DNA from: Pseudomonadota bacterium
Lineage (GTDB): Bacteria > Campylobacterota > Campylobacteria > Campylobacterales > Campylobacteraceae
Assembly: GCA_002746565.1 (NCBI GenBank)
Contig: PDPI01000023.1
Coordinates: 16,037-80,036, forward strand
Reading direction: 5' to 3'
Length of the DNA: 64,000 nucleotides
In this document: piece after piece, positions 1 to 64,000 of the stretch
How the letters are laid out: every line of letters begins with the position of its first letter
Numbering within the stretch: position 1 is the first letter of the stretch
Notes under the pieces: generated by a model
Databases searched by the model: none
Seen by the model: only the letters and a program-made list of their open reading frames with translations
What the model was told of the DNA's origin: nothing
Program-made: the position numbers and the translations under genes

Positions 1-771
1 AGTGGAAAAGGTACTTTACAAGATCTCAAAAAAGCCTTTTACTGGACTAAAAAATCGGCAAAACAAGGCGATGTTGGTGCGCAATACAATCTAGGACTTA
101 TGTACAACAATGGAAAGGGCATTTTAAAAGATCCAAAAAAAGCCCTCTATTGGTATGAAAAATCAGCAAAACAAGGTGATGTTAAGGCGCAACATAATCT
201 AGCAATAATGTATCACAATGGAAGAGGTACTCTAAAAAATCTTAAAAAAGCATTTTATTGGTATGAAAAATCAGCAAAACAAGGTCACGCTAAGGCGCAA
301 AATAATTTAGGAATAATGTATCGCACAGGAGAAGGCACTTTAAAAGATTTTAAGAAGGCTTTTTATTGGACTAAAAAATCAGCTCAACAAGGTGACGCTA
401 CAGCACAAAACAATCTAGGAATAATGTACCTCACAGGAGAAGGTACTTTAAAAGATTTTAAAAAGGCTTTTTATTGGTATGAAAAGTCAGCTCAACAAGC
501 TCATCCTAGTGCACAATACAATTTAGGATTTATGTATCAAAATGGGAAAGGCACTTTAAAAGATTTTAAAAAGGCTTTTTATTGGTATGAAAAATCAGCA
601 AAACAAGGTGATGCTAGTGCACAATACAATCTAGGGATTATGTGTATTTATGGGGAGGGAACTTTAGTGGATAAAAAGCGGGCAGCTTATTGGATAGAGC
701 AAGCATATAAAAATAACTATCCAAAAGCCCAAAGAATCTGGAACAAATACGAACTTTGGAAATATAAATAA
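1..771 (+). CDS. Sel1-like (TPR-family) repeat protein; 5' end lies outside the window
   Basis: Frame 1 is open from nt 1. At least 7 tandem 36-aa units carry the Sel1 signature (GxGTLKDxKKAFYWYEKSAxQGxAxAQxNLGxMY). Stop codon at 769-771. Confidence 0.85.
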   Translation, partial: SGKGTLQDLKKAFYWTKKSAKQGDVGAQYNLGLMYNNGKGILKDPKKALYWYEKSAKQGDVKAQHNLAIMYHNGRGTLKNLKKAFYWYEKSAKQGHAKAQNNLGIMYRTGEGTLKDFKKAFYWTKKSAQQGDATAQNNLGIMYLTGEGTLKDFKKAFYWYEKSAQQAHPSAQYNLGFMYQNGKGTLKDFKKAFYWYEKSAKQGDASAQYNLGIMCIYGEGTLVDKKRAAYWIEQAYKNNYPKAQRIWNKYELWKYK

Positions 772-778
772 AAAAACT

Positions 779-1657
779 CTAGATTTTAAACGCCTCTTTT
801 AAAGTGGATATATTGTCCTCTGCTCCTGTGGGGAGCTTTAGTATATTGGCTACTTTTTTATAGATAAATTTTTTAGATTTTTCATTTAAAAGGGGTGGGG
901 ATTTTGTGGATTTTGAAAGTTTAGATCCGTTTGCATCTAGACATAGGTCATGGTGGATAAATCTTGCATGTAAAAAATCCTCCCAACCCAAAAGTTTTGC
1001 CATGTAAAGCTGGAGTGCTGAAGATAAAAGCAAATCCTTTCCTCTGACTATGAGGGAAGTTTTTAGATTTTTATCATCAACTAAAGATGCAAAATTGTAA
1101 GAGGGTAAATCCCCTTTTCTCCACAAAATCAAATCACCCACTTTTTGATCTAAAAATATTAGTTTATTTTCCACATTGATGGAAGTATTTTCTCTGACAT
1201 GCAATCTTAAAGAATGTTTTTGTGGATCATAAGAAAAACTTTTACGTAAACAAGTCTGGGGATAAAGTCCGTTTTTGGATAAAAGTTTTATCTGTTTTCG
1301 TGAACATTCACATGGATATGTAAAGGGGGAAATTTTTTCAAATTCTTTTTTGTAAGTTTTTTCTCTTTTGGAAAAATGATAGTTTTGATAATAATCACTA
1401 GGATTTTTCGCTCCCTCATCCCACCGAATGCCCAACCATTCTAGGGAGGCAAAGATATTGTCTATATACTCTATCTTTAATCTTTGGGTATCTATGTCAT
1501 CAATTCTTAGATGCAAGATGCCGTTATATTTTTTAACTAAAAGAAAGGTAAGAACAAAATTAACCCCATTTCCCACATGTAAATATCCACTAGGAGTAGG
1601 AGCTAATCTTGAGATAAGAGGGCTTTTACACCCTATCTTCACGAGGTCTAGCCTCAT
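779..1657 (-). CDS. gluQ: glutamyl-Q tRNA(Asp) synthetase (truncated GluRS paralog)
   Basis: 292 aa. Class I aaRS motifs PSGYLHVGN (HIGH-like) and KLSKS, a Cys cluster YPCECS...YPQTC, and no anticodon-binding domain. The start overlaps the upstream RRM gene by 32 nt; a GTG 15 nt downstream is an alternative start. Confidence 0.75.
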   Translation of the reverse strand: MRLDLVKIGCKSPLISRLAPTPSGYLHVGNGVNFVLTFLLVKKYNGILHLRIDDIDTQRLKIEYIDNIFASLEWLGIRWDEGAKNPSDYYQNYHFSKREKTYKKEFEKISPFTYPCECSRKQIKLLSKNGLYPQTCLRKSFSYDPQKHSLRLHVRENTSINVENKLIFLDQKVGDLILWRKGDLPSYNFASLVDDKNLKTSLIVRGKDLLLSSALQLYMAKLLGWEDFLHARFIHHDLCLDANGSKLSKSTKSPPLLNEKSKKFIYKKVANILKLPTGAEDNISTLKEAFKI

Positions 1658-1883
1658 TTACCCTTAAAGCTCTTCCAGCAACTTCTTTGCCTTCAAGCTC
1701 TTCTATGGCTTTTTTTGCCTCATCGTCATTTTCCATCTCAACAAAACCAAAACCTTTGGATCTGTTGTTGAAATTTCTATCAACTATGATCTTTGCACTC
1801 TTAACATCACCAAACTGGGCAAATGTATCCTTCAACTCTTCCTCTGTCATGCTATATGACAAATTTCCCACATAAATATTCAC
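1626..1883 (-). CDS. RRM-type RNA-binding protein
   Basis: 85 aa with RNP-2 (IYVGNL) and RNP-1 (KGFGFVEM) motifs. Confidence 0.85.
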   Translation of the reverse strand: MNIYVGNLSYSMTEEELKDTFAQFGDVKSAKIIVDRNFNNRSKGFGFVEMENDDEAKKAIEELEGKEVAGRALRVNEARPREDRV

Positions 1884-1963
1884 AGCCTACCTGTCCTTAA
1901 ATAAAATCTGATCTAAATCAGTCCAACCATCATACCCTTTTTTTCAAAAATTAGCAATAGTTT

Positions 1964-2505
1964 TTAGTATAAAAGCTGATTTTTTACTTCCACATAGACA
2001 TCTTCTCCACATAAAACCTCAACTATAAACAAAGCAAACTCCATCGCCGTTGCAGGTCCTTGGGAAGTAATGATGTTTTCATATATGAGAACCCTATCTT
2101 CTTTGCTGTATCCATCAAGCCCTATCACATCTTCAAAGCTAGGATAGCATGTATAATACTTTTTCAAAACACCCGCTTTTGCCAAAGCTAAAGGGGCAGC
2201 ACAAATGGCAGCTATATATTTTTTCTTTTTATCAAATTTTTTAGTAGATCTAAAACCATCTCGCTTTTGGCTAAAATCTGGGCATTTGGAAGACCTCCTG
2301 GAAGAATTATCATATCAAATTCACTCTCTACGACATCTTTTAGTAAAATTTCAGCCTTTATTCTAATATCATGGGCACCTTTCACCTCTAAACTATCAAG
2401 CCCAGCTAAAACAACTTCTACTCCAGCTCGTCTTAAAATATCAACCAAACTAACAGTTTCTATCTCTTCAAAACCTTCACTTATGGGAATTAAAACTTTT
2501 TTCAT
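1964..2505 (-). pseudogene. DJ-1/PfpI (YajL/ThiJ-like) family gene split by a frameshift
   Basis: Two ORFs (2212-2505 and 1964-2185) together form one DJ-1 protein. The second frame stays open upstream and reads KKFDKKKKYIAAICAAPLALAKAG, which includes the nucleophile-elbow Cys. The junction is best explained by a +/-1 change in the T6 run at 2237-2242. Confidence 0.7.
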
Positions 2506-2570
2506 GGTATCTCTCCTTTGTAGGTGTTATTATAGCATTAATTGTTAAAAAATTAATCTAAAAAATATAG

Positions 2571-2687
2571 GGTACTGAATAAATAGAGATTTAGTCAGTA
2601 CCGAAAACGGATTACGAAAAACAGATAACTAGTAGGGTAGGCATTTTTTCAAAATGCTATTTATTTTTATGTTATTTAGTCGGTGCC
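2571..2687 (+). repeat. dispersed structured element, copy 1 (full length)
   Basis: Hairpin H1 GGTACTGAATAAAT-AGAG-ATTTAGTCAGTACC, 4 GAWWACN heptamers, H2 GGCATTTT-TTC-AAAATGCT, a T-rich tail and terminal GTCGGTGCC. Aligns with 6 other copies. Confidence 0.9.
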
Positions 2688-4046
2688 ATATGGGGTACTA
2701 ATTAAATCGTACACCAAAATAATATTTTCATCTTCTAACTCAAGCAAATCTTTCGTAAAACCGCTCTTGCTAAAAAGATAATACTTTTCAATGGGCAAAT
2801 CACTTTTTATAAATCTAGCCTTTTGTTTTAAGCTCTCTAAAATATCAAGTCCAACTTTTTTATTGCTATATTTACACTCGCCAACTATCAAAGAATTTTG
2901 AGTTATGCCTACTAGATCTATTTCATGGTCTTTATCCCACCATCGACCGCATTTTAGCACCTTAGAATTTTTCTTTACATATTCAATGGCTAGATTTTCA
3001 TACACAAAGGAGATATAGGAGCTAAAATTTTGTTTTATTATTTTAGTAACATAGTGTTTATTTTCCATCTCAAGCCATGTTTTGTAGGGCAAAACATAAC
3101 AAAACCAAAATCTAAAAAAATTATCCTTTATAAAATATAAACTTTTGCGGCTTTTTAGGGGATTTTTTTCGGTTATGGGAACATCCTTATAAACAAGATC
3201 AAGTTCAATTAGTTTATTGATATACGGGGATATGGCTTGAGTTGTTTTTTCAAGCCTACTTGCTATGTGGCTTAATTTGTGAGCACCACTGGCTATATTT
3301 TCTAGTATTGAAAAATACGTAATCTGCTCTGAAACTTCCCCTTGTAGGATAAATTGAGGCTCATTGTACAAAAAACTATTTACTTCAAGGATATTTTCCT
3401 CTATGCCTTTAAATATATCAGCTTTTTCTTTGAACATATTAAGATATTTTGGAACCCCATGGAGTACGCTGTAAAGCTCTATAAGTTCGATTTGGCTTTT
3501 GTTTGGAAAAAATTCATGTATATGTTCAAACTTTATAGCTTCGAGTTTTATGGAACTTGTTCGGCGTCCATATAGGGGCGAGTTATAAGATAGGGTTTGA
3601 TCATGCATCATGGATATAATAGACCCACAAAATATGAGGTGAATATTTTTATTTTCTAAAAATTCATCACATATGTATTGAAATTGGGATGGAATGGATG
3701 GATCTTGTTTGGCTAGATACTGAAATTCATCAATGGCTATAACTAGTTTTTTATCAAAACTTTTTGAACTAATATATCTAAAAAGTTGAGTAAAATTTTC
3801 AAACCTTATCTCTCTCAAGATTTCATCATCAAAATAATCAGCAAATATGCCCTGAAATCTCTTTAAAAGAATAGAGATATTTTCAAGACTTGCTAAAAAA
3901 TACAAAGATGGCTTATCTTTCATAAACTCTCTAAGAAGTGCAGTTTTACCAACCCTGCGCCTGCCATAAAGAATGGTAGATGTAAATTGATCTAAAGCAT
4001 ATTCGCTGTTTAAAATCCCCAATTCTTTTTGTCTATTTACAAACAA
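2676..4046 (-). CDS. AAA+ ATPase (archaeal-ATPase-like) with wHTH and a C-terminal DUF234/PD-(D/E)xK-like domain
   Basis: 456 aa. Walker A GRRRVGKT, Walker B LVIAIDEFQ, C-terminal HEIDLVG...VGECKYS. TTG start with AAGGAG 5 nt upstream. The last 3 codons and the stop lie inside repeat copy 1. Confidence 0.8.
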   Translation of the reverse strand: MFVNRQKELGILNSEYALDQFTSTILYGRRRVGKTALLREFMKDKPSLYFLASLENISILLKRFQGIFADYFDDEILREIRFENFTQLFRYISSKSFDKKLVIAIDEFQYLAKQDPSIPSQFQYICDEFLENKNIHLIFCGSIISMMHDQTLSYNSPLYGRRTSSIKLEAIKFEHIHEFFPNKSQIELIELYSVLHGVPKYLNMFKEKADIFKGIEENILEVNSFLYNEPQFILQGEVSEQITYFSILENIASGAHKLSHIASRLEKTTQAISPYINKLIELDLVYKDVPITEKNPLKSRKSLYFIKDNFFRFWFCYVLPYKTWLEMENKHYVTKIIKQNFSSYISFVYENLAIEYVKKNSKVLKCGRWWDKDHEIDLVGITQNSLIVGECKYSNKKVGLDILESLKQKARFIKSDLPIEKYYLFSKSGFTKDLLELEDENIILVYDLISTPYGTD

Positions 4047-4134
4047 GCTTGCTCCTTAAAATTTTATATAATTTAAATTAGTATAATTTAGATTATATAA
4101 AAAATATACTTAAAGAATATTTATGATCTTGATG

Positions 4135-4234
4135 GGCACTGACGAAATGGCATAAAAATAAATGGCATTTTGTAAAAATGCTTACTTTAACTAGCTATCT
4201 GTTTTCCGCTTTCCGTAATCCCTTTTCGGCACTG
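4135..4234 (-). repeat. dispersed structured element, copy 2 (short form lacking the 5' arm of H1)
   Basis: The reverse complement aligns from CAGTGCCGAAAAGGGATTACGG through GCATTTT-TAC-AAAATGC to GTCAGTGCC. Confidence 0.9.
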
Positions 4235-4258
4235 CTTTCTAAAAAATTAAGTTTTTTA

Positions 4259-4267
4259 TGATACAAT
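4259..4267 (+). promoter_or_regulatory. putative extended -10 promoter (TGaTACAAT) for the selenoprotein gene
   Basis: TG at 4259-4260 and TACAAT at 4262-4267, preceded by a T-rich stretch, about 28 nt upstream of the ATG at 4295. Confidence 0.4.
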
Positions 4268-4294
4268 CTTGCTTATTTTTAAAAAGGAGATTAC

Positions 4295-4522
4295 ATGAAG
4301 GTACTTATTACTTATTGTAATATGTGAAACTATTTGCCTCAAGCTTCCCGTGTGGAAGGAGAAATTAAGAGTGTATATAGTGATGCGGAAGTTTCGTTTG
4401 AGTTAGGAACTCGTGGGGATTTTATCGTTGAAATTGATGGGAAGGTTATCTTTTCAAAAAATGATGAGGATAAGCAAAGATTTCCATTTGAGAACGAAAT
4501 ACTAGAGCTTATGAAAAAATAA
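4295..4522 (+). CDS. SelW/Rdx-family selenoprotein with an in-frame UGA (Sec) at 4325-4327
   Basis: ATG at 4295 with AAGGAG at 4284-4289. Translation is MKVLITYCNM-U-NYLPQASRVEGE...GDFIVEIDGKVIFSK...RFPFENEILELMKK. The TGA sits at the second redox position of a CxxU motif, in frame with the track ORF 4334-4522. Confidence 0.8.
4338..4361 (+). promoter_or_regulatory. candidate bacterial SECIS hairpin
   Basis: CTC-(aag bulge)-CTTCC-[CGTGT loop]-GGAAG-GAG. The hairpin starts 10 nt after the UGA, and the apical loop, with G in its second position, begins 22 nt after the last nucleotide of the UGA. Confidence 0.6.
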
Positions 4523-4529
4523 AGCTTTC

Positions 4530-4566
4530 AAAAAGTGTTGCAAAAAGCGCAACACTTTTTTATTTT
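4530..4566. terminator. bidirectional intrinsic terminator between convergent genes
   Basis: AAAAAGTGTTGC-(aaaaagc)-GCAACACTTTTT followed by TTATTTTTT. There is a T-run after the stem on both strands. Confidence 0.7.
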
Positions 4567-5310
4567 TTAGTGGGATAAAATCTGATCTAAGAAAACTTGC
4601 AATCTTTCGGATTCTGGGTTTTCAAAAAATGCTTCTGGGGTGTTTTCTTCTACTATTTGCCCAGCATCCATAAAAATAATCCTATCGGCAACCTTTTTGG
4701 CAAAACCCATCTCATGGGTAACACAAATCATAGTTTTTCCACTTTTTGCAAGCTCAACCATAACATCTAAAACCTCACTTACCATTTCTGGATCAAGTGC
4801 GGAAGTTGGCTCATCAAAAAGCATTATCTTTGGATGCTTACAAAGGCTTCTTGCTATGGCAACACGTTGTTGTTGTCCGCCTGAGAGTTGATTTGGATAT
4901 TTGTTAGCTTGTTCAGCTATATTTACACGCTCTAGATATTCTAAGGCGGTTTTTTCTGCCTCTTTTCTTGGGGTTTTTTTAACCCAAATTGGCGAAAGGG
5001 TAAGGTTATCAAGTATGGTTAAATGGGGGAAAAGATTAAAATGCTGAAAAACCATGGCAACTTCTTCCCTTATGGCTTTTATTTTTTTGATATCATCATC
5101 AAGTTCAATGCCATCCACATTTATACTTCCCTCTTGAAATTCTTCAAGGCGGTTTATGCATCTAATAAGGGTTGATTTACCCGAACCAGATGGTCCGCAA
5201 ACAACGATAATCTCACCTTTTTTAACGTCCAGATCCACATCTTTTAAAACATGAAAATCCCCATACCATTTATTTAATTTTTTTATACTTATAATAGTTT
5301 CTTGTTCCAT
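4567..5310 (-). CDS. aapP: polar amino-acid ABC transporter, ATP-binding protein
   Basis: 247 aa. Walker [10 protein letters not shown], signature LSGGQQQR, Walker [12 protein letters not shown]. Confidence 0.9.
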
Positions 5311-5318
5311 TTTAATCC

Positions 5319-6404
5319 TTATTTTATATCCGTATTAAACTTATCTTCCAAGATTTTTGAATATCTTGACATAAGATAACAAAATAGCCAAAACACAAGG
5401 GCGACAAAAACATAACCCTCCGTTTCCATACCAAGCCAATTTTTATCGGCCGATGTGATACGAACCATGCCAAGCAAATCAAAAAGACCAACTATCAAAA
5501 CTAGGGTTGTATCTTGGAAAAGTGAGATGAAAATTCCCACTAGATTTGGTATGGCAACCTTCAAAGCTTGGGGCAAGATAACAAGTATCATTTTTTGCCA
5601 GTAAGAAAGTCCAACCGCATCAGCTGCTTCGTATTGTCCCTTTGGGATGGATTGGAGTCCGCCTCTTATAACTTCTGCTGTATAGGCTGCTTGGAAAAGA
5701 GTGATACCTATAACTGCTCTTAGTAATTTATCAAAGGTAATGCCCTCGGGAAAGAAAAGTGGCAAGATGATCGATGACATGAAAAGAATGGTAATGAGTG
5801 GCACTCCACGGATAAATTCCACGTAAGTTACACAAACGCTTTTTATGATGGGAAGTTTTGATTGGCGTCCAAAGGCTACGATAATGCCTATGGGAAAGGA
5901 AAATATTATGCCTGTTGCTGCAACTAGGATAGAGAGCATAAGTCCGCCCCATTTATCCGTTGGTACATATTCTAGTCCAAAAATTCCTCCTATGGTAAAA
6001 ATAGCTACGAGGATAAAATAAGCACTCAAAATGGCAAATTTAGCAAAATTATTTTTTATAAATTTAGATCCAAACACTATAATGATAAATAAAATCCCCA
6101 TAAGATTTATCCGCCATCTCTCATGTTCTGGATAAAATCCATACATGAACATATCTAATTTTTCTTTAACAAAGATCCAGCAAGCACCACTGCCCGTGCA
6201 TTGCTCCCTTGTTGTTCCACTAAAATTTGCATCTATAAAAGACCATTGAATGAAGGGTGGAATTATGAGATAAAGTATCCAAATGCCTAAAATAGTCAAA
6301 AATATATTCAAAGGCGAGGAAAAAAGATTTTGCCTTAACCATCCTAAAACTCCACTTCCGCCCTTTGGAGCTTGTCTAGCTTGTTTTTCTTCATATACTG
6401 CCAT
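5319..6404 (-). CDS. aapM: general L-amino-acid ABC transporter permease
   Basis: 361 aa polytopic protein with an EAA-type loop ([23 protein letters not shown]). Lies in an operon with the SBP and ATPase genes. Confidence 0.8.
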
Positions 6405-7558
6405 TATCGCTCCTTTATTTTTATTTTGCTATTGAACCAATTGAGTATGGCTGATACTACTAGACTTATAATCAGGTAAACTAGCATGGTAATTGCTATT
6501 ATTTCGATAGATTGCCCCACCTGGTTTAGGGAAGTCCCAGCAAAAACCGTTACAAGCTCAGGATAGCCCACTGCTGTTGCTAGGGATGAATTTTTTATAA
6601 GGTTTAAATATTGATTGATAATCGGAGGTATAGAAACTCTGATAGCCTGGGGCAAGATAACTAACTTTAAACTCTGATAAGCTGAAAGTCCAAGACTTGC
6701 TGCGGCTTCTTTTTGTCCTTTTTTTACAGCCTCTATGCCCGAGCGAACCGCTTCAGCAATAAAGGTTGCCGTATAGATAACAAGGGCAAAGGTTAGGGCT
6801 AAAAATTCAGGGGTTATTACCTTTCCACCCCTAAAGTTAAAGCCTTTAAGTTCAGGGTAACTAAACCCAAAATCTGCTCCACCGATAAAAAATGAAACAA
6901 TAGTAAAAACTAAAAAAACTCCTATGCTAGCTATTAGGGTTGGGAAGTATTGCCCTGTTTCTTCTTGTCTTTTTTTTGCCCATTTTGCCATAAAAAATAT
7001 AAATACAAAACTTAATAAAACTCCGCCAAGTAAGGCGTAGGTTGTGCTATTCCATGAAGCAAGTGGAATGTAAAGACCGCGATTGTTTATAAAAATAGCA
7101 TCGACAAAATTTACACTCTGCCTTGGGGATGGCAAAGATTGTATGACAACATTGTACCAAAATAAGATTTGTAACAAAAGCGGGATATTTCTAAAAATAT
7201 CTATATAAGCTGCTGCTAATTTTTTGATAAGAAAGTTCTTAGAAAGCCTTAAAACCCCTATGATTAAGCCTAAAATTGTGGCAAATAAGATGCCAACAAA
7301 GCTTACTATAAAGGTATTTAAAAGTCCAACCAAAAACACTCTTGCGTGGGTATGGGATTCGGAAAACTCTATGGGAGATTCGGTAATCCCAAAACCAGCG
7401 GTTCCTTCTAAAAACTCAAAACCTGTTTGTATGCCCCTTTGTTCTATATTGTGCAAAGTATTTATTCCAATATACCACAAAAAAGCAACTAAACCTATGA
7501 CAGTTAAAAGCTGGAAGAATATCGCTCTTGCTTTTTCATGCCTAAGAAAAGAAAACAT
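6404..7558 (-). CDS. aapQ: general L-amino-acid ABC transporter permease
   Basis: 384 aa polytopic protein with the motif ATFIAEAVRSGIEAVKKGQKEAA. Its stop and the aapM start share nt 6404. Confidence 0.8.
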   Translation of the reverse strand: MFSFLRHEKARAIFFQLLTVIGLVAFLWYIGINTLHNIEQRGIQTGFEFLEGTAGFGITESPIEFSESHTHARVFLVGLLNTFIVSFVGILFATILGLIIGVLRLSKNFLIKKLAAAYIDIFRNIPLLLQILFWYNVVIQSLPSPRQSVNFVDAIFINNRGLYIPLASWNSTTYALLGGVLLSFVFIFFMAKWAKKRQEETGQYFPTLIASIGVFLVFTIVSFFIGGADFGFSYPELKGFNFRGGKVITPEFLALTFALVIYTATFIAEAVRSGIEAVKKGQKEAAASLGLSAYQSLKLVILPQAIRVSIPPIINQYLNLIKNSSLATAVGYPELVTVFAGTSLNQVGQSIEIIAITMLVYLIISLVVSAILNWFNSKIKIKER

Positions 7559-7624
7559 TAATATAACCCTTTGTTGATTTTTTAAGATTGGGAAAAGGCG
7601 ACAAAAGTCGCCTTTGTAAGATTA

Positions 7625-8641
7625 TTATCTAAATGGAGGAGAGTATTGTAGACCGCCATCTTTCCAAAGGGCATTTAAGCCTCTTTCGATATTTAGTGGA
7701 GTATTTACACCAACATTTCTTTCAAAAACTTCGCCATAGTTACCAACCTGAGTAACTATATTGTAAGCCCAATCGGCACTTAAGCCTAGATTTGAACCCA
7801 TTTTTCCTTCAACTCCCAAAATTCTCTTGATAGTTGGATTTGAAGTTGATTTTTTAAGCTTGGCTGCATTTTTGCTTGTAATTCCAGCCTCTTCAGCCGC
7901 AACCATGGCAAAAAATGACCATCTTACTATATTGAACCATTGATCATCCCCTTGTCTTACAACTGGTCCTAAAGGCTCTTTTGAGATAATCTCAGGTAAA
8001 ACCATGTGTTTTTTAGGGTCTTTAAGCTTGGTTCTTAGTCCATAAAGCTGAGATGCATCAGAGGTTAAGATATCACATCTTCCATTTTCATAACTTTGTA
8101 CAACTTGATCGTTTGTATCATAGGTTACAGCTTTATATTTAAGGTTGTTTGCTCTAAAATAATCAGCAACATTTAGCTCAGTTGTAGTTCCTGTTTGGAT
8201 ACAAACAGATGCACCGCCAAGCTCTTTTGCACTTTTTACACCCAAATCTTTTCTTATCATGAAACCTTGACCATCGTAATAGTTTACTCCAGCAAAGTTA
8301 AGCCCTAAAGATGTATCTCTTGATTGGGTCCAAGTTGTATTTCTAACAAGCACATCAATCTCTCTAGATTGTAAAGCAGCTAATCTTTCCTTTGCGTTTA
8401 AGGCTACAAATTTTGTCTTTGTGGCATCTCCAAAAACAGCCGCCGCAACCGCGCGACATCCATCCACATCAATACCACTCCATTTTCCACCACTAGCAAC
8501 TTCAGAAAAACCTGGAAGTCCACCATCGGCTCCACACTTAACAAAACCTCTTTTTTTAACGTCATCTAAAGTACCAGCATTAGCAAGAGTACCAACTCCT
8601 AAGATAAGTAAAGCACCCAGTGCAAATCTTTTTAAATTCAT
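7625..8641 (-). CDS. aapJ: amino-acid ABC transporter periplasmic substrate-binding protein
   Basis: 338 aa with a signal peptide (MNLKRFALGALLILGVGTLANA) and an SBP family 3-like sequence. First gene of the aap operon. Confidence 0.8.
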   Translation of the reverse strand: MNLKRFALGALLILGVGTLANAGTLDDVKKRGFVKCGADGGLPGFSEVASGGKWSGIDVDGCRAVAAAVFGDATKTKFVALNAKERLAALQSREIDVLVRNTTWTQSRDTSLGLNFAGVNYYDGQGFMIRKDLGVKSAKELGGASVCIQTGTTTELNVADYFRANNLKYKAVTYDTNDQVVQSYENGRCDILTSDASQLYGLRTKLKDPKKHMVLPEIISKEPLGPVVRQGDDQWFNIVRWSFFAMVAAEEAGITSKNAAKLKKSTSNPTIKRILGVEGKMGSNLGLSADWAYNIVTQVGNYGEVFERNVGVNTPLNIERGLNALWKDGGLQYSPPFR

Positions 8642-8830
8642 AAAATCTCCTTAATTAAATATGAGGTACAATATAATATGTTAAAGATTGAAAAAAGATT
8701 AAAATCACAAAATATAGATAATTACTTTTACAAGATGTTACCTAAAAGGACATTTTTAATCTTTTTTCGTCATTTTGGCATGATAAAAATAAACTATAAT
8801 TATAATCTGCACAAAAATAACATAAGATAA

Positions 8831-9394
8831 TTACTTTGCCTTTTCTAGATATTCACCTTTAGCAGTATCTACTCTTATAACTTCACCCTCTAAAACATGA
8901 AAAGGAACTTGAACCACGGCTCCACTTTCTAGGGTGGCTGGTTTTTTACCGCCCTGGGAATCGCCTTTGAAATTTGGAGGAGTTTCTACTATTTTTAGAT
9001 CAACCACCGCTGGAACTTCCACATCGATAGCATTTCCATTGTGAAATAAAATATCAACCATCATACCATCTATCATCCACTTCTCAACCTCACCCACATC
9101 ATCATGGGATAGTCCTATTTGCTCATAACTTGTTGTGTCCATAAACTGAAAAAATTCCCCATCATCATAGAGGTATTGCATCTGCTTTTGTTCTAGATTT
9201 GGTTGTTCGCACTTATCTCCTGCATGAAAGGTCTTCTCAACCACCTTGCCATTCATATAAGACTTTATCTTAACCCTAACAAAGGCTGCACCTTTTCCTG
9301 GTTTTACATGTTGATATTCAACTATCTTATAAGGAACTCCGTTTAACTCTATTTTTAAACCTTTTTTTAAATCTCCCATTGAATATGTTGCCAT
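8831..9394 (-). CDS. efp: elongation factor P
   Basis: 187 aa with the conserved [11 protein letters not shown] loop. Confidence 0.95.
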
Positions 9395-9464
9395 TTTGCC
9401 TCCTAAAAAAATAAGCCCCTATTGTACCCAATGTAAATAAAAATAAAAATAAAAGTTGAAAAAT

Positions 9465-9473
9465 CCCCCCCCC
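9465..9473. repeat. homopolymeric C9 (G9 on the coding strand of the neighbouring genes) intergenic tract
   Basis: Nine consecutive C in a low-GC (AT-rich) window, lying between the DASS transporter stop (9482) and the efp promoter region. Confidence 0.9.
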
Positions 9474-9481
9474 TTATGTGA

Positions 9482-10945
9482 TTAAAGATGTGGATATATA
9501 AAATCAATCCAAGGTATGCCAATTATGACGAAAATAAATAGATAAATAATACCAAATATAGCTCCTAATCTCCAAAAATCAGGCCCTTTGATATAATGAC
9601 TTGCAAACCATACGGGACTATGTCCAGTTGCATAGGGGGTTAAAACTCCCATTAAACCCATTGGTAAAAGCAAAATTAGCATAACCTTACTAGGATCAAT
9701 CCCAGGAATACCTTGCAAAAGAACAGCAAAAAGTCCCACAACTGCCGTAGTATAAGCTGTACCTGAAGCAAAGAAATATCTTAGGGCTGAAAATGCTATG
9801 AGCAAACCGATAATTACCACATTTGTATCCAAACTCTTAACATAATCTCCACTCATTCCCGCTAACCAAGCCAAAAATCCAACATTTTTAAGACCTCCTG
9901 CCATGGTAACTAAGGTTCCAAACCAAACAAGCACATTCCATGCTCCTTTATTGCTTAGAAAATCACTCCATTTTATAACATGTGTTGCTATCATCAATAT
10001 CACAACCATAAAAGCTGTGGTGGTAGAGTGAATGCCAAAATACTTACCTCCTATCCAAAAGACAAGAGCAAATAAAGATATAAGAAGCATTGAAAGCTCA
10101 ACGCCTTTCATCTTGCCTAGATTTTTATACTCTTCCTTTGCCCAAAGGGCTATTTTTTCAGATTTTTTTATCTCTGGTGGATAGATGATGTAGGCAAGTA
10201 GGGGCGTTAGTAAAAACAACACTATTCCCACTGGCAAAAACGCTAAAAACCAACCAGCCCAGCCTACCACTGGAGTACCTGCTTTGGCAGCAAGTTCAGC
10301 AGCAAGGGGATTTGGTGCTTGTCCTGTTAAAAATACCGAACTGGTTACACAAGTTGCCGCTAATGCTGTCCATGCTAGGTAAGAGCCTATTTTTCGTGCA
10401 TCTTTTTCTGGATAGCTTCCAAACATGGGTGGAATACTAGTTATAATAGGATATAAAATTCCTCCACTTCTAGCGGCATTACTAGGAACAAATGGCGATA
10501 AGATACCATCACTTATGGCTATTGCATAGCCCAGTCCAAGGGTGGATTTGCCGATTTTGCTAACGAGAAAAAGTGCTATTCTTTTTCCTAAGCCGCTTTT
10601 TTGATACCCAAGACCTATCATGAAAGCTACAAAGATAAGCCAAACGACCGAATTTGAAAAGCCACTAAGTCCCCACTTTAGGGCCTTTCCTCCCGATATG
10701 ACAAGATCATCTTTTCCAGATCCAACCGGACCAACCTTTAGTAAAACTGCCGTAGTTATGGCTATAACACCTATAAATGCGGGCGGAATGGGCTCTAGTA
10801 TTAGCCCAACGATTAGGGCGGCAAATATACTTGCATATATCCAAGCATTAAGGCTTAATTGGGCTGGAGTAGGAAGAAAAAATACTGCCAAGCCAACAAC
10901 AATCGGTACAATCAATTTGATTTTGTTTGCATCTTGAAAAACCAT
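9482..10945 (-). CDS. DASS-family anion/dicarboxylate:Na+ symporter (CitT/TtdT-like)
   Basis: 487 aa polytopic protein with a SNAARSGG hairpin-type motif typical of DASS carriers. Confidence 0.8.
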   Translation of the reverse strand: MVFQDANKIKLIVPIVVGLAVFFLPTPAQLSLNAWIYASIFAALIVGLILEPIPPAFIGVIAITTAVLLKVGPVGSGKDDLVISGGKALKWGLSGFSNSVVWLIFVAFMIGLGYQKSGLGKRIALFLVSKIGKSTLGLGYAIAISDGILSPFVPSNAARSGGILYPIITSIPPMFGSYPEKDARKIGSYLAWTALAATCVTSSVFLTGQAPNPLAAELAAKAGTPVVGWAGWFLAFLPVGIVLFLLTPLLAYIIYPPEIKKSEKIALWAKEEYKNLGKMKGVELSMLLISLFALVFWIGGKYFGIHSTTTAFMVVILMIATHVIKWSDFLSNKGAWNVLVWFGTLVTMAGGLKNVGFLAWLAGMSGDYVKSLDTNVVIIGLLIAFSALRYFFASGTAYTTAVVGLFAVLLQGIPGIDPSKVMLILLLPMGLMGVLTPYATGHSPVWFASHYIKGPDFWRLGAIFGIIYLFIFVIIGIPWIDFIYPHL

Positions 10946-11160
10946 GTCAACTCCTTTATTGGTTATTATACAATTATATTATAATAATTATAAGAAAAAG
11001 ATAAAATTATCTATGAAAAATCATGGATAAATCATTGAAATAATCCATATAAAATGAATAAAAAATATAAAATATAGCTTTAAAATTTACAACATATTTG
11101 GTATAAAAAATATAGAGAAGAAAAACTTTTATTAAAAGGTGAAAAATTTATTACATAAAG

Positions 11161-11274
11161 GGCGCTAAGTAAATAACATAAAAAGGCATTTTGTGAAAAT
11201 GCTTACCTTACTAGTTATCTGTTTTCTGTAATCCGTTTTCAGCATTGACCAAATCCCCACTTAGTCAGTGCCAT
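11161..11274 (-). mobile_element. dispersed structured element, copy 3 (full length, flanked by a perfect 6-bp direct repeat)
   Basis: The reverse complement reads AT-GGCACTGACTAAGT-GGGG-ATTTGGTCAATGCT, then 4 heptamers and GCATTTT-CAC-AAAATGC. ATAAAG occurs at 11155-11160 and again at 11275-11280. Confidence 0.85.
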
Positions 11275-11310
11275 ATAAAGATAATCCATGGAAATGAAAA
11301 TTTCCATGGA
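11275..11310 (-). terminator. intrinsic terminator downstream of serA
   Basis: Perfect 11-bp stem TCCATGGAAAT/ATTTCCATGGA (11285-11295 / 11300-11310) with a 4-nt loop, followed on the minus strand by TTATCTTTAT. Confidence 0.6.
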
Positions 11311-11319
11311 CAGATTGTT

Positions 11320-12900
11320 TTAAAGAACCGCGTATGAAGCCCAAAGGCAAGTTGGTAATTCTTTTAATTTTTTTATGATTTTTTTGTCTATGGGATTATC
11401 GACCAAAATGACAGCTAAGGCATTGTTTTGGTTTTTATTTCTTCCTAGTCTAAAGTCGGCTATGTTGATGTTTTCCTTTGCTAGGATGGAGCTAATGCTC
11501 ATGATAACACCTGGAACGTCATTGTTTTTGAAAACTATCATTTTACCACTTGGTTTGAAGTCTGTTTCAAAGTCGTTGATTTTTACTATCCTTTGTTCAT
11601 CTTCATTAAAAACCGTTCCATTTATGGTTATGGTTTCAAGCTCTGTTATTATACTAACTTTTATTAGGTTTTTATAATCACTAGATGCTAAGGATTTTGT
11701 TTGGGTTTTGATACCCTTTTCTTTGGCTATAAATTTTGCATTTACATAATTTAGATTATCCCCTAAACTCTCGCTCAAAGCTCCAACTAGGGCAAAGGTT
11801 AGCATGGGTTTTATATATTCGCTAATCTCTCCGCTAGCTTCTAGGGTGATATTTGTAATGGGGGCTTTGTTTATCTGGGCACCTAGATTTGCCATCTTTT
11901 GGGTAAGTTCTATATAGGCTGGGGCAAATTCTGGCAAATCTTCTAGTTTCAAAGGTAAGTTTAGGGCGTTTGGATAACTTTTTCCTTTTAAAGCTTGAAT
12001 TAGCTGACTAGCTGCACTTGTGGCGATTTTTTCTTGGCTTTCCAGGGTATTTGCTCCTAGATGGGGAGTTACTATAACGTTATCAAGATCTAAAAAGGGA
12101 TGATCGGTGGCTGGTTCTTTATCAAAAACATCTATGCCAAGATAGGCGATTTTTTTGCTTTTTAGATTTTTTACTAAAGCTTTTTCATTGTAAAGCCCGC
12201 CCCTAGCGCAATTTACCAATCTCACCCCATCTTTCATCTTGGATATTTCTTCTTCATCTATCATATTGATAGTTTCTTTATTTTTGGGAGTGTGGATGGT
12301 TATAAAATCACAAGCTAGAATATCATCAAAATTTTTGGTATATCTCATACCTAAATCGGTTACCTTTGAAGATGGGATGTAAGGATCATAAGCTATTATA
12401 TCCATACCAAAGGCTTTGGCTCTGATGGCAACTCTGCTTCCTATATTTCCAAAACCGATAACTCCTAATTTTTTTTGGTTTAGCTCAACCCCATACCAAG
12501 CCTCCCTTTTCCAAACCCTATCTTGTTTTAGGTTATTGTGGGCATAGGGAAAACTTCTTGCAACACCTAGTAAGTGAGCCATGGTAAGCTCAACCGCAGC
12601 TATGGTGTTTGCCGTTGGAACATTCATCAAAACAACGCCTTTTTTACTACATGCATCAATATCCACATTATCCACACCAACTCCAGCCCTAACTATGGCT
12701 TTTAGTTTAGATCCAGCTTCCAAAAATTTATCATCCACATCGGTTGAGCTTCTTGTGATAACCCCATCGGCTTCTTTTATGGTTTTTAAAAGTTCATCTT
12801 TATTTACCTTTGAAGCATCTATTAGATGGATATCATCTTCGCCTCTTAACAATTCAAATCCGCTTTCATGAATAGCATCACATACTACAACGGTTCTCAT
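11320..12900 (-). CDS. serA: D-3-phosphoglycerate dehydrogenase (long form with ACT domain)
   Basis: 526 aa with NAD-binding GVIGFGNIGSRVA and the D-2-hydroxyacid dehydrogenase signature. Confidence 0.95.
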   Translation of the reverse strand: MRTVVVCDAIHESGFELLRGEDDIHLIDASKVNKDELLKTIKEADGVITRSSTDVDDKFLEAGSKLKAIVRAGVGVDNVDIDACSKKGVVLMNVPTANTIAAVELTMAHLLGVARSFPYAHNNLKQDRVWKREAWYGVELNQKKLGVIGFGNIGSRVAIRAKAFGMDIIAYDPYIPSSKVTDLGMRYTKNFDDILACDFITIHTPKNKETINMIDEEEISKMKDGVRLVNCARGGLYNEKALVKNLKSKKIAYLGIDVFDKEPATDHPFLDLDNVIVTPHLGANTLESQEKIATSAASQLIQALKGKSYPNALNLPLKLEDLPEFAPAYIELTQKMANLGAQINKAPITNITLEASGEISEYIKPMLTFALVGALSESLGDNLNYVNAKFIAKEKGIKTQTKSLASSDYKNLIKVSIITELETITINGTVFNEDEQRIVKINDFETDFKPSGKMIVFKNNDVPGVIMSISSILAKENINIADFRLGRNKNQNNALAVILVDNPIDKKIIKKLKELPTCLWASYAVL

Positions 12901-12937
12901 ATAAATACCTTTTTGATTTTTTAATGTTTATGCATAC

Positions 12938-12981
12938 AAAAAAAGCTATTTAAACCATATAAAATGGTAAAAATAGCTTTT
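12938..12981 (-). terminator. intrinsic terminator downstream of rpsA
   Basis: Long interrupted hairpin AAAGCTATTT..ACCAT-ataaa-ATGGT..AAATAGCTTT, followed by a T run on the minus strand. Confidence 0.55.
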
Positions 12982-12985
12982 GGTT

Positions 12986-14653
12986 TTATTTAAGTTGGTC
13001 TTTTATGATGTCCCCAAGGGTCATTTTTTCTTCTTTGTTGATCTCTTCGAGAACTTTTCTGTCTTTTATCTTTGACATTTTTTTAACAGATAGTCTAATT
13101 CTACTCTTTTTATCGTCGATGAAAAGTATGGCTGATTCGATCTCATCTCCCACACTTAACTCTTCCACATCAACTTGACCTAGATCTTCTACTCTTATAA
13201 GGGCATCAACATTTTTATCAAGTTCCACAAAAACACCAAAATCTTTTATATCCCTTATCTTTCCAACTACTATATCACCATTTTTGTGAGATAGGGCATA
13301 AACTTGTATAGGGCTTTGTTCTAAAACCTTCTTGCTGAGTGAGAGTTTTTCATTTTCTGGATCTAGTTTAATAATCTTAACCTCAATCTCATCTCCAACT
13401 TTTAAAAAATCTTTACACTTATCTTCTCTGTTCCAAGAGGCATCCTCGTTGTGCAAAAGACCCTCAACAGAATCTATACGAACAAAGGCACCAAATTTGG
13501 TAACGGTAGTTATTTTTCCCTTTACAACATCGCCTGCTTTATATTTGGATGAAAACTCTTCAAATGGTTTGGGTAAAAGTTGCTTTAAAGAAACCCTCAA
13601 ACGTCTTGCATCTAGATCCAATTCTATAACTTCAACATTTAAAACTTGATTTTCTTCTATGAGTTCCCTTGGATGATTAATGCTTTTATCCCAAGAAATT
13701 TCACTTATATGTAAAAATCCCTCTATATCATTTCCCAGATCAACAAAGGCACCATAGGGTTCTATATTGCTAACAGTTACCTCTATGGCATCTCCCACAT
13801 CTAGGGCGTCTTTGATTTCTTTCCATGGGTCTGGCATTGCTGCTTTGATAGAAAGGGAAAGATGTCTTTTCTCATTGTCATATTTGATAGCTTTAACGGG
13901 AACTAGATCACCTTCTTTATAAAGAGTGCCTGGATTTACAGGACCTTTATAGCTTATCTCGCTATAATGAACCAATCCATCAACTCCACCGATATCAACA
14001 AACATGCCATAAGTTGTTATCTTTTTTACAACACCCTCAACCACTTCGTCGCGATCTAATAATTCACGGATAATTTCGCGACGCTTTTTACGTTCTTCAT
14101 CGAGAATCTTCTTTCTTGAAACTAAGACCGATTGATTTTCTTTATCAACTTTGATGACAGAAACTTTTATATTTTTACCTATAAGGGAGTTCACATCTCT
14201 AACCGCAGCTTGGCTTCTGGGCATGAAAAACTCTATTCCATCGCTGTTTTCAACTATAAATCCGCCTCTATTTTTACCAACAACTTTCACATCGATGAGT
14301 TTTTCCTCATCATCAAATTCATCGATAAATTTCTTGATTTTTTCTTTGCGAATCGCCTTTTTATAAGAAACATTTGGACGTTCATTGTGATAACCGGTTA
14401 TTAAAACCTTGATAGTATCACCTTTGTTGTAGATAAGATTTCCATCTGCATCTTTGATCTCAGAAAGATACAGCCTTCCTTCGGATTTTTTACCCACATC
14501 GATCAAAGCAGCATCATCTTTAATCTCCACTATAACGCCCTCAACTAGCGCATCTTTTTCAGTCTCTTTAAAAGACTCCTCCAACATTGTAGCAAAATCC
14601 ATCTCTTCTTCGTTTGCTAACTCATTTTGAACATTTTTGTTCACCTCAGCCAT
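12986..14653 (-). CDS. rpsA: 30S ribosomal protein S1
   Basis: 555 aa with six S1 domains (repeated G.V..I..fGaFV patterns). Confidence 0.95.
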   Translation of the reverse strand: MAEVNKNVQNELANEEEMDFATMLEESFKETEKDALVEGVIVEIKDDAALIDVGKKSEGRLYLSEIKDADGNLIYNKGDTIKVLITGYHNERPNVSYKKAIRKEKIKKFIDEFDDEEKLIDVKVVGKNRGGFIVENSDGIEFFMPRSQAAVRDVNSLIGKNIKVSVIKVDKENQSVLVSRKKILDEERKKRREIIRELLDRDEVVEGVVKKITTYGMFVDIGGVDGLVHYSEISYKGPVNPGTLYKEGDLVPVKAIKYDNEKRHLSLSIKAAMPDPWKEIKDALDVGDAIEVTVSNIEPYGAFVDLGNDIEGFLHISEISWDKSINHPRELIEENQVLNVEVIELDLDARRLRVSLKQLLPKPFEEFSSKYKAGDVVKGKITTVTKFGAFVRIDSVEGLLHNEDASWNREDKCKDFLKVGDEIEVKIIKLDPENEKLSLSKKVLEQSPIQVYALSHKNGDIVVGKIRDIKDFGVFVELDKNVDALIRVEDLGQVDVEELSVGDEIESAILFIDDKKSRIRLSVKKMSKIKDRKVLEEINKEEKMTLGDIIKDQLK

Positions 14654-14722
14654 TGCGGTCCTTTTTTGTGATTTTGTTATTATCTTTCAACAATTTTTAT
14701 GAAAAAAAATGAAGATTCATTA

Positions 14723-15553
14723 TTATACTTTAATTTTGCTTATTTTTGCAACTATTTTTTCAATAATCCAATCTGGAGTTGAGGCTCCAGCAGTAACTCC
14801 ACATTTTTTTTTGCCCTCAAACCACGTTTTTTCAAGCTCTTTTTCATTTTCAATTAAATAAGAATTTTTGCAAAATTCTTTTGAAATTATATATAATTGC
14901 TTTGTATTTGAAGAGTTTTTTCCACCTATTATTATCATGATATCTGATTTTTTTGCCAAATTTGCCGTTGCATCTTGGTTTTCAAAGGTTGCATTGCAAA
15001 TGGTATTAAAAACCCTGACTTCTTTGCAAGTGGATACTAATTTTTTGACTATTTTTATAAATTCTTCAAACTTTCTAGTGGTTTGAGAAACCACCGCTAT
15101 CTTTGAGCGATTTGGAATTTTATCTAGATCATCAACATTCAAAACAACGTAAACATCCCCTTTGGCATAACTTTTTACTCCCTTTACTTCTGGGTGTTTT
15201 TCATCGCCAAATATTACAACCGTGTAGCCTTGATTGCTCATATCTTCACATATTTTTTGAGGCTTTGTAACGTAAGGGCAAGTGGCATCTATTATTTTCA
15301 CATTTTTTGCTTTTAATTTTTCAAAATCACCCTTTGTAATGCCATGGGTTCTTATGATTGCTTTTTCATTTTCTTTTATGGTGCTAATGTCATTTAGGGT
15401 TGTTACATTGAAATTATCTTTTAATCTTTTAATCTCTTCATTATTGTGGATCAGCGGACCCGTGGTGGAGGCATTTGGGCTATTTTGGGCTATTTTTATG
15501 GCTCTTTTTACCCCAAAACAAAATCCATATTTTTTAGCTAATTCTATTTGCAT
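14723..15553 (-). CDS. ispH: 4-hydroxy-3-methylbut-2-enyl diphosphate reductase
   Basis: 276 aa with N-terminal GFCFGVKRAI and conserved Cys residues. Confidence 0.95.
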   Translation of the reverse strand: MQIELAKKYGFCFGVKRAIKIAQNSPNASTTGPLIHNNEEIKRLKDNFNVTTLNDISTIKENEKAIIRTHGITKGDFEKLKAKNVKIIDATCPYVTKPQKICEDMSNQGYTVVIFGDEKHPEVKGVKSYAKGDVYVVLNVDDLDKIPNRSKIAVVSQTTRKFEEFIKIVKKLVSTCKEVRVFNTICNATFENQDATANLAKKSDIMIIIGGKNSSNTKQLYIISKEFCKNSYLIENEKELEKTWFEGKKKCGVTAGASTPDWIIEKIVAKISKIKV

Positions 15554-16824
15554 TTAGCTCCAAGATCTTTAAGTAAATTTAAAAAATTTGGAAAAGAGGT
15601 GTTAATGCATTCGCAATCCTCAACCTCCATGCCGCATCTAAGTCCTGCTATGATAAAGCTCATAGCAATTCTATGATCCCCATAACTTTTAACTTTTGCA
15701 CCCTTTAACTCTCCGCCGATTACTTCAAATCCATCTTCAAATTCATTTACCTCTATGCCACATTTTCGTAAATTTTCCACAACGGAGCTTATCCTATCAC
15801 TCTCTTTTACCCTAAGCTCCTTTGCATTTTTTACCACACTTTTTCCATTCGCTATGGCAAAGGCTAAAGACAAAGCTGGAATTTCATCTATGAGCCATGA
15901 GATATTTTTGCTAACTTCAACACCCTTTAAGGAAGAGTGTTTTATGACTATATCTCCCACCTCATCATACAAATCTTCTTTTTTTATAAATTTTATATCT
16001 AAACCCATTTTTTGTAAGATCTTATAGGCTTCTATTCTGGTTTTATTTAAAAGTATGTTTTTTAAAACTATGCTAGAATTTGGTATCAGGGCAACCAAAA
16101 CCGCAAAGAAAAATCCACTTGATGGGTCGGCTGGAACTCTTATATCAAGGGGTTTTAAAGGGTTTTTTTGGGGATAGATACCAAGAAATTCCCCCTCTTG
16201 TTCTATCCTAGCTCCCATTCCCCTTAACATTCTCTCACTATGGTCTCGGCTAAGTTCGTGTTCTTTGTAAAGACTTTTTTCATCCAAATCAAGGGCAGCT
16301 AAAATCATAGCACTTTTCACCTGGGCTGAGGGTATTTTACTCTCATACTTAAAAGCTTTTAACTTTTTTCCTTGGATGCAGATTGGGGAAAAATTTCCAT
16401 CATCTCTACCATTTATATTTGCTCCAATTTTCCTCAAAGGAATGCTTATCCTCTTCATTGGACGATTTGCTAGGTATCTATCCCCATGCAAAACAAATGA
16501 ACCTTTTTTGGTGGATAAAAAACCCATCAAAAGCCTCATGGCGGTTCCGGAATTTGTACAATCTAAAATATCATCGGGCTCTTTGATATTTTTTGGTGGA
16601 GTGATGATGATCTTATCTTCTTTTTTTTCAACCTTTGCCCCTAATTGACCTACAATTTTAAGGGTACTTAGGGTATCTTCGGCTTGCAAAAAGTTTCTAA
16701 CCTTTGTTGGCTTATCACTAAGAAGAGAGAAAATAGCAGCCCGGTGGGAGATGGATTTATCAGCAGCTATATCGCTTATACTGCCATCAAAACTCCCAAT
16801 TGGGCTTACTTTTAAGTTTTTCAT
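15544..16824 (-). CDS. aroA: 3-phosphoshikimate 1-carboxyvinyltransferase (EPSP synthase)
   Basis: 426 aa with the motifs KSISHRA and NSGTAMRLL. Overlaps ispH by 10 nt. Confidence 0.95.
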   Translation of the reverse strand: MKNLKVSPIGSFDGSISDIAADKSISHRAAIFSLLSDKPTKVRNFLQAEDTLSTLKIVGQLGAKVEKKEDKIIITPPKNIKEPDDILDCTNSGTAMRLLMGFLSTKKGSFVLHGDRYLANRPMKRISIPLRKIGANINGRDDGNFSPICIQGKKLKAFKYESKIPSAQVKSAMILAALDLDEKSLYKEHELSRDHSERMLRGMGARIEQEGEFLGIYPQKNPLKPLDIRVPADPSSGFFFAVLVALIPNSSIVLKNILLNKTRIEAYKILQKMGLDIKFIKKEDLYDEVGDIVIKHSSLKGVEVSKNISWLIDEIPALSLAFAIANGKSVVKNAKELRVKESDRISSVVENLRKCGIEVNEFEDGFEVIGGELKGAKVKSYGDHRIAMSFIIAGLRCGMEVEDCECINTSFPNFLNLLKDLGAKCK

Positions 16825-19157
16825 CTTAATTTTATGCCCAGCTTGGCATCTAGATTTTTTAAGATCAAATCAATTATTTTATTTACCTGCTCATCCTCTA
16901 GGGTTTGCTTATCATCTTGGAAGATAAATTTCACACTCAAACTTACATTATCACCCAAATCATCGCTTTCAAATCTATCTATGGGGAAAAATTTAATTAG
17001 ATTTTTCTCTTTTACTGCGTCTATGCATTCTTTAACTTTTTTGTATTGCATATCTTGAGGAACTAACAAACTAAGCTCTCTGGATGAACTTGGAAATTTA
17101 GAATAAGCCTTGGCTATCTTTTCATCCCTTGGCAATTTGTCAAAATCAAGTTCGCATATATAAGTATTTAAGATACCATATTCATCCTCAACCTTTGCAT
17201 GAACCCTAGCCATAAAACCCACCACTTTACCATCTATCAAAACATTTGCATATTCATAGGGGCTAAAAAGTTTACTATCAGATTTTCCAGCTTCCAGGGA
17301 AAATTTGCCCAAGATAGAGCTTATCTTATATGCAAATCTCTCTAAGCTTACTAGGGGTAGTTTTCCATGATTTTCAACCCTTAAACCTTCATTTTGACCG
17401 CTCATAACCCAAGCTATTTTAGTGCTTTCTTCTCTTTTTTGGTTAAAAACCTTTCCTATCTCAAACAAGCAAACATTTTGCATGGAATTTTTTACGTTCA
17501 AACTAACCGCATCTAAAAGATGTAAACAAAGGGTTGAACGAAGGGTGTTTAATTCATTTGTAATTGGATTTGCTATATCTATCTTTGAATCTACTGCTTG
17601 TATAGAATATTTATCCATCTTTGCCTTATCATCAAAAACATAAGAAATACTCTCAAAAAATCCAGCTCCAACACTTTTTTGCCTTAAATCATATCGTTTT
17701 TTAAAATCCAAATAAGCCTTATTTTCTCTGGATTTTTCAGCAAATTTATAAGATTTTGGAGTGATATTGTCTATGCCGATAATCCTTACTATCTCTTCGC
17801 AAATATCTTGCATATCACTTACATCATGCCTATAAGGGGGAACTTTGATATAAAACATATCCTGATCAGTATTAAATGTAACATCAAAACCCAAAGCTTT
17901 TAATAGATTTATAGATTTATTTTTATCTATTTTCTCGCCTATTAAAGCTACGGCACTATCTAAGGAAAAGCTTATGCTTTTCTCTTTGAGATCGCAAAGG
18001 TGCTTTTGTGAGCCACCATATAAACTTATGCCATCTTCTTCTTTTAAAACATATCTAAGACATTTCATGCCAAATTCTAGATCAGGCTCACTTCCCCTAG
18101 AAGAGCGATAATAATGAAAATCACTATTTATCTTTTTATTTTTCATGCCAAGCCTTGATATAATCTCGGGCCTAACATAACTTGCCTCAATGATAAATCT
18201 TTTTGGTTTATTTGTTATTTTTGAACATTTATCTTGCTTATAACCCACATAAGATGCTAATCCATCTAGATCAAACACCCCATCAAAGCCCTCTTTGGTT
18301 TTTTTAACCACAACTTCAGCCTTTTCGCCCTTGGCAAATAGATCAAAATCGTAAGCCCTAAACAAAACTCCAGTACTATAAGTTGTATAGTTTAAAAAAC
18401 ATTCAATGGGATTTTTGTATTCAAATTCAACCAAACCTAGGCGAATTTGCATCAAAACATTTTCTTTAAAACTAGAATATTCAAGCGCCTTATATACAAA
18501 GGAACTATCAACCCTATCTTCTATCTGCAAACTTAAAATACGGCCTATTCCTAGCAGATGTTCATCCTCTTCGATATGGGGTAATTCTTTTAAATTTTTG
18601 CCAAGATAAGCGCTCAAATCCCTAGCAACCCCATGAATACTCAAACAATCTCCCCTGTTTGCAGTCAGTTCTAGATCGATCACATCATCATTTAGTTTTT
18701 CTATATTTGCTAGTTCCATCCCAAGTTTAAGTTTACCTAAGCTCTCATCAAGAACCATAATCCCATCATTTATCTTTGGAAGCCCTAGCTCACTTGAAGA
18801 GCAAATCATACCATTGCTTTGAACGCCACGCAATTTAGTAGGCTTAATCTCCAAACCATTTGGAAGTTTAGCACCACTTAATGCCACAGGGACTAACTGC
18901 CCTTTTGCGACATTTTTAGCCCCACAGACTATTTGTTGGATCTTGCCCCCAATATTTACTTGACAAACACTCAATTTATCAGCATCCGGATGGGGATCTT
19001 TTTCTTCAACCTTCCCAACTACTACATGTTTGGGCATCTTGTAACTAGTTAAACTATCTACCTCAAGACCTATGGAGTTAAAAACCTCACACAATCTTTT
19101 AACGCTAACACCGCTTATGTCTATCCATTCATTTAACCATTGTTTTGTTATTATCAT
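16821..19157 (-). CDS. pheT: phenylalanine--tRNA ligase beta subunit
   Basis: 778 aa with tRNA-binding, B3/4, B5 and FDX-ACB regions. Has 4-nt overlaps with both pheS and aroA. Confidence 0.95.
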
Positions 19158-20194
19158 CTAAACTGCTCCAATAAACGCAAATCCCCCTCATAAAGCGATC
19201 TTAGATCTGGTATTTGATGCTTTAGCATGGCAATTCTCTCTATGCCTAACCCAAAGGCATATCCGCTTACATTTTCATAACCAACCGCTTTAAAAACATT
19301 TGCATGAACCTGTCCACATCCTAAGATCTCTATCCAGCCCGTGTGTGAACAAACCCTACATCCTTCATTTTTACAAAAGATACAACTTATATCAACCTCA
19401 GCACTAGGTTCAGTGAAAGGGAAAAAACTAGGTCGAAACCTTACTTTTACATCTCCAAATAAATGGTGCAAAAAATCTTCAAGTATAAATTTCAAATTTG
19501 CAAAAGAAACCTTTTTTTCTTCATCAACTACTAAACCCTCCACTTGATGAAACATGGGAGTGTGAGTTAGATCAAAATCCCTCCTAAAAACAGCCCCTGG
19601 GCATATCATGCGAATGGGTGGGGTTTGGTTTTTCATGGTTCGTATCTGAACTGGGGAAGTGTGGGTTCTTAAAAGTGTGCTATCTTTAAAATAAAAGGTA
19701 TCTTGCATATCCCTTGCTGGATGATAGGGTGGAAGATTTAAGGCTTCAAAGTTGTGAAAATCATCCTCTATAAGTCCACCTTCTTCTATGGAAAAATTCA
19801 TACCAACAAAATATTCAATAACCCTATCCATGGTATCCATAACAGGATGAAGGGCGCCTGAATTTGAGATATTGTTTAGCAAAGTAACATCAAAGGCACT
19901 TTTTTTCATCACCTCTTCATATCTTAGCTCTTCGAGTGATGATTTTTTTTCATTTATAAGAGTTAAAAAACGCTCTTTATCGCCATTTAACTTACTTGCA
20001 TACTCTTTCTTTGCATCGCCTTTTAAATCTTTTAACTTGGCAAATTCTCCCGCAAAAAAACCCTTTTTCCCAAAAACATCCACTCTTATCTTTTCTAATT
20101 CTTTCAAAGAGGTACATTTTTCTATGGAATTATGTAAATGTTCCAACTTAATTACCTTTTTTAATATTTGACATGATTGTAGTAAAATTTTCAT
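19154..20194 (-). CDS. pheS: phenylalanine--tRNA ligase alpha subunit
   Basis: Class II aaRS motifs ([22 protein letters not shown]). An in-frame TTG 16 codons downstream would give a 330-aa product, so the true start is uncertain. Confidence 0.9.
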
Positions 20195-20231
20195 TATAAA
20201 CGAGTTAAATCATAAAATGAGAAATGAAAAA

Positions 20232-21716
20232 TTATTGAAATTTAAGCTTGGGTTTCTTCCTTTTTTTGTATTCGCCATACAAGGGTTGAAACAATAGGGC
20301 TATTATGATAAGCCACAATACTTTAGCTGGAATACTAGCGAAAAATATTCCATATCCGCCTCCAGATATTGTGAGGGCTTGGGAAAAACCATTCTCAGCG
20401 ATCGGTCCTAGTATCATGCCCAAAATTATAGCACTCAAAGAAAAACCTAACTTTTGTAAAAAATATCCCCCAAAGGCAAAAACAAGGGTAAGCCATACAT
20501 CAAATAAACTATTGTGTATAGCATAAGAGCCAACTATGGCAAAAACACTAATGGAAGCTATTAAGATCGGAGCTGATATGGAAGAAATTCGTGCAAAATA
20601 AGGGGCAAAAAATAATCCAATTACTAAAAAAACTATATTTGCAATAAAAAGTGAAATTATAAATCCATAGGTTATAACCCCATGAACACTAAAAAGCTCT
20701 GGCCCAGGAATGAGACCTTGTATCATCAATCCTCCCATAAGTGCTGCGGAGACTGTGTTTCCAGGTATTCCTAAGGTTAGAAGAGGAACCAAAGAGCCAC
20801 CAACACAAGCATTATTTCCACTCTCGGCTGCGGCAATTCCCTCAGGATTTCCTCTTCCAAAAAGTTTTTTTAATCTTGATTTTTGTTTTGCGATATTGTA
20901 AGATAAAAATGCAGCTATTGTGGCACCCTCTCCTGGAATTATACCAACTATGGTACCAACGATTGTGCCTATGCAAATGGGTTTTGTCATTCCCTTTGGC
21001 ATTTTTTCTCGTTTTATTGAGCTTAGATTTGTTGCTTCTTTGCTTATATTTGTTTCACCCGTTAAAGCAAGCATCTGAGTTATGGAAAACATGCCTATGA
21101 GTGCTGGCATAAAAGAAACCCCCTCATATAAATCCACAATATCAAAGGTATATCTTAAAGAGCCGCTCATGGGATCTGTTCCAATAAGAGCTATTATAAG
21201 CCCTAAAAGACCAGAAAGCACCCCTTTGTTTATACCATGATTTGAAACAGATATCACCCCAGTTAGTCCCATAAGGGCTAGCAAAAAATATTCAGGTGGT
21301 CCAAATTTTAGGGCAAAATCAGCCAGTATTGGAGAAATTAAAAGTAAAACAAAAACGGAAAAAATCCCACCTATAAAGCTTGATACCACAGAAACTTTTA
21401 AAGCAAGTCCACCCTTGCCCTTTTTTGTTAGGGGATAGCCCTCTAAAGCGGTCGCTGCAGCCGCTGGAGTACCTGGAGTTGAAAGCAAAATAGCCACGAT
21501 AGAGCCCCCATACATAGCACCAGCATAAACACCTCCCATGATACTCAAGCCAACAAGGGGAGAAAATGAAAAGGTTACAGGTATCAAAAGTGCCACAGCC
21601 ATCGTAGCTGTAAGACCTGGTATTCCACCTATTATTATGCCCGAAATTGTTCCAATAACAATGGCTAAAATAACCTCATAAGACATTACCGCTTGAAAAG
21701 CATCCATTAAAACCAT
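20232..21716 (-). CDS. tctA: tripartite tricarboxylate transporter, large permease
   Basis: 494 aa polytopic protein in the operon order tctC-tctB-tctA. Confidence 0.85.
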   Translation of the reverse strand: MVLMDAFQAVMSYEVILAIVIGTISGIIIGGIPGLTATMAVALLIPVTFSFSPLVGLSIMGGVYAGAMYGGSIVAILLSTPGTPAAAATALEGYPLTKKGKGGLALKVSVVSSFIGGIFSVFVLLLISPILADFALKFGPPEYFLLALMGLTGVISVSNHGINKGVLSGLLGLIIALIGTDPMSGSLRYTFDIVDLYEGVSFMPALIGMFSITQMLALTGETNISKEATNLSSIKREKMPKGMTKPICIGTIVGTIVGIIPGEGATIAAFLSYNIAKQKSRLKKLFGRGNPEGIAAAESGNNACVGGSLVPLLTLGIPGNTVSAALMGGLMIQGLIPGPELFSVHGVITYGFIISLFIANIVFLVIGLFFAPYFARISSISAPILIASISVFAIVGSYAIHNSLFDVWLTLVFAFGGYFLQKLGFSLSAIILGMILGPIAENGFSQALTISGGGYGIFFASIPAKVLWLIIIALLFQPLYGEYKKRKKPKLKFQ

Positions 21717-22168
21717 TCTAATTCTCCAAATATGCTTGATTCTGGCAAGGGAATTTCAAATACATAAACAAATAATCCTTGCACAAAAACAATAACCAAA
21801 ATAGATATAACAAAAATTCCAAGGGGCTTTTTGTATCCCATAAACCACATGGTAAGGCTTAAAAAAATCAAAGATGAGAGGACGAAGCCCAGATACTCCA
21901 TAGACCAAACATAGAAAATTAAAAAGAAAATTAAATAAACAAATCCCTTTAGATCCTTTGCAAAAATTATCTTTTCTTTTTGATTTGCTATAAAGGATTT
22001 TAAAAGTTCAAAACAAGCGCTAGCAATCAAACTTATGGCTAAAAATTTGATATAAAAACCAGTCGTTACGATGGACGAAGCTTTTAGATCAAGGGTGCTC
22101 TTATATAAAAGCACCCCTAAAACTATAAAAATTAAGCTAATAAAAATATTTGCATATTTATTAGTCAT
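21707..22168 (-). CDS. tctB: tripartite tricarboxylate transporter, small permease
   Basis: 153 aa with 4 predicted TM helices. Lies between tctC and tctA. Confidence 0.75.
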   Translation of the reverse strand: MTNKYANIFISLIFIVLGVLLYKSTLDLKASSIVTTGFYIKFLAISLIASACFELLKSFIANQKEKIIFAKDLKGFVYLIFFLIFYVWSMEYLGFVLSSLIFLSLTMWFMGYKKPLGIFVISILVIVFVQGLFVYVFEIPLPESSIFGELEWF

Positions 22169-22174
22169 AATAAA

Positions 22175-23116
22175 TTACCAAGGCGAAACGTCATAAACTT
22201 TTTGGGTTGTTCCTTGAAGCTTATCAAGATAATCGGCATAGGTTTTACCATCCATTGGATCTAAAAAGATGTAAGTATTTGAACATTTTTTGATAAAATC
22301 AGGATCATTTACAACCTTTTTATACAAATCTTCTATCTTTTTATAAATATCATCTTTTACCTTGCTATCAACCACATAACCCCTTGTGGCTGTCATTAAA
22401 ACATCAAAATTTTGCTCAATCGCTGTTGATACATCAGGAGCAAACTCGGAGCGCTTTTTAGATAAAATAGCAATAATTCTTGCTTTTTTAGCCTTATGTT
22501 GGGAAAGCATTTGGGATAAATTCATAAAAGATGCATCTATATGATTTCCTAAAATTGCAGCTTTTTGCTCGGTTGAACCCTTTGTTGGCATTAAATTAAA
22601 TTCAACCCCTGATAATTTTTCAAAGTTTTTAGCAGCTAAAAAGTCATCACTTCCTATGCCATTAACCGCAACGGTAAGCTTCTTTTTCTTGGCTAGTTTA
22701 ACTAGATCAGATAGGTTTTTGATAGGGCTAGATGGATGAACTACTACGATACCAGGATCTTCAGCTATATTTCCAACTACTTTAAAATCTTTCATGGTAT
22801 ATTTTGCTCTCTTAGCAACTATGTGGGCAACAAGCTGTGGGGTAAACACAAGCCCCCAAGTATAACCATCTGGCTTACTTCTAGCAATGGCTTCAAAGCC
22901 TATCAAACCGCCTGCTCCAGGTTTATTTACAACCATAAAATCGGCATCTTTCCAATATTTTTTCGCCACATCAGCAAAAAGCCTAGCTGTGGTATCAGTT
23001 GAGCCTCCAGCCTTTGATGGAACCACAAGCTGAATAGTCTTTGATGGATAAGCCCCATATAAATTTAGGGCAAAAAAAGCCAAAACAAGAAATAGATTTC
23101 TAAACATCTTTGTCAT
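22175..23116 (-). CDS. tctC: tripartite tricarboxylate transporter substrate-binding protein (Bug family)
   Basis: 313 aa with a signal peptide and the Bug/TctC-like motifs GGSTDT and NKPGAGG. Confidence 0.85.
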   Translation of the reverse strand: MTKMFRNLFLVLAFFALNLYGAYPSKTIQLVVPSKAGGSTDTTARLFADVAKKYWKDADFMVVNKPGAGGLIGFEAIARSKPDGYTWGLVFTPQLVAHIVAKRAKYTMKDFKVVGNIAEDPGIVVVHPSSPIKNLSDLVKLAKKKKLTVAVNGIGSDDFLAAKNFEKLSGVEFNLMPTKGSTEQKAAILGNHIDASFMNLSQMLSQHKAKKARIIAILSKKRSEFAPDVSTAIEQNFDVLMTATRGYVVDSKVKDDIYKKIEDLYKKVVNDPDFIKKCSNTYIFLDPMDGKTYADYLDKLQGTTQKVYDVSPW

Positions 23117-23191
23117 AATAGATCTCCTTTAAATAAAATAAATTAACGCCATAATAGCATAATTAAAATAAGATTTGAATTATTTTTCCCA

Positions 23192-23317
23192 ATGGCACTG
23201 ACTAAATGGGGATTTACTCAGTGCCGAAAACGGATTACAGATTACGGAAAACAGATAACTAGTAAGGTAAGCATTTTTTCAAAATGCCATTTATTTTTAT
23301 GTTATTTTGTCAGTGCC
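23192..23317 (+). mobile_element. dispersed structured element, copy 4 (archetype, full length)
   Basis: AT, then H1 at 23194-23225, 5 heptamers at 23226-23260, H2 at 23271-23287, a T-rich tail and GTCAGTGCC at 23309-23317. Flanked by TTCCCA (23186-23191) and TTCCAA (23318-23323). Confidence 0.9.
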
Positions 23318-23381
23318 TTCCAAATGAGATATATATTTTACAAAAAAATGATATAATAGCCCAAAAAATAAGGAGAAAAAT

Positions 23382-23738
23382 ATGACAATATTTGAAAAAA
23401 TCGTGGCAGGGGAGATTCCATGCAACAAGGTCTTGGAAAATGATGATTTTTTAGCCTTCCATGACATAAATCCAAAGGCTCCCATTCATATTCTTATTAT
23501 CCCAAAGGTTTGTATTAAGGATTTTGAAGAGGTCAGCCCTGAAGTTATGGCCGGACTTACTAGCTTTACCCAAGAGCTTACAAAACTTTTAGGTTTAGAT
23601 AAAAATGGGTATAGATTGATTACAAATATAGGTAAAGATGGAGGACAAGAGGTTCCCCACTTGCATTTTCATTTGCTAGGTGGAGCAAAGCTTATATGGC
23701 CCCATCTAAGCGATGCAGATCCAAAGGGAAGTTTTTGA
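23382..23738 (+). CDS. HIT-family (Hint-like) nucleotide hydrolase
   Basis: 118 aa with the histidine-triad motif HLHFHLLGG. Confidence 0.9.
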   Translation: MTIFEKIVAGEIPCNKVLENDDFLAFHDINPKAPIHILIIPKVCIKDFEEVSPEVMAGLTSFTQELTKLLGLDKNGYRLITNIGKDGGQEVPHLHFHLLGGAKLIWPHLSDADPKGSF

Positions 23739-23741
23739 TTT

Positions 23742-24506
23742 TCACAGGGGCAAATTTACAAATTCATAATCTTTAAGATCACAAAAAAGTAAGTCTTGAA
23801 AATTAAAATTTTTATTTAACAATAAGTTTATACAAAAGGATGCTTGAAGTGAGGCACAATTTGAAGCAGTAAATGCTAAATTTCCGTATATCTCTTCGGC
23901 TCCTTTTTTATTTGTTTTATAAAGATTTTTTGTTTTTGCGGAAGTGCTAACTTGTAAAACTGAGCCCCCAATGGCTCCGTGAACGAATTTTTTAAAATGT
24001 TTTTCACACCACAAAGCAAGTAGCTTTTTTGTTTTTACATCATCCACGCAGTCAACTACAACATGAGCTTTTTTGAGTAATTTATCTATATTTTTTTCAT
24101 CTAAATACTTTGGTTTTTTGTGAATTTTTAATGCTGGATTTATAAGTAAGAGGTTTTCTTTTAAAACATCTACTTTTTTTACATGTAAAGTATTTAAATT
24201 TGAAAAATTTTGTCGATTTAAATTGTGTTCACAAAAGCTATCCCTATCTATTAGAGTAAGCTTTCCAACTCCAATTCTAGCCAACAACTCCGCCACATTT
24301 CCCCCAAGTCCACCGCATCCAACTATGCAGACATGGGCTTTAAAAAGCCTAAATTGCTCATGTTGGGATATGGTATTTTGATTTCTTTTAAAACGCAAAG
24401 GGGTAAGCCCTTTTTTGAAGACCTTTCTTTCGATTTGCCTAAAAGAGAGCTTAGTTTTTTTTAGTTTTTTTTGATAATATTTCAATGAAACAAATCTTTG
24501 CCCCAT
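23742..24506 (-). CDS. ThiF/MoeB/HesA-family adenylyltransferase (E1-like)
   Basis: 254 aa with the nucleotide loop IVGCGGLGGNVAELLARIGVG and NLNRQ. Its ATG overlaps the upstream stop (ATGA). Confidence 0.8.
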   Translation of the reverse strand: MGQRFVSLKYYQKKLKKTKLSFRQIERKVFKKGLTPLRFKRNQNTISQHEQFRLFKAHVCIVGCGGLGGNVAELLARIGVGKLTLIDRDSFCEHNLNRQNFSNLNTLHVKKVDVLKENLLLINPALKIHKKPKYLDEKNIDKLLKKAHVVVDCVDDVKTKKLLALWCEKHFKKFVHGAIGGSVLQVSTSAKTKNLYKTNKKGAEEIYGNLAFTASNCASLQASFCINLLLNKNFNFQDLLFCDLKDYEFVNLPL

Positions 24507-24736
24507 CAGCCACCGCCAACCTTTGGAAATAGGCTTAAAATATCCCCATCTTGAAGCTCAGTTTGCTCATCTGCATGGCGAGAATTTATCATCAAAACCC
24601 CCAAGGGCAGTTTGTGATTTGCAATACCATACATATCCATCACATCAACTGCCTTTGTTCCTTTTTCTAACTCCAATTCCTTAATCTTAAAAAGATTTTC
24701 GCGATATTGGGCAAAAAGTTTCAGGGTTATTTTCAT
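24506..24736 (-). CDS. MoaD/ThiS-family sulfur-carrier protein (C-terminal GG)
   Basis: 76 aa starting MKITLKLFAQ and ending FPKVGGG. The ATG at 24734-24736 overlaps the AOR stop (ATGA); the track start at 24748 is a less likely alternative. Confidence 0.75.
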   Translation of the reverse strand: MKITLKLFAQYRENLFKIKELELEKGTKAVDVMDMYGIANHKLPLGVLMINSRHADEQTELQDGDILSLFPKVGGG

Positions 24737-26508
24737 GCAAAATTCCAAAACTCATCAATTTCCTTGTTTGTAAAATCCCAAGTTACATTGTGGGGCGGTA
24801 AGGTTTCGTATTTCATAAATTCAGGCATTCTATCATCGGCACTTGTAAATCCAGCTCTTTTATTAAAATCTCTTTCAATTTTTAATATGTTTTTGCCAAG
24901 ATTTGTAACATCATCCCCTGTTAAATTTACACCAAATCTAGCATTTATCATATCAATCAAAGCTGGTAAACATTTTGGATCATCAAGGGCAGGAAAGGCA
25001 ACAAAAATACACATGCCCGTACTATCAACTGCTGCTGATGCTATCTGGAGATTTCTTGAGAGCTCCACTTGTCCATCTTTTTTGAGTGGATCCACATAGC
25101 CACCGCTATTTAGGATATTTGTTGCAACTGCATATCCTGCTGTGTGATCAGCTCCCATGGGAGTGGTAACATAGGTAACACCCTGGCCCTTAACAGCCCT
25201 TGGCTCATAGGCAGGAATGGCTTGATTTTTAACCACTGGCACACGAACTAAACCATAAAGTTTACCTAGATTTCCAGTTCCCCCACCTATGATGCGCCCA
25301 AGAGGAGTACCATTTGCAAGTTCTTCTTTTATGAGTCTGTAAGCCTCTTTTCCATCTCCGTATTTTAAAATACCAGCATCAACAGCTAAACCTAAAGTAA
25401 CACTAGTCTCTATGGTATCAAGTCCTAAATCATCCATAAGAGCGTCTAGTTTTGCTATCAAGTCCAAATCTTTTATGCCTAAATTTGCCCCCATTGCCCA
25501 AATACTTTCATATTCAAAGCCAGAGGTAAGGTATTTTCCTTTTTTGTCATTGTAAACTTGAGAGCATTGTATAACACATCCAGCATGGCATCCGTGAGTT
25601 GTCTTGCCCCCTCTATCTTTAATGTTTTCAGCCATGGTTTCACCGCAAATCTCCTCTGCAAACTCAAAATTTCCTTCCCTAAAATTTCTAGTTGGCAAAC
25701 CGCCAGCTTCGTTGATGATGTTTACCAAAACATTGGTTCCAAAAGCAGGTAATCCCTCGCCACTGATTGGATTTTCTTTTAAGGCTTTAGTGAAGATTTT
25801 ATTTGCTTCTTTAAATTTTTGTGGATCATGCAAGGTCGCTTCTTTATACTTTTCACTATCGATAGTAATACATTTTATCTTTTTTGAACCCATAACGGCT
25901 CCTAAGCCACCACGCCCATGACTTCTTAGCTTGCCTTGTGGGTCTTTTACGGAAACATTAGAGGTTAACATCCTCATCTCCCCAGGTCTTCCTATGCTCA
26001 TAACAGCTACTTTTTTATTGTATTTTTCAAGCATGGAATCTAGTACAAAATAATTATCCTTTCCAACTAACTCGGGACAGGGTGTAAATTCGACCTTATC
26101 TTTTGTTACATGCAAATGGTAAAAATCATCGCCCTCAGGAATATTTTCGATTATCAAAGCTTTAACTCCAAGTTTAGCCATAATTCCAGCACTGGTTCCG
26201 CCTACATTACTTTCTTTAATGCCTCCTGTTAGGGGGCTTTTTGCTCCCAAAGAATTTCTACCAGAATTTGAAGCTGCGGTTCCAGAAAGAAGCCCTGGGC
26301 AAAAAACCATTTTGTTATTTGGTCCTAGTGAATGACACTCTGGGTCAACCTCTTTTGCAACTATGGTAGAAGTTAAACCTCTGCCACCAAGCCCCATCCA
26401 CTCCGTTGGAACATCTTCGATCTTGTAAGTTAGATTTTTCATATCTACTCTGTATATTTTATCTGCCATGGGCAATCCTTTTATTTTGTGATTTAATCCA
26501 TTATACAT
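24733..26508 (-). CDS. aldehyde:ferredoxin oxidoreductase (tungstopterin AOR family)
   Basis: 591 aa with AOR N-terminal and alpha-helical domain patterns (GGRGLTS, GLGAVMGSKK, Cys cluster HGCHAGCVIQC). Confidence 0.85.
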   Translation of the reverse strand: MYNGLNHKIKGLPMADKIYRVDMKNLTYKIEDVPTEWMGLGGRGLTSTIVAKEVDPECHSLGPNNKMVFCPGLLSGTAASNSGRNSLGAKSPLTGGIKESNVGGTSAGIMAKLGVKALIIENIPEGDDFYHLHVTKDKVEFTPCPELVGKDNYFVLDSMLEKYNKKVAVMSIGRPGEMRMLTSNVSVKDPQGKLRSHGRGGLGAVMGSKKIKCITIDSEKYKEATLHDPQKFKEANKIFTKALKENPISGEGLPAFGTNVLVNIINEAGGLPTRNFREGNFEFAEEICGETMAENIKDRGGKTTHGCHAGCVIQCSQVYNDKKGKYLTSGFEYESIWAMGANLGIKDLDLIAKLDALMDDLGLDTIETSVTLGLAVDAGILKYGDGKEAYRLIKEELANGTPLGRIIGGGTGNLGKLYGLVRVPVVKNQAIPAYEPRAVKGQGVTYVTTPMGADHTAGYAVATNILNSGGYVDPLKKDGQVELSRNLQIASAAVDSTGMCIFVAFPALDDPKCLPALIDMINARFGVNLTGDDVTNLGKNILKIERDFNKRAGFTSADDRMPEFMKYETLPPHNVTWDFTNKEIDEFWNFA

Positions 26509-26681
26509 TAATTTTGGAAAAATAATAACAAAATTAAGAAAAAATCATATATGTTTTTTGGGCATATATGTTTTTACACAACTTTTGAGGATATTATAAT
26601 ATGAATTTTTAGAATATTTTAATATGGGGGGACAATTTACTTATAAAAAATAAATTTTGGAAAAAATATTTGATTATTTGT

Positions 26682-28070
26682 TTAAAATTTTAAGCCATCT
26701 AACCACTTTTGTAAGCTTTCTATCTGTTTTAAAGTTGAAGCAGTGGACGTTCCGCCTTTTCCGTCTCTTGCGTTCATGGAAACTTCCAGGGGTAAACATT
26801 CCATTACTTTTTTGCTAATCCTATTATCAATTTCTTTGATATATTTATATTCAAGCTCACTTAGATCTACTCCCAAACTCTCAGCTTTTGCAACCACTTT
26901 TCCGGTTATAAAGTGGGCCTCTCGAAAGGGAATTTTACACTCGCTAACTAAAAAATCAGCTAGATCAGTAGCACTTAGATGCCCTTTTTTACATGAAAGG
27001 AGCATATTTTCTTTATTTATACTTAGGCTTTTTAGGGCTTCGTTTAAAATTTTAAGGGAAATTTGAGCGTTTTCCACACTATCAAAAACGCCTTCCTTAT
27101 CCTCTTGGGTGTCTTTATTGTAAGCTAGTGGTAAGCCTTTCATAACGGTTAGTAAGCCCATCAAATTTCCATAAACCCTTCCGGTTTTTCCTCGCATAAG
27201 TTCTGGAATATCAGGGTTTTTTTTCTGGGGCATGATGGAGCTTCCGGTGGAATATTCATCACTAAAGCTAAGATAGCCAAACTCACTACTAGACCACAAA
27301 ACCAACTCTTCACAAAGCCTTGAAATATGCATAAAAAGGGTCGAAATATTAAACAAAATCTCCAAAGCAAAATCCCTATCACTAACCGTATCAAGGCAAT
27401 TTTCACTCACCCTAACAAAGCCCAAAAGCTTTGCAACTTCTTCCCTATCAATCGGATGGGGAGTTCCAGCTAATGCACCACATCCTAGGGGCAAAACATT
27501 GTTTCTTTTGTGTGAACTTTCAAATCTTTCGCAATCGCGCTTTAGCATATGAGCATAGGCTAGTAAATGAAATCCAAAATTAATAGGCTGGGCATGTTGA
27601 AGGTGGGTCATACCAGGAAGAAGGGTATCTGTATGCTCTTTTGCCATGTCTAAAAGGGTTTTTATAAGCTTTAATATAAGAGAATGTAGAGATTTTGTAT
27701 TTTGCAAAACATAAAGTCTAAAATCAAGGGCAACCTGGTCATTTCTACTCCTTGCGGTGTGGAGCTTTCCGCCTACTGATCCAACCAACTGGGTTAATCT
27801 TTTCTCAATCGCCATATGAATATCTTCATCGCTTATATCAAAGACAAATTCACCCTTTTCGATTTCAGTTTCTATCTTTTTTAAACCATCTATTAGGGTA
27901 TCTCTTTCATTTTTGCTTATAATATCTTGCTTAGCCAGCATAGTCGCATGGGCGATTGAGCCTTGAATATCTTGCTTATAAAGCTTTCTATCGAATTCTA
28001 AAGAAGCATTAAAAGCATCTAATAATCTAGCACTTTTTTTGCTAAATCTCCCTGCCCACATTTTTTGCAT
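26682..28070 (-). CDS. argH: argininosuccinate lyase
   Basis: 462 aa with the fumarate-lyase signature [12 protein letters not shown]. Confidence 0.95.
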
Positions 28071-28196
28071 TTTGTTACCTTTTTTTTGGATAATGAATCT
28101 TGATTGTAAAAGTCGAAAAAATTAAAAAGAAAATCCAGCCTCAAGCTTTATTGCATTAACAAAAGACTGGATAAAATTTATATAGACAATAAACTA

Positions 28197-28922
28197 CTAC
28201 CTACAAACATCCACTATATATTCTGCTTTGGGATACAAGTATATTTCAACCCTTCTATTTAATGCCATGTTCGCTGCACTTGTATTTGGTGCAACGGGTT
28301 TATCATAAGAGCAACCCTTTGAAAATACTTGATTTCCTATGCCAGAATTTAATATGGTATTTCCCACATTTGAAGCTCTTTTTTCCGATAAGGTTTTGTT
28401 GTAAGCGTAAGTTCCCCTGCTATCTGTGTAACCAACAACTTGAACTATGGTTTTTGGATATTTATTCAATATAGCACCAACCTTTGCTGTCTTAGACTGG
28501 GCACTTAGGGTTGGAACCGATGAATTGGTTGTAAACATCATCTTATCCCTAAACATTATCTTAACATATCTATCCGTATTGGAAACTATCAAGTCATTTG
28601 AAGGATCTAAAGCTGCATTTGGATCGTTATTAACATCTGTATTTAAACTTCCAGCAACCTCTTTTGCCTGTTTACTTATGCTATAACCAATAGCACCACC
28701 TATGGCAGCACCTGCAGCAGCTCCTATGACTTTATTTCTTCCTTTGCTTCTTCCGCCTATATTGTTACCTAGAGCGATTCCAGCAAGGGCACCAATGGCA
28801 CTACCTATAAGAACCGAGCTGTTTGGTCCAGATGCTTGTCCTGGAGAATTTCCAGCACATCCTATTAGCATACTAGCTGCCACAACAGAGGCTATGGCAG
28901 ATTTTATATTTATAATTTTCAT
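28197..28922 (-). CDS. OmpA-family lipoprotein with a glycine-zipper region
   Basis: 241 aa with lipobox MLIGC, Gly-rich GxxxG repeats and a C-terminal OmpA domain (VVGYTDSRGTYAYNKTLSEKRA). Confidence 0.85.
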   Translation of the reverse strand: MKIINIKSAIASVVAASMLIGCAGNSPGQASGPNSSVLIGSAIGALAGIALGNNIGGRSKGRNKVIGAAAGAAIGGAIGYSISKQAKEVAGSLNTDVNNDPNAALDPSNDLIVSNTDRYVKIMFRDKMMFTTNSSVPTLSAQSKTAKVGAILNKYPKTIVQVVGYTDSRGTYAYNKTLSEKRASNVGNTILNSGIGNQVFSKGCSYDKPVAPNTSAANMALNRRVEIYLYPKAEYIVDVCR

Positions 28923-29029
28923 ATTAAATCCTTTTTTTAATTGTTTTTAATTATATTTTCTCAAAGTTAAAAAATTGTGAATTGCACCAACAATTTGCAA
29001 AATAAACCCCAAGATACTATTAGATCACC

Positions 29030-29054
29030 AAAAGCCCTATTTAAAAGGGCTTTT
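29030..29054 (-). terminator. putative intrinsic terminator downstream of pckA
   Basis: AAAAGCCCT-(atttaaa)-AGGGCTTTT, 2 nt after the pckA stop. Confidence 0.5.
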
Positions 29055-29056
29055 AT

Positions 29057-30640
29057 CTATATTTTAGGACCAGCAGCCGAATAATCAAACTCATCATTTG
29101 CGCTTATGTATTTGTTAAAATTTTCAACAAACATACCTGCTAATTTTTTAGCCATCTCATCGTAAGCATTCTTGTCTTCCCATGTGTTTCTAGGGTTTAG
29201 AACCTTAGTTTCTACGCACTCAAGGGAAGTTGGGATTTCAAGATCAAAAAGAGGAATTTTTTCAAAACTTGCCTTTTGGATGCTTCCATCTAGTATGGCA
29301 TTGATGCATGAGCGTGTGGCTTTGATACTCATTCTTTTACCTCTTCCATAAACTCCCCCTGTCCAACCTGTGTTTACTAAATACACATGAACTCCATGTT
29401 TATCTATCTTTTCGCCTAAAAGTTTGGCATAAAGGGTTGGGTGAAGTGGTAAAAATGCCTCTCCAAAACAAGCTGAAAAAGTTGCCACTGGCTTGGTTAT
29501 ACCCCTTTCAGTTCCAGCAACTTTTGCTGTGTAACCACTTAGAAAATAATACATCGCCTGCTCTTTAGTAAGCTTAGAAACTGGAGGCAAAACTCCAAAG
29601 GCATCGGCTGTTAGGAAGATGATATTGCTTGGATGTCCTGCTTGAAGGCTTGGCTCATGGTTTTGTATATGATAGATTGGGTAGCTTACCCTTGTATTTT
29701 CGGTTTTGCTTCCATCATCATAATCCACCACACCCTTTTCATCATAGACCACATTTTCCAAAAGGGCATCTCGTTTGATGGCTCCGTATATTTCAGGCTC
29801 ATTTTCAGCACTTAGTTTTATGCACTTTGCATAACATCCGCCCTCAAAATTAAATACACCCTCATCATCCCAGCCATGCTCATCATCGCCTATTAATTTT
29901 CTATGTGGATCGGTTGAAAGGGTTGTTTTTCCTGTTCCTGAGAGACCAAAAAATAGTGCTGTATCGCCTTTTTTACCCACATTTGCCGAACAATGCATGG
30001 AAAGTTTTCCCTCAAGTGGTAACCAATAATTCATCATGGAAAAAATTCCCTTTTTCATCTCTCCGCCATACCAAGTTCCGCCAATGACTGCTATATTTTC
30101 TTCCACATTAAAAACCACAAAAACATCCGAATGTAAACCCTGCTTTTGCCAATCCTCATTTACACATTTGCAAGCATTAAAAACGGTAAATTCTGGACTA
30201 AAACCATCTAGATCTTTTTTTTCTGGGCGGATAAACATATTTTTTACAAAATGGGCTTGCCAGGCAACTTGGGTTATAAATCTAACCTTTTTTCTACTTG
30301 CCAAAGAGCCACCACAATAGGCATCTTGGACGTAAAGATCTGTATTTGAGAGCTGTTTTTTTACCTTAGCAAATAAATCATCAAAAATTTTCTCATCTAT
30401 GGGAAAATTGGTATCTCCCCAAGCTATATATTTATTTGATGGGCTTTGATTTACAAAATACTTATCCTTTGGGCTTCTTCCTGTAAAAATCCCAGTATCA
30501 ACCATAAAGGTTCCATTGCTTGAGATTGCACCCTCGCCGTTTTTTACCTCATGTTTGAAAAGTTCATCATAGCTAAGATTGTAAAAAATCTCGCCAATTC
30601 CTTTTAAACCTAGATTTTGTAATGTTTGTTTAAGTGACAT
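29057..30640 (-). CDS. pckA: phosphoenolpyruvate carboxykinase (ATP)
   Basis: 527 aa with the kinase-1a loop [11 protein letters not shown]. Confidence 0.95.
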
Positions 30641-30658
30641 TTTATCTTCCTAAACCTT

Positions 30659-31969
30659 TTATTTGAAAATAGACAAAAGCACACCAGCTGCAACCGCTGA
30701 GCCGATAACCCCTGCCACATTTGGACCCATAGCATGCATTAAAAGCATATTTGTTGGGTCTTCTTTCATGCCTTCTTTATTAGAAACACGAGCCGCCATC
30801 GGAACCGCACTTACTCCTGCTGAGCCTATTAGTGGGTTTATCTTATCTTTGCTTAAAATATTCATAAGTTTTGCCATCAAAATTCCAGCTGCAGTTCCAA
30901 TGGAAAAGGCTATCAAACCAAGGGCTAAGATGCCTAAAGTCTGAGGAACCAAAAACTTTTCAGCTGCAAGTTTTGAGCCAACTGCGAGACCTAGAAAAAT
31001 CGTAACTATATTTATAAGTGAATTTTGCAAAGTATCGCTTAATCTCGCAACAACCCCACTTTCTTTGACCAAGTTTCCAAAGGCTAGAGCACCTATAAGA
31101 GGGGTTGCATCTGGTAAAGCTAAAAGACAAAGAACTAAAATGGTTATGGGAAATAATATCTTTTCAAGTTTTGATACTTGACGAAGCTGAACCATCTTGA
31201 TTTTTCTCTCTTCTTTTGAAGTTAGTGCTCTCATGATAGGTGGTTGGATGATGGGAACTAATGCCATGTAAGAATACGCCGCCACCGCGATGGCCCCAAG
31301 CAAGTCAGGGGCAAGGCGTGAGGCTATAAATATGGCTGTGGGTCCATCTGCACCGCCTATAATTCCAATAGCCGCTGCATCTTGAAGGGAAAAACTAAAA
31401 ATATCCGTGTATTGGCTAAGAGCTAGGGCTCCAACTAGGGTTGCGAAAATTCCAAACTGGGCTGCTCCTCCTAAAAGGGCGGTTTTTGGATTTGCCAAAA
31501 GTGGTCCAAAATCCGTCATGGCTCCCACACCCATGAAAATGATAAGGGGAAATAATCCATTGGCAATTCCAGCATTATAAACAATGCCTAAAAACCCATT
31601 TGGTCCTGCAATTTCAGCTATTGGGATGTTTGCTAACAATCCCCCAAAGCCTATGGGAATGAGTAAAAGTGGCTCAAAACCCTTAGCAATAGCTAGATAA
31701 AAAAGCAAAAATGCCACAAATATCATGATAACTCTACCCCAACTTTGGGTAAATACACTCAATTCATGTCCTTGGGAATCTTTGAGATTTTCCTTTGGAC
31801 TTATAAAGGCATTTAATCCTGTGGTTTTATAAAAACTTCCAAAAAGCTCTCCTAAAGATTTGCTATGATATTCCTTTTGAACCTCAGGGGCCGAGGGTGC
31901 ATGAGTCGAAGCATTTAGGCTTAGGGTGCTAAAAAATAATAAAAATAAAATTACTACAATTTTTCTCAT
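30659..31969 (-). CDS. oadB: Na+-translocating oxaloacetate decarboxylase, beta subunit
   Basis: 436 aa polytopic protein with OadB-family sequence. Directly follows oadA, sharing 1 nt. Confidence 0.85.
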
Positions 31970-33768
31970 TATAAACTTACCAATAATTGCTCATTTTCAA
32001 CCACATCGCCCACATTTACATGTAAGGCAGAAACCACTCCATCAGCAGGGGCTACAACTTCTATTTCCATTTTCATAGCTTCCAATATAACTATAACTTC
32101 CCCATTTTTAACCGCTTGACCCTCTTTAACTAGGATTTTAAATACACTTCCTGGCAAAGTTGATTTTACCTCAACTCCACTACTTTTAGATGCAGATGGG
32201 GCAGGAGCTGAAGGGGCATTTGATGGTGTTAGGGACTTAATTTCTACATTTTCACCCTCAGCTACTTGCACATTATAGCTTTGTCCATTTACTACAACGG
32301 TGTAAGAACCTGAACTTGAAGCCTTAGCGGGAATTTTTGGTGCTTCTTTTTTGACTGATTTATCTATCTTTCTAACATTTACCCTTGCTTCACCCTTTAG
32401 GAAAGCTACACCCTTTTCCTTACAAGCTGCTACTATGAAAAGGTTTTCATCATTTACTTCTATTTTCTCATCTTCAAGGATTTTTTGGGTATAGGCAAGG
32501 GATTTTGTCTCATCCTTATCGGCAATATCTATGGCATTTTCTTTTGTCGGTTCTAGATCTAATTGTTTTGAGGCTAATTCAACTACCTCACTATTTGGTT
32601 CAACGGGAGTTTTACCAAAATATCCTAGGACCATCTTTCCATATCCATCGGCGATTTTTTTCCATTTTCCAAACATAACGTTGTTAAAAGCTTGCTGGAA
32701 ATAAAACTGACTAACAGGGGTTACACTAGTTCCATATCCGCCCTTTTCAACCACTTCCCTCATGGCATTAATCACTTCTGGGAATTTATCTAGGATATTA
32801 TTGTCCCTCATCATTTGGGTATTTGCCGTCAAAGCTCCACCAGGCATTGGAGAAAATGGGATAAGTGGGCTAACCTGCGTCGCTTCTGGGGGCATAAAAT
32901 AATCTTTTAATTGATCTTTTAGCACTTCTTCGTATTTTAAAACTTTTTCTACCTCAAGTCCACCTAGATCATACCCCTTGCCTTTTACAGCATGGAGCAT
33001 GGTTAAAATATCAGGCTGACTCGTTCCCCCGCTTACTGGAGATGCGGCTAGATCTATACCATCAACTCCTGCTTCAAGGGCGGCTAGATAACATGCTATA
33101 CTAACCCCTGCGGTCTCATGGGTATGAAGTCTTAGGTGGGTATTTTCTGGCACTAGTTTTCTTGCCATCTTGATAGTCTCATAAACCTTTTGGGGATTGC
33201 TCGTGCCACTTGCATCCTTAAAACAGATACTATCGTAAGGAATACCACTATCTAGTATCTCGCGAAGAGTTTTTTCATAAAAAGCCACATCATGTGCCCC
33301 TTTACACTTTGGAGGTAAATCCATTAAGGTCACTACCACTTCATGCTTTAAGCCGTGGTGATCTATTCTTTCGCCACTATATTTTAGATTTTCCACATCA
33401 TTTAGGGCGTCGAAATTTCTAATGGTTGTGGTTCCGTGTTTTTTAAACATTTTTGCATGCAGATCTACAAGTTCTCTGCTTCCTGTATCTAGCATAACAG
33501 TATTTACTCCACGGGAAAGAGTTTGCAAATTTGCATCTTTGCCGACAACCTTCCTAAACTCATCCATCATGTCAAAGGCATTTTCATTTAAATAAAAAAA
33601 TAAACTCTGAAACCTAGCTCCTCCACCAAATTCAAAGTGGGTAACGCCAGCTTGTGAAGCTGCCTCCACTGCGGGCATGAAATCTTTTATTAAAACCCTA
33701 CCACCAAATACGGACTGAAACCCATCCCTAAATGTTGTATCCATTATATCTATAAATTTTTTTGCCAT
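31969..33768 (-). CDS. oadA: oxaloacetate decarboxylase alpha subunit (carboxyltransferase plus biotinyl domain)
   Basis: 599 aa with an N-terminal TIM carboxyltransferase ([10 protein letters not shown]) and the C-terminal biotinylation motif EAMKME. Confidence 0.9.
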
Positions 33769-34043
33769 TATCGTCCTTTATTTTGATTTTTAAATTGTGT
33801 GATTGCAGCTGATATAACAGCAACTAGGGCTGTGTCATCTTGTGTGTTTTGAGTGCTTGAGTTTGGAACTTGCACTAGGGGTTTAGTAAAAAACTTTGCT
33901 ATGATGGATGATTGTATTTTTAATACTATAACCATAAGAATTAAAAATAAAAACACCGTTACCATGCCCAAAGCCATAAATTTCAAACCCTCGCTAACTA
34001 GGTTCATCTCCATAGCATTATGCCTTTTTTGCTTTTTGCCCAT
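33768..34043 (-). CDS. oadG: oxaloacetate decarboxylase gamma subunit
   Basis: Small single-TM protein immediately upstream of oadA. An internal Met (MEMNLV) may be the true start. Confidence 0.7.
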   Translation of the reverse strand: MGKKQKRHNAMEMNLVSEGLKFMALGMVTVFLFLILMVIVLKIQSSIIAKFFTKPLVQVPNSSTQNTQDDTALVAVISAAITQFKNQNKGR

Positions 34044-34168
34044 AAAATTTTATGAAGCTGGGTTATTTTAGCATTTAGTTTATTAAAAAAACCTAACTAA
34101 AAGGGGAGGCACTTAAAAAAAATTCATATATGAAAATTGGTAACAAAAAAGTTTATTTTTAAATCTCC

Positions 34169-37000
34169 TTATTTTTTTGCTTTGGTGCATCTATCGACCA
34201 AATACATTATATTTCTATAAGCTAATCCACTATGTTCGCTTAGTCCGATCTCACATGTTTTACTCGTAGAAAATGCCAGTTTAACACCCTTTGGAATTTC
34301 TTCTTTTAAATGGCGGAGAGCGGATGAATTTAATTCTGGAAAAGTAAAGCCCCTATCTCCTGCAAATCCGCAACAACTTACTTTTTTAGGAATGATGACT
34401 TTATGGGAGCATTTATTTGCTAATTCTTCTAAAAAATGGGCTGAGCCTGAAGTTTGGGTGCTGCATGTTTTGTGGATAAGAATTGGCTCATCCACCTTTG
34501 TAAAACTTAGATCATCAAGTAAAAATCTCATAACAAATTCATCGGCTCCGTAGATTTTAAGCTTTGCATCTAGGTGGCTTTTCATGGTTTTTGTACAGGG
34601 AGACATATCGCAGATGATGGGATATTTTCCATTGTTTGTGGCTATTCTTAGGGCATTTTGAAGTTCTTTGTTTTTCACATCTCCTTCTTCTTTGTATCCT
34701 TTAGAATAAAAGGGCATTCCACAGCACAGATCTTGCGAATATTTTGGCACAATTAGCTCATACCCAGCCTTGTTTAGTATGCTTTTAACCACTTCATGGA
34801 TGGTTTTTTCATCTCTTTTTGGCTTTGGATTTCCAAAAGTTTGATTGATACACGAAGAAAAGTAAACCACTTTTTTATGGCTCTTATAGGGTTTAAGATC
34901 TTGCTTTAGGGGCTTTTGTCCACTTGGCAAACTTGCATTCCATAATGGAATATGATTTTTACTAAGTTTGTGTATTTTCTTGGCAACCGATTTTGAAAAA
35001 TCCACATTTAAGTGGCTTAATACATGTAAACCTTTTAGGGCGTATCTTGCCACATTTAAAAGTCCTCCATAATGGGATGAGGCAAAAGAGGCAAGGTTTT
35101 TATTGAAACTTGTTGCCTCAATGGAGCGTAAATATTTTGTCATATCTCCCATATTTATACCAACAGGACAGCGGGTAAAACAAAGCGAACAAGTAGCACA
35201 GGTTTCTAGTCCATCATAAGTATATTTGGCTTTAAGATCTTTAAATTTTGCTACATCTTTAGTTTTTAATTGGCTTAATTTTCTATTTGCAACTATGCGT
35301 TGACGGGGTGTCAGGCTTAGCATATTAGACGGACAAACACTCTCGCAAAAACCGCACTCTATGCACATATCCACAAGCTTGTTTGTTTTTGGTAAAATTT
35401 TCAGATTTTGCAAATGGGCTTTTGGGTCTTTATTTATGATAACTCCCGGATTTAGAAGATTATGTGGATCAAAAATATTTTTAATCTCTTTCATAATCTC
35501 ATAGGCTTCCTCGCCCCATTCTAAGGATACAAAAGGAGCCATATTTCTCCCCGTTCCATGCTCAGCTTTTAGGCTTCCTTTGTAATGAGACGCCACATGC
35601 AAAGATAGCTCTTGCATGAAATTATCGTATTGTTCTTTTTGTTTTCGGGTTTCAAAGGTTTGGGTAAAAACAAAATGCACATTGCTATCTAGGGCGTGTC
35701 CGAAGATTATGCTATCTTCATACCCATGTTTTTTCATTATCTTTTTTAGGTCTAATATTCCCCTAGCAAAATCTTCCATAGGATACGCCACATCCTCTAT
35801 GATAACCGTTGTTCCAACCTCCCTAACCCCTCCAACTGCTGGAAAGAGGCCCTTTCTTATGTTCCAAAAAGTGGTATATTCTTGCACATTTGTCGTAAAA
35901 CTAGCGGGAATTTCCATATCCCAATTTTTTAAAATATCCAAAATAACATCTATATTTTCTTTTAAAATTTTAGGATTTTTTGCCCTTGTTTCTATCAAAA
36001 GAGCTGTGGCGTCTTTGCTTAGGGTTTTTAGGTATGGGGGCATTCCTTCTTTATTTTCAACGCTTTTTAATGACCTTCTATCCATAAGTTCAGCCGCATC
36101 TACCCTATCTTTGCAGGTAAGTTTTAATTTCGCAACCGCTTCACAGGCATCTTTTATATTTTTAAAAATGATTAAACCACTTGCCTTATCCTTATAATCA
36201 GGTATAGTTTTTAATGTAACCTCTTCTATAAATCCCAAAGTTCCCTCACTCCCAACCATTAGATGTTTGATAATCTCATACACATCTTCATAATCAACCA
36301 AGGAATTTAAACCATAGCCACAGGTATTTTTTATCTGAAATTTTTTGATAATTTTTGCTTTTAACTCTTTATTTTCGCTAAGTTTTTTGGCAAGGGAGGA
36401 AATGTTTGCTAAAAGGTCTTTATGGGTTTTTTCAAACTCTTTTTTACTTTGCTCACTACTGGTATCAAGCCTTGAGCCATCACTAAAAATAAGCTTAATA
36501 TCTTTGATAGTTTTATAGGAATTATCCTCAGTCCCACAACACATTCCACTTGCATTATTTGCCACTATACCACCTATCATAGCACTATTTATGGACGCTG
36601 GATCTGGTCCTATCTTTTTTTGAAATTTGCCAAGTGAAGTGTTTGCATCTAAACCTATTACCGATGGGGCAAGGCTTACAAAATTTTTATCTTTAGAAAT
36701 ACTTATGTTATCCCAATCCCTTGAAGTTACAACCAAAATAGAATCGCTTATAGCTTGCCCAGAAAGGCTAGTTCCTGCTGCACGGAAAACCATTGGTAAG
36801 GCTAGATCTGAGGCAGTTTTGATGATATTTGCAACCTCATCTGCATTATTTGCCCAAATGACAATCTTTGGCACAAGCCTATAAAATGAAGCATCAGTTC
36901 CGTAAGCTAGGGTTCTTAAACTATCTGTAAAAATTCTAGATCTATCAATACTTTGGCTAATAAGATGGTAAAATTTAAGGTAATTTCCATGGAGTAACAT
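34169..37000 (-). CDS. FAD-linked oxidase fused to 4Fe-4S and CCG cysteine-rich domains (D-lactate/2-hydroxyacid dehydrogenase-like)
   Basis: 943 aa with an N-terminal FAD-binding PCMH domain, CIECGFCESVCP and CATCSLCFTRCP ferredoxin motifs, and C-terminal CCG motifs (LCCGMP, VSCCGFAG). Confidence 0.8.
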   Translation of the reverse strand: MLLHGNYLKFYHLISQSIDRSRIFTDSLRTLAYGTDASFYRLVPKIVIWANNADEVANIIKTASDLALPMVFRAAGTSLSGQAISDSILVVTSRDWDNISISKDKNFVSLAPSVIGLDANTSLGKFQKKIGPDPASINSAMIGGIVANNASGMCCGTEDNSYKTIKDIKLIFSDGSRLDTSSEQSKKEFEKTHKDLLANISSLAKKLSENKELKAKIIKKFQIKNTCGYGLNSLVDYEDVYEIIKHLMVGSEGTLGFIEEVTLKTIPDYKDKASGLIIFKNIKDACEAVAKLKLTCKDRVDAAELMDRRSLKSVENKEGMPPYLKTLSKDATALLIETRAKNPKILKENIDVILDILKNWDMEIPASFTTNVQEYTTFWNIRKGLFPAVGGVREVGTTVIIEDVAYPMEDFARGILDLKKIMKKHGYEDSIIFGHALDSNVHFVFTQTFETRKQKEQYDNFMQELSLHVASHYKGSLKAEHGTGRNMAPFVSLEWGEEAYEIMKEIKNIFDPHNLLNPGVIINKDPKAHLQNLKILPKTNKLVDMCIECGFCESVCPSNMLSLTPRQRIVANRKLSQLKTKDVAKFKDLKAKYTYDGLETCATCSLCFTRCPVGINMGDMTKYLRSIEATSFNKNLASFASSHYGGLLNVARYALKGLHVLSHLNVDFSKSVAKKIHKLSKNHIPLWNASLPSGQKPLKQDLKPYKSHKKVVYFSSCINQTFGNPKPKRDEKTIHEVVKSILNKAGYELIVPKYSQDLCCGMPFYSKGYKEEGDVKNKELQNALRIATNNGKYPIICDMSPCTKTMKSHLDAKLKIYGADEFVMRFLLDDLSFTKVDEPILIHKTCSTQTSGSAHFLEELANKCSHKVIIPKKVSCCGFAGDRGFTFPELNSSALRHLKEEIPKGVKLAFSTSKTCEIGLSEHSGLAYRNIMYLVDRCTKAKK

Positions 37001-37075
37001 AGTTTATCCTTTTTGGAGGCTGTTTTGTGGATTTTACTATTTTATTATTGATAATATGTTGAAATGATAATAAAT

Positions 37076-38422
37076 CTAATTAGTCCAACTTACTCCAAAT
37101 ATTTCTGGAAAAAACATAAATATAATCATAATGCTTATTTGCAAAAATATAAAAGGGATTACACCCCTGTAAATATCAATGGTTCTAACATGGGCAGGTG
37201 CTACTCCTCGCAAGAAAAATAAACTAAACCCAAAGGGAGGGGTTAGAAATGAAGTTTGCAAGTTTAAGGCTATCAAAATAGCAAACCATACTGGGTTTAT
37301 ACCTAGATTTAATACTATTGGAGCTATAATTGGAACTATGATATATGAAATTTCCACAAAGTCTATAAAAAAACCAAGTATCATAATGGCAATCATAGAA
37401 AAGATAATAAATCCCCATTTTTCCCCAGGCAAACTTAACATAAAAGTCTCTATAATCTCATCTCCACCAGCATAGGTAAACACCATAGTAAAAGCTGTTG
37501 CGCCTATCAAGATGCCAAAAACCATGGCTGTAATTTTAGCAGTCTCTAAGGATACTTCTTTTAACATAGAAAAAGAAAAACTTTTATAAAAAATGGAAAG
37601 CAAAATAGCACCCATGCACCCAACAGAAGAGCTTTCAGTTGGGGTTGCAACCCCTGCGAATATGGAGCCTAAAACCAAGACAACTAAAACTAGAGTTGGA
37701 ATGATGGCTAGGAGGGCATTTTTTATTTGCTTTGATTTTTTTATATCTTGCTCAAATTCTATACTAGGTGCTAAATCCTTTTTCCAAAAAGCTACAAACA
37801 AAATAAAAAGTATATAAACTCCCACCAGGGCAAGTCCAGGGTAAAAGGCGGTTTTAAATAGATCCCCAGCAGGAACCCCAAAAACATCCCCTAGGATTAT
37901 CAAAACTATGGATGGAGGGATGATTTGACCTAAAGTTCCAGAAGCACAAATAGTTCCTGTGGCTATGGATTTGTTATAATTGTATTTTAGCATAACGGGC
38001 AAAGATATAACTCCCATAGCAACCACACTAGCCCCCACGACTCCAGTTGAAGCTGCAAGTAAGGCACCTACAAGTATGGTACTAATAGCAACTCCACCCC
38101 TAATTCTTCCAAATAAAAATCCCATAGATTCGAGCATAGCCTCAGCAAGACGGGTTTTTTGCAAAACCATTCCCATAAAGATAAAAAGAGGAACGGCTAG
38201 CAAAATAGTGTTTTTCATGATGGAAAATATACGAAAGGGCATCATAGAAAACATATCTAAGCCAATTTCAATCCCATCCATCAAGGTGTCCCCATCCCCA
38301 AGGGCTTCTAAAACTCCACCAATCAAACCAAAAAATACAGCCACAGCCCCAAAGGTAAAAGCCACAGGAAAGCCTATAAGCAACATAAACAAAGCCGCAA
38401 AAAACATCACTATACCAAGCAT
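37076..38422 (-). CDS. dctM: TRAP transporter large permease
   Basis: 448 aa polytopic DctM-family protein. Its start and the dctQ stop share nt 38422. Confidence 0.85.
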   Translation of the reverse strand: MLGIVMFFAALFMLLIGFPVAFTFGAVAVFFGLIGGVLEALGDGDTLMDGIEIGLDMFSMMPFRIFSIMKNTILLAVPLFIFMGMVLQKTRLAEAMLESMGFLFGRIRGGVAISTILVGALLAASTGVVGASVVAMGVISLPVMLKYNYNKSIATGTICASGTLGQIIPPSIVLIILGDVFGVPAGDLFKTAFYPGLALVGVYILFILFVAFWKKDLAPSIEFEQDIKKSKQIKNALLAIIPTLVLVVLVLGSIFAGVATPTESSSVGCMGAILLSIFYKSFSFSMLKEVSLETAKITAMVFGILIGATAFTMVFTYAGGDEIIETFMLSLPGEKWGFIIFSMIAIMILGFFIDFVEISYIIVPIIAPIVLNLGINPVWFAILIALNLQTSFLTPPFGFSLFFLRGVAPAHVRTIDIYRGVIPFIFLQISIMIIFMFFPEIFGVSWTN

Positions 38423-38964
38423 TAAGCAAGTGCCTTTTTGTCTATTCTTTGGTTAAGATTTGAATCACAACCTCGATATAGATTTATATTTTTTATGATA
38501 AACCCAACAGAATAAAAAACCAAAAACCAAAAAGAAAGGGGTATCATGCCCTTAACTATCCACCAATACGCAAGACCACCTGGGTCGGCGCTGCCTTCGT
38601 TGCTGTTAAAAGATTCTAAAGCATAAGGGGTGGAATTTATAGCAATTAGCAAGGAAATGGGAAGCAAAAAGATAAGAGTTCCAAAAATATTTATAATAGC
38701 CTTTTTCTTGTGATCTAGTTTATCGTAAACTATATCCACTCTCACATGAGCATCTTGACTTAGGGTGTAAACTAACCCAAAAAGCATAACCACTGAAAAA
38801 AAGTGCCATTCCATTTCTTGCAACGCTAAAGAGCCAGTTTTGAAAAAATATCTTAAAATAACATCCAAAAACACATTTAACATCATCAAAAAAGTTGCAA
38901 ATGCACATATGTAGCCTATAAATTTAGCAAATTTATCAAAAATCTTTTCTAATTTTAACAACAT
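38422..38964 (-). CDS. dctQ: TRAP transporter small permease
   Basis: 180 aa with 4 TM helices, directly upstream of dctM. Confidence 0.8.
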   Translation of the reverse strand: MLLKLEKIFDKFAKFIGYICAFATFLMMLNVFLDVILRYFFKTGSLALQEMEWHFFSVVMLFGLVYTLSQDAHVRVDIVYDKLDHKKKAIINIFGTLIFLLPISLLIAINSTPYALESFNSNEGSADPGGLAYWWIVKGMIPLSFWFLVFYSVGFIIKNINLYRGCDSNLNQRIDKKALA

Positions 38965-38974
38965 AACAAATCAT

Positions 38975-39238
38975 TTATTCTATAAAATTTTGTGGGTTTT
39001 TTATGATAAGGGAATGATCAGCTATCGCCTCTTCGGCCGTATGATAGCGTTCATTAAAAAGCGGTTTCTCATAATCCACATCATCCCCATCCAAAGGAAA
39101 CACCATAGTTTCATAAACTATACGATCATCATCTTCAAACCATGTGTGGCGAATGGGTGTGGCTATGGTCGATACTAAAAATTCTTTTTTATTGTATTTT
39201 ACTATATTTTTAAGTTCTAAGTCTTTCATAGGTGGCAA
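38975..39238 (-). CDS. small acidic hypothetical protein
   Basis: 87-aa ORF 10 nt upstream of dctQ. The ATG at 39229 is a more likely start than the track TTG. There is no SD sequence. TATAAT lies 8 nt upstream of that ATG, so the transcript may be leaderless. Confidence 0.45.
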   Translation of the reverse strand: MPPMKDLELKNIVKYNKKEFLVSTIATPIRHTWFEDDDRIVYETMVFPLDGDDVDYEKPLFNERYHTAEEAIADHSLIIKNPQNFIE

Positions 39239-39270
39239 TTATACTCAGTTTACTTTAAGGTTTGCTTACG

Positions 39271-39408
39271 TGCACTGGCTAAATGGGGATTTAGCCGGTG
39301 CTGAAAACGGAAAACAGATAACTAGTAAAGTAAGCATTTTTTCAAAATGCCATTTATTTTTATGTTATTTTGTCAGTGTGTAAGGATGGCACTAACTAAA
39401 TCAGTGCC
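39271..39408 (+). repeat. dispersed structured element, copy 5 (3 heptamers plus an extra 3' hairpin)
   Basis: H1 GCACTGGCTAAAT-GGGG-ATTTAGCCGGTGC (13 bp including one G.T), GAAAACG GAAAACA GATAACT, H2, T tail and GTCAGTG. An additional hairpin GGCACT-aactaaatc-AGTGCC lies at 39388-39408. Confidence 0.9.
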
Positions 39409-39437
39409 ATAAAGAGGACCTTTGTAAGCGTTCTAGA

Positions 39438-40805
39438 TCAAACAAAAAATTTATTTATCATAATCGCAAGTATGGAAATTGGAACCACGAATCGAATAAG
39501 AAATAACCATATATTAAAAAGTTTTTCTCCCATAAATTCTACGAGTAAGCCTTTAAGTTGTCCCTTATCCATCACAAATCCCACAAAAATACTTATCAAA
39601 ATTCCACCTATTGGCATAAGTATCATGGATGTGAGCTTATCTAGGATGTCAAAAAATCCTGTTCCAAAATATGTAACATACTCTTTTACTCCCTCCACAT
39701 TGGATAAAAGTGCCATTATGCCTAAAACATAAATAACAAAACCAACTATGCTAAGGGATTTTAACCTTGTATATTTTAACTTATTTTCCATAAAAGCTAT
39801 GCTTGGCTCTATCATGGAAATTGCCGAAGTAATTCCCGCAAATGCAAGGGCAATAAATAGCAATAAACTAAGGATATTGCCTAAAATTCCCATATCGCTA
39901 AATAAAGAAGGAAGGGTAACAAATATAAGTCCAGCTCCCTCACTTGGCTTTAGGCCATAGTGAAAGGTAAAGGAAAATATCATAATCCCAGCAATCAAAG
40001 CTATAAGAGTATCAAGACCAGCAACCATCACTGAAGACTTAAATAGATTATCCCTCTCGGGCAAAGCTGAAGCATAAGTCATGATGGTTCCAACACCCAA
40101 ACTAAGGGTAAAAAAGGCTTGACCAACGGCTGCTAAAACAGAATCCGCACTCAATTTTGAAAAATCTGGAACAAATAAAAAGCTTACAGCTTTGCCAAAA
40201 CCATCTAAGCTCATAGCATAGAGCATAAGTCCAAAGAGTATGACAAAAAGCATGGGCATAAGAATGATATTTGCCTTTTCAATTCCTTGTATAAGTCCAC
40301 GGGAAACAATAAAAAACGTCATGGCAAAGGCGATGGTAAAATATATAATCTGATCGCAAGCTTGACTTGTTATCATACCCCCAAACATAGCCCCTGCATC
40401 TTGAGAATTTGTGGGTAAAGTCGAAAATGATACTACTATATATTTTAAAAGCCAACCCATAACGATAGTATAAAAAGAAACTATTAAAACTGGAATAATG
40501 ATAATAAAACCAGCAAATTTCCAAGCCTTTTGTCCACTTGGAGCTAGATCAGTAAAAGCTGATACTGGATCTTTTCTGCTAAGTCTTCCCATGGCAACTT
40601 CTGCTAAAAATAAGGTTACACCAATTCCCAAAATGGTAAGAAGATAAACCATAACAAAGGCACCACCACCATTTGAACCTGTCATGTATGGAAATTTCCA
40701 TACATTTCCCAAACCAACAGCACTTCCGGCGGCTGCTAGTATAAAGCCAACACGACTAAATCTGCCTAATTGCATAATCTTCCTTAATAAAAAAATAAAT
40801 AGCAT
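39438..40805 (-). CDS. sodium-dependent transporter (SNF/NSS family)
   Basis: GFILAAAGSAVGLGNVWKFPY signature. The probable true start is Met11 (nt 40775). Confidence 0.9.
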   Translation of the reverse strand: MLFIFLLRKIMQLGRFSRVGFILAAAGSAVGLGNVWKFPYMTGSNGGGAFVMVYLLTILGIGVTLFLAEVAMGRLSRKDPVSAFTDLAPSGQKAWKFAGFIIIIPVLIVSFYTIVMGWLLKYIVVSFSTLPTNSQDAGAMFGGMITSQACDQIIYFTIAFAMTFFIVSRGLIQGIEKANIILMPMLFVILFGLMLYAMSLDGFGKAVSFLFVPDFSKLSADSVLAAVGQAFFTLSLGVGTIMTYASALPERDNLFKSSVMVAGLDTLIALIAGIMIFSFTFHYGLKPSEGAGLIFVTLPSLFSDMGILGNILSLLLFIALAFAGITSAISMIEPSIAFMENKLKYTRLKSLSIVGFVIYVLGIMALLSNVEGVKEYVTYFGTGFFDILDKLTSMILMPIGGILISIFVGFVMDKGQLKGLLVEFMGEKLFNIWLFLIRFVVPISILAIMINKFFV

Positions 40806-40909
40806 TATACTATTAAATAATAACTTAGATTTTACTTTTTTGGATAATCATTATCCAAATATAAAGAAAAATAAGTTACAATTAGATACAAAAACGCTAA
40901 AGGAAAGTA

Positions 40910-41767
40910 ATGGCAACGGGAATTTTTGTACTATTTGATGATATAGCACTATTGGCTGATGATGTGGCACTAACAGCAAAAATGGCAACTAAGAAAACAG
41001 CGGCTATTTTAGGGGACGATCTGGCTGTAAATGCTGAAAAAGCGACGGGTTTTAGCCAAGATAAGGAACTTAAAGTCATTTGGGCGATAACCAAAGGATC
41101 GCTACTAAATAAGATCATTATCCTACCCTTTACCTTTATTTTAAATTATTTTGCTTCATGGGCGATTTCCATAGCTTTGATATGTGGAGGATTGTACCTT
41201 TTGTATGAGGGGGCTGAAAAGATTTATGAGGTTTTATTTCACAAAAGCGAAGATGAAGAGCATAAAAAGCAGTTGCAAAGTTCCACAAGTCAAAACGTCC
41301 TTGATCTAGAAAAAAAGAAGATAAGAAGCGCTATATTTACGGATTTTATCCTATCTATAGAGATAGTTGTTATAGCATTAAGCTCGGTATCAAGTCAGAG
41401 TTTGCTTGTCCAAATCCTAAGCACATCCTTTGTAGCCCTAATAGCAACGGTTGGAGTTTATGGTCTAGTTGCGCTTATCATAAGGTTGGACAATGTGGGA
41501 TTTTGGTTCATAAAAAAGGGTCACCCAAAAACAGGTCAAGCCTTTGTGGATTTCATGCCCCTTTTAATACGCACTTTAGGCGTCATAGGAACCATAGCCA
41601 TGTTTTTAGTTGGCGGAGGCATTTTAGCTCACAATATAGAATACTTCCACCACTTTTTCATAGCGGGCATACCTAGCATCCTAAATGAACTCCTAATCGG
41701 CATAGTCATAGGAATTTTTGTTTTGGCAATGGTCATGGCGTTTAAAAAACTATTTTTAAAATCATAA
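40910..41767 (+). CDS. DUF808 (YedI-like) inner-membrane protein
   Basis: 285 aa. N-terminal LFDDIALLADDVALTAKMATKKTAAILGDDLAVNAEK is typical of DUF808. Confidence 0.8.
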   Translation: MATGIFVLFDDIALLADDVALTAKMATKKTAAILGDDLAVNAEKATGFSQDKELKVIWAITKGSLLNKIIILPFTFILNYFASWAISIALICGGLYLLYEGAEKIYEVLFHKSEDEEHKKQLQSSTSQNVLDLEKKKIRSAIFTDFILSIEIVVIALSSVSSQSLLVQILSTSFVALIATVGVYGLVALIIRLDNVGFWFIKKGHPKTGQAFVDFMPLLIRTLGVIGTIAMFLVGGGILAHNIEYFHHFFIAGIPSILNELLIGIVIGIFVLAMVMAFKKLFLKS

Positions 41768-41824
41768 ATTTACTAGATCTAATCACCCATACCATTTTTC
41801 AGTTCTCCGTGATCCGAAATCTGA

Positions 41825-41922
41825 GGCACTGATAAAATAACATAAAAATAAATGGCATTTTGAAAAAATGCTTACTCTACTAGTTATCTGTTTTCTGTAA
41901 TCTGTAATCCGTTTTCGGCACT
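41825..41922 (-). repeat. dispersed structured element, copy 6 (short form lacking the 5' arm of H1)
   Basis: The reverse complement reads AGTGCC-GAAAACG GATTACA GATTACA GAAAACA GATAACT, then GCATTTT-TTC-AAAATGC and ATCAGTGCC. Confidence 0.9.
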
Positions 41923-42027
41923 TAATCATAATTTAACCAACATTCATGTAAAATTCTCTCATCAAAGTGATAAGTAGGGATACGCAAGCCGAACGGACTT
42001 TGAGATAAACAAATTTAGGAGGTTTTT

Positions 42028-42351
42028 ATGAAAAAGATTCTTTTTCTTATGCTAGCGCTTGTTGCTAGTGCATTTGCGGGTGAAGCTGCCGCTCTTAACG
42101 TTGCTAGTGAAACACTAGCTGGATATTCTGTACTTGCTGCGGGTATTGGTCTTGGACTTGCTGCACTAGGAGGTGCGATAGGTATGGGAAATACTGCTGC
42201 TGCAACCATAGCTGGAACCGCAAGAAACCCAGGTCTTGGCGGAAAATTAATGACAACCATGTTTATCGCACTTGCGATGATCGAAGCACAGGTTATTTAC
42301 GCGCTTGTAATTGCTCTTATAGCACTTTACGCTAACCCATTTATAGGCTAA
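42028..42351 (+). CDS. atpE: F0F1 ATP synthase subunit c
   Basis: 107 aa hairpin proteolipid with ARNPGLGGKL and the carboxylate helix IALAMIEAQVIYALVIAL. Confidence 0.95.
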   Translation: MKKILFLMLALVASAFAGEAAALNVASETLAGYSVLAAGIGLGLAALGGAIGMGNTAAATIAGTARNPGLGGKLMTTMFIALAMIEAQVIYALVIALIALYANPFIG

Positions 42352-42366
42352 AATTTAAACAAATAA

Positions 42367-42393
42367 GGAGGCTTTTTGAGCCTCCATTTTTCT
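42367..42393 (+). terminator. intrinsic terminator after atpE
   Basis: GGAGGC-(tttttga)-GCCTCC followed by ATTTTTCT. Confidence 0.75.
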
Positions 42394-42400
42394 CAAAAAA

Positions 42401-42486
42401 GCGAACGTGGTGGAACTGGTAGACACGCTATCTTGAGGGGGTAGTGCCTAATCGGTGTGCGGGTTCAAATCCCGCCGTTCGCACCA
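42401..42486 (+). tRNA. tRNA-Leu (anticodon GAG)
   Basis: Acceptor stem GCGAACG/CGTTCGC, anticodon stem CTATC/GGTAG with loop TTGAGGG, a long variable arm, T arm GCGGG-TTCAAAT-CCCGC, and an encoded CCA. Confidence 0.9.
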
Positions 42487-42854
42487 AACGGAGTACTGGG
42501 TGCCGATTACGAAATGCGGATTTAGATCTAGGGTTATTGGTTTTCTTCTTTTCTTTCTTTTTCTCGTTTTTCATCGGCTTTTTTGGCTATCTCATAAACA
42601 CTTTTATCTGAAAAATCAATACCACATTTTTTGGAAATATTGACTTTATTGAGAGCTTCAAGTTCTCCTTTTAGCCTCGAATATTCAGCCGCTTCTACAC
42701 CATCTCCGCCCTCTAATAAAAAAAATTGGTCAAAACAAAACTAAAACACTAATTAATAAAACAAAATTTAGCAACACGCCCAACTATCCCACATAAAAGA
42801 CAATTTTAATAATCTATTAGATAGAATAAACGATTAAAAATCAGGATAAAATAA

Positions 42855-43583
42855 ATGATTCTTTATGATAAAAATTCCAATCTTGTAGGCATTAGTGAGG
42901 ATACTCTTGGTTTTCTAGGATATGAAGATATGGAAGACTTTAAGACCTATGCTAGTGATGTTGCTGAACTATTTGTAAAAAAACCAAAATACATTTACAA
43001 ATTTGATGATTTCTCGTGGATAGAATACGTAATGCATGGCGGGGCATCTAAAAAAAATGCTATTTTAAGACTAAAAAATGGACAAGAAATAGAAGTTAGG
43101 GTGTTTGTTAAAAAAATATCCCTAAAAAATCCATCTAGCGATCTAGATTGTATGTATATGGTTTATTTGAAAAAGGATGAAGATTTTAAAAACCCAAAAA
43201 TAGAAGCTAGTACGATAAATACACCTACCGATCTCAAAAAAGATCAAGGCAGTAAAGATCTAGATCTATTTAAAAGTGCAGAGGCTTTGGGCTTAAAAAA
43301 CAAACAAATCCTAAAATTAATGGAAGAATATGTGGAATATATTGAAAACACTAGCCATTTGTTATTAGATGCTATTAAAACAAAAAATATAAAAGACATA
43401 AAAAATATCAGCATTCGTTTAAATTCCGTTGCTAAAATCTTTCAACTAAACGAACTGAGCAAAAGCTTATCGAGATTGTACAATTTAGACATTGATGATC
43501 TAGATTTGCTGTTTTCCCAATATCAACAAAATATAGCAAATATAAAAGATAGTATAAGGAAATATTATGAAACTAGGGCTTAA
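42855..43583 (+). CDS. PAS-like N-terminal domain protein with a degenerate HPt-like C-terminal helical domain
   Basis: 242 aa. The assignment comes from pattern only. The C-terminal four-helix-like region reads IRLNS where HPt proteins have HxLKG. Overlaps the downstream kinase gene by 17 nt. Confidence 0.5.
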   Translation: MILYDKNSNLVGISEDTLGFLGYEDMEDFKTYASDVAELFVKKPKYIYKFDDFSWIEYVMHGGASKKNAILRLKNGQEIEVRVFVKKISLKNPSSDLDCMYMVYLKKDEDFKNPKIEASTINTPTDLKKDQGSKDLDLFKSAEALGLKNKQILKLMEEYVEYIENTSHLLLDAIKTKNIKDIKNISIRLNSVAKIFQLNELSKSLSRLYNLDIDDLDLLFSQYQQNIANIKDSIRKYYETRA

Positions 43584-46182
43584 AACTAAAAATACACTAA
43601 AACTAATCAGCCAATTACCCCTTATAATATTATTTGTCGCCTCTTGTTGCACTCTATATATCTCGTTCGATCAATACAAAAGTGCAAATAAACTAAAAAA
43701 ACAAATATCAAATACAAAAATTTTAAATAATCTAGCCATAAATATGGGAAACGAACTTGAAATTGGCTCCATATACCTAAATAGCAAGGGGGAAATGAAT
43801 CAAAATATCATCAATAAACAATATGCACTAACAAATAAATCCATAGAAGATTTTAAATCAGCCTTTAACACATCTGAACATAAAAAATTATTGAAAAAAA
43901 TAGGGCTTAAACTAGAAAAACTAGAAGAAAATAGGATTAAAATTTTATCAACCGATCCTGATTTTAGAAGAGAATTATTTGAATATTATGCTTCCATAAA
44001 CCAAATCATTTTAGATCATATAAAAGATTTAAAAATCCGTAGCTTTAACCAGGATCTAACTCTTTTGGGGAAATCTTTGCTGATGGCGTATGAAAATATA
44101 GAATATTTAGGGCAAGAGAGATATTTAATATTGCAAATGCTAATCAAGGGCAAAAAATTAAATAAAAATGAAACTCTAAAATGGCTAAATGTATTGGAAA
44201 AAACAAAATCTTTCAATTTGGATTATTTACCACATGGCTCGACTCAAAAAAGCATAAAGCATATCTTAGATCAAGAAAAAAATAAAATGATATTTGAAAA
44301 TGTAAAAAGCATAAAATCAGATCTTACCTTATCCATTTCAAATGGCAATCCTCAAACCAAACCAAACCAGTGGTTTTTGCTAATGAATGATAAAATAAAT
44401 ATTTTCAAGACAATAGCAGATAAAATACAAAAGGATTTAAACGCTCAAATAGATAAATATAATTTCATGCTAATATTGATATTTATCGCAGCATCTATAC
44501 TTTGTTTTTTGTCGCTAATACTAATGCTCATTGGCTTTTCGCTATCTAAACAAAATGCAAAAAATATAACAAAATTAGAACAAATATTTAAAGCCACAAA
44601 AAGCCAAGAAAAGCTAGATCTACAAAGTCTAGATGGTACCAATAAAGCGTACAATATCATCCACCAAAGCATTGAAAATATGGAAGAAGATAAAAGAGTA
44701 GCCCAAAGAGAGGATGCTGCTAAAAGTTTATTTTTAGCAAATATCTCCCACGGAATTAGAACTCCACTAAATGGAATCATAGGTTTTACCGAACTGCTAA
44801 AGGGTACGGATATCCAAGGGGAAAAACTAGAATTTGTTGAAATTATAGAAAAAAGCTCCGAAGATTTATTGAAAGTTTTAAATGAAGTTCTTGATTTATC
44901 CAAAATACAAAGCAATAAAACTAAAACCGAAAATATGCTCTTTTCGCCAATGGAAGAATTTGAAAATGCAGTTGAATTATATGGACCAAAGGCGGCAGAA
45001 AAAAATATAAGATTAAATTTCTTTATGGATCCTAGTCTATCAAATAAACTAATAGGAGATCTAGCAAAAGTAAAAGAAGTAATCATAAATTTACTTAGTA
45101 ATGCCGTAAAATTTACCCCCGAAAATGGAAATATAGATGTTAATATAAAACGAATCGGACATTGCCCAACAACAGCAAAGGTTTATTTTAGCGTTGAAGA
45201 TAATGGCATAGGTATTCAAAATGAAAAGCTTAATCAGATTTTTGATCCCTTCTCCCAAGAGGATGATACCATAGCAAAAAAATACGGCGGAACTGGTCTT
45301 GGACTTAGTATCTCATCTGAACTTGTAAGTTTAATGGGAGGTAAGTTGGAAGTATCTTCCAAGAAAGGACAGGGAAGCAAATTTTTCTTTACCTTAAAAT
45401 TTGAAGAAGTAAGTAGCGACAAAGCGGAGGAGAAAAACCCTTATTTAGACTATCAAGCCTTGATATTTTCTAAAGATGAAAATGATTTGAAATATATAAA
45501 TTTGATGAAGGATTATTTGGGTTATTTTAACATACAAACAAATGTATATGAAAATTTAGATCAACTTGAAAAATATATAAAAAATGGATTTGGAAATATT
45601 TTATTTTTAAATTTTGATTTATTGGGTGAAGAAAAATGCAAAAAATATGCCAAAATGCAGATCCCATCCATACTCATAATCAAACCAACATATCAAAATA
45701 GACTTGAAGAATTTAATACAAAATACATAACACCCGTCTTTGAACCTTTAAATGCAACTAAACTAATAAAAGCTTTAGATAAACATAAAAAATTAATTTC
45801 ATCTGTTACAATCCCATCCCCCACAAAAGAACAAAAAGATATTTTGATCTTCAAAAAAAGTCCCATAGAAAGTAAAATATTTACTATTCTAGCTAAAAAA
45901 CTTGATCTAAATAGTGATTGCTCCCAAGACCTAAATGACTTTATGAGCAAAATAAAAAATGAAAAATATTCTATAATTTTATTTGATTATGAGATAGAAA
46001 ATATAGATCTAGATGCAGTATCAAAGCAAATCAAAATAAGCCAAAACCAGGGGACAACCTCCATTTTATTTGCAGATACTCTTAGCACGATAGAGCCCAA
46101 GATCGACTATAAATTTACCAAAATCATACAAGAGCCCATAGATAAAATCAAGCTAGAGAATATAATAAAAGAATATATTTAA
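43567..46182 (+). CDS. membrane sensor histidine kinase with a large N-terminal sensor domain and two degenerate receiver-like C-terminal modules
   Basis: 871 aa with 2 TM segments, H-box ISHGIRTPLNGIIGF, N-box LLSNAVKFT, G1 DNGIGI and G2 GGTGLGLSI. The C-terminal ~250 aa have receiver-like beta-alpha periodicity. Confidence 0.85.
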   Translation: MKLGLKTKNTLKLISQLPLIILFVASCCTLYISFDQYKSANKLKKQISNTKILNNLAINMGNELEIGSIYLNSKGEMNQNIINKQYALTNKSIEDFKSAFNTSEHKKLLKKIGLKLEKLEENRIKILSTDPDFRRELFEYYASINQIILDHIKDLKIRSFNQDLTLLGKSLLMAYENIEYLGQERYLILQMLIKGKKLNKNETLKWLNVLEKTKSFNLDYLPHGSTQKSIKHILDQEKNKMIFENVKSIKSDLTLSISNGNPQTKPNQWFLLMNDKINIFKTIADKIQKDLNAQIDKYNFMLILIFIAASILCFLSLILMLIGFSLSKQNAKNITKLEQIFKATKSQEKLDLQSLDGTNKAYNIIHQSIENMEEDKRVAQREDAAKSLFLANISHGIRTPLNGIIGFTELLKGTDIQGEKLEFVEIIEKSSEDLLKVLNEVLDLSKIQSNKTKTENMLFSPMEEFENAVELYGPKAAEKNIRLNFFMDPSLSNKLIGDLAKVKEVIINLLSNAVKFTPENGNIDVNIKRIGHCPTTAKVYFSVEDNGIGIQNEKLNQIFDPFSQEDDTIAKKYGGTGLGLSISSELVSLMGGKLEVSSKKGQGSKFFFTLKFEEVSSDKAEEKNPYLDYQALIFSKDENDLKYINLMKDYLGYFNIQTNVYENLDQLEKYIKNGFGNILFLNFDLLGEEKCKKYAKMQIPSILIIKPTYQNRLEEFNTKYITPVFEPLNATKLIKALDKHKKLISSVTIPSPTKEQKDILIFKKSPIESKIFTILAKKLDLNSDCSQDLNDFMSKIKNEKYSIILFDYEIENIDLDAVSKQIKISQNQGTTSILFADTLSTIEPKIDYKFTKIIQEPIDKIKLENIIKEYI

Positions 46183-46787
46183 ATTACCTTAGATATGCTT
46201 TGATATAAACAAAGTATATCTTCCTTTTTTTCTATGAAGCTGTTTTTGTTTGCTATTAGGTGGGCTGATGAACTCATAATATCCTCAACCACACTCAAAC
46301 CATTTTGCTTCATAGTCGCTCCCGTTTCAACTATATCGACTATGGCATCGCAAAGATTAACCAGGGGGGCTAATTCTATGGATCCATACAATTTTATAAC
46401 CTTAACAGCAATTGCCTTGTTTAGAAAATAATTTCTTGTTATATTTTCCATCTTACTAGCAATGACCATATCGGGTTTATTATAGTCTAATTTATCCCCA
46501 TTTTTAACCCCTATACTAACCTTGCACTTGCCTATTCCTAGATCAAGAAGTTTAACTATATCCAGATTTTGCTCCTCTAAAACATCAAGTCCAACTATAC
46601 CTAGATCTGCAGCTTGATGTAAAACATAAACAGGAACATCTTGATTTCTAACAAGCAAAAATTTAAAAGGCTTTTCTTCGAGTATGAGTTTTCTATCTTC
46701 AAAAACAAACTTTTTATTAAAAATTTTCTCAAAGATCTTTAAGCTATCCTCCCCAATACGCCCCTTAGGCAAGGCAATTGTTAACAT
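46179..46787 (-). CDS. hisG: ATP phosphoribosyltransferase, short (HisZ-dependent) form
   Basis: 202 aa starting LTIALPKGR, with the DIVETGATM motif. Confidence 0.9.
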   Translation of the reverse strand: MLTIALPKGRIGEDSLKIFEKIFNKKFVFEDRKLILEEKPFKFLLVRNQDVPVYVLHQAADLGIVGLDVLEEQNLDIVKLLDLGIGKCKVSIGVKNGDKLDYNKPDMVIASKMENITRNYFLNKAIAVKVIKLYGSIELAPLVNLCDAIVDIVETGATMKQNGLSVVEDIMSSSAHLIANKNSFIEKKEDILCLYQSISKVI

Positions 46788-46802
46788 AATTTTCCTTATT
46801 TT

Positions 46803-47432
46803 TTAACTACTAATTATCTCTTTTACCAATTGTTTCATTCCATCAAAAACAAGACCCCTTTTATAGATGGATTTAGGAAAAAAGCGAGACAAAAAAGCCC
46901 CATCTCCACCAGTAAAAAAAATCTTCTCATCCTTACAAATATCATTTATACTCAACAAAATAGGCTTGATAACCCCATAACTTACGGCACTTCTTGTGTC
47001 CATAGGCAAGGCATCTAAATCCATATTTGTTTTTAGATCAACGTTTAAGGAAGGAGAAATCTTCGCAAAAGTATCCAACAGGGCAGAAATACCTGGCAAA
47101 ATAAACCCGCCAGCATGCCTCCCCCCACTCATAAGATCAATCGTTATGGCAGTGCCAGCATCTATGATCACCCCATCTTGAATGCTATAACAAGCACAGA
47201 TTCTATCTATACCCATCCCCTTATAATCCGTATCAAAATCAAAATGGGGTCCTAGATCAACAAAATTTCTTTTATCTTTTAAAATTTCTTCCATGGAAGA
47301 ATTTACATTGATGTAAAAAACCCTCTCCCTAGCCTTAAAAGTCCCCAATTCAAAGGCTCGAATAGACCAGATCTTACCATCTTTATACAAGGTGGCATTA
47401 GTATTTCCCACATCGCAAAAATACATACTCAA
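46803..47432 (-). CDS. coaX: type III pantothenate kinase
   Basis: 209 aa with the N-terminal DVGNTN phosphate-1 motif and IDAGTA. Confidence 0.85.
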   Translation of the reverse strand: MSMYFCDVGNTNATLYKDGKIWSIRAFELGTFKARERVFYINVNSSMEEILKDKRNFVDLGPHFDFDTDYKGMGIDRICACYSIQDGVIIDAGTAITIDLMSGGRHAGGFILPGISALLDTFAKISPSLNVDLKTNMDLDALPMDTRSAVSYGVIKPILLSINDICKDEKIFFTGGDGAFLSRFFPKSIYKRGLVFDGMKQLVKEIISS

Positions 47433-47465
47433 TAAACCTAAACGATTCTTGTCTGCGATAAAAAT

Positions 47466-48467
47466 TTATTTACTATGCAATTTAATTACATTATCATCAT
47501 AAAAGATTGTATCATTTGACATAAAAATAGGTTTTTCCACCTCATCGGGAAGTTCATAAACTTTTATATTTTCCAAATCTTTATCAGACTCTATTAGATG
47601 ACCTTTTTTCTCCATAAAATACAAACCATCTTCTTCCATGGCAGAAAGCAAGATAGCAAATGGAAATTTATGCTCTTTTTTGATTTTTAAATTTTTATCC
47701 AAAATCATAACACGACCATCTTGGGCTAAAACAAGTAAGCTATCATCAAAAACAAGCAAATCTTTTATCTTTTCATCAAAAAAGTAAGTATCGCTAGGAG
47801 CTATGGATATAACCCTCCTAGCAGTCGCTGCTACTAGTTGGTTATTGAATACATCTAGATAAATCACATTATTGAAAAAAGGATTACTGCTTATGACGAT
47901 GTCCCTAATCATTTTCCCATTTTTCCAATCAACTATAACAAGCTTTCCATCCAATGTTGGAAAAATAACAAGGGAATTTAAAAAATAAGGCGCCGCAACC
48001 CTAGCATCCACAGCATAAGCTAGATCTTGTCTATTTACAAAATAAAAATTACCACTTTTCATATCCATTATAAATAAACTATTGCTAGAATCAATACCAG
48101 CTAGTACATCACCATTTACAGATGCTGAAACTATGCTTTTTGGAAATTTTTTCTCATACTGAACTTGGCCGCTTTTATCTAAAACTTTTAAGCCTCCTTG
48201 ATTATCAAGGGCGATGTATCTATCATCAAATTCTCCAAAATAATTAAATCCATCCTCTAGTTTTATACCTTGCAAACCCTCCTTGCTTATAAACTGACCA
48301 TTTGATAGGGTAGCACCATACCTAGATAGTTCAACCATGGGTGAGGGCAAAGAGCCTGTATATACCACATCTGCAGAAATCTTTTCTGGCTCAAAATACT
48401 GGCGCTTTGTACCGCAACCAGTAAAAACAAAAACTAGCGTAAGTAAACCAATGTAAATCTTTTTCAT
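47466..48467 (-). CDS. beta-propeller (PQQ-like repeat) lipoprotein, BamB-like
   Basis: 333 aa with lipobox VFTGC and repeated beta-strand blades. It follows a YfgM-like gene, matching the enterobacterial yfgM-bamB arrangement. Confidence 0.6.
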   Translation of the reverse strand: MKKIYIGLLTLVFVFTGCGTKRQYFEPEKISADVVYTGSLPSPMVELSRYGATLSNGQFISKEGLQGIKLEDGFNYFGEFDDRYIALDNQGGLKVLDKSGQVQYEKKFPKSIVSASVNGDVLAGIDSSNSLFIMDMKSGNFYFVNRQDLAYAVDARVAAPYFLNSLVIFPTLDGKLVIVDWKNGKMIRDIVISSNPFFNNVIYLDVFNNQLVAATARRVISIAPSDTYFFDEKIKDLLVFDDSLLVLAQDGRVMILDKNLKIKKEHKFPFAILLSAMEEDGLYFMEKKGHLIESDKDLENIKVYELPDEVEKPIFMSNDTIFYDDNVIKLHSK

Positions 48468-49048
48468 TATTTCATACCTTGATAGTGATTTAATTTTTTA
48501 ACAATTTCTTGCAAATTTGAATTTAGAGGGATACTTCCAAAAACTTTTTTAGCTTCAGCCACCTTTCCATCTTTTAAAAGTTTGTAACCATCTAGTAAGA
48601 TCTGGATATTTTTGAAAGTCTCAGAATTCCCATCATTTAGTTCAAACTTTACAATATCTTTTAAAAAAGGATCTAAAGAAGAGTTAAGCAAATTTCTCAA
48701 TTGCGCCTCATCCTTATTTTTACTAGCTTCTTTAAATAAGAAAACTTCATATAGGGGTTTATTTTTATTTTTCAAAAGCTCTAGTGCATTTTTATCGCCT
48801 GGATTTTTGAGCAAAAGCTCATAGGCTTCATTGGTACTATCTAAACGTCTTTTTTCAAGTACATCATTGATATAAAAACCCGAAATCAAAATCACAAGCA
48901 ACACAAAGGCACCGATGATTATAAATTTGTATTTTTTAAAAAATCTCTCACCCTTAATTAGGCTTTCAATAAACTGCTCTTCAACGCCTATTTCCTCTTT
49001 AATAGCGCGTAAATCTTCTTTTATAGCCAAATGACATCCTTTGATCAA
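48467..49048 (-). CDS. single-pass membrane protein with a helical periplasmic domain (YfgM-like)
   Basis: 193 aa with one TM segment (IIIGAFVLLVILISGFYI) and a helical C-terminus. Its stop overlaps the next gene's start by 1 nt. Confidence 0.5.
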   Translation of the reverse strand: MIKGCHLAIKEDLRAIKEEIGVEEQFIESLIKGERFFKKYKFIIIGAFVLLVILISGFYINDVLEKRRLDSTNEAYELLLKNPGDKNALELLKNKNKPLYEVFLFKEASKNKDEAQLRNLLNSSLDPFLKDIVKFELNDGNSETFKNIQILLDGYKLLKDGKVAEAKKVFGSIPLNSNLQEIVKKLNHYQGMK

Positions 49049-49220
49049 TTTATATTTTATGAAGGTGAGATTATATCACATTAAAAATTAAAAGCCACCT
49101 AAAAGCTTCAAAAATAATGATATTTTTAACCCAAAAACATAAAATATATTCTACAAATAAAGCTTTTTTATGATAATTTTGCTATAATTACAAGAATATT
49201 TTGATTTTAGGAAAATTTAT

Positions 49221-49511
49221 ATGAAAATTGACAATGATTTACTTACAAAATTGGAAAAATTATCGTCTTTAAAAATAAGCGATTCAAAAAGAGATGAAAC
49301 CATAGGACAATTAAGCGAAATTGTTAATTTTGTTGAAAATTTAAACGAGCTAGATCTAGATAATCAATTGGCAACATTTACTACCCTAGAGGGCGGAACA
49401 CCAATGAGAAAGGATGTTAGCTCTTCTAGTAAGGAAACCATCAAGGTTATCTTAGAAAATTCTCCCAAGCATGAGGGAAGATTTTTTTCTGTCCCAGCCA
49501 TCATAGAGTAG
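49221..49511 (+). CDS. gatC: Asp/Glu-tRNA amidotransferase subunit C
   Basis: 96 aa with the GatC pattern (LAKLSSLKISD...VNFVENLNELD). Confidence 0.9.
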   Translation: MKIDNDLLTKLEKLSSLKISDSKRDETIGQLSEIVNFVENLNELDLDNQLATFTTLEGGTPMRKDVSSSSKETIKVILENSPKHEGRFFSVPAIIE

Positions 49512-49522
49512 AAAGGATATTT

Positions 49523-50593
49523 GTGGCAAATATAAGCATAAAAGCTTTACTAAAAAATGTTGTATCCCACAAAGCTTCAGACCTACACCTAGTTAGCAGG
49601 AGTGAACCAAAGGTTAGGATAGATGGTAAATTGATAGGTGTAAATTTAGAAAAATTAGATGGAAAAAGTATAGGGCAAATGTGTTATGCCTTACTAAGCG
49701 ATGGGCAAAAAAAAGTTTTAGAAGAGAATAAAGAGTTAGATTTTGCCATAGAATTTCCCGAATTTGGTCGCTTTCGTGCAAATTATTATTACACTATAAA
49801 TGGAGATCTAGCAGCTTCTTTTAGGATAATTCCTATGGATATTCCAAGCCTAGATGAACTAAAAGCACCCAAGGTGTTTAAAGAATTGGTAAAAAAAGAA
49901 AAGGGACTCATCCTAGTAACAGGTCCAACCGGAAGCGGTAAATCAACCACCCTTGCGGCACTTTTAAACGAAATAAATTTATATGAAAAAAAACATATCA
50001 TAACCATAGAAGACCCAGTAGAATTTGTACATGAAAATAAAAAATCATTATTTTCCCATAGAAATGTAGGCGAAGATACTAAAACTTTTGCAAAGGCTCT
50101 TAGATCTTCTTTGCGTGAAGATCCAGATGTTATATTGATCGGAGAAATGAGGGACAAAGAGACCATAAGCGCTGCCATTACAGCCGCTCAAACGGGACAT
50201 TTAGTCTTTGCAACTCTTCACACAAATTCAGCAATACAAACCCTAGATCGCATAGTGGATAGTTTTGAAGGAAATGAACAATCACAGATAAGAAGTATGC
50301 TCTCATCCTCCCTAAGTGCTGTAATTTCCCAAAGTTTACTCCCTAAAATTGGTGGAGGTCGCATAGGGATATATGAGATCATGATAAATAATTTTGCGAT
50401 TTCAAATCTCATAAGGGAAGATAAAATTCATCAAATTTATTCACAGATTCAATTAAATCAACAAAAAACCAGAATGATGACCCAAACACAATGTATGCTA
50501 GAAAATATACGCTCAAACAACATAAGTAAAGAAGATGCGCTTAGGTTTTCAACCCAACCCCAAGAATTACTAAACTCATTGGGTAAAATTTAA
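49523..50593 (+). CDS. pilT: PilT-family type IV pilus retraction ATPase
   Basis: 356 aa with a GTG start, Walker A GPTGSGKST, an Asp box, Walker B ILIGEMRD and a His box TGHLVFATLHT. Confidence 0.85.
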   Translation: MANISIKALLKNVVSHKASDLHLVSRSEPKVRIDGKLIGVNLEKLDGKSIGQMCYALLSDGQKKVLEENKELDFAIEFPEFGRFRANYYYTINGDLAASFRIIPMDIPSLDELKAPKVFKELVKKEKGLILVTGPTGSGKSTTLAALLNEINLYEKKHIITIEDPVEFVHENKKSLFSHRNVGEDTKTFAKALRSSLREDPDVILIGEMRDKETISAAITAAQTGHLVFATLHTNSAIQTLDRIVDSFEGNEQSQIRSMLSSSLSAVISQSLLPKIGGGRIGIYEIMINNFAISNLIREDKIHQIYSQIQLNQQKTRMMTQTQCMLENIRSNNISKEDALRFSTQPQELLNSLGKI

Positions 50594-50632
50594 TGAAAAA
50601 ATTAAAAAAAATAAACAAAATAAGGAAATATC

Positions 50633-51265
50633 ATGATGGATCAATTCGTATGGTTTGACATTATCACTTTAGGTTTAATACTAATCCTAGCCATAAAAGG
50701 CGTGATGAATGGTTTTATAAAGGAAGTCTTTGGGCTTGTGGGAATTGTTGGAGGTATATATTTCGCCTTTCGCTTTGCTGAGAAAATTGGAACATGGATA
50801 AGCATAAATTTTTATGCCCTAGAAAACGAATCCATACTATTTATAGTGGGATTTTTAGCTATTTTGCTTGCATTTTGGATATCATCCATACTACTAGGAA
50901 ACATTTTTGCCAAAATGATATCCATAAGTGGTTTAAGGGGAATAGATGCCATAGGCGGTTTTTTAGTGGGAGGAGCAAAGATATTTTTTGTTTTTTCTGT
51001 TTTATTTTTATTATTGTCCAATATAGCTTTTGTAAAGGAAAAATTAGACCAATACCTTCACAATAGTCTCATGTATCCAGCCTTTTTGAAAACTGGAGCC
51101 TTCATAGCAAACATGAAAACTAGTGATTTTGTAAAAGCAAAAAAAATAAACATTGATACAAATGAATCAACACCAGAGTCGTCCGATGTGGCGGATCAAA
51201 ACCATGAGGCTAATGGATCTATCCAAGAAGCCACTGAAAACAAAAATCAAAAGGATGAATTATGA
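50633..51265 (+). CDS. cvpA: CvpA-family membrane protein
   Basis: 210 aa with 4 TM helices and an acidic tail. Located upstream of fur. Confidence 0.8.
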
Positions 51266-51720
51266 TTGAAAATCTAGAATATGATAGTTTATTGGAAAAA
51301 TTTAAAATACTTTTAAAAACAAATAGTCTAAAATACACAAAACAAAGAGAAGCCGTTTTAAAGGTGCTTTACAACAATGAAAGCCACTTTTCCCCAGAAA
51401 ATCTATATTCTTTAGTGAAGAAAAATTACCCAGATCTAAATATAGGAATAGCAACGGTTTATAGAACCCTAAATCTACTTGAAGAATCCGAGATGGTAAC
51501 ATCCATATCCTTCGGGGCGCAAGGTAAAAAATACGAAATAGCAACCAAACCCCACCATGATCATATGATTTGTAAAAATTGCAATAAAATCATAGAATTT
51601 GAAGATGAAGTGATAGAGAAAAGACAAAGGGTTATATCAAAAAAACATGATTTTAAGCTAACAGGGCATCTAATGCAACTTTATGGAATATGCAAAGAAT
51701 GCAGCCAAAAAAACTCATAA
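51262..51720 (+). CDS. fur: ferric uptake regulator
   Basis: 152 aa with a wHTH, HHDHMIC and two CxxC pairs (CKNC, CKEC). Confidence 0.9.
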
Positions 51721-51732
51721 AGGAAATTTTTA

Positions 51733-53232
51733 GTGATCTTTAACCACCAATTAGAACAACAACGTATAGAAAAATCTAGCGTCTTAAAACAAAGCGGACA
51801 TTATCCATATCCCCATGGCATAAAAAAAGATACATCCACAGATGAATTTAAAAAACTTTACCAAAACCTAGAGGGAAAGGATGAGAGCCAAAACCATACC
51901 ATAGCAGGACGTATAAAGTTTCTACGCCACATGGGAAAAGCAGCCTTTGCAAAGATAGAAGATGAAAGTGGAAGTTTACAGATTTATTTCAATAAAGATG
52001 CCCTAGGGGATGAATGGTTTAAAAGCGTTAAAAAACTCATAGAAGTTGGAGATATCATAGTAGTAAGTGGTTATCCTTTTCTTACAAAAACCAAAGAGTT
52101 AAGCTTACATGTAAAAACCCTCAACATTGCCACAAAGGCCATAACTCCACTTCCCGAAAAATTTCACGGACTTCAAGATAAGGAACTTAGATATCGCCAA
52201 AGATACCTAGATATGATAATGAATCCTGAAGTTAAGGATGATTTTAAGGTAAGAAGCCAGGTTGTTAAAACCATGAGGCGATTTTTTGAAGATAAGGGCT
52301 TTTTAGAAGTTGAAACTCCCATGATGCACCCAATAGCAGGTGGAGCTAATGCAAAACCTTTCATAACCCACCACAATGCACTAGGCATTGATAGGTTTTT
52401 AAGAATCGCACCTGAGCTTTACCTAAAAAGATTAGTTGTTGGTGGTTTTAATGCGGTTTTTGAGATAAATAGAAACTTTAGAAATGAAGGCATGGATCAA
52501 ACCCATAACCCAGAATTTACCATGTTAGAATTTTACTGGGCTTACCATGATTATAATGATTTGATGGATCTAACTGAAGAATTGGTTAGTGAGCTTTTAG
52601 AAAAATTAGATCTACCCAAAAAACTCCCATTTGGAGATATGGAAATTGATTTTTCTAAAAAATATGCTAGGATAAAATATCTAGATGCTATTACGCAAAT
52701 TGGTGGTATAGATAAGGATATTTTATGCGATAAAGACAAGATTTTACAAAAACTAAAACAAGACGGATTTGAAGCAAATGCAAATCTTAGCCTTGGCTAC
52801 TTACACGCAGAACTTTTTGATAACTATGTGGAAGAAAAGCTTATAAACCCAACCTTTATAACCCATTTTCCAATAGCCATAAGCCCGCTTTCAAGAAGAA
52901 GCGATGAGGATGAAAATATAGCTGAAAGGTTTGAACTTTTTATGGCTGGGCGCGAGATAGCAAATGGATTTAACGAGTTAAATGACCCCCTTGACCAATA
53001 CGAAAGATTTGCAAAACAAATCGAAGCCAAAGACGCAGGGGATGATGAAGCCCATGAAATGGATGAAGATTATGTAAGAGCATTGGGTTATGGAATGCCA
53101 CCAACCGCAGGGCAAGGCATAGGCATAGATAGACTTGTAATGCTTTTGACAAATAGAGAGTCCATAAGGGATGTGATACTATTTCCTGCCATGAAACCGC
53201 TAAAAAAAGAAACAAATGAGGATATGCAATGA
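51733..53232 (+). CDS. lysS: lysine--tRNA ligase (class II)
   Basis: 499 aa with an OB anticodon domain and class II motifs 1-3 ([26 protein letters not shown]). Confidence 0.95.
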
Positions 53233-54473
53233 GCTTAAAAAATGAAGATTTAGAGATATATAAGCTAGTTCAAAGCGAACTAGATCGCCAATGCGATGGT
53301 TTAGAAATGATAGCTAGTGAAAACTTTACTTACCCAGCTGTGATGGAAGTTATGGGCAGTATTTTAACAAACAAATATGCCGAAGGATACCCAAACAAAA
53401 GATATTACGGCGGATGTGAATTTGTGGATAAGATAGAACAAATCGCCATCGATAGAGCTTGCAAACTTTTTGGATGCAAATTTGCAAATGTCCAGCCAAA
53501 CTCCGGAAGCCAAGCAAACCAAGGGGTTTACCAAGCCCTGTTAAAAAGAGGCGATAAGATTTTAGGAATGGATCTAAGCCACGGCGGACACTTAACCCAT
53601 GGCTCAAAGGTAAGCAGTTCTGGAAAAACCTATGAAAGCTTTTTTTACGGAGTTGAACTAGATGGAAGAATCAATTACGATAAGGTAAGGGAGATTGCCA
53701 ACATAGTAAAACCAAAGCTTATAGTTTGCGGGGCGTCAGCCTATGCAAGGGAGATTGATTTTGAAAAGTTTAGAAGTATTGCCGATGAGGTTGGAGCCTA
53801 TCTTTTTGCCGACATAGCCCACATAGCTGGGCTTGTAGCTGCGGGTGAACATCCAAATCCATTTCCCCATTGTCATGTGGTCTCAACCACAACCCACAAA
53901 ACCCTAAGAGGACCACGTGGAGGACTGATACTAAGCAATGATGAAGAAATAGCCAAAAAAATAAATAGCGCCATTTTCCCAGGCATCCAAGGTGGACCCT
54001 TAATGCACGTAATAGCCGCAAAGGCAGTTGGATTTAAAGAAAACCTAAAGCCAGAATGGAAAACCTACGCCAAACAAGTAAAGGCAAACGCAAAGGTATT
54101 GGGCGAAGTTCTAAAAAAGCGTGGCTACAACATAGTAAGTGGCGGAACAGACAACCATCTAATCCTTGTTAGCTTTTTGGATAAACCCTTTAGTGGAAAA
54201 GATGCAGATGAAGCCCTTGGAAATGCAGGAATAACCATAAACAAAAACACCGTTCCAGGAGAAAAAAGAAGCCCCTTTGTAACCTCAGGCATAAGGATCG
54301 GCTCTCCAGCCCTAACAGCAAGAGGCATGAGGGAAGCAGAATTTGAACAAATAGCAAACATCATAGCAGATATCTTAGATGATATAGAAAATAAAGACGT
54401 CCAAGCAAAGGCTAGGGAAAAAACTAAAAAATTAGCATCTAAATTTGTGATTTATGATAAAGCTTTATATTAA
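53229..54473 (+). CDS. glyA: serine hydroxymethyltransferase
   Basis: 414 aa with the PLP-Lys motif [12 protein letters not shown]. Confidence 0.95.
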
Positions 54474-54483
54474 GGAGTAAAAG

Positions 54484-55215
54484 ATGGAAACTAGAGATGA
54501 TCTAAAGGATATTTTGTTGGAAAAAGATGTGGAACAAAAGGCATCTAAGGCGAAAAAAATTGCTTTAATAGCTGGTATTTTGATCCTTGTTTTTTTGATT
54601 GTTGTTATAGCCATGAAGGTTCTACAAAAGCCAGAACCAAGCCATAAAGATCCCATTGCAAACATCCAAACAAAACCTAAAAATGTAGATGTAGATAATT
54701 CTTCTTTTAAACAAGTTCCCATCGTAAAAAAGGAAACTAAAAACGAGAGTTTCGAAGAAATGGTCAAAAAACTAAAAGAAAAAGAAAAGCAAAGGGTTGA
54801 ACAAGAAAAAGAAGAAATCAAGGTCGAACCCAAGCAACAAGTCCAAAAACCAAAAGAAGACCCCGAACCTAAAAAAATTGCAAAAATACCAACCATAGAA
54901 GCTCCTGTGATAAAACAAGTTAAACCAAAAAAACAAAAACCTAAAACAAGTAAGCCAGTCCAAAAGAAAGATAAATTAGTTGGCAACATATATATACAAG
55001 TTTTAGCATCTACAAATATGAATCCAGATAAAAAGTTTGTGGATAAAATAAAAGCTAGCAAATACCCATATATCCTATATAAAACAAGGGTAAAGGGAAC
55101 TTCTTATATGAAGTTGTTAATAGGACCCTATAAAAATACAAAGCAAGCTCGCAAGGCTCTTACAAAGATCAAAAGAAACCTAGCGCCAAAAGCTTTTATA
55201 TTTCGTAAAAAATAA
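54484..55215 (+). CDS. SPOR-domain membrane protein with a Lys/Glu/Pro-rich linker
   Basis: 243 aa with an N-terminal TM segment, a low-complexity KEKPQ linker and a C-terminal SPOR-like region (YIQVLAS...LLIGPYKNTKQARKAL). Confidence 0.75.
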   Translation: METRDDLKDILLEKDVEQKASKAKKIALIAGILILVFLIVVIAMKVLQKPEPSHKDPIANIQTKPKNVDVDNSSFKQVPIVKKETKNESFEEMVKKLKEKEKQRVEQEKEEIKVEPKQQVQKPKEDPEPKKIAKIPTIEAPVIKQVKPKKQKPKTSKPVQKKDKLVGNIYIQVLASTNMNPDKKFVDKIKASKYPYILYKTRVKGTSYMKLLIGPYKNTKQARKALTKIKRNLAPKAFIFRKK

Positions 55216-55219
55216 TTTA

Positions 55220-56011
55220 ATGGAAGTTTTTGCAGTATTTGGTAAACCCATAAAGCATTCCATATCCCCAAGAATGCATAACCTTGCTCTAAAAAATTTA
55301 GATCTAAACGGGATTTATACCAGGTACTGCCTAAAAAAAGGCGAAGATTTAGCAAAAACTTTTCACCATCTAAAACTTAGCGGAGCTAACGTAACGATTC
55401 CATACAAAGAATTTGCCCACAATCAATGCGACAAGGTTGTAGGAATAGCCAAAGAAATAAAAGCCGTAAATACCATAGTAAAAAAAGACGATAAACTCCT
55501 AGGCTACAATACAGATGCCCCAGGCTTCATCCTAGCCATAAAAGACTTTTTGCCCCTAAAAAATGCCTTGATCTTAGGTGCTGGAGGAACAGCTAAAGCC
55601 ATATGTTGTGCTTTAAAAAATGAGGGCCTTAGGATTAGCATAGTAAATAGAAGCAAAAAAAGATTGGAAGATTTTGCAGATCTAGATGTTAGTTTGTATG
55701 ATTGGAATTCCTACGAACCAAAACCCTTTGACATCATCATAAATACAACTTCAGCTGGATTAAATGACGAACTTTTACCCCTCCCAGAGCACTTGCTTTT
55801 ACCAACCATCAAACAGGCAAAATACGCCTTTGATGTTATATACCACAAACAAACACCCTTTTTAGATGCATGCAAAAAACACCACCTAAAGTGCAAGGAT
55901 GGCAAGGAAATGCTTCTTTATCAAGGGGTTTTAGCCTTTGAAATTTTCTTTGACAATAAACATAAACAATCCCAAATTGCAAAATATATGAGCTTAGTTT
56001 TTGATTTATAA
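55220..56011 (+). CDS. aroE: shikimate dehydrogenase
   Basis: 263 aa with the motifs HSISPRMHN, NVTIPYK and LGAGGTAKA. Confidence 0.9.
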   Translation: MEVFAVFGKPIKHSISPRMHNLALKNLDLNGIYTRYCLKKGEDLAKTFHHLKLSGANVTIPYKEFAHNQCDKVVGIAKEIKAVNTIVKKDDKLLGYNTDAPGFILAIKDFLPLKNALILGAGGTAKAICCALKNEGLRISIVNRSKKRLEDFADLDVSLYDWNSYEPKPFDIIINTTSAGLNDELLPLPEHLLLPTIKQAKYAFDVIYHKQTPFLDACKKHHLKCKDGKEMLLYQGVLAFEIFFDNKHKQSQIAKYMSLVFDL

Positions 56012-56071
56012 TTGAATTTATACTATTTTTGTGTTAAAATCAAAGTGAAATTTACATTTTAAGGAGTAAGC

Positions 56072-56875
56072 TTGAGTATTCTAAAAGACAAAAAACAAAC
56101 CATAAACTCCATACAAGACAAAAAAAATGTAGAAAAAATAACCATGATAACAGCTTATGATACCCTATTTGCAAAGATATTTGATGAAAGTGTTGATATG
56201 ATCTTAGTGGGTGATAGTTTAAGTATGAGCTTTGGGGGCGATGATGATACCTTAAAGATTAGCCTAGAAGAGATGATCTACCATACAAAAGCAGTTTGCA
56301 AAGGAGCCAAAAACGCTTTGATAGTCTTTGATATGCCCTTTGGAACATATACAAACAAGGAAAAAGCCCTAAAAAATGCCATAAAAGTTTACAAAAACAC
56401 CAAAGCCCATGCCATAAAAATAGAGGGCGGAGAAGATAAGGCTGAAATTATAAAACACCTTACCCAAAATGGAATAGCAGTTGTAGCCCACATAGGACTT
56501 TTACCACAAAATGTTAGAAGCGAGGGCGGTTATAAGGTTAAAGGAAGAAATGAAAGCGAGGCAAAACAGCTCAAAAAAGATGCAAAAGCAGTAGAAAAAG
56601 CTGGGGCTTTTTGTGTTGTACTAGAGGGTATAAAAAGCCAAGTTGCCACCCAGATAAGCAAAAGCCTTCAAGTACCAACCATAGGCATAGGTGCAGGAAA
56701 TGGAACAGATGGACAAGTGCTAGTTTGGAGCGATGCCTTTGGATTTTTTGAAGATTTTAAACCAAAATTTGCAAAACGCTATCTTGAAGGCGGAAGATTA
56801 GTAAGAGATGCCCTAAATTCCTACATAAAAGAAGTAAAAGATGGAACTTTTCCAGATGCTAAACATAGTTATTAG
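56072..56875 (+). CDS. panB: 3-methyl-2-oxobutanoate hydroxymethyltransferase
   Basis: 267 aa with a TTG start after AAGGAG, plus the motifs MITAYD, VGDSL and KIEGG. Confidence 0.9.
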   Translation: MSILKDKKQTINSIQDKKNVEKITMITAYDTLFAKIFDESVDMILVGDSLSMSFGGDDDTLKISLEEMIYHTKAVCKGAKNALIVFDMPFGTYTNKEKALKNAIKVYKNTKAHAIKIEGGEDKAEIIKHLTQNGIAVVAHIGLLPQNVRSEGGYKVKGRNESEAKQLKKDAKAVEKAGAFCVVLEGIKSQVATQISKSLQVPTIGIGAGNGTDGQVLVWSDAFGFFEDFKPKFAKRYLEGGRLVRDALNSYIKEVKDGTFPDAKHSY

Positions 56876-56891
56876 ATCAAGGTTATTTTAA

Positions 56892-57914
56892 GTGGAACGC
56901 ATAGTTGAAATAGAAAAATTAAACCTAGAAAACGAGTACGAAAGCTCCCTTAGACCCTCAACTTGGGAAGATTATGTTGGGCAAGAAAAGATAAAAAGAA
57001 ATTTGCAAGTTTTCATAAAGGCTAGCAAAAAACGAAATGAAGCCTTAGATCACATACTTTTTTTCGGACCCCCAGGACTTGGAAAAACAACCCTAGCCCA
57101 CATAATCTCAAACGAAATGGAAGCAAACATCAAAATAACTGCCGCTCCAATGATAGAAAAAAGCGGAGATTTAGCGGCTATTTTGACCAACCTTGAAGAG
57201 GGAGAAATACTCTTCATAGACGAAATCCACAGGCTCTCTCCCGCCATCGAAGAGATCTTGTATCCTGCCATGGAGGATTTTCGCCTTGATATCATCATAG
57301 GTAGCGGCCCTGCAGCCCAAACCATAAAAATCGACCTGCCACGCTTTACTCTCATCGGAGCAACCACAAGAGCTGGCATGATAAGCTCCCCTTTGCGAGA
57401 TAGATTTGGCATACATTTTAGATTGCAATTTTATGAAACAAAAGAGCTCGCCCAGATAGTCAAAAAAGCAGGGCTTAAACTGGAAAAACCCTGCCTAGAT
57501 GATGCGAGCTTAGAACTTGCCAAACGAAGTCGTGGAACCCCTAGAATTGCCCTAAGACTTTTAAAAAGGGTAAGAGATTTTGCTGATGTGGAAAATGAAG
57601 AGAATATAAATCTAGTTCGCGCAAGATATGCCCTAGATGAGCTTGGAGTAAACGATCTAGGTTTTGATGAGATGGATTTGCGCTACCTAAACATACTTCT
57701 AGATGCCAAATCCCGCCCCTTAGGACTAAACACCATAGCAGCAGCTCTTAGCGAAGATGAGGGAACGATTGAGGATGTTATAGAGCCTTATCTGCTTTCA
57801 AAAGGATACATAGAGCGAACAGCCCGTGGACGCATAGCAACAACAAAATGCTATGAACTTTTCAAACTAACTCCCCAAGGAGAACAAAATCTTTTCGGAG
57901 AATACAATGGATAA
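56892..57914 (+). CDS. ruvB: Holliday junction branch migration helicase RuvB
   Basis: 340 aa with Walker [12 protein letters not shown] and Walker B LFIDEIHR. Confidence 0.95.
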
Positions 57915-58968
57915 AAACAAAATCTTTTTAAGCACACTTTTTATCTTAGTTTTATACGCCATGGTGGTTTTATTTAAACCATTTTTGCTAAATATAGCCA
58001 TAGCTTCCCTGCTAGCCATCGCCACAATTCCCATACATAAAAAGATTTTGACCCTTGTTAAAAAACCCTTTATCGCATCTGGAATCACAACATTTTTACT
58101 TTGTATTTTATTTTTCGCCCCCATCGTTTACGCCATAAGTGTTTTAGCCAAAGAAGCCCTAAATTTTGATACTTCCATCATACAAAATACCATAACTTTT
58201 TTCAAAGAATACAAGCTAAATTTGCCTGAAAGTTTGCAATTTTTAGAACCAAAAATCAAAGAAATTTTAGTAAATTTAGATCTAGGAAAAATCTCAAGCA
58301 AGGTATTGGCAAATGCTGCATCATTTGGCAAAATGGGAGCTGGATTTTTTACAAATATGGTTCTAATAGTGGTATTTTTCTTCTTCGCAAATGCCTACGG
58401 GCGAGACATAATCGAATACATAAAAAGCGTCCTTCCAATGGAAAATGACGAAATTGAGATGATATTTTCCGAAATGGGCAATGTGATGAGCGTAGTTTTT
58501 TATTCCATCTTATTAACCGCATTTTTTGAGGGAACCTTATTTGCCTTTATAGGAATGTATTACGGATACAATGGATTTTTACTAGGCATCTTATACGGCT
58601 TTTGCTCCCTAATCCCAGTAGTCGGCGGAGCCTTAATGTGGCTTCCCATAAGTGCTTACGAATTTGCCAATGACAACACCCTAATAGCCCTCACCATAGC
58701 CCTTTATTCCATTCTAATTATCTCAATCATAGCCGATACTTTCATAAAACCACTCATCATAAAATACATCAACAACACCATCCTAGAAACCCCAACCGTG
58801 GTCAATGAACTTTTGATCTTCTTCGCCATCCTAGCCGGACTTTCCACCTTTGGCTTTTGGGGCATGATACTAGGACCCGCAATCACTACTTTTTTTCTTT
58901 CGATTTTGAAGATATATAAGATGTTAAAAGAGAGGAGTGAAAATAAGTTTTTATCTTTAAATAAATGA
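57907..58968 (+). CDS. AI-2E family transporter (PerM-like)
   Basis: 353 aa polytopic protein with the typical AI-2E C-terminal pattern ([14 protein letters not shown]). Confidence 0.8.
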
Positions 58969-58983
58969 AGATATTTATGACTT

Positions 58984-59523
58984 TTATTGATATCCCTCAT
59001 AAAAATATGACTGTTCTATGCCTTTAAATATTACTTGTCTATCATCGATCTTATCGGTTAAATTTTCTTCTATCAAAACCCTCAGTTCTAAGTCATTAAT
59101 AGGGCTTCTCTCCATAGCTTGAAGGTAAAGGTTTTTATCCACAAATTGCCAATTAACGACTTTTTTAAGGTTCTTTTTTAAGATCAAATCAAGCCAAATT
59201 CTAGAACTTCTACCATTGCCTTCCATGAAAGGATGGGCAATATTTATTTCAACATATTTAGCTATTATATCTTCAAAGGTATTTTCTGGCATTTGTTCAA
59301 TTTTTACCAAAATTTCATTCAAATATAAACAATTAGCAAATCTAAAATTGCCCTTAGAAATATTTTTATCCCGTATTTTACCAGCAAAATTATAAAGTCC
59401 ACCGAATAAATATTTATGAATTTGTTTTAAACCTTCTATGGTTCCAACTTTCATATCTCTTATGTCATTTGTTTCAAAAAGTTTATAGGCATTTTGCAAA
59501 CTTTGTCCATCCACATTTTTCAT
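58984..59523 (-). CDS. fic: Fic-domain protein (AMPylase type) with a C-terminal inhibitory motif
   Basis: 179 aa with the Fic motif [12 protein letters not shown]. The C-terminus ...[10 protein letters not shown] matches (S/T)xxxE(G/N). Confidence 0.85.
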
Positions 59524-59525
59524 CT

Positions 59526-60794
59526 CTAATCCCTCAAAGCTTCAGCTATCAATTCAATTGGATTTTTAAATAAAACTTCACTTTTATTTTGAAATAAAGA
59601 ATTTGTTATCTGCATCTTACAGGCACTGCATTCTGCACTTACATATTTGGCTTTTGTTTGATCTATCATTTGGGCTTTTTTATCGCCGATTGTTTTGGCT
59701 AGGTGGTGTTTTTCGGCTTGTATGGTAACTCCCCCAAAGCCGCAGCAGGCATTTGGATCGCTCATTTCTTTAAGTTTGTAATTTTGAGATAACAAAGAGC
59801 GTGGCTCTTTATAGATGCCTTGCATTTTTCTCGCATGACAGGGGTCGTGATAGGTTATAAGATCGGTTTGTTTTTGTTTTTTTGCTAAAAGATTTTTTAG
59901 ATCTGTATGCTTTTCTAGATACTCCGTTGCCATGAAAATCTTTTTATTTAGTTCTTTCATATCCTTGCTCAAACTTTCATCTCTTAAATCAAAAAAATGA
60001 GGATAATCTTCCTTTATCATGGCACTACAGGTTGCTTCTGGGATAACTATGGCATCTAGATCCTTTAAAACTTCTTTAAAATATGCTATATTTTTTCTTG
60101 CTAGGATATCGACCGTGTCAAAATCTCCCGTAAAGTAAGCAGGAGCTCCACAGCAGGCTTGTTTTTTAAGAAGATAAACATCGATTTTTAGGGCTTTAAA
60201 AATCTCCAACAATCCCTCGCCTATGTCTGTATAGTTATAGTTTGCCAAACATCCTATAAAAATGCCGACTTTTCCCTCTCCTCCATTTTCTATGATGGGT
60301 GGGTGGGAATTTAGAAAAGATTTTGAACCCAAAGATGGCAGAAGTCTATCTTTTTTTATCATGGGAAGTGAAAAACGTGGCTGCATGGAGTTAAGTTCAT
60401 CTTTTATCTTAAAACCACAGGTTTGGAAAATGTAGCCTAGCTTGCTTGCTAAATCCATAAAAAATCTATGCCTTAAAAACCAAAAAAAGGCTCGCTTATA
60501 AAAGGCTATGCCGTATTTTTTAGCTATGTCTGCTCTTACATTTTCTATCATGGCATCTATTGGTAAGGTATTTGGGCAAACATCCACACAATTTGTACAC
60601 AAAAAACAACTTTCAAAAATGTTTTTAGCGTTTTTGTCTAGATCTAAATCGCCCCTATCGTATGCTCCTAGTAATTCTAAAAAACCCCTAGGACTTGTTA
60701 CCTCATCAGGATTTGCTGTGTGTATGGTGCAAGTTGGGATGCACTTTCCGCATTTAACACATTCTTCACTTATGGATTTAAAATCTATCATCAT
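59526..60794 (-). CDS. (Fe-S)-binding oxidoreductase with two CCG domains (GlcF/HdrD-like)
   Basis: 422 aa with [11 protein letters not shown] and [12 protein letters not shown] ferredoxin motifs, and CCGAP / CCGFGG cysteine-rich motifs. Confidence 0.8.
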
Positions 60795-62152
60795 ATGGTC
60801 TTAGAAAATCTTCTTTGTTTATTGCCCTTCAAATAGGCATCAAATGGCATGGAAATATTTCGTATCAGAAGCTCACCTGTATCATGAACCAAAATAGCCT
60901 CTTTGCTTATACTTAGCAAATCTTGGGCTTCAAATTCTTTAAGCTCCTCGATAGCATCTGCAAAATATTTGAAAAAATCTATCTTAAAATTCTCCTCAAT
61001 GGAGGAGATATTTAATTTAAAATTACTCATAAGCTCCATTATAACAGCCTTTCTAAGCTTATCATCTTCATTTAAAACAATTCCCTTAAAAAGTGGCAAT
61101 CTACCCTCATCAATGGCTTCTTCATACTCTTTCATATCTTTAAAATTTTGAGCATAATGCCCCTCGCCCTCCCCTATACTTGTAAGCCCTATGCCTATCA
61201 AATCCGCCCCACCCTTTGTGGTATATCCTTGGAAATTTCGGTGAAGTTCACCCTTTTCTATGGCCAAAAACAACTCATCTTCAGGCTTTGCAAAATGGTC
61301 CATACCTATCATTTTGTAACCATTTTCTTGGAAAAAATTTATGGTGTATTTTAGTATATTTAGCTTTTCTTGTGGACTTGGCAAAGTAGTTTCATCAAAT
61401 TTTCGCATAGTCTTTTTCAGCCAAGGAATATGGGCATAGTTAAAAACCGCAAACCTATCGGGGCTTAGGGTTAGGGCTATATCTAAAGTTTTTTTAAAGC
61501 TCTCTAGGCTTTGATGGGGAAAGCCATAAATCAAATCCATATTTATGGATTTAATCCCAACAGCCCTTGCCATATCCACAGCATTTTTGGTAATCTCGTA
61601 GGGCTGGATACGATGGATTATCTTTTGAATTTCTTCATTAAAATCCTGTACCCCATAGCTAATGCGATTAAAGCCACCAGCGATCAAAACATCTAATTGT
61701 TCTTTAGTTAAAAATCTTGGATCTATCTCGCAACTTACCTCGGCATCCCTAGCAAAATTTGGAAAATAATCTTTGATAAGCCTGATGATACTTTCAAGTT
61801 GATTTGCATCAAAAAATGTCGGAGTTCCACCACCAAAATGAAGCTGCAAAACATCCCTTGAAGTATCAAGATGTTTTGATAAAATATCCACTTCCTTTTT
61901 TAGATATTGGATATAACGCTCTTTTTTATCATTTTTACTGGTAAAAACCACATTGCATCCACAAAAATAACAAGCACTCCTGCAAAATGGCAAGTGAAAA
62001 TACAAGGATAATGGGCGATTTTTATCTTGATTTTTTAGTATATGCGTATATTCTTCATGGGAAAATTCCCCATGAAATTCTGGCGCAGTGGGATAGCTCG
62101 TATATCGAGGTCCAGGTTTAGCGTATTTTACAAATTTATCAAAATCTATCAT
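60791..62152 (-). CDS. hemN: oxygen-independent coproporphyrinogen III oxidase (radical SAM)
   Basis: 453 aa with CxxxCxxC (CRSACYFC), GGGTPT, and an HemN C-terminal domain. Confidence 0.9.
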   Translation of the reverse strand: MIDFDKFVKYAKPGPRYTSYPTAPEFHGEFSHEEYTHILKNQDKNRPLSLYFHLPFCRSACYFCGCNVVFTSKNDKKERYIQYLKKEVDILSKHLDTSRDVLQLHFGGGTPTFFDANQLESIIRLIKDYFPNFARDAEVSCEIDPRFLTKEQLDVLIAGGFNRISYGVQDFNEEIQKIIHRIQPYEITKNAVDMARAVGIKSINMDLIYGFPHQSLESFKKTLDIALTLSPDRFAVFNYAHIPWLKKTMRKFDETTLPSPQEKLNILKYTINFFQENGYKMIGMDHFAKPEDELFLAIEKGELHRNFQGYTTKGGADLIGIGLTSIGEGEGHYAQNFKDMKEYEEAIDEGRLPLFKGIVLNEDDKLRKAVIMELMSNFKLNISSIEENFKIDFFKYFADAIEELKEFEAQDLLSISKEAILVHDTGELLIRNISMPFDAYLKGNKQRRFSKTI

Positions 62153-62562
62153 CTACTTATATGCCTTACTTCTCCTGGTAAAAAATCATCAAGGTTTAAA
62201 AATAAATTTGGATGCTTTTTTTTGACATTTTTTACTATCTTGTTTAAATTTTTATCGCTCATGATGTCCTCATTGCTATTTTCAAGCTCATTCATGACAA
62301 CTGCCCAAGTGTCAGCAAAGTCGATGGGAACATATTTCCAAATGGCTTTTTCAAGTTTTAGTTGGAAACTTTCCTCCTTTGCTTCTTTTAAAGCGTTTAG
62401 AATCCTATTTAAGGTTTCTAATGGCACAACGGCATGGAGGTTGTCATTTTTATCTTCTAAAACAAGTTTTTTACTATGGGCATCTAGATCGAAGTTTCCG
62501 CCATAAAAACTAACTTGCTTTGATAAATCCTTAATTTGTTTTATGATATTTTTCTCTTCCAT
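62149..62562 (-). CDS. conserved hypothetical protein (possibly DUF2603/UPF0763-like)
   Basis: 137-aa ORF with a 4-nt overlap with hemN. The family name is recalled from the equivalent position between argF and hemN in Campylobacter and has not been verified. Confidence 0.6.
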   Translation of the reverse strand: MEEKNIIKQIKDLSKQVSFYGGNFDLDAHSKKLVLEDKNDNLHAVVPLETLNRILNALKEAKEESFQLKLEKAIWKYVPIDFADTWAVVMNELENSNEDIMSDKNLNKIVKNVKKKHPNLFLNLDDFLPGEVRHISR

Positions 62563-62570
62563 CTCAACCC

Positions 62571-63497
62571 CTAATCATTTCTATGCCTATCAAGCCAAAC
62601 CATGACACCCTTTTGCGCATGGAGCCTGTTTTCGGCCTCATCAAAAATATTATCCGCATACTTTTCAAAAACTTCCTCGCTAACCTCATAACCCCTATAA
62701 GCTGGTAAGCAATGCAGAAAAATCGCATCTTTCTTGGCTAGCTTCATCATATCCATATCAACCATAAAACCCTTAAAATCCCTAATTCTCTTTTCTTTTT
62801 CTGCCTCTTGCCCCATGGAAACCCAAGTATCAGTTGTAACCACATCTGCATCTTTTACTGCCTTGAGAGGATCATTAAAATAATTTATAATTCCCCCACT
62901 TTCTTCACATAGCATTTTTGCATCAGAGATGATTTCTTGCCAAGGTTCATATCCCTTTGGGGTTGCTATATCTAGAGTAAAACCAAGCTTGCTTGCTAAC
63001 ATCATCCACGAATGGGTCATATTATTTCCATCGCCCACATAGGCAACCACTGGGTTTTTGTCTTTTTTATATTCCATCATAGTTATATAATCAGCCAAAA
63101 GTTGCACAGGATGATATTTATCGGTCAAACCATTTATCACAGGAACCTTTGAGTAAGCCGCAAATTCATCCAAAATACTTTGTGAAAAGGTGCGTATCAT
63201 GACCATATCGACCATACGGCTAATCACCCTAGCACTATCTCTCATGGGCTCTCCACGTCCAAGTTGCAAATCATTGGAAGATAAAAACAAACCCTTCCCC
63301 CCAAGCTGATGGATGCCAACCTCAAAGCTAACCCTAGTTCTAGTACTACTTTTTTCAAAAAGCATCCCCAAAGTTTGCTGATGAAGATGGGGAAAATACC
63401 TCTTAGCCTTAGCCTCTTTCTTTATAGCCACACCTAGATCTATAATCTCTAAAATCTCTTCTTTACTAAAATCATAAAGTGATAAAAAATGTTTCAA
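62571..63497 (-). CDS. argF: ornithine carbamoyltransferase
   Basis: 308 aa with the motifs [17 protein letters not shown] and HCLPA. Confidence 0.95.
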
Positions 63498-63550
63498 AAT
63501 TTATTCCTTTTATACTATCGTAGTTTATTATATCCTTTTTTATTAAATAT

Positions 63551-63648
63551 GATATAAATAGATGGCATTTTGAAAAAATGCCTACCCTACTAGTCATCCG
63601 TTTTCAGTAATCCGTAATCCGTTTTCAGCACTGACCTCAGTCAGTGCC
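63551..63648 (-). repeat. dispersed structured element, copy 7 (short H1, 3' end degenerate)
   Basis: The reverse complement reads AT-GGCACTGAC-TGAG-GTCAGTGCT, then GAAAACG GATTACG GATTACT GAAAACG GATGACT, then GGCATTTT-TTC-AAAATGCC. The terminal GTCAGTGCC is missing. Confidence 0.85.
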
Positions 63649-64000
63649 ATTTGCCAAAAGCTTTGCCACTTCCTTGGCATGATAAGATATGATTATATCC
63701 GCCCCTGCCCTTTTAAATGAGATCATAGTTTCTAATAAAACTTTTTCATACTCAATCACGCCTGATTTTTGACCTGCTTTGAGCAAAGCGTATTCGCCGC
63801 TGACGTTATAAACTGCCATGGGCGTTAATGTTCTTTCTTTTATATCTCGCACCACATCAAGGTAAGCAAGGGCGGGTTTTACCATTAAAATATCAGCCCC
63901 TTGAAGCTCATCTTCTAGGCTTTCGCTTATGGCTTCACGGCGATTTGCAGGGTTCATTTGGTAGCTTTTTCTATCTCCAAAGCTTGGAGTAGATTCTGCC
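63637..64000 (-). CDS. hemB: porphobilinogen synthase (delta-aminolevulinate dehydratase); N-terminus lies outside the window
   Basis: The frame is open to nt 64000 (..[17 protein letters not shown].., ..[16 protein letters not shown]..). The last 3 codons and the TGA stop lie inside repeat copy 7. Confidence 0.9.

Follow-up and report, generated by a model that had tools for sequence, protein, structure and literature searches.

The window (the whole 64,000-nt stretch of DNA analysed here) contains, between a DJ-1 gene and a selW/Rdx-type gene, an intact 456-aa gene that encodes a predicted AAA+ ATPase fused to a predicted PD-(D/E)xK nuclease, bracketed by two inverted copies of a MITE (Table 1). 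We consider it probable that this is a horizontally acquired single-gene NTPase-nuclease of the PDC-S27/COG1672 type, and that the flanking MITEs landed beside it separately.

Table 1. Features of the locus between DJ-1 and selW, with positions in the window.
Feature	Position	Strand	Basis
Native intergenic DNA, DJ-1 side (DJ-1 RBS and promoter)	2506..2570	.	Corresponds to left ~66 nt of L054 spacer
11-nt direct repeat TAAAAAATTAA, left copy, 14 nt outside copy A	2546..2556	+	Flank comparison
MITE copy A, full length, TIRs GGTACTGAA...GTCGGTGCC	2571..2687	+	Repeat alignment
ATPase-nuclease gene, intact, 456 aa, PADLOC PDC-S27 type	2676..4046	-	ORF, Pfam, PADLOC, homologs, model
Predicted PD-(D/E)xK nuclease domain, residues ~330-445	2712..3059	-	Conserved residues, predicted structure
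Winged-helix-like region, residues ~243-306 (three helices, then beta hairpin)	3129..3320	-	Model secondary structure
Walker B LVIAIDEFQ, residues 101-109	3720..3746	-	Sequence
Walker A GRRRVGKT, residues 28-35	3942..3965	-	Sequence
5' region of the gene: RBS AAGGAG (4052-4057), candidate -10 TATAAT (4092-4097), T-rich upstream	4047..4134	-	
MITE copy B, inverted relative to A; 3' TIR GTCAGTGCC intact at 4135-4143	4135..4235	-	
Native intergenic DNA, selW side: conserved TATGATACAAT promoter box and RBS	4236..4294	.	Comparison with L054
11-nt direct repeat TAAAAAATTAA, right copy, 4 nt outside copy B	4240..4250	+	Flank comparison

The first-pass annotation had described a 456-aa gene with an AAGGAG ribosome-binding site, a TTG start and a TATAAT box, together with Walker A, Walker B, HEIDLVG (residues 374-380) and GECKYS (residues 389-394) motifs, and every one of these was recovered in place. 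The TTG start (4044-4046) is consistent with the homologs, all of which begin MF.NR, and the reading frame is full length when compared with thousands of them. Its 5' region lacks the 31-bp palindrome that is conserved upstream of homologs. Pfam places PF01637 (ATPase_2) at residues 2-204 (E 1.7e-24, 87.3 bits against a gathering cut-off of 33.2 bits) and PF03008 (DUF234) at residues 314-395 (E 7e-19, 68.5 bits against 22.5 bits); both domains of the COG1672-type ATPase-DUF234 architecture are therefore present above their gathering scores and in N-to-C order. In NCBIfam the protein has no family match. Judged by its motifs, the N-terminal part would be an AAA+ ATPase, with GRRRVGKT (28-35) fitting the Walker A pattern GxxxxGK[ST] and IAIDEFQ (103-109) fitting the Walker B pattern hhhhDE. 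Across 30 homologs, Walker A residues G28, R29-R31, G33, K34 and T35 and Walker B residues D106, E107, F108 and Q109 are invariant, as are the YGRR motifs.

An AF2 model of the full protein (pLDDT 81.7) matched, in Foldseek, the solved structures 2qen (PABY2304; E 1e-10) and 2fna (SSO1545; E 5e-8) as well as ORC/Cdc6 chains (3e-7 to 1e-5), with a plant NLR also among the structural matches of the ATPase part. By sequence, the best PDB match was likewise a solved PF01637 'archaeal ATPase' protein (E 9e-9, query residues 14-206). 2qen and 2fna are the best matches both in sequence and in structure to the AAA+ core plus the helical/winged-helix part; the solved proteins are about 350 aa long, and the matches cover the N-terminal ATPase part, not the DUF234 region. 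On this modelling, the ATPase part is predicted to be an ORC/Cdc6-like AAA+ module with a P-loop core, a lid and a winged helix.

The C-terminal domain, modelled with a pLDDT of 82, consists of a helix (330-360), three strands (365-370, 375-381 and 386-392), a second helix (400-410) and a final strand (419-426), and contains the alpha-beta-beta-beta-alpha-beta core of the PD-(D/E)xK fold. E350 maps to the helix at 330-360, D377 to strand 2 and the E390-C-K392 stretch to strand 3, and E350, D377, E390 and K392 are invariant in 30 homologs. The top PDB neighbours of the model are almost all PD-(D/E)xK nucleases, at weak scores (E 2e-3 to 0.25, TM 0.3-0.47), and include AF1548, MspJI, NucS/EndoMS, Can2, Bax1, McrC and the nuclease domains of HamA, LmuA and Avs4. 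Neither single-sequence nor profile searches of this domain against the PDB returned anything meaningful. DUF234 (PF03008) was assigned in 2012 to the PD-(D/E)XK superfamily, where it is listed as family 76 (PMC3424549). A resemblance of the E-x-D...E-x-K spacing to these nucleases had already been pointed out from the sequence; the structure prediction yielded a PD-(D/E)xK-like fold, if with weak structural scores, and together with the invariant residues it supports a predicted PD-(D/E)xK nuclease domain with an intact catalytic signature.

The neighbours of the gene are unrelated to it, as the first-pass annotation had noted: the DJ-1 gene is broken across two frames at an A-run near 2186-2211, and the selenoprotein gene selW, with an in-frame TGA (C-x-x-U), occupies 4295-4522. 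In the nearest relative found (L054, whose GluQRS is 67-70% identical), the gene order is EF-P, selW, DJ-1, RRM, GluQRS, and the selW|DJ-1 spacer is only 101 nt long, with neither the ATPase gene nor the MITE. Aligned to this empty site, the extra DNA in our window begins and ends no more than about 20 nt from the outer MITE ends, a comparison that rests on one informative and distant relative. The presence/absence check proposed earlier for the 2.5-4.3 kb block thus finds it missing from L054, with boundaries approximately at the outer MITE ends. The best explanation is that the ATPase gene occupies what was formerly a divergent promoter spacer of about 100 nt between DJ-1 and selW. Sequence comparison supports regarding the gene as accessory, as had been proposed, given this empty site and the unrelated contexts in which homologs are found elsewhere. 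The other GluQRS relatives (L055-L059) either have no DJ-1/selW neighbourhood or are too short. Exact-protein look-ups with the ATPase and the RRM protein returned only short Logan contigs of sample SRR6011893, which end at repeats. The locus offers a clean gain/loss comparison, with the empty selW|DJ-1 site in a relative.

Compositional foreignness was considered as a further sign of acquisition and rejected. The GC and GC3 z-scores of the gene are -1.3 and -0.5, and its codon-usage distance ranks 52nd of 54 genes, which is typical of the genome; composition therefore gives no sign of recent transfer.

At the family level, the protein matches two PADLOC models of PDC-S27, PDLC04984 (E 1e-41, over residues 2-397 and hence nearly the whole protein) and PDLC04985 (E 2e-30), and has the same architecture. 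PDC-S27 is a single-gene candidate of Payne et al. 2024 (bioRxiv 10.1101/2024.01.29.577857), described as combining an ATPase and a PD-(D/E)xK domain in a single protein and as a phage defence candidate with validation pending (10.1101/2024.01.29.577857; PMC12988326). Its PADLOC models were built from genes embedded in BREX, DISARM or type I RM systems, and its prevalence is very high (for example, 71% of Halobacteria genomes). In contrast, the copy described here is neither in nor beside a BREX, DISARM or RM system, and its neighbours in the window (DJ-1, selW, an ABC transporter, an RRM protein and GluQRS) form no defence island. The family comprises 7,352 clusters (50% identity, E<=1e-3), mostly of 445-480 aa. 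Our protein is about 65% identical across Campylobacterota genera and at most 67% identical to anything known, making it a divergent addition to one of the most prevalent candidate defence families of bacteria and archaea.

Homologs sit at a different locus in every genome examined. One (in L009) lies in a defence island with AbiE-like, PDC-S01, HerA-like, REase and DdmD-like genes, and another (L002) adjoins tRNA-Pro and a PLD nuclease. The remaining two of the four contexts have no recognisable defence neighbours: one homolog (L004) is beside a cluster of five tRNA genes, and the other (L007) is within an integrase/DUF4158 (integrase/transposase) island with no clear defence match. The homolog neighbourhoods, which the first-pass annotation proposed examining for defence-island enrichment, are mixed, with L009 and the PLD nuclease of L002 on one side and L004 and L007 on the other. 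The defence function suggested by the first-pass annotation is plausible, although the idea is not new, as the family is already catalogued. Being compact and encoded by a single gene, the ATPase-nuclease is easy to test.

If the protein does act in defence, the winged-helix and ATPase module may bind a nucleic-acid or protein cue from the invader and then oligomerise or remodel in an ATP-dependent manner. In this way the ATPase would license DNA cleavage by the Mg-dependent PD-(D/E)xK nuclease joined to it, and the outcome could be a restriction-like or abortive-infection-type defence.

Alternatively, the gene might serve a cellular role outside defence, for instance as a DNA-repair or recombination protein or as an ORC-like factor associated with chromatin, with the empty site reflecting a loss in the relative. 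The very high prevalence of PDC-S27 and the conservation of this large family across genera would fit such a role equally well, codon usage is genome-typical, half of the homolog contexts have no defence signature, and the repair nucleases NucS/EndoMS and Bax1 are among the structural neighbours. We nonetheless find a cellular role quite unlikely. The homologs change locus from genome to genome and are often beside tRNA genes, integrases or defence genes, and the PADLOC models derive from genes inside known defence systems. A survey of ABC-transporter permease synteny in GTDB species genomes also found 43 related Campylobacterota loci in which the operon is kept and nothing beyond it, and ATPase homologs are absent from all of these, distant matches aside; since conservation stops at the operon, the survey carries no presence/absence information.

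Other known systems couple an NTPase to a nuclease in a comparable manner. PDC-S01 (an AAA_14 ATPase with DUF4143) has the same logic of a P-loop ATPase and a PD-(D/E)xK-type domain, and a weak cross-match to our protein (E 1e-9); it is built from different Pfam families, however, and its best score is far below that of PDC-S27. In L009, the homolog has a PDC-S01 gene 5 kb away. STAND/Avs-type proteins, including Avs4, as well as HamA (Hachiman), LmuA (Lamassu) and McrBC also combine an NTPase with a PD-(D/E)xK effector, and the nuclease domains of Avs4, HamA, LmuA and McrBC are weak structural neighbours of the query (8dgf, 8zue, 9nxx and 6hz4). Compared with these proteins, the query is far smaller, at 456 aa, and has an ORC/Cdc6-like ATPase, a C-terminal nuclease and no TPR or other large sensor. 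We claim no membership of the STAND/Avs, Hachiman, Lamassu or McrBC systems.

The flanking repeats are a lineage-specific MITE: short, non-coding, multi-copy, and with TIRs and a fixed 8-bp target duplication. Members of the family are 103-138 nt long (about 115-125), with a 9-bp TIR (GGCACTGAC/GTCAGTGCC). Seven copies occur in the window, each in an intergenic region next to ordinary genes, and the metagenome assembly PDWI01 contributes at least 19 further loci; insertion is into AT-rich intergenic DNA throughout the genome. An 8-bp target duplication with at least 7/8 matching positions flanks 7 of 14 full-length copies, exactly in three cases. The H2 hairpin motif occurs at seven sites but gives 13 strand matches, because it is palindromic, against 0.47 expected by chance. 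No Rfam family matches the element at gathering thresholds, and in our comparison it is known only from this lineage and the metagenome, homolog loci elsewhere being without it.

Copies A and B bracket the gene in inverted orientation, and their 3' ends (H2, T-rich stretch and GTCAGTGCC) both face it, which confirms the arrangement originally described. Their inverted arms comprise 51 nt at 2637-2687/4135-4185 (86% complementary) and 27 nt at 2607-2633/4190-4216 (81% complementary). The outer end of copy A (GGTACTGAA) matches the TIR consensus at 7/9 positions, and the outer (5') hairpin arm of copy B is degenerate or missing. The 3' end of copy A overlaps the ATPase reading frame and supplies its last codons (G-T-D) and the stop. 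Copy A probably inserted into the extreme 3' end of an existing gene, so that the frame now terminates inside it. In the outer flanks of the pair there is also an 11-nt direct repeat (Table 1). Two further ideas about this arrangement were examined and rejected. The ATPase gene is not the autonomous parent of the MITE: A and B are both whole copies and not half-ends, and elsewhere the homologs are accompanied by neither the element nor flanking inverted repeats. An inversion between A and B that swapped their target duplications also fails, since by eye the flanks match in no combination.

The inward-facing ends had been read as terminator-like modules, and the MITEs might then work as insulators or terminators, shielding the gene transcriptionally, and have been selected for that role. 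One arrangement does resemble a terminator: read on the strand of the gene, copy A forms an H1 hairpin (an 8-bp stem with an inner stem), and 3 nt beyond it comes the U-run of UAUAUUUUUU, about 105 nt past the stop codon (fold z-score -2.9). This is the sole such arrangement, however, and a consensus scan for terminators yields no call in either copy, and only a bidirectional hairpin at 4530-4560. H2 itself has two G-C pairs; on the A side, the strand on which the H2/T-tract module faces the gene carries no upstream gene whose transcript could be terminated; and copy B folds no better than shuffled sequences (z -1.05 and -0.5). As the orientation of the MITE relative to neighbouring genes is also inconsistent across the seven copies, we think selected insulation very unlikely, and the claim of terminator modules facing the gene was not upheld.

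It was also proposed that the gene may be cargo of a composite element. Here, two inverted MITEs and the gene would have entered the DJ-1|selW spacer as one mobilisable cassette, through the action of a trans-acting transposase on the outer ends or through recombination using the MITEs as portable homology, with the pair carrying a candidate defence gene and leaving a 10-11-nt repeat behind. Three observations fit insertion as a unit better than two separate hits: the extra DNA relative to L054 ends near the outer MITE ends; copy A is not itself flanked by an 8-bp target duplication (4/8 match), while half of the full-length copies are; and both outer flanks contain the 11-nt direct repeat (P about 0.002-0.005), although this test was post hoc and in A-rich DNA. 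A second +/- pair (copies E and F) also brackets two genes at 39438-41767. Two copies of the same element do flank a cargo gene here, but TIRs are not present at both outer ends, as the outer terminus of copy B has none. At the outer ends of the unit, the 8-bp sequences AAATATAG and TTTCTAAA do not match, and the only repeat is offset, 10-11 nt rather than 8 nt long and not abutting the ends.

The relationships between copies speak against a shared arrival as well. A and B are 86% identical and rank only 15th and 10th of 27 in each other's lists; the nearest relative of A is instead L070 (95%) and that of B is L071 (91%), making the pair no more alike than random family members. In random placements of seven copies over 23-41 usable intergenic regions, 55-78% had one or more single genes bracketed, and 17-28% had this in the observed orientation, meaning that such a bracket is expected by chance. 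The A-gene-B unit occurs once in all databases, no other copy of the ATPase gene is near the 19 other element loci, and homologs elsewhere carry neither the element nor any terminal repeats. Most likely, the two MITE copies arrived separately and the bracket is a coincidence, and a composite or MITE-mobilised cassette is unlikely. Were it real, this MITE family would serve to move defence genes in a Campylobacterota lineage that is poorly sampled, with non-autonomous elements trafficking immune genes.

MITEs in other bacteria offer partial parallels. Integron mobilisation units may be flanked by two MITEs, and our locus is alike in having two inverted copies around a cargo that is absent from a relative; it differs in that the unit lacks a flanking duplication of family length, one of its outer ends is degenerate, its two copies have diverged and it is not found a second time. 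The Correia elements of Neisseria are bacterial MITEs, and here too the element is short (about 120 nt), non-coding, hairpin-rich, multi-copy and intergenic, with TIRs and target duplications. It differs from them in its unrelated sequence, an 8-bp duplication, the lack of an Rfam match and its restriction to this lineage and the metagenome. As with Correia elements, the repeats sometimes fuse to the ends of reading frames, and the locus shows how gene ends are remodelled by a dense MITE family, which in this case provides a stop codon.

The gene between DJ-1 and selW is an intact AAA+/wHTH/PD-(D/E)xK gene of the PDC-S27 type (a single-gene phage defence candidate in PADLOC, with an ATPase fused to a PD-(D/E)xK domain), probably gained in a housekeeping spacer and flanked by two copies, A and B, of a dense, lineage-specific MITE. 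The Walker A, Walker B, HEIDLVG and GECKYS motifs quoted in the first-pass annotation were all located in the protein (see table). Its TTG start is credible because every homolog begins with MF.NR at the same position. Alignment with homologs shows that the protein is full length; homology stops after '...ILV', beyond which all family members carry short, variable tails. With a GC content of 31.3% (z -1.3), a GC3 of 27% (z -0.5) and a codon-usage distance ranking 52nd of 54 genes, the composition of the gene indicates either long residence or a donor of similar composition.

Features of the ATPase gene, its surroundings and the MITE copies (window positions unless residues or a locus are named)
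Feature	Position	Strand	Remark
ATPase ORF	2676-4046	-	456 aa
TTG start codon of ATPase ORF	4044-4046	-	
AAGGAG RBS of ATPase ORF	4052-4057	-	five bases before TTG
TATAAT upstream of ATPase ORF	4092-4097	-	within T-rich DNA
PF01637 (ATPase_2)	ATPase residues 2-204		Pfam, well above gathering score
PF03008 (DUF234)	ATPase residues 314-395		Pfam, well above gathering score
GRRRVGKT (Walker A)	ATPase residues 28-35		
LVIAIDEFQ (Walker B)	ATPase residues 101-109		
HEIDLVG	ATPase residues 374-380		
GECKYS	ATPase residues 389-394		
Native spacer DNA	2506-2570 and 4236-4294		65 nt and 59 nt
11-nt direct repeat TAAAAAATTAA	2546-2556 and 4240-4250		outside A and B
Overlapping 10-mer TCTAAAAAAT	2557-2566 and 4238-4247		outside A and B
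MITE copy A	2571-2687	+	full length
MITE copy B	4135-4235	-	
MITE copy	~11160-11272		
MITE copy	23194-23317		
MITE copy E	~39271-39408	+	
SNF-family sodium symporter gene	39438-40805		between E and F
DUF808 gene	40910-41767		between E and F
MITE copy F	~41825-41925	-	
MITE copy	~63550-63648		
Palindrome upstream of homologs	L002 7935-7985		about -55 to -20 from homolog ATG

An AlphaFold2 model of the whole ATPase, with a 30-sequence alignment as input, had a mean pLDDT of 81.7. Its best PDB matches were the 'archaeal ATPase' structures 2qen (E 1e-10) and 2fna (E 5e-8), followed by dozens of ORC/Cdc6 chains and, lower in the list, a plant NLR; these matches identify the N-terminal two thirds, as modelled, as an AAA+ module of the ORC/Cdc6-like type with a winged helix. 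Structure prediction also bore out the nuclease-like reading of the C-terminal domain. Modelled separately (pLDDT 82), residues 300-456 show the helix-strand-strand-strand-helix-strand order of the restriction-endonuclease fold, and their PDB neighbours, at weak scores (E 2e-3 to 0.25, TM 0.3-0.47), are PD-(D/E)xK nucleases almost throughout, including AF1548, MspJI, NucS/EndoMS, VC1899, Can2, Bax1, AspBHI, Cdn1, McrC, HamA, LmuA, Avs4 and Hjc. The predicted model places the conserved residues in the canonical catalytic arrangement: E350 on the first helix, D377 on the second strand and E390-x-K392 on the third. By sequence alone the DUF234 domain had no match in the PDB; it has been placed in the PD-(D/E)XK superfamily as family 76 (Steczkiewicz et al. 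2012, PMC3424549). Judging from its domains and conserved residues, the protein would likely be a nuclease under ATP control, with foreign or cellular DNA as its substrate.

Of 7,957 proteins found by a word-indexed search at E<=1e-10, the best (447-463 aa, from Sulfurovum, Sulfurimonas, Campylobacter, Sulfurospirillum and Arcobacteraceae) are only 67% identical to the ATPase. When 50%-identity representatives were searched exhaustively, 7,352 clusters passed E<=1e-3 and 1,283 passed E<=1e-30, almost all of them full-length. Thirty aligned homologs show no variation in the Walker A and B residues, in two YGRR motifs or at E350, E375, D377, E390, C391 and K392. The PADLOC models for PDC-S27 match the ATPase at E 1e-41 and 2e-30, those for PDC-S01 and CARF-PD-(D/E)xK far more weakly, and NCBIfam has no model for the protein. 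The PDCs are 145 'phage defence candidates' drawn from genes that were found inside BREX, DISARM and type I RM systems (10.1101/2024.01.29.577857), and the PDC-S27 family is reported to be very common in archaea and bacteria (PMC12988326; 10.1101/2025.11.08.687337). The defence function on which the first-pass annotation speculated therefore agrees with an existing classification, although that class is itself still unproven, and the gene is an additional member of an already catalogued candidate family. Seven distant relatives (38-43% identity) were found on IMG/VR contigs, mostly close to contig ends.

The surroundings of four homologs were compared. One (L002) lies 165 nt downstream of tRNA-Pro, with a PLD/DrmC-like nuclease gene following it and cobalamin genes alongside, and another (L004) has an OprD porin gene on one side and five clustered tRNA genes on the other. 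The third (L007) shares its island with two integrase-type genes and a fragment of a DUF4158 transposase, and the fourth (L009; Sulfurimonas sp. NW15, CP093237.1 1032240-1049595) is in a defence island with AbiE-like, PDC-S01 (AAA_14 + DUF4143), HerA-like ATPase, type II REase-like (AAA_5) and DdmD-like helicase genes. This island also holds several unannotated large proteins. Given these differing contexts, members of the family behave like mobile accessory genes and lie in many cases, though not in every one, close to defence or integration hot spots; the association with defence islands is found in L009, but not in all homologs. The homolog loci have no flanking inverted repeats, and the four share no sequence past ~55 nt upstream of the ATG. 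Inside this stretch, all four have a near-perfect palindrome of 31 bp, TCGTTTTGATATTAT-T-ATAATATAAAAACGA, across the -10 box; it is a candidate operator, possibly for autoregulation via the winged helix. The window gene lacks the palindrome and differs from its homologs in its 5' region, stronger RBS and TTG start.

The lineage of the window is poorly sampled. Searching with the ABC-transporter permease gave 43 loci, with permeases at most 74% identical to the query, neighbouring operon proteins up to 88% identical and no synteny past the operon, while the nearest GluQRS proteins (68-73% identical) were on short contigs. One contig was informative, L054 (PDWI01045360.1), which carries, in window orientation, EF-P (94%), selW/Rdx (63%), an intact DJ-1 gene (179 aa), RRM (84%) and GluQRS (67%). 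Here, selW and DJ-1 are divergent and adjacent, and the block at 2.5-4.3 kb is missing; in its place stands a 101-nt spacer with neither ATPase gene nor MITE, which has the TATGATACAAT box upstream of selW in common with the window. The ~1,665 bp extra in the window comprise MITE A, the ATPase gene, an 88-nt upstream region and MITE B. We infer the polarity from the homologs: because these sit elsewhere in every genome examined, a gain in the window lineage explains the pattern more parsimoniously than a loss in L054 would. A four-gene amino-acid ABC transporter operon (4567-8641), between EF-P and selW in the window, is also absent in L054, where EF-P adjoins selW directly, a second indel in the same neighbourhood. 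The window's DJ-1/PfpI gene (1964-2505) is split over two frames at an A-run, AAAAAGAAAAAAT, at about 2186-2211; this could reflect a real pseudogene, phase variation by slippage or an assembly error in the homopolymer. The same 97-aa N-terminal DJ-1 ORF occurs in an independent Logan contig.

The inverted repeat around the ATPase gene is real, with 51-nt arms 86% complementary and 27-nt arms 81% complementary. The motif of its second hairpin (H2) occurs at seven places in the window, giving 13 strand matches (the hairpin is palindromic) against 0.47 expected. The seven aligned copies yield a consensus of ~125 nt, in which the 5' hairpin H1 (GGCACTGAC, loop, GTCAGTGCC) is followed by one to three GGATTAC-like heptamers, GAAAACAGATAACTAGTA, the AGCATTTTTTCAAAATGC hairpin (H2), a T-rich stretch and a terminal GTCAGTGCC, a sequence essentially confined to these copies. 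An exact 28-nt core pattern located 19 more loci (L060-L078). All of them lie on contigs from a single metagenome assembly, PDWI01 (GCA_002754915.1), and the GC content is again ~35%. Among 14 copies with both termini recognisable, seven are abutted by 8-bp direct repeats matching at least 7/8, exactly in three (TAACTTAA, TTAAATTA and TATTAATT) and at 7/8 in four. The flanking element is a MITE of ~103-138 nt with 9-bp TIRs (GGCACTGAC/GTCAGTGCC) and an 8-bp target duplication. The element turned up in the window's organism and PDWI01 only; it matches no Rfam family and was not found in 52 other Campylobacterota loci, including all those carrying ATPase homologs.

Besides A and B, the window copies are all intergenic and next to ordinary genes (Na/sulfate symporter and serA; TctC and HIT; DctQ and SNF symporter; DUF808 and atpE; argF and hemB), with no consistent orientation relative to them. 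Copies E and F also bracket genes, two in this case, with their 3' ends inward, and E has an extra stand-alone hairpin, GGCACTAACTAAATCAGTGCC. In L069, two copies (-,+) lie 2.6 kb apart (2067-4743), with LysE, a HepT/nucleotidyltransferase pair (HEPN-MNT toxin-antitoxin-like) and AhpC between them.

When seven copies were distributed at random over the 23-41 intergenic regions with room for a copy, 55-78% of placements had at least one single gene bracketed, and 17-28% had one bracketed by two inward-pointing 3' ends; on its own, the arrangement is therefore no evidence of a unit. The proposal that the gene is cargo of a composite element, or a MITE-mediated cassette, would fit the coincidence of the ends of the extra DNA with the outer MITE ends (at ~20-nt resolution in diverged AT-rich spacers) and the lack of a target duplication of copy A's own (4/8 match). 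The flanking 30 nt beyond the outer end of each copy also have the 11-mer TAAAAAATTAA in common (for the 11-mer/10-mer, P 0.002 with random intergenic 30-mer pairs and 0.005 with shuffles, in a test chosen post hoc), but this repeat is 10-11 nt long against the family's 8 nt and lies 14 and 4 nt off the element ends, and a clean duplication is also missing in half of all full-length copies. Moreover, copy B has no outer TIR; its inner terminus is intact, whereas the outer arm of its hairpin has been lost or has decayed, like that of copy F. Nor are A and B sister copies: they are 86% identical over the shared ~105 nt (family mean 82.5%), and both have many closer relatives at other loci (95% between A and the L070 copy, 91% between B and the L071 copy). 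The A-gene-B unit was seen once across all databases searched. We consider a composite unit or cassette unlikely and lean towards two independent insertions, with a bracket that is probably coincidental.

The terminal GTCGGTGCC of copy A reads GGC ACC GAC TAA on the minus strand, and supplies the final three codons of the ATPase ORF (G-T-D) together with its stop codon; the natural end of the gene is therefore abutted or replaced by the MITE. The ~25 nt next inward from this terminus (2676-2714 region) resemble the extra hairpin after copy E, and from this likeness the whole 11-residue variable C-terminal tail may derive from the element. The terminator-like modules proposed to face the gene from both sides were not borne out: a consensus scan called neither A nor B, H2 failing because it is too A/T-rich. 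The scan's one good call, a bidirectional terminator, is at 4530-4560 and separates selW from the ABC ATPase gene. On the ATPase strand of copy A, the H1 hairpin is followed by UAUAUUUUUU from the native flank, which may together end the transcript ~105 nt past the stop codon, although such use would be incidental, not that of a designed pair of insulators.

The selW/Rdx-family selenoprotein gene (4295-4522), of which ORF callers give only the post-TGA part, has an in-frame TGA in a C-N-M-U motif; the TGA is also kept in L054, where the motif is C-N-S-U. A Sel1-repeat protein gene (4-771) is built from five to six tandem repeats of 108 nt with 70-79% identity.

What the first reader, a model, noticed from the sequence alone, without database searches (positions are those of the whole stretch)
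4295..4522. Selenoprotein truncated by the ORF track: SelW/Rdx-like protein with UGA-encoded Sec in a CxxU motif and a SECIS-like hairpin
Seen: an ATG at 4295, with AAGGAG 5 nt upstream, opens a frame reading MKVLITYCNM-TGA-NYLPQASRVEGEIKSVYSDAEVSFELGTRGDFIVEIDGKVIFSKNDEDKQRFPFENEILELMKK. This frame is continuous with the track ORF, which had to start at an internal TTG at 4334. The TGA (4325-4327) falls at the second position of C-x-x-(C/U). A hairpin CTC-aag-CTTCC-CGTGT-GGAAG-GAG (4338-4361) follows, and its apical loop begins 22 nt after the last nucleotide of the UGA with G in the second position. Known: Rdx/SelW-family proteins have an N-terminal beta-strand followed by CxxC/CxxU, and a later G..G.F.V..dG..i.SK...FP pattern. 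Bacterial Sec insertion needs a stem-loop shortly 3' of the UGA plus selA/B/C/D. Inference: this is a genuine 75-aa selenoprotein that standard ORF calling misses.
Basis: partly seen in the sequence, partly recalled or inferred. Interest (0 to 1): 0.7.

Follow-up and report, generated by a model that had tools for sequence, protein, structure and literature searches.

The report
Mis-annotated SelW-like selenoprotein gene
This is a real but ordinary small selenoprotein gene of the well-known SelW-like family, in which an in-frame UGA is read as selenocysteine, so standard gene callers cut off its first 13 residues, including the active site.

Summary
Window 4295-4522 (+) encodes a 75-codon frame with AAGGAG 5 nt upstream, one in-frame TGA (4325-4327) in a C-x-x-U motif, and a terminator right after the stop.

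With U written as C, the protein passes Pfam Rdx (E 9e-17, full length) and the NCBIfam equivalog NF041051, 'SelT/SelW/SelH family (seleno)protein' (98.1 bits, cut-off 88).

All 80 related metagenome loci (39-79% identity) carry TGA at this codon. Codons 2-10 vary mostly synonymously. The TTG used by the ORF track is a start codon only in the window and its three closest relatives.

A 5-bp hairpin (4344-4348/4354-4358) with a 5-nt loop and a conserved G is predicted independently from 36 unique sequences. It is 97% paired, and 4 of its 5 pairs covary.

TGA is a normal stop in this window (12 of 57 large ORFs), so recoding is site-specific.

Sec machinery could not be checked.

The family, its SECIS and its frequent mis-annotation are published, and C. 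jejuni SelW is validated by Ribo-seq and MS. This is a new member of a known kind, of low interest.

The parts
4259..4267 (+). Probable extended -10 promoter element (TGaTACAAT), 27 nt upstream of the ATG
   Evidence: Read directly from the sequence. TG-n-TATAAT-like elements sit at the same distance upstream of the start in relatives L002-L004, and GGaTATAAT in L005. The sigma-70 consensus scan found no + strand site because there is no -35 hexamer. Lack of a -35 is usual for Campylobacterota (own knowledge). This part is inferred, not tested.
4284..4289 (+). Shine-Dalgarno sequence AAGGAG, 5 nt before the ATG
   Evidence: An AGGA/GGAG-type motif precedes the aligned ATG in most of the 63 unique homolog upstream regions.
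4295..4522 (+). selW-like (Rdx family) selenoprotein gene: 75 codons including Sec11, plus the TAA stop
   Evidence: Translation. Pfam PF10262 E 9e-17 over the full length. NCBIfam NF041051 98.1 bits against a cut-off of 88, and TIGR02174 47.1 against 34.2. dN/dS 0.06-0.16 against the nearest relatives. The AlphaFold model of a 79%-identical homolog has pLDDT 92 and TM 0.80-0.85 to the solved bacterial SelW-related proteins.
4316..4327 (+). Redox motif Cys8-Asn-Met-Sec11 (CxxU). The Sec codon is TGA at 4325-4327
   Evidence: TGA is at this codon in 80 of 80 related loci. It aligns with the second Cys of CxxC in PDB homologs. In the model it lies in the loop between strand 1 (residues 2-7) and helix 1 (residues 14-27).
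4344..4358 (+). SECIS hairpin: 5-bp stem CUUCC/GGAAG, 5-nt apical loop CGUGU (4349-4353), conserved G at 4350
   Evidence: RNAalifold on 36 unique sequences predicts exactly this helix. It is 97.2% paired, 4 of 5 pairs show double (compensatory) changes, and the covariation score is 0.656 against 0.161 in shuffles (0 of 500) and 0.09-0.19 when the partner is slid. G at alignment column 26 is conserved in at least 90% of sequences.
4530..4570 (+). Intrinsic terminator: 12-bp stem, 7-nt loop and a T run, 8 nt after the stop. It probably serves both convergent genes
   Evidence: 1 site found against 0.2 expected. Equivalent GTGTTGC...GCAACAC hairpins follow the stop in L002-L004.

Best explanation
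Window 4295-4522 is a monocistronic gene for a 75-residue SelW-like (Rdx / SelT-SelW-SelH family) selenoprotein in a Campylobacterales MAG. The UGA at codon 11 is not a stop. When the ribosome reaches it, SelB-GTP carrying Sec-tRNA(Sec) is recruited by the small SECIS hairpin 17-31 nt downstream (5-bp stem, 5-nt loop with a conserved G), and selenocysteine is inserted. This completes a Cys8-x-x-Sec11 redox motif in the loop between strand 1 and helix 1 of a thioredoxin-like fold. The protein most likely acts as a thiol/selenol oxidoreductase through a reversible selenenylsulfide. Its substrate is unknown, as it is for the whole family.

The 62-aa product in the ORF track, and in the public record (CR967_03815, 'hypothetical protein'), is an annotation artefact. 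It starts at a Leu codon that happens to be TTG.

Shown here: the reading frame, family membership, conservation of the TGA, purifying selection on both sides of the TGA, the covarying hairpin, and the fold of a close homolog. Inferred from established knowledge of bacterial Sec decoding: SelB/tRNA(Sec) recruitment, actual Se incorporation in this organism, and the redox chemistry.
For: 1. The frame, SD, TGA and stop are as described.
2. Family membership holds. PF10262 gives E 9e-17 covering profile positions 1-73 of 74 only if the N-terminus is included. NF041051 (SelTWH_Campy, an equivalog named '(seleno)protein') gives 98.1 bits against a cut-off of 88.
3. TGA sits at the same codon in 80 of 80 metagenome loci at 39-79% identity. 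The loci were selected with peptide patterns that do not include that codon. Database homologs P0001, P0003 and P0005 show 'W' there because their TGA was called with code 4.
4. The upstream 10 codons are translated. Ile/Thr/Tyr/Cys codons vary at third positions. For codons 2-10, dN is 0.05-0.15 and dS 0.52-0.57 against L006, L007 and L009. For the whole gene, dN/dS is 0.06-0.16 at dS of about 1-2.
5. Codon 14 is a possible start (TTG) only in the window and L006-L008. Elsewhere it is CTN, CGC, AGA, AAA and so on.
6. The SECIS hairpin is supported by covariation. It matches the published epsilon-proteobacterial SECIS: a 5/6-bp hairpin a few nt after the TGA, pairs 1-5 covarying, and an invariant loop G (PMC4607533).
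7. TGA is an ordinary stop here. It ends 12 of 57 large ORFs, and no other read-through ORF exists.
8. The fold fits. The P0001 model has pLDDT 92.4 with topology b-a-b-b-b-a. Its best PDB matches are 2OBK, 2OKA, 3DEX, 2OJL, 2FA8 and 2P0G (TM 0.80-0.85), and mouse SelW 2NPB (TM 0.75).
9. There is precedent. C. jejuni SelW is translated past the UGA, as shown by Ribo-seq and MS (PMC11955535). SelW genes are often missing from epsilon-proteobacterial annotations (PMC4607533).
Against: - No selA, selB, selD or tRNA-Sec lies in the 64-kb window. The Sec-decoding trait of this particular genome is therefore unverified.
- The hairpin alone is not thermodynamically unusual (z = 0.02).
- No Rfam family matches it.
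- bSECISearch could not be run.
- The structure model is of a 79%-identical homolog with Trp in place of Sec, not of the window protein itself.
- No biochemical function is known for any bacterial SelW-like protein.
Confidence: 0.9

Rival explanations
1. Relic gene. The gene descends from a selenoprotein gene, but this lineage has lost the Sec machinery. The UGA now terminates translation and the locus is non-functional, or yields only a 10-residue peptide.
For: No sel genes or tRNA-Sec were found in the window. Gain and loss of the Sec trait is documented within the epsilon-proteobacteria, for example in H. pylori (PMC4607533). The neighbouring DJ-1/PfpI gene is frameshifted in this MAG, so some local decay or assembly error exists.
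Against: The ORF is intact on both sides of the TGA, with dN/dS 0.06-0.16 at dS of about 1 or more. The SD, -10 element, SECIS and terminator are all preserved. The SECIS stem is identical to that of relatives, while nearby synonymous sites differ. A 64-kb sample of a roughly 2-Mb genome is not expected to contain the sel genes.
Confidence: 0.05
2. The annotated reading is right. UGA is a true stop, and an N-terminally truncated 62-aa Rdx-like protein starts at TTG 4334. The short upstream ORF would be a leader peptide.
For: The public record and the mechanical ORF list both call it this way. The truncated product still scores on PF10262 (E 3.8e-9).
Against: There is no SD before 4334. TTG at that codon is present only in the window and 3 closest relatives, and 76 of 80 loci have no start codon there. 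The truncated protein lacks strand 1 and the CxxU motif that define the family. Codons 2-10 are under purifying selection.
Confidence: 0.03
3. UGA is reassigned genome-wide (code 4 Trp or code 25 Gly), or the TGA is a sequencing error for TGT/TGC.
For: Gene callers translated the homologs with W at this position. 57 of 94 cluster representatives show W.
Against: TGA terminates 12 of 57 large ORFs, and the window is densely coding under code 11 with no other in-frame TGA genes. The same TGA is seen in 80 independent assemblies from many samples, which excludes a sequencing error. The aligned residue in true non-Sec homologs is Cys, not Trp or Gly.
Confidence: 0.01

Closest known systems
Campylobacter-type SelT/SelW/SelH family selenoprotein (NCBIfam NF041051, SelTWH_Campy). 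C. jejuni SelW is encoded on the 'sRNA' CJnc60
   Same: Both are about 75-81 aa with an N-terminal CxxU encoded by UGA, a small SECIS hairpin just downstream, and a stand-alone small transcript that annotation frequently misses. The window protein scores above the equivalog cut-off. C. jejuni SelW is translated at full length according to Ribo-seq and MS (PMC11955535).
   Different: The host is an uncultured Campylobacterales MAG whose RpsA is closest to Sulfurospirillaceae at only 73-74% identity. No direct sequence comparison with C. jejuni SelW was possible here. There are no expression data for this gene.
Bacterial SelW-like selenoproteins of marine metagenomes and genomes (Zhang & Gladyshev 2005, 2006)
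   Same: Both have the CXXU motif and the Rdx fold, and the Sec forms greatly outnumber the Cys forms. SelW-like was the most abundant selenoprotein family in the Sargasso Sea, with 48 Sec against 7 Cys (PMC1088965). The family has few or no Cys homologs in Sec-containing organisms (PMC1794560). Here 80 of 80 loci are Sec forms.
   Different: Nothing substantive. This is one more lineage.
Solved Rdx-family CxxC proteins: 2OBK and 2OKA (Pseudomonas), 3DEX (Streptomyces SAV_2001), 2FA8 (Agrobacterium Atu0228), 2OJL, 2P0G, human MIEN1 2LJK, mouse SelW 2NPB
   Same: They share the b-a-b-b-b-a thioredoxin-like fold (TM 0.75-0.85, rmsd 1.4-2.4 A). The redox motif is in the same loop, and the second Cys aligns with the U.
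   Different: The bacterial solved structures are Cys forms of about 100 aa at 16-31% identity. The window protein is shorter (75 aa) and uses Sec.
Epsilon-proteobacterial minimal SECIS (Cravedi et al. 2015) and the E. coli fdhF minimal SECIS
   Same: Each is a 5/6-bp apical hairpin a few nt 3' of the UGA, with an invariant G in the loop and covariation in pairs 1-5 (PMC4607533). Here the stem is 5 bp, 4 of 5 pairs covary, and the loop G is conserved in at least 90% of sequences.
   Different: There are 16 nt between the UGA and the stem, against 11 nt for the E. coli minimal element (own recollection, not checked here). No bulged U is evident. SelB binding was not tested.

Membership tests
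Rdx / SelT-SelW-SelH family (Pfam PF10262; TIGR02174; NF041051) | Profile-HMM score above the curated cut-off over the full domain | tested here: met
   PF10262 61.5 bits against 22.6, residues 2-74 to profile positions 1-73 of 74. TIGR02174 47.1 against 34.2. NF041051 98.1 against 88.
Rdx / SelT-SelW-SelH family (Pfam PF10262; TIGR02174; NF041051) | CxxC/CxxU redox motif immediately after the N-terminal beta strand, with the U position occupied by Cys or Sec in homologs | tested here: met
   C8-N-M-U11. It aligns with CEPC of 2LJK and CTQC of 3DEX. TGA is present in 80 of 80 loci. Among the 94 cluster representatives, 10 have Cys, 57 have 'W' and about 24 are N-terminally truncated calls. 'W' was checked against DNA, and found to be TGA called with code 4, only for three earlier hits (P0001, P0003, P0005). 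The motif lies between E2-7 and H14-27 in the model.
Rdx / SelT-SelW-SelH family (Pfam PF10262; TIGR02174; NF041051) | Thioredoxin-like b1-a1-b2-b3-b4-a2 fold | tested here: met
   The AlphaFold model of P0001 (79% identical to the window protein) has pLDDT 92.4 and pTM 0.82. Foldseek's top 23 PDB hits are all SelW-related/Rdx proteins, with TM 0.72-0.85. This was tested on a close homolog, not on the window sequence itself.
Bacterial selenoprotein gene (SelB/SECIS-dependent UGA recoding) | In-frame UGA conserved among orthologs, with coding constraint on both sides | tested here: met
Bacterial selenoprotein gene (SelB/SECIS-dependent UGA recoding) | SECIS stem-loop shortly 3' of the UGA with a G in a small apical loop | tested here: met
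   The hairpin is at 4344-4358. Its loop starts 22 nt after the UGA, and the G at 4350 is conserved in at least 90% of sequences. The stem is 97% paired and 4 of 5 pairs covary. bSECISearch itself was not run.
Bacterial selenoprotein gene (SelB/SECIS-dependent UGA recoding) | selA, selB, selC (tRNA-Sec) and selD present in the same genome | not testable with these tools
   None is in the 64-kb window.
Bacterial selenoprotein gene (SelB/SECIS-dependent UGA recoding) | Selenium actually incorporated at the UGA position | not testable with these tools
   This needs 75Se labelling or MS. It has been done for the C. jejuni homolog only (PMC11955535).

The most novel reading that the evidence does not exclude
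In Campylobacterota-type relatives, selW sits divergently next to a DJ-1/PfpI-family gene (17 fetched loci) and close to efp. The most novel reading not excluded is that SelW is a dedicated selenol reductase partner of the DJ-1/PfpI-type protein, for example by repairing its reactive Cys. That would give the first functional handle on bacterial SelW. In this MAG the DJ-1 gene is frameshifted and a DUF234 ATPase gene is inserted between the two, while selW stays intact. This argues, if anything, against an obligate partnership.
Probability: 0.1. Interest if true: 0.4.

Novelty: new member of a known kind. Interest (0 to 1): 0.15.

Why it matters
The practical value is annotation repair. The public record of this MAG lists a 62-aa 'hypothetical protein' (CR967_03815). 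The real product is a 75-aa selenoprotein whose active site lies in the part that was cut off.

The gene also marks this uncultured Campylobacterales lineage as a probable selenium user.

The search also showed how systematically this family is mangled in large protein collections. Of 94 cluster representatives, 57 carry an apparent Trp at the Sec position and about 24 are N-terminally truncated. In the three homologs checked against DNA, the Trp was a TGA called with code 4.

None of this changes current understanding. SelW-like selenoproteins, their SECIS and their mis-annotation in epsilon-proteobacteria are already published.

Tried and rejected
The rest of the MAG could therefore not be searched for sel genes.
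- The look-up of encoding contigs for P0002 and for the two proteins nearest the window ends found no record. The contig could not be extended beyond the window.
- ARAGORN found no tRNA-Sec in the window or in 54 related loci.
- Rfam gave nothing at gathering threshold on the window, and nothing credible at permissive threshold on 4200-4600.
- The single-sequence fold of the SECIS region is not distinguishable from shuffles. I therefore dropped thermodynamic stability as an argument and relied on covariation.
- Extending the core helix by two pairs (columns 18-19 with 35-36) holds only in the GC-rich homologs and not in the window.
- Genome-wide UGA reassignment and sequencing error were considered and rejected.
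- The split molybdopterin oxidoreductase in L002 was considered as a possible Sec-containing formate dehydrogenase. Its two ORFs overlap, so they lie in different frames. That fits a frameshift better than an in-frame UGA, and I did not pursue it.

Full report
**Observation.**
- AAGGAG lies at 4284-4289, followed by a 5-nt spacer and ATG at 4295.
- The frame reads MKVLITYCNM, then TGA at 4325-4327, then NYLPQASRVEGEIK...ELMKK, and stops at TAA 4520-4522.
- The mechanical ORF list can only start the gene at TTG 4334, giving 62 aa.
- A strong intrinsic terminator (12-bp stem plus a T run, 4530-4570) follows the stop.
- A TGnTACAAT extended -10 element lies at 4259-4267. Equivalent elements occur at the same distance in relatives. 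This promoter is inferred, not tested.
- The gene is a self-contained unit. It lies between a DUF234/ATPase_2 gene on the minus strand (2676-4046) and a convergent ABC-transporter ATPase gene (4567-5310; Pfam ABC_tran on the syntenic gene of L002).

**Is it more than chance?** Two results say yes.
- A scan of all six frames found this to be the only ORF outside the large genes that reaches >=60 aa by reading through exactly one TGA.
- TGA is otherwise an ordinary stop in this DNA. It ends 12 of the 57 large, densely packed ORFs. Genome-wide reassignment (code 4 or 25) is therefore excluded.

**What it is.** With the TGA written as Cys, the 75-aa product matches the SelW family by sequence and by fold.
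- It matches Pfam Rdx (PF10262) at E 9e-17 over profile positions 1-73 of 74. The truncated ORF matches only from profile position 14.
- It passes two curated NCBIfam models: TIGR02174 (CXXU_selWTH) and the equivalog NF041051, 'SelTWH_Campy, SelT/SelW/SelH family (seleno)protein', at 98.1 bits against a cut-off of 88.
- Against the PDB by sequence it finds MIEN1 (2LJK), SAV_2001 (3DEX), 2OBK, 2OKA and 2FA8. The second Cys of their CxxC motif aligns with the U.
- An AlphaFold model of the 79%-identical homolog P0001 has pLDDT 92.4. Its topology is b1(2-7), a1(14-27), b2(32-37), b3(43-47), b4(50-54), a2(68-75), which places CxxU in the b1-a1 loop.
- That model superposes on all solved bacterial SelW-related proteins at TM 0.80-0.85, and on mouse SelW at TM 0.75.

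**Comparative evidence for recoding.** The word-indexed protein search found only five relatives.
- Three are full-length with 'W' at the U position. Two are truncated at the same Leu codon, including the public annotation of this very gene (P0002, 'MAG: hypothetical protein CR967_03815').
- The DNA of the 'W' proteins carries TGA. They had been called with code 4 on short contigs.
- A metagenome scan used peptide patterns that do not include the U position, and it returned 80 loci at 39-79% identity. All 80 have TGA at that codon.
- The ten codons upstream are translated in this frame. Ile, Thr, Tyr and Cys are kept while third positions vary: ATT/ATC/ATA, ACT/ACA/ACC/ACG, TAT/TAC, TGT/TGC.
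- For codons 2-10, dN is 0.05-0.15 against dS 0.52-0.57 in comparisons with L006, L007 and L009. For the whole gene, dN/dS is 0.06-0.16 at dS of about 1-2.
- The TTG used by the ORF track is a possible start only in the window and its three nearest relatives. Elsewhere that codon is CTN, CGC, AGA, AAA and so on.
- An exhaustive HMMER search of 1.84 billion cluster representatives with P0001 gave 94 hits. Of these, 57 have 'W' at the site, about 24 are N-terminally truncated and 10 are true CxxC forms. The U position therefore aligns with Cys in the non-Sec homologs. 'W' was checked against DNA only for P0001, P0003 and P0005, not for these 57.

**SECIS.** I took 54 nt starting at the TGA from the window and all homologs. 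That gave 36 unique sequences, which align without gaps.
- RNAalifold, given no prior structure, predicts a single 5-bp helix at columns 20-24/30-34. These are window positions 4344-4348/4354-4358, with a 5-nt loop.
- For that helix, 97.2% of cells are standard pairs, and 4 of 5 pairs show changes on both sides (C-G, G-C, U-A and A-U all occur).
- For the 7-pair version tested, the covariation score is 0.656. Shuffles give 0.161 (0 of 500 reach the observed value), and sliding the 3' partner by 1-3 columns gives 0.09-0.19.
- The G at loop position 2 (window 4350) is conserved in at least 90% of sequences.
- This is the architecture published for epsilon-proteobacterial SECIS elements: a 5/6-bp hairpin a few nucleotides after the TGA, covariation in pairs 1-5, and an invariant loop G (PMC4607533).
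- The hairpin in the single window sequence is not more stable than shuffles (z = 0.02).
- In GC-rich homologs the stem extends to 7-10 bp. In the window it does not.

**Host and context.** Four window proteins are exact matches to proteins PID47530, PID47533, PID47545 and PID47568 of a 95,315-bp contig of a MAG labelled 'Proteobacteria bacterium'.
- Its RpsA is closest to Sulfurospirillum and Sulfurospirillaceae sequences at 73-74% identity. An unnamed metagenome protein reaches 84%. The organism is therefore an uncultured Campylobacterales bacterium.
- The window contains ordinary housekeeping and anaerobic-metabolism genes.
- In Campylobacterota-type relatives, selW lies between a divergent DJ-1/PfpI gene and efp.

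**What could not be shown.** The Sec machinery of this genome is unverified.
- No selA, selB, selD or tRNA-Sec lies in the window or near selW in 54 related loci.
- The trait is therefore inferred for this organism from four observations: the intact, constrained ORF; the preserved SECIS; the preserved expression signals; and the common occurrence of Sec decoding in epsilon-proteobacteria (PMC1794560).
- A relic gene in a lineage that recently lost the trait remains possible, at about 5%.

**Mechanism.** The following steps are inferred from the established bacterial Sec pathway.
- SelD makes selenophosphate.
- SelA converts Ser-tRNA(Sec) to Sec-tRNA(Sec).
- SelB-GTP-Sec-tRNA(Sec) binds the apical loop of the hairpin at 4344-4358 and delivers Sec to the UGA at 4325-4327.
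- The product's Cys8-x-x-Sec11 pair, at the start of helix 1 of a thioredoxin-like fold, is expected to cycle between selenol/thiol and selenenylsulfide states.
- The physiological substrate of bacterial SelW-like proteins is unknown.

**Comparison with what is known, and novelty.** Every element of this finding is already published.
- SelW-like proteins with CXXU were the most abundant selenoprotein family in the Sargasso Sea (48 Sec against 7 Cys forms, PMC1088965). They are among the families with few or no Cys homologs in Sec-using organisms (PMC1794560).
- Cravedi et al. [quoted passage not shown]
- C. jejuni SelW, previously listed as the sRNA CJnc60, is translated at full length according to Ribo-seq and proteomics (PMC11955535).
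- NCBI already has an equivalog model for it.

The finding is therefore correct but ordinary. It is an unrecognised member of a known family in a new lineage, and a clean example of a known annotation failure.

**Scores.** Confidence is 0.9 that this is a genuine selW-like selenoprotein gene with a functional SECIS. Interest is 0.15.

Noticed in passing
window 1967-2505 (-): A DJ-1/PfpI-family gene, the usual divergent neighbour of selW in relatives, is split by a frameshift in an A-rich run near 2215-2240. Residues 1-89 are in one frame (2505-2239). Residues from about 90 to 179, including the 'AAICAAP' nucleophile-elbow region, are in another frame (down to 1970). It is either a pseudogene, or a homopolymer error in the MAG assembly.
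   Followed up: partly
window 2676-4046 (-): A 456-aa ATPase_2 (PF01637) plus DUF234 protein lies between the DJ-1 remnant and selW. It is absent from this position in the syntenic relative L002/L007. Weak homologs (about 30% identity) lie 2-4 kb downstream of selW in another clade (L014, L018 and others). It may be an inserted gene.
   Followed up: partly
protein collections (P0129-P0222; P0001, P0003, P0005): Of the 94 cluster representatives related to this protein, 57 have 'W' at the Sec position and about 24 start just after it. For P0001, P0003 and P0005 the DNA shows TGA, so the W comes from gene calling with code 4 on short contigs. This looks like a systematic artefact affecting selenoproteins in large metagenomic protein sets. 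The other 'W' sequences were not checked against DNA.
   Followed up: partly
whole window (RpsA 12986-14653 and others): The public record labels the MAG only 'Proteobacteria/Pseudomonadota bacterium'. RpsA is closest to Sulfurospirillum and Sulfurospirillaceae at 73-74% identity, and no cluster mates exist at 90%. It is probably an undescribed genus of Campylobacterales.
   Followed up: partly
window 23742-26508 (-): A ThiF/MoeB-type adenylyltransferase gene lies next to an aldehyde:ferredoxin oxidoreductase (AFOR_N + AFOR_C, 591 aa). AFORs are typically tungstopterin enzymes, and this one is not commonly discussed for this group.
   Followed up: no
window 29057-34043 (-) and 34169-38964 (-): A cluster holds PEP carboxykinase plus the Na+-translocating oxaloacetate decarboxylase genes (oadB, oadA and a small 91-aa ORF). 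Next to it is a 943-aa fusion of a GlcD-like FAD oxidase with a GlpC/CCG-type Fe-S domain, followed by TRAP transporter genes.
   Followed up: no
L002 1-2133 (-): In the relative's contig, a TAT-signal molybdopterin oxidoreductase is called as two overlapping ORFs (577 aa and 372 aa). The overlap means the two are in different frames, so this looks like a frameshift or assembly error rather than an in-frame UGA. It is possibly napA.
   Followed up: no
L009 6001; L038; L084: There are small variants among selW homologs. L009 starts with TTG instead of ATG. L038 has a one-residue Gly insertion. L084 has Asp for the otherwise conserved Tyr after U-N (N-D-L-P).
   Followed up: no
window 38965-39437 and 42352-42854: Two stretches of about 0.5 kb have no ORF of at least 90 aa. 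The second includes tRNA-Leu(GAG) at 42401-42486. Neither was examined further.
   Followed up: no

What the first reader, a model, noticed from the sequence alone, without database searches (positions are those of the whole stretch)
23192..23317. Seven-copy family of a ~100-125 nt structured intergenic element (MITE-like, possibly also an RNA module)
Seen: the same sequence occurs at 2571-2687(+), 4135-4234(-), 11161-11274(-), 23192-23317(+), 39271-39408(+), 41825-41922(-) and 63551-63648(-), and it accounts for most intergenic gaps above ~130 nt in this window. The archetype (copy 4) starts with AT. A 14-bp hairpin H1, GGCACTGACTAAAT-GGGG-ATTTACTCAGTGCC, follows at 23194-23225. Tandem heptamers GAWWACN occupy 23226-23260. 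A small hairpin H2, GCATTTT-TTC-AAAATGC, lies at 23271-23287. A T-rich tail CATTTATTTTTATGTTATTTT comes next. The terminal GTCAGTGCC (23309-23317) is the exact inverted repeat of the 5' GGCACTGAC. Copies occur in both orientations and in unrelated gene contexts: divergent promoters, gene 3' ends, and upstream of atpE. No transposase, RAYT or IS200/IS605 gene lies in the window. Inference: this is a non-autonomous mobile element mobilised in trans. Because H2 plus the T tract resembles an intrinsic terminator in one orientation only, it may also act as a portable terminator or small-RNA module. I do not recognise it as a described repeat family; that is from memory only and needs a database search.
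Basis: partly seen in the sequence, partly recalled or inferred. Interest (0 to 1): 0.85.

Follow-up and report, generated by a model that had tools for sequence, protein, structure and literature searches.

The report
New 124-bp MITE family, Campylobacterota
The repeat is real: it is a small non-coding jumping element (a MITE) that left 8-bp target duplications, in an uncultured Campylobacter/Sulfurospirillum-like bacterium. That makes it a new family of a common and well-understood kind of element.

Summary
Seven copies sit at the stated places. A sequence profile (nhmmer) and a covariance model both find exactly these seven copies in the window. They find none in about 1.5 Mb from other Campylobacterota.

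A conserved core pattern finds 21 more matches. All are in one metagenome assembly, PDWI01 / GCA_002754915.1, which comes from the same sample as the window's organism. The pattern has no match in 185,579 species genomes, viral contigs, plasmids or Rfam.

New evidence settles the kind of element. The canonical unit is 124 bp, from GGCAC to GTGCC. It is flanked directly by 8-bp target-site duplications: two are perfect and five have 7 of 8 matches, against 0 of 272 flank pairs taken from different copies. The 14-bp terminal inverted repeats start GGCACTG, which fits the GGnnnTG signature of the IS6/IS26 and IS1 families. It is therefore a MITE moved by a DDE transposase. No transposase was found in any sequence I could read.

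The left hairpin H1 has compensatory changes in 6 of 14 pairs. The left and right ends do not co-vary with each other. Length classes of 124, 117, 110 and 103 bp reflect heptamer copy number.

The terminator or small-RNA idea has no support from the consensus scans, Rfam or covariation tests outside H1.

Verdict: a new member of a known kind, of modest interest.

The parts
23194..23317 (+). Copy 4, the archetype: a full 124-bp element close to the family consensus
   Evidence: Covariance model 152.8 bits; sequence read; 95% identical to the copy in L014
23186..23193 (.). Left 8-bp target-site duplication of copy 4 (TTCCCAAT)
   Evidence: Matches the right flank TTCCAAAT at 7 of 8 positions
23318..23325 (.). 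Right 8-bp target-site duplication of copy 4 (TTCCAAAT)
23194..23225 (+). H1: the left 14-bp terminal inverted repeat (GGCACTGACTAAAT), a 4-nt loop, and an internal inverted copy of the repeat; forms a hairpin
   Evidence: DNA fold -8.8 and -11.6 kcal/mol on the two strands, z -5.5 and -9.9. Across 20 copies 96% of cells are paired, 6 of 14 pairs have compensatory changes, and 0 of 500 shuffles reach the observed values
23226..23260 (+). Five tandem heptamers (RGAWWAC type); the copy number varies from 2 to 5 among copies
   Evidence: Copies differ by 7-, 14- and 21-nt gaps here, giving lengths of 124, 117, 110-111 and 103 nt. Tandem Repeats Finder does not call the tract
23261..23303 (+). Conserved internal core with the small palindrome H2 (GCATTTT-TTC-AAAATGC, 23271-23287) and a T-rich tract
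   Evidence: About 5% deviation from consensus per site, but partly because copies were found by a core pattern. The H2 stem is invariant and its loop varies. H2 folds at only -5 kcal/mol
23304..23317 (+). Right 14-bp terminal inverted repeat (ATTTTGTCAGTGCC)
   Evidence: 83% complementary to the left repeat across copies, with no significant covariation. It is the most variable part of the element, at 22% deviation per site
2571..2687 (+). Copy 1 (117 bp, four heptamers). Its right end supplies the last codons and the stop (GGC ACC GAC TAA) of the ATPase/DUF234 gene at 2676-4046 (-)
   Evidence: gene family
2694..2715 (+). H1-like mini hairpin remnant, 6 nt after the right end of copy 1
4135..4236 (-). 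Copy 2: the H1 end is degenerate and the right end is intact
   Evidence: 95 bits
11161..11272 (-). Copy 3 (112 bp), between serA and a DASS transporter gene. Flanked by CTTTATAT (11273-11280) and CTTTATGT (11153-11160)
   Evidence: gene families
39271..39380 (+). Copy 5 (110 bp, three heptamers)
39388..39408 (+). H1-like mini hairpin (GGCACTAACTAAATCAGTGCC), 7 nt after the right end of copy 5
41825..41938 (-). Copy 6: the H1 end is degenerate. It lies about 90 nt upstream of atpE (42028-42351, +)
   Evidence: ATP-synt_C domain
63535..63648 (-). Copy 7: H1 is shortened by a symmetric internal deletion and the right end is degenerate. Its left end supplies the last three codons and the stop of hemB (GGC ACT GAC TGA)

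Best explanation
This is a miniature inverted-repeat transposable element (MITE). The unit is 124 bp and non-coding. It is bounded by 14-bp terminal inverted repeats (GGCACTGACTAAAT ... ATTTAGTCAGTGCC).

Mechanism: a DDE-type transposase encoded elsewhere binds both ends, makes an 8-bp staggered cut in AT-rich, mostly intergenic target DNA, and inserts the element. Repair of the stagger leaves an 8-bp direct duplication on each side.

Shown here: the repeat family, its exact ends, the 8-bp duplications, the lack of any coding capacity, and its restriction to one narrow lineage.

Inferred: the transposase class. The ends fit the GGnnnTG, 14-bp-repeat, 8-bp-duplication pattern of the IS6/IS26 and IS1 families, and from memory also the ISPna2 group of IS1595.

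The left end is unusual. The terminal repeat is followed after 4 nt by its own inverted copy, so it forms a 14-bp hairpin (H1) whose pairing is kept by compensatory changes. I read this as either selection for a folded end or RNA hairpin, or arm-to-arm correction by template switching. These tools cannot decide between the two.

The internal heptamers expand and contract by slippage. Because the terminal repeat carries stop codons in two of three frames, insertions into the last codons of genes are tolerated.
For: The family is real and multi-copy: 7 copies in the window and 24 in loci from 12 PDWI01 contigs.

8-bp target duplications abut the ends. They are perfect in L012 (TTAAATTA) and L015 (TATTAATT). 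They match at 7 of 8 positions in L003, L014, L016 and window copies 3 and 4. In the null of flank pairs taken from different copies, 0 of 272 reach 7 of 8. In the two perfect cases the ninth base does not match, so the length is 8. The copies closest to the consensus (c4, L014, L015, L016) are the ones that keep their duplications.

The terminal inverted repeats are 14 bp and 83% complementary.

The ends fit published signatures. The IS26 terminal repeat is GGCACTGTTGCAAA (PMC7864471). The IS6/IS26 family has 14-bp ends with G1, G2 and G7 conserved and 8-bp duplications, and shares GGnnnTG with IS1 (PMC6807381, PMC7986276). IS1 ends read from E. coli are GGTAATGACTCC... and GGTGATGCTGCC....

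There is no coding capacity, and no transposase domain in the window or among the 20 ORFs next to PDWI01 copies that I tested. Those are housekeeping genes such as lepA, selB, topA and uvrD.

The window copies lie 3 on the + strand and 4 on the - strand, although GC skew is negative across most of the window. So there is no replication-strand bias.

The copies are 76-96% identical to each other and none are identical. This fits an ageing family derived from a shared source.
Against: No autonomous partner was found.

Only 7 of 18 full copies keep a recognisable duplication.

The match to IS26 and IS1 ends is 9 of 14 positions each. The element has TGA where the IS6 family has the conserved TGT.

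No empty orthologous site could be shown. The nearest sequenced relatives are only about 73-79% identical in DNA and are rearranged at these sites.

Compensatory changes in H1 are not expected for a plain transposase-binding repeat.
Confidence: 0.8

Rival explanations
1. The element is a MITE that the host has taken over as a functional RNA or regulatory module. H1 plus the conserved core would act as a small RNA, an mRNA-end stabiliser or processing site, a terminator in the + orientation, or an outward promoter from the T-rich 3' end. Copies would then be kept by selection rather than being neutral.
For: H1 pairing is kept by compensatory changes in 6 of 14 pairs, and 0 of 500 shuffles reach the observed values. 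Among single-sided changes in H1, G-U type cells outnumber A-C type cells 13 to 3, which favours the + strand (binomial p 0.02; the cells are not independent). The internal core varies less than the right end, at 5% against 22% deviation per site. Both strands fold better than shuffles, with z about -3.4. Where the two flanking genes run the same way, the H1 end faces the downstream gene's start in 12 cases against 5. In copy 4 the element stops 15 nt upstream of a promoter-like site for the tctC-like gene.
Against: There is no Rfam match. The consensus scans find no terminator-like or promoter-like site inside the two copies scanned. H2 has 2 G-C pairs and folds at -5 kcal/mol. H2 never varies, and the extended stem around it has no significant covariation. 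The copies lie in both orientations relative to their neighbours, and the trend of 12 against 5 is not significant (p 0.14). The low variation of the core is inflated because the PDWI01 copies were found by an exact core pattern. Template switching within palindromes can produce compensatory changes without selection (established knowledge; not tested here). No transcript data exist.
Confidence: 0.15
2. The element is a hairpin-dependent single-strand element of the REP/BIME-RAYT or IS200/IS605 (PATE) type. A Y1/HUH transposase would recognise H1 as folded single-stranded DNA and move the element.
For: The left end has a stable hairpin with compensatory changes, as in REPs. No DDE partner was found.
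Against: Elements of this type do not make target duplications (established knowledge), and here 8-bp duplications abut both ends. The element has true terminal inverted repeats. There is no strand bias in the window, with 3 copies on + and 4 on -. No Y1 transposase domain is present in the window or next to the 20 tested PDWI01 ORFs.
Confidence: 0.04
3. The element is a non-mobile repeated regulatory sequence, spread by recombination or gene conversion, or conserved as a shared operator.
For: It sits in intergenic regions, often 55-120 nt upstream of a start codon. It has a conserved core.
Against: The element has sharp ends with target duplications. It lies in unrelated gene contexts and in both orientations. 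Its ends overlap the 3' ends of genes. It is absent from related Campylobacterota loci.
Confidence: 0.02

Closest known systems
MITEs of the IS6/IS26 family (ISfinder lists MITEBth2 and MITEHarch3) and the IS6/IS26 family ends
   Same: 14-bp terminal inverted repeats that begin GG and have G at position 7 (GGCACTG is identical to the first 7 nt of IS26). 8-bp target duplication. No open reading frame (PMC6807381, PMC7986276, PMC7864471).
   Different: The element has CTGAC-TAAA where the family has the conserved cTGTt-caaa, so only 9 of 14 positions match IS26. It is shorter, at 124 bp against the 227 and 336 bp reported for the family's two MITEs. It has an extra internal copy of the repeat that forms a hairpin. 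No IS6-type transposase was found with it.
IS1 family ends; from memory, also the ISPna2 group of IS1595
   Same: The GGnnnTG tip. 9 of 14 positions are identical to the IS1 end GGTAATGACTCCAA, including TGACT. IS1 makes 8-9 bp duplications and IS1595 makes 8 bp (from memory of the ISfinder family table; PMC6807381 notes that GGnnnTG is shared with IS1).
   Different: IS1 usually duplicates 9 bp and has longer repeats of about 23 bp. No IS1-type or IS1595-type transposase was found.
Correia elements (CREE/NEMIS) of Neisseria
   Same: About 100-150 bp, with terminal inverted repeats. Abundant in intergenic DNA, often close to gene starts and ends. Able to fold as RNA hairpins. Proposed effects on neighbouring gene expression (established knowledge).
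   Different: Correia elements duplicate TA rather than 8 bp. Their repeats are 26 bp and the sequence is unrelated. Their hairpin forms between the two ends, not within one end.
REP/BIME elements with RAYT, and IS200/IS605-derived PATEs
   Same: A short palindromic hairpin kept by compensatory changes. Intergenic and high in copy number.
   Different: Those elements have no terminal inverted repeats of this type and no target duplication, and they show strand bias. All three features were tested here and not met.
RUP and BOX repeats of Streptococcus pneumoniae, and ERIC of enterobacteria
   Same: Small, structured, non-coding intergenic repeats, some with modular length variation (from memory).
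   Different: The sequences and host phyla are unrelated. RUP is linked to IS630 and a TA target (from memory). None has the layout seen here: a hairpin end, a heptamer array, a conserved core and a right terminal repeat.

Membership tests
MITE (non-autonomous DDE-type element) | Short (under about 500 bp) with no coding capacity | tested here: met
   103-125 bp. No ORF fits inside..
MITE (non-autonomous DDE-type element) | Terminal inverted repeats | tested here: met
   14-bp ends, 83% complementary across 20 copies.
MITE (non-autonomous DDE-type element) | Target-site duplication of fixed length flanking the ends | tested here: met
   8 bp. Two are perfect and five match at 7 of 8, out of 18 full copies. 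In mismatched flank pairs 0 of 272 reach 7 of 8.
MITE (non-autonomous DDE-type element) | Multiple dispersed copies in unrelated contexts and in both orientations | tested here: met
   31 copies in the window plus 12 contigs, next to housekeeping genes.
MITE (non-autonomous DDE-type element) | A related autonomous insertion sequence with the same ends in the same or a related genome | not testable with these tools
   None in the window or among the 20 ORFs tested in the PDWI01 loci. The collection scans were exhausted, so the rest of PDWI01 was not searched.
MITE (non-autonomous DDE-type element) | Insertion polymorphism (empty orthologous sites) | tested here: inconclusive
   Relatives (L102-L107) lack the element but are only about 73-79% identical and are rearranged at these sites. 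Exact-protein look-ups found no sister strain.
IS6/IS26 family derivative | 14-bp terminal repeats with G at positions 1, 2 and 7 | tested here: met
   The consensus is GGCACTGACTAAAT. Position 2 is invariant, position 1 is G in 16 of 20 copies and position 7 is G in 17 of 20. Criterion from PMC6807381.
IS6/IS26 family derivative | Conserved internal motifs cTGTt and caaa in the repeat | tested here: not met
   The element has CTGAC and TAAA, so the fully conserved T after TG is A here. Criterion from PMC7986276.
IS6/IS26 family derivative | 8-bp target duplication | tested here: met
   Criterion from PMC7986276.
IS6/IS26 family derivative | Mobilised by an IS6-type DDE transposase (about 220-250 aa, H-HTH domain) | not testable with these tools
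   No candidate gene is present in the accessible sequence.
REP/RAYT or IS200/IS605-type (PATE) | No target duplication; insertion next to a short fixed target | tested here: not met
   8-bp duplications of varied sequence.
REP/RAYT or IS200/IS605-type (PATE) | Hairpin ends kept by compensatory change | tested here: met
   H1 has 6 of 14 pairs with double changes.
REP/RAYT or IS200/IS605-type (PATE) | Strand bias relative to replication | tested here: not met
   3 copies on + and 4 on - in a window where GC skew is negative throughout most of its length.
Rfam RNA families | Score at or above a family's gathering threshold | tested here: not met
   Only a tRNA passes in the window. The best sub-threshold hit over copy 4 scores 18.9 bits against a threshold of 50.
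Intrinsic terminator | G+C-rich stem followed by a T run | tested here: not met
   No site in the two copies scanned (c4 and c6). H2 has 2 G-C pairs and folds at -5 kcal/mol.

The most novel reading that the evidence does not exclude
The element may be more than a selfish MITE. On this reading it is a DDE-type element (8-bp duplications) whose left end must fold as a hairpin to be active. That would combine the two known ways of recognising transposon ends: double-stranded repeats and folded single strands. Alternatively or in addition, its structure-constrained H1, variable heptamer array and conserved core could have been taken over by this uncultured Campylobacterota lineage as a portable regulatory or RNA module placed just upstream of promoters.
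Probability: 0.12. Interest if true: 0.55.

Novelty: new member of a known kind. Interest (0 to 1): 0.3.

Why it matters
MITEs have hardly been described in Campylobacterota. My searches of the held paper library found none for Sulfurospirillum and nothing relevant for Campylobacter.

This family occupies 7 of the 12 longer intergenic gaps in 64 kb. It rewrites the last codons of two genes, hemB and an ATPase gene. It sits at two synteny breaks. It breaks short-read assemblies: the Logan contig L001 ends inside a copy. It is therefore relevant for annotating and binning this lineage.

Its ends give a specific, testable pointer to an IS6/IS1-like partner transposase.

The structure-conserving evolution of one terminal hairpin is a small curiosity for transposon biology.

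None of this changes the general picture. It is a new family of a familiar class.

Tried and rejected
- Rfam, at gathering thresholds over the whole window and at permissive thresholds over copy 4: nothing relevant.
- Core pattern in 185,579 species genomes: no match. In viral contigs, for both the core and H1: no match. blastn against plasmids: no match.
- nhmmer and the covariance model on 86 loci from other Campylobacterota (about 1.5 Mb): no copies.
- Search for an autonomous partner. I ran Pfam and NCBIfam on all window ORFs and on 20 ORFs next to PDWI01 copies. One was a 252-aa ORF flanked by two copies in L004, which turned out to be thioredoxin-like. An all-against-all comparison of the PDWI01 ORFs found no repeated gene that looks like a transposase.
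- Empty-site search. Exact-protein look-ups for TctC, HIT, atpE and SerA found only one short Logan contig from the same strain. The closest HIT homologues (85-90% identity) lie on contigs without conserved gene order at these sites.
- Terminator and promoter reading: no sites inside the two copies scanned.
- Extended stem around H2: no significant covariation.
- Pairing between the left and right ends: no covariation.
- Orientation bias relative to neighbouring genes: the raw counts are 23 against 7 on the H1 side. Where the two flanking genes run the same way, which are the only informative cases, the counts are 12 against 5, which is not significant.
- Provenance. I tried to test whether truncated PDWI01 loci abut the window, without result.
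- Two literature searches were poorly targeted and gave nothing useful.

Full report

Yes. The archetype reads exactly as described. The repeat finder recovers the family on both strands. An alignment of the seven stretches shows a shared unit. A profile search finds seven copies in the window. A covariance model built from 20 full copies, with H1 and H2 as structure, finds the same seven at 95-153 bits and nothing else on the forward strand. GGCACTGAC with up to one mismatch occurs 14 times against 3.9 expected. Seven of the 12 intergenic gaps longer than 130 nt hold a copy.

The corrections are small. The 'AT' at 23192-23193 belongs to the flank. H1 of the archetype has one mismatch. Copy 5 ends at 39380 and is followed by a separate mini hairpin. 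Copies 2 and 6 have degenerate left ends, and copy 7 has a degenerate right end. The gene next to copy 7 is hemB. atpE (42028-42351) is the gene downstream of copy 6.

**2. Host and distribution**

The window has about 35% G+C and is densely packed with housekeeping genes. The SerA protein is at most 70% identical to any of 185,579 species representatives, and the best hits are Campylobacter MAGs. The HIT protein is at most about 79% identical to any homologue that carries an organism name, most of them Sulfurospirillum or Sulfurospirillaceae. The host is therefore an uncultured member of the Campylobacterales.

The conserved core pattern CTAGTARRGTARGCATTTTNNCAAAATGC has no match in the species genomes or in viral contigs. 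It has 21 matches in metagenomes, all on 12 contigs of one assembly, PDWI01, which is GCA_002754915.1. A Logan contig from run SRR6011893 is 100% identical to window 23286-24832 and stops inside copy 4. The same run shares other contigs with PDWI01. So the window's organism lives in that sample.

nhmmer finds 24 copies in the PDWI01 loci. It finds none in 80 Campylobacterota loci or in six loci from the closest relatives. The 20 full-length copies are on average 86% identical to each other (range 76-96%). None are identical, and window and PDWI01 copies intermix.

**3. What it is**

Aligning all copies with their flanks fixes the ends at GGCAC...GTGCC. The canonical length is 124 bp.

Directly outside these ends lie 8-bp direct repeats:
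- TTAAATTA in L012 and TATTAATT in L015, both perfect.
- 7 of 8 matches in L003, L014, L016 and window copies 3 and 4 (CTTTATAT / CTTTATGT and TTCCCAAT / TTCCAAAT).
- When left flanks are paired with right flanks of other copies, 0 of 272 pairs reach 7 of 8.

The copies nearest the consensus are the ones that keep the duplication, as expected if duplications decay with age.

Fixed-length duplications of varied, AT-rich sequence are the footprint of a staggered cut by a DDE transposase. The ends are 14-bp inverted repeats. The element has no ORF. No transposase, integrase or Y1 domain occurs in the window or among 20 ORFs next to PDWI01 copies, which are genes such as lepA, selB, topA, uvrD and peroxiredoxin. 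This is a MITE.

**4. Which transposase?**

The tip GGCACTG equals the first 7 nt of the IS26 terminal repeat GGCACTGTTGCAAA (PMC7864471). The IS6/IS26 family is defined by 14-bp ends with G at positions 1, 2 and 7 and by 8-bp duplications, and it shares GGnnnTG with IS1 (PMC6807381, PMC7986276). IS1 ends read from an E. coli copy are GGTAATGACTCCAA and GGTGATGCTGCCAA. The element matches IS26 and IS1 at 9 of 14 positions each.

It lacks the conserved TGT of IS6 ends, so I do not file it as an IS6 derivative. I only say that it has ends of the GGnnnTG type. From memory, the ISPna2 group of IS1595 (GGCnnTG, 8 bp) also fits.

**5. Internal anatomy**

H1 is the left repeat plus its own inverted copy, separated by 4 nt. 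Across 20 copies, 96% of cells pair and 6 of 14 pairs show compensatory double changes. These include a transversion pair (G-C to U-A in L011) as well as transition pairs to A-U, U-A, C-G and G-C. No shuffle out of 500 reaches the observed values. Copy 7 even carries a symmetric deletion that keeps the palindrome.

By contrast, the left and right ends do not co-vary. The right end is the most variable part of the element. That comparison is biased: I selected copies with an intact H1, and the PDWI01 copies were found through a core pattern.

H2 never varies, so it says nothing about structure. The extended stem that RNAalifold proposes around it is not supported.

The heptamer tract varies from 2 to 5 units, giving lengths of 124, 117, 110 and 103 nt. 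This fits slippage. Tandem Repeats Finder does not call it.

**6. Function beyond mobility**

The terminator idea fails the simple test in the two copies scanned. H2 has two G-C pairs and folds at -5 kcal/mol. No promoter-like site lies inside those copies.

Three hints remain:
- The pairing in H1 is maintained.
- Single-sided changes in H1 favour G-U over A-C by 13 to 3 on the + strand (p 0.02; the cells are not independent).
- The H1 end tends to face a gene start at about 55-120 nt. This is not significant where the two flanking genes run the same way (12 against 5, p 0.14).

In copy 4 the element ends 15 nt upstream of a promoter-like site for the neighbouring gene. This suggests that insertions are simply tolerated just outside core promoters.

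The terminal repeat holds stop codons in two frames. hemB and an ATPase gene both now end in G-T-D-stop, encoded by the element. I rate an added host function at about 0.15.

**7. Rivals**

A REP/RAYT or IS200/IS605-type element is contradicted by the duplications, by the inverted ends, by the absence of strand bias (3 on +, 4 on -) and by the absence of Y1 genes. A non-mobile regulatory repeat is contradicted by the sharp ends with duplications and by the unrelated contexts.

**8. Novelty**

I found no match in Rfam, plasmids, viral contigs or species genomes, and nothing in the searchable literature on MITEs in Sulfurospirillum or Campylobacter. ISfinder and Dfam could not be queried.

It is a new family of a well-known class, and its left end has an uncommon hairpin that is conserved in structure. 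Interest is modest.

Noticed in passing
window 63637-63648 and 2676-2687: The terminal repeat carries stop codons in two of three frames. hemB and the ATPase/DUF234 gene both end in G-T-D-stop (GGC ACT GAC TGA and GGC ACC GAC TAA) encoded by element ends, so the insertions replaced the native C-termini of these genes.
   Followed up: partly
window 2694-2715 and 39388-39408; L003 about 1184-1203: H1-like mini hairpins of 21-22 nt (for example GGCACTAACTAAATCAGTGCC) lie 6-7 nt beyond the right ends of copies 1 and 5. A similar remnant follows the target duplication in L003. They could be remnants of older copies, or a sign that the element tends to insert next to existing ends.
   Followed up: partly
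window 1967-2505: The DJ-1/PfpI gene is split into two overlapping ORFs. ORF 2212-2505 holds profile positions 1-94 and ORF 1967-2314 holds positions 86-164. This is a frameshift or pseudogene right next to copy 1.
   Followed up: no
window 4-735: A 108-nt tandem repeat (five or more units, 70-79% alike) is the coding sequence of a Sel1-repeat protein (36 aa per unit). It is unrelated to the finding.
   Followed up: yes
window 9482-11319 compared with L069; window 39239-39437 compared with L102: Two copies sit at breaks in gene order. In Arcobacter vandammei, serA is followed directly by efp, whereas the window has copy 3 plus a DASS transporter gene between them. A relative from the same sample (PDWI01000480.1) has a solute-binding protein gene where the window has copy 5.
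   Followed up: partly
L018 607-776; L006 about 640-700; L004 6492-7502: Tandem, partial and internally deleted copies occur next to full ones in the PDWI01 loci. In L004 two copies flank a thioredoxin-like gene.
   Followed up: partly
L019 2559-4053: Two paralogous small ORFs, 74% identical with weak zinc-finger/HypA-like hits, flank a copy of the element. This may be a local duplication.
   Followed up: no
L102, L106 (PDWI01000480.1, PDWI01006026.1): The same metagenome holds at least two further related Campylobacterales populations, with HIT proteins 89% and 85% identical to the window's. Their sampled loci (about 30 kb) carry no copy of the element.
   Followed up: partly
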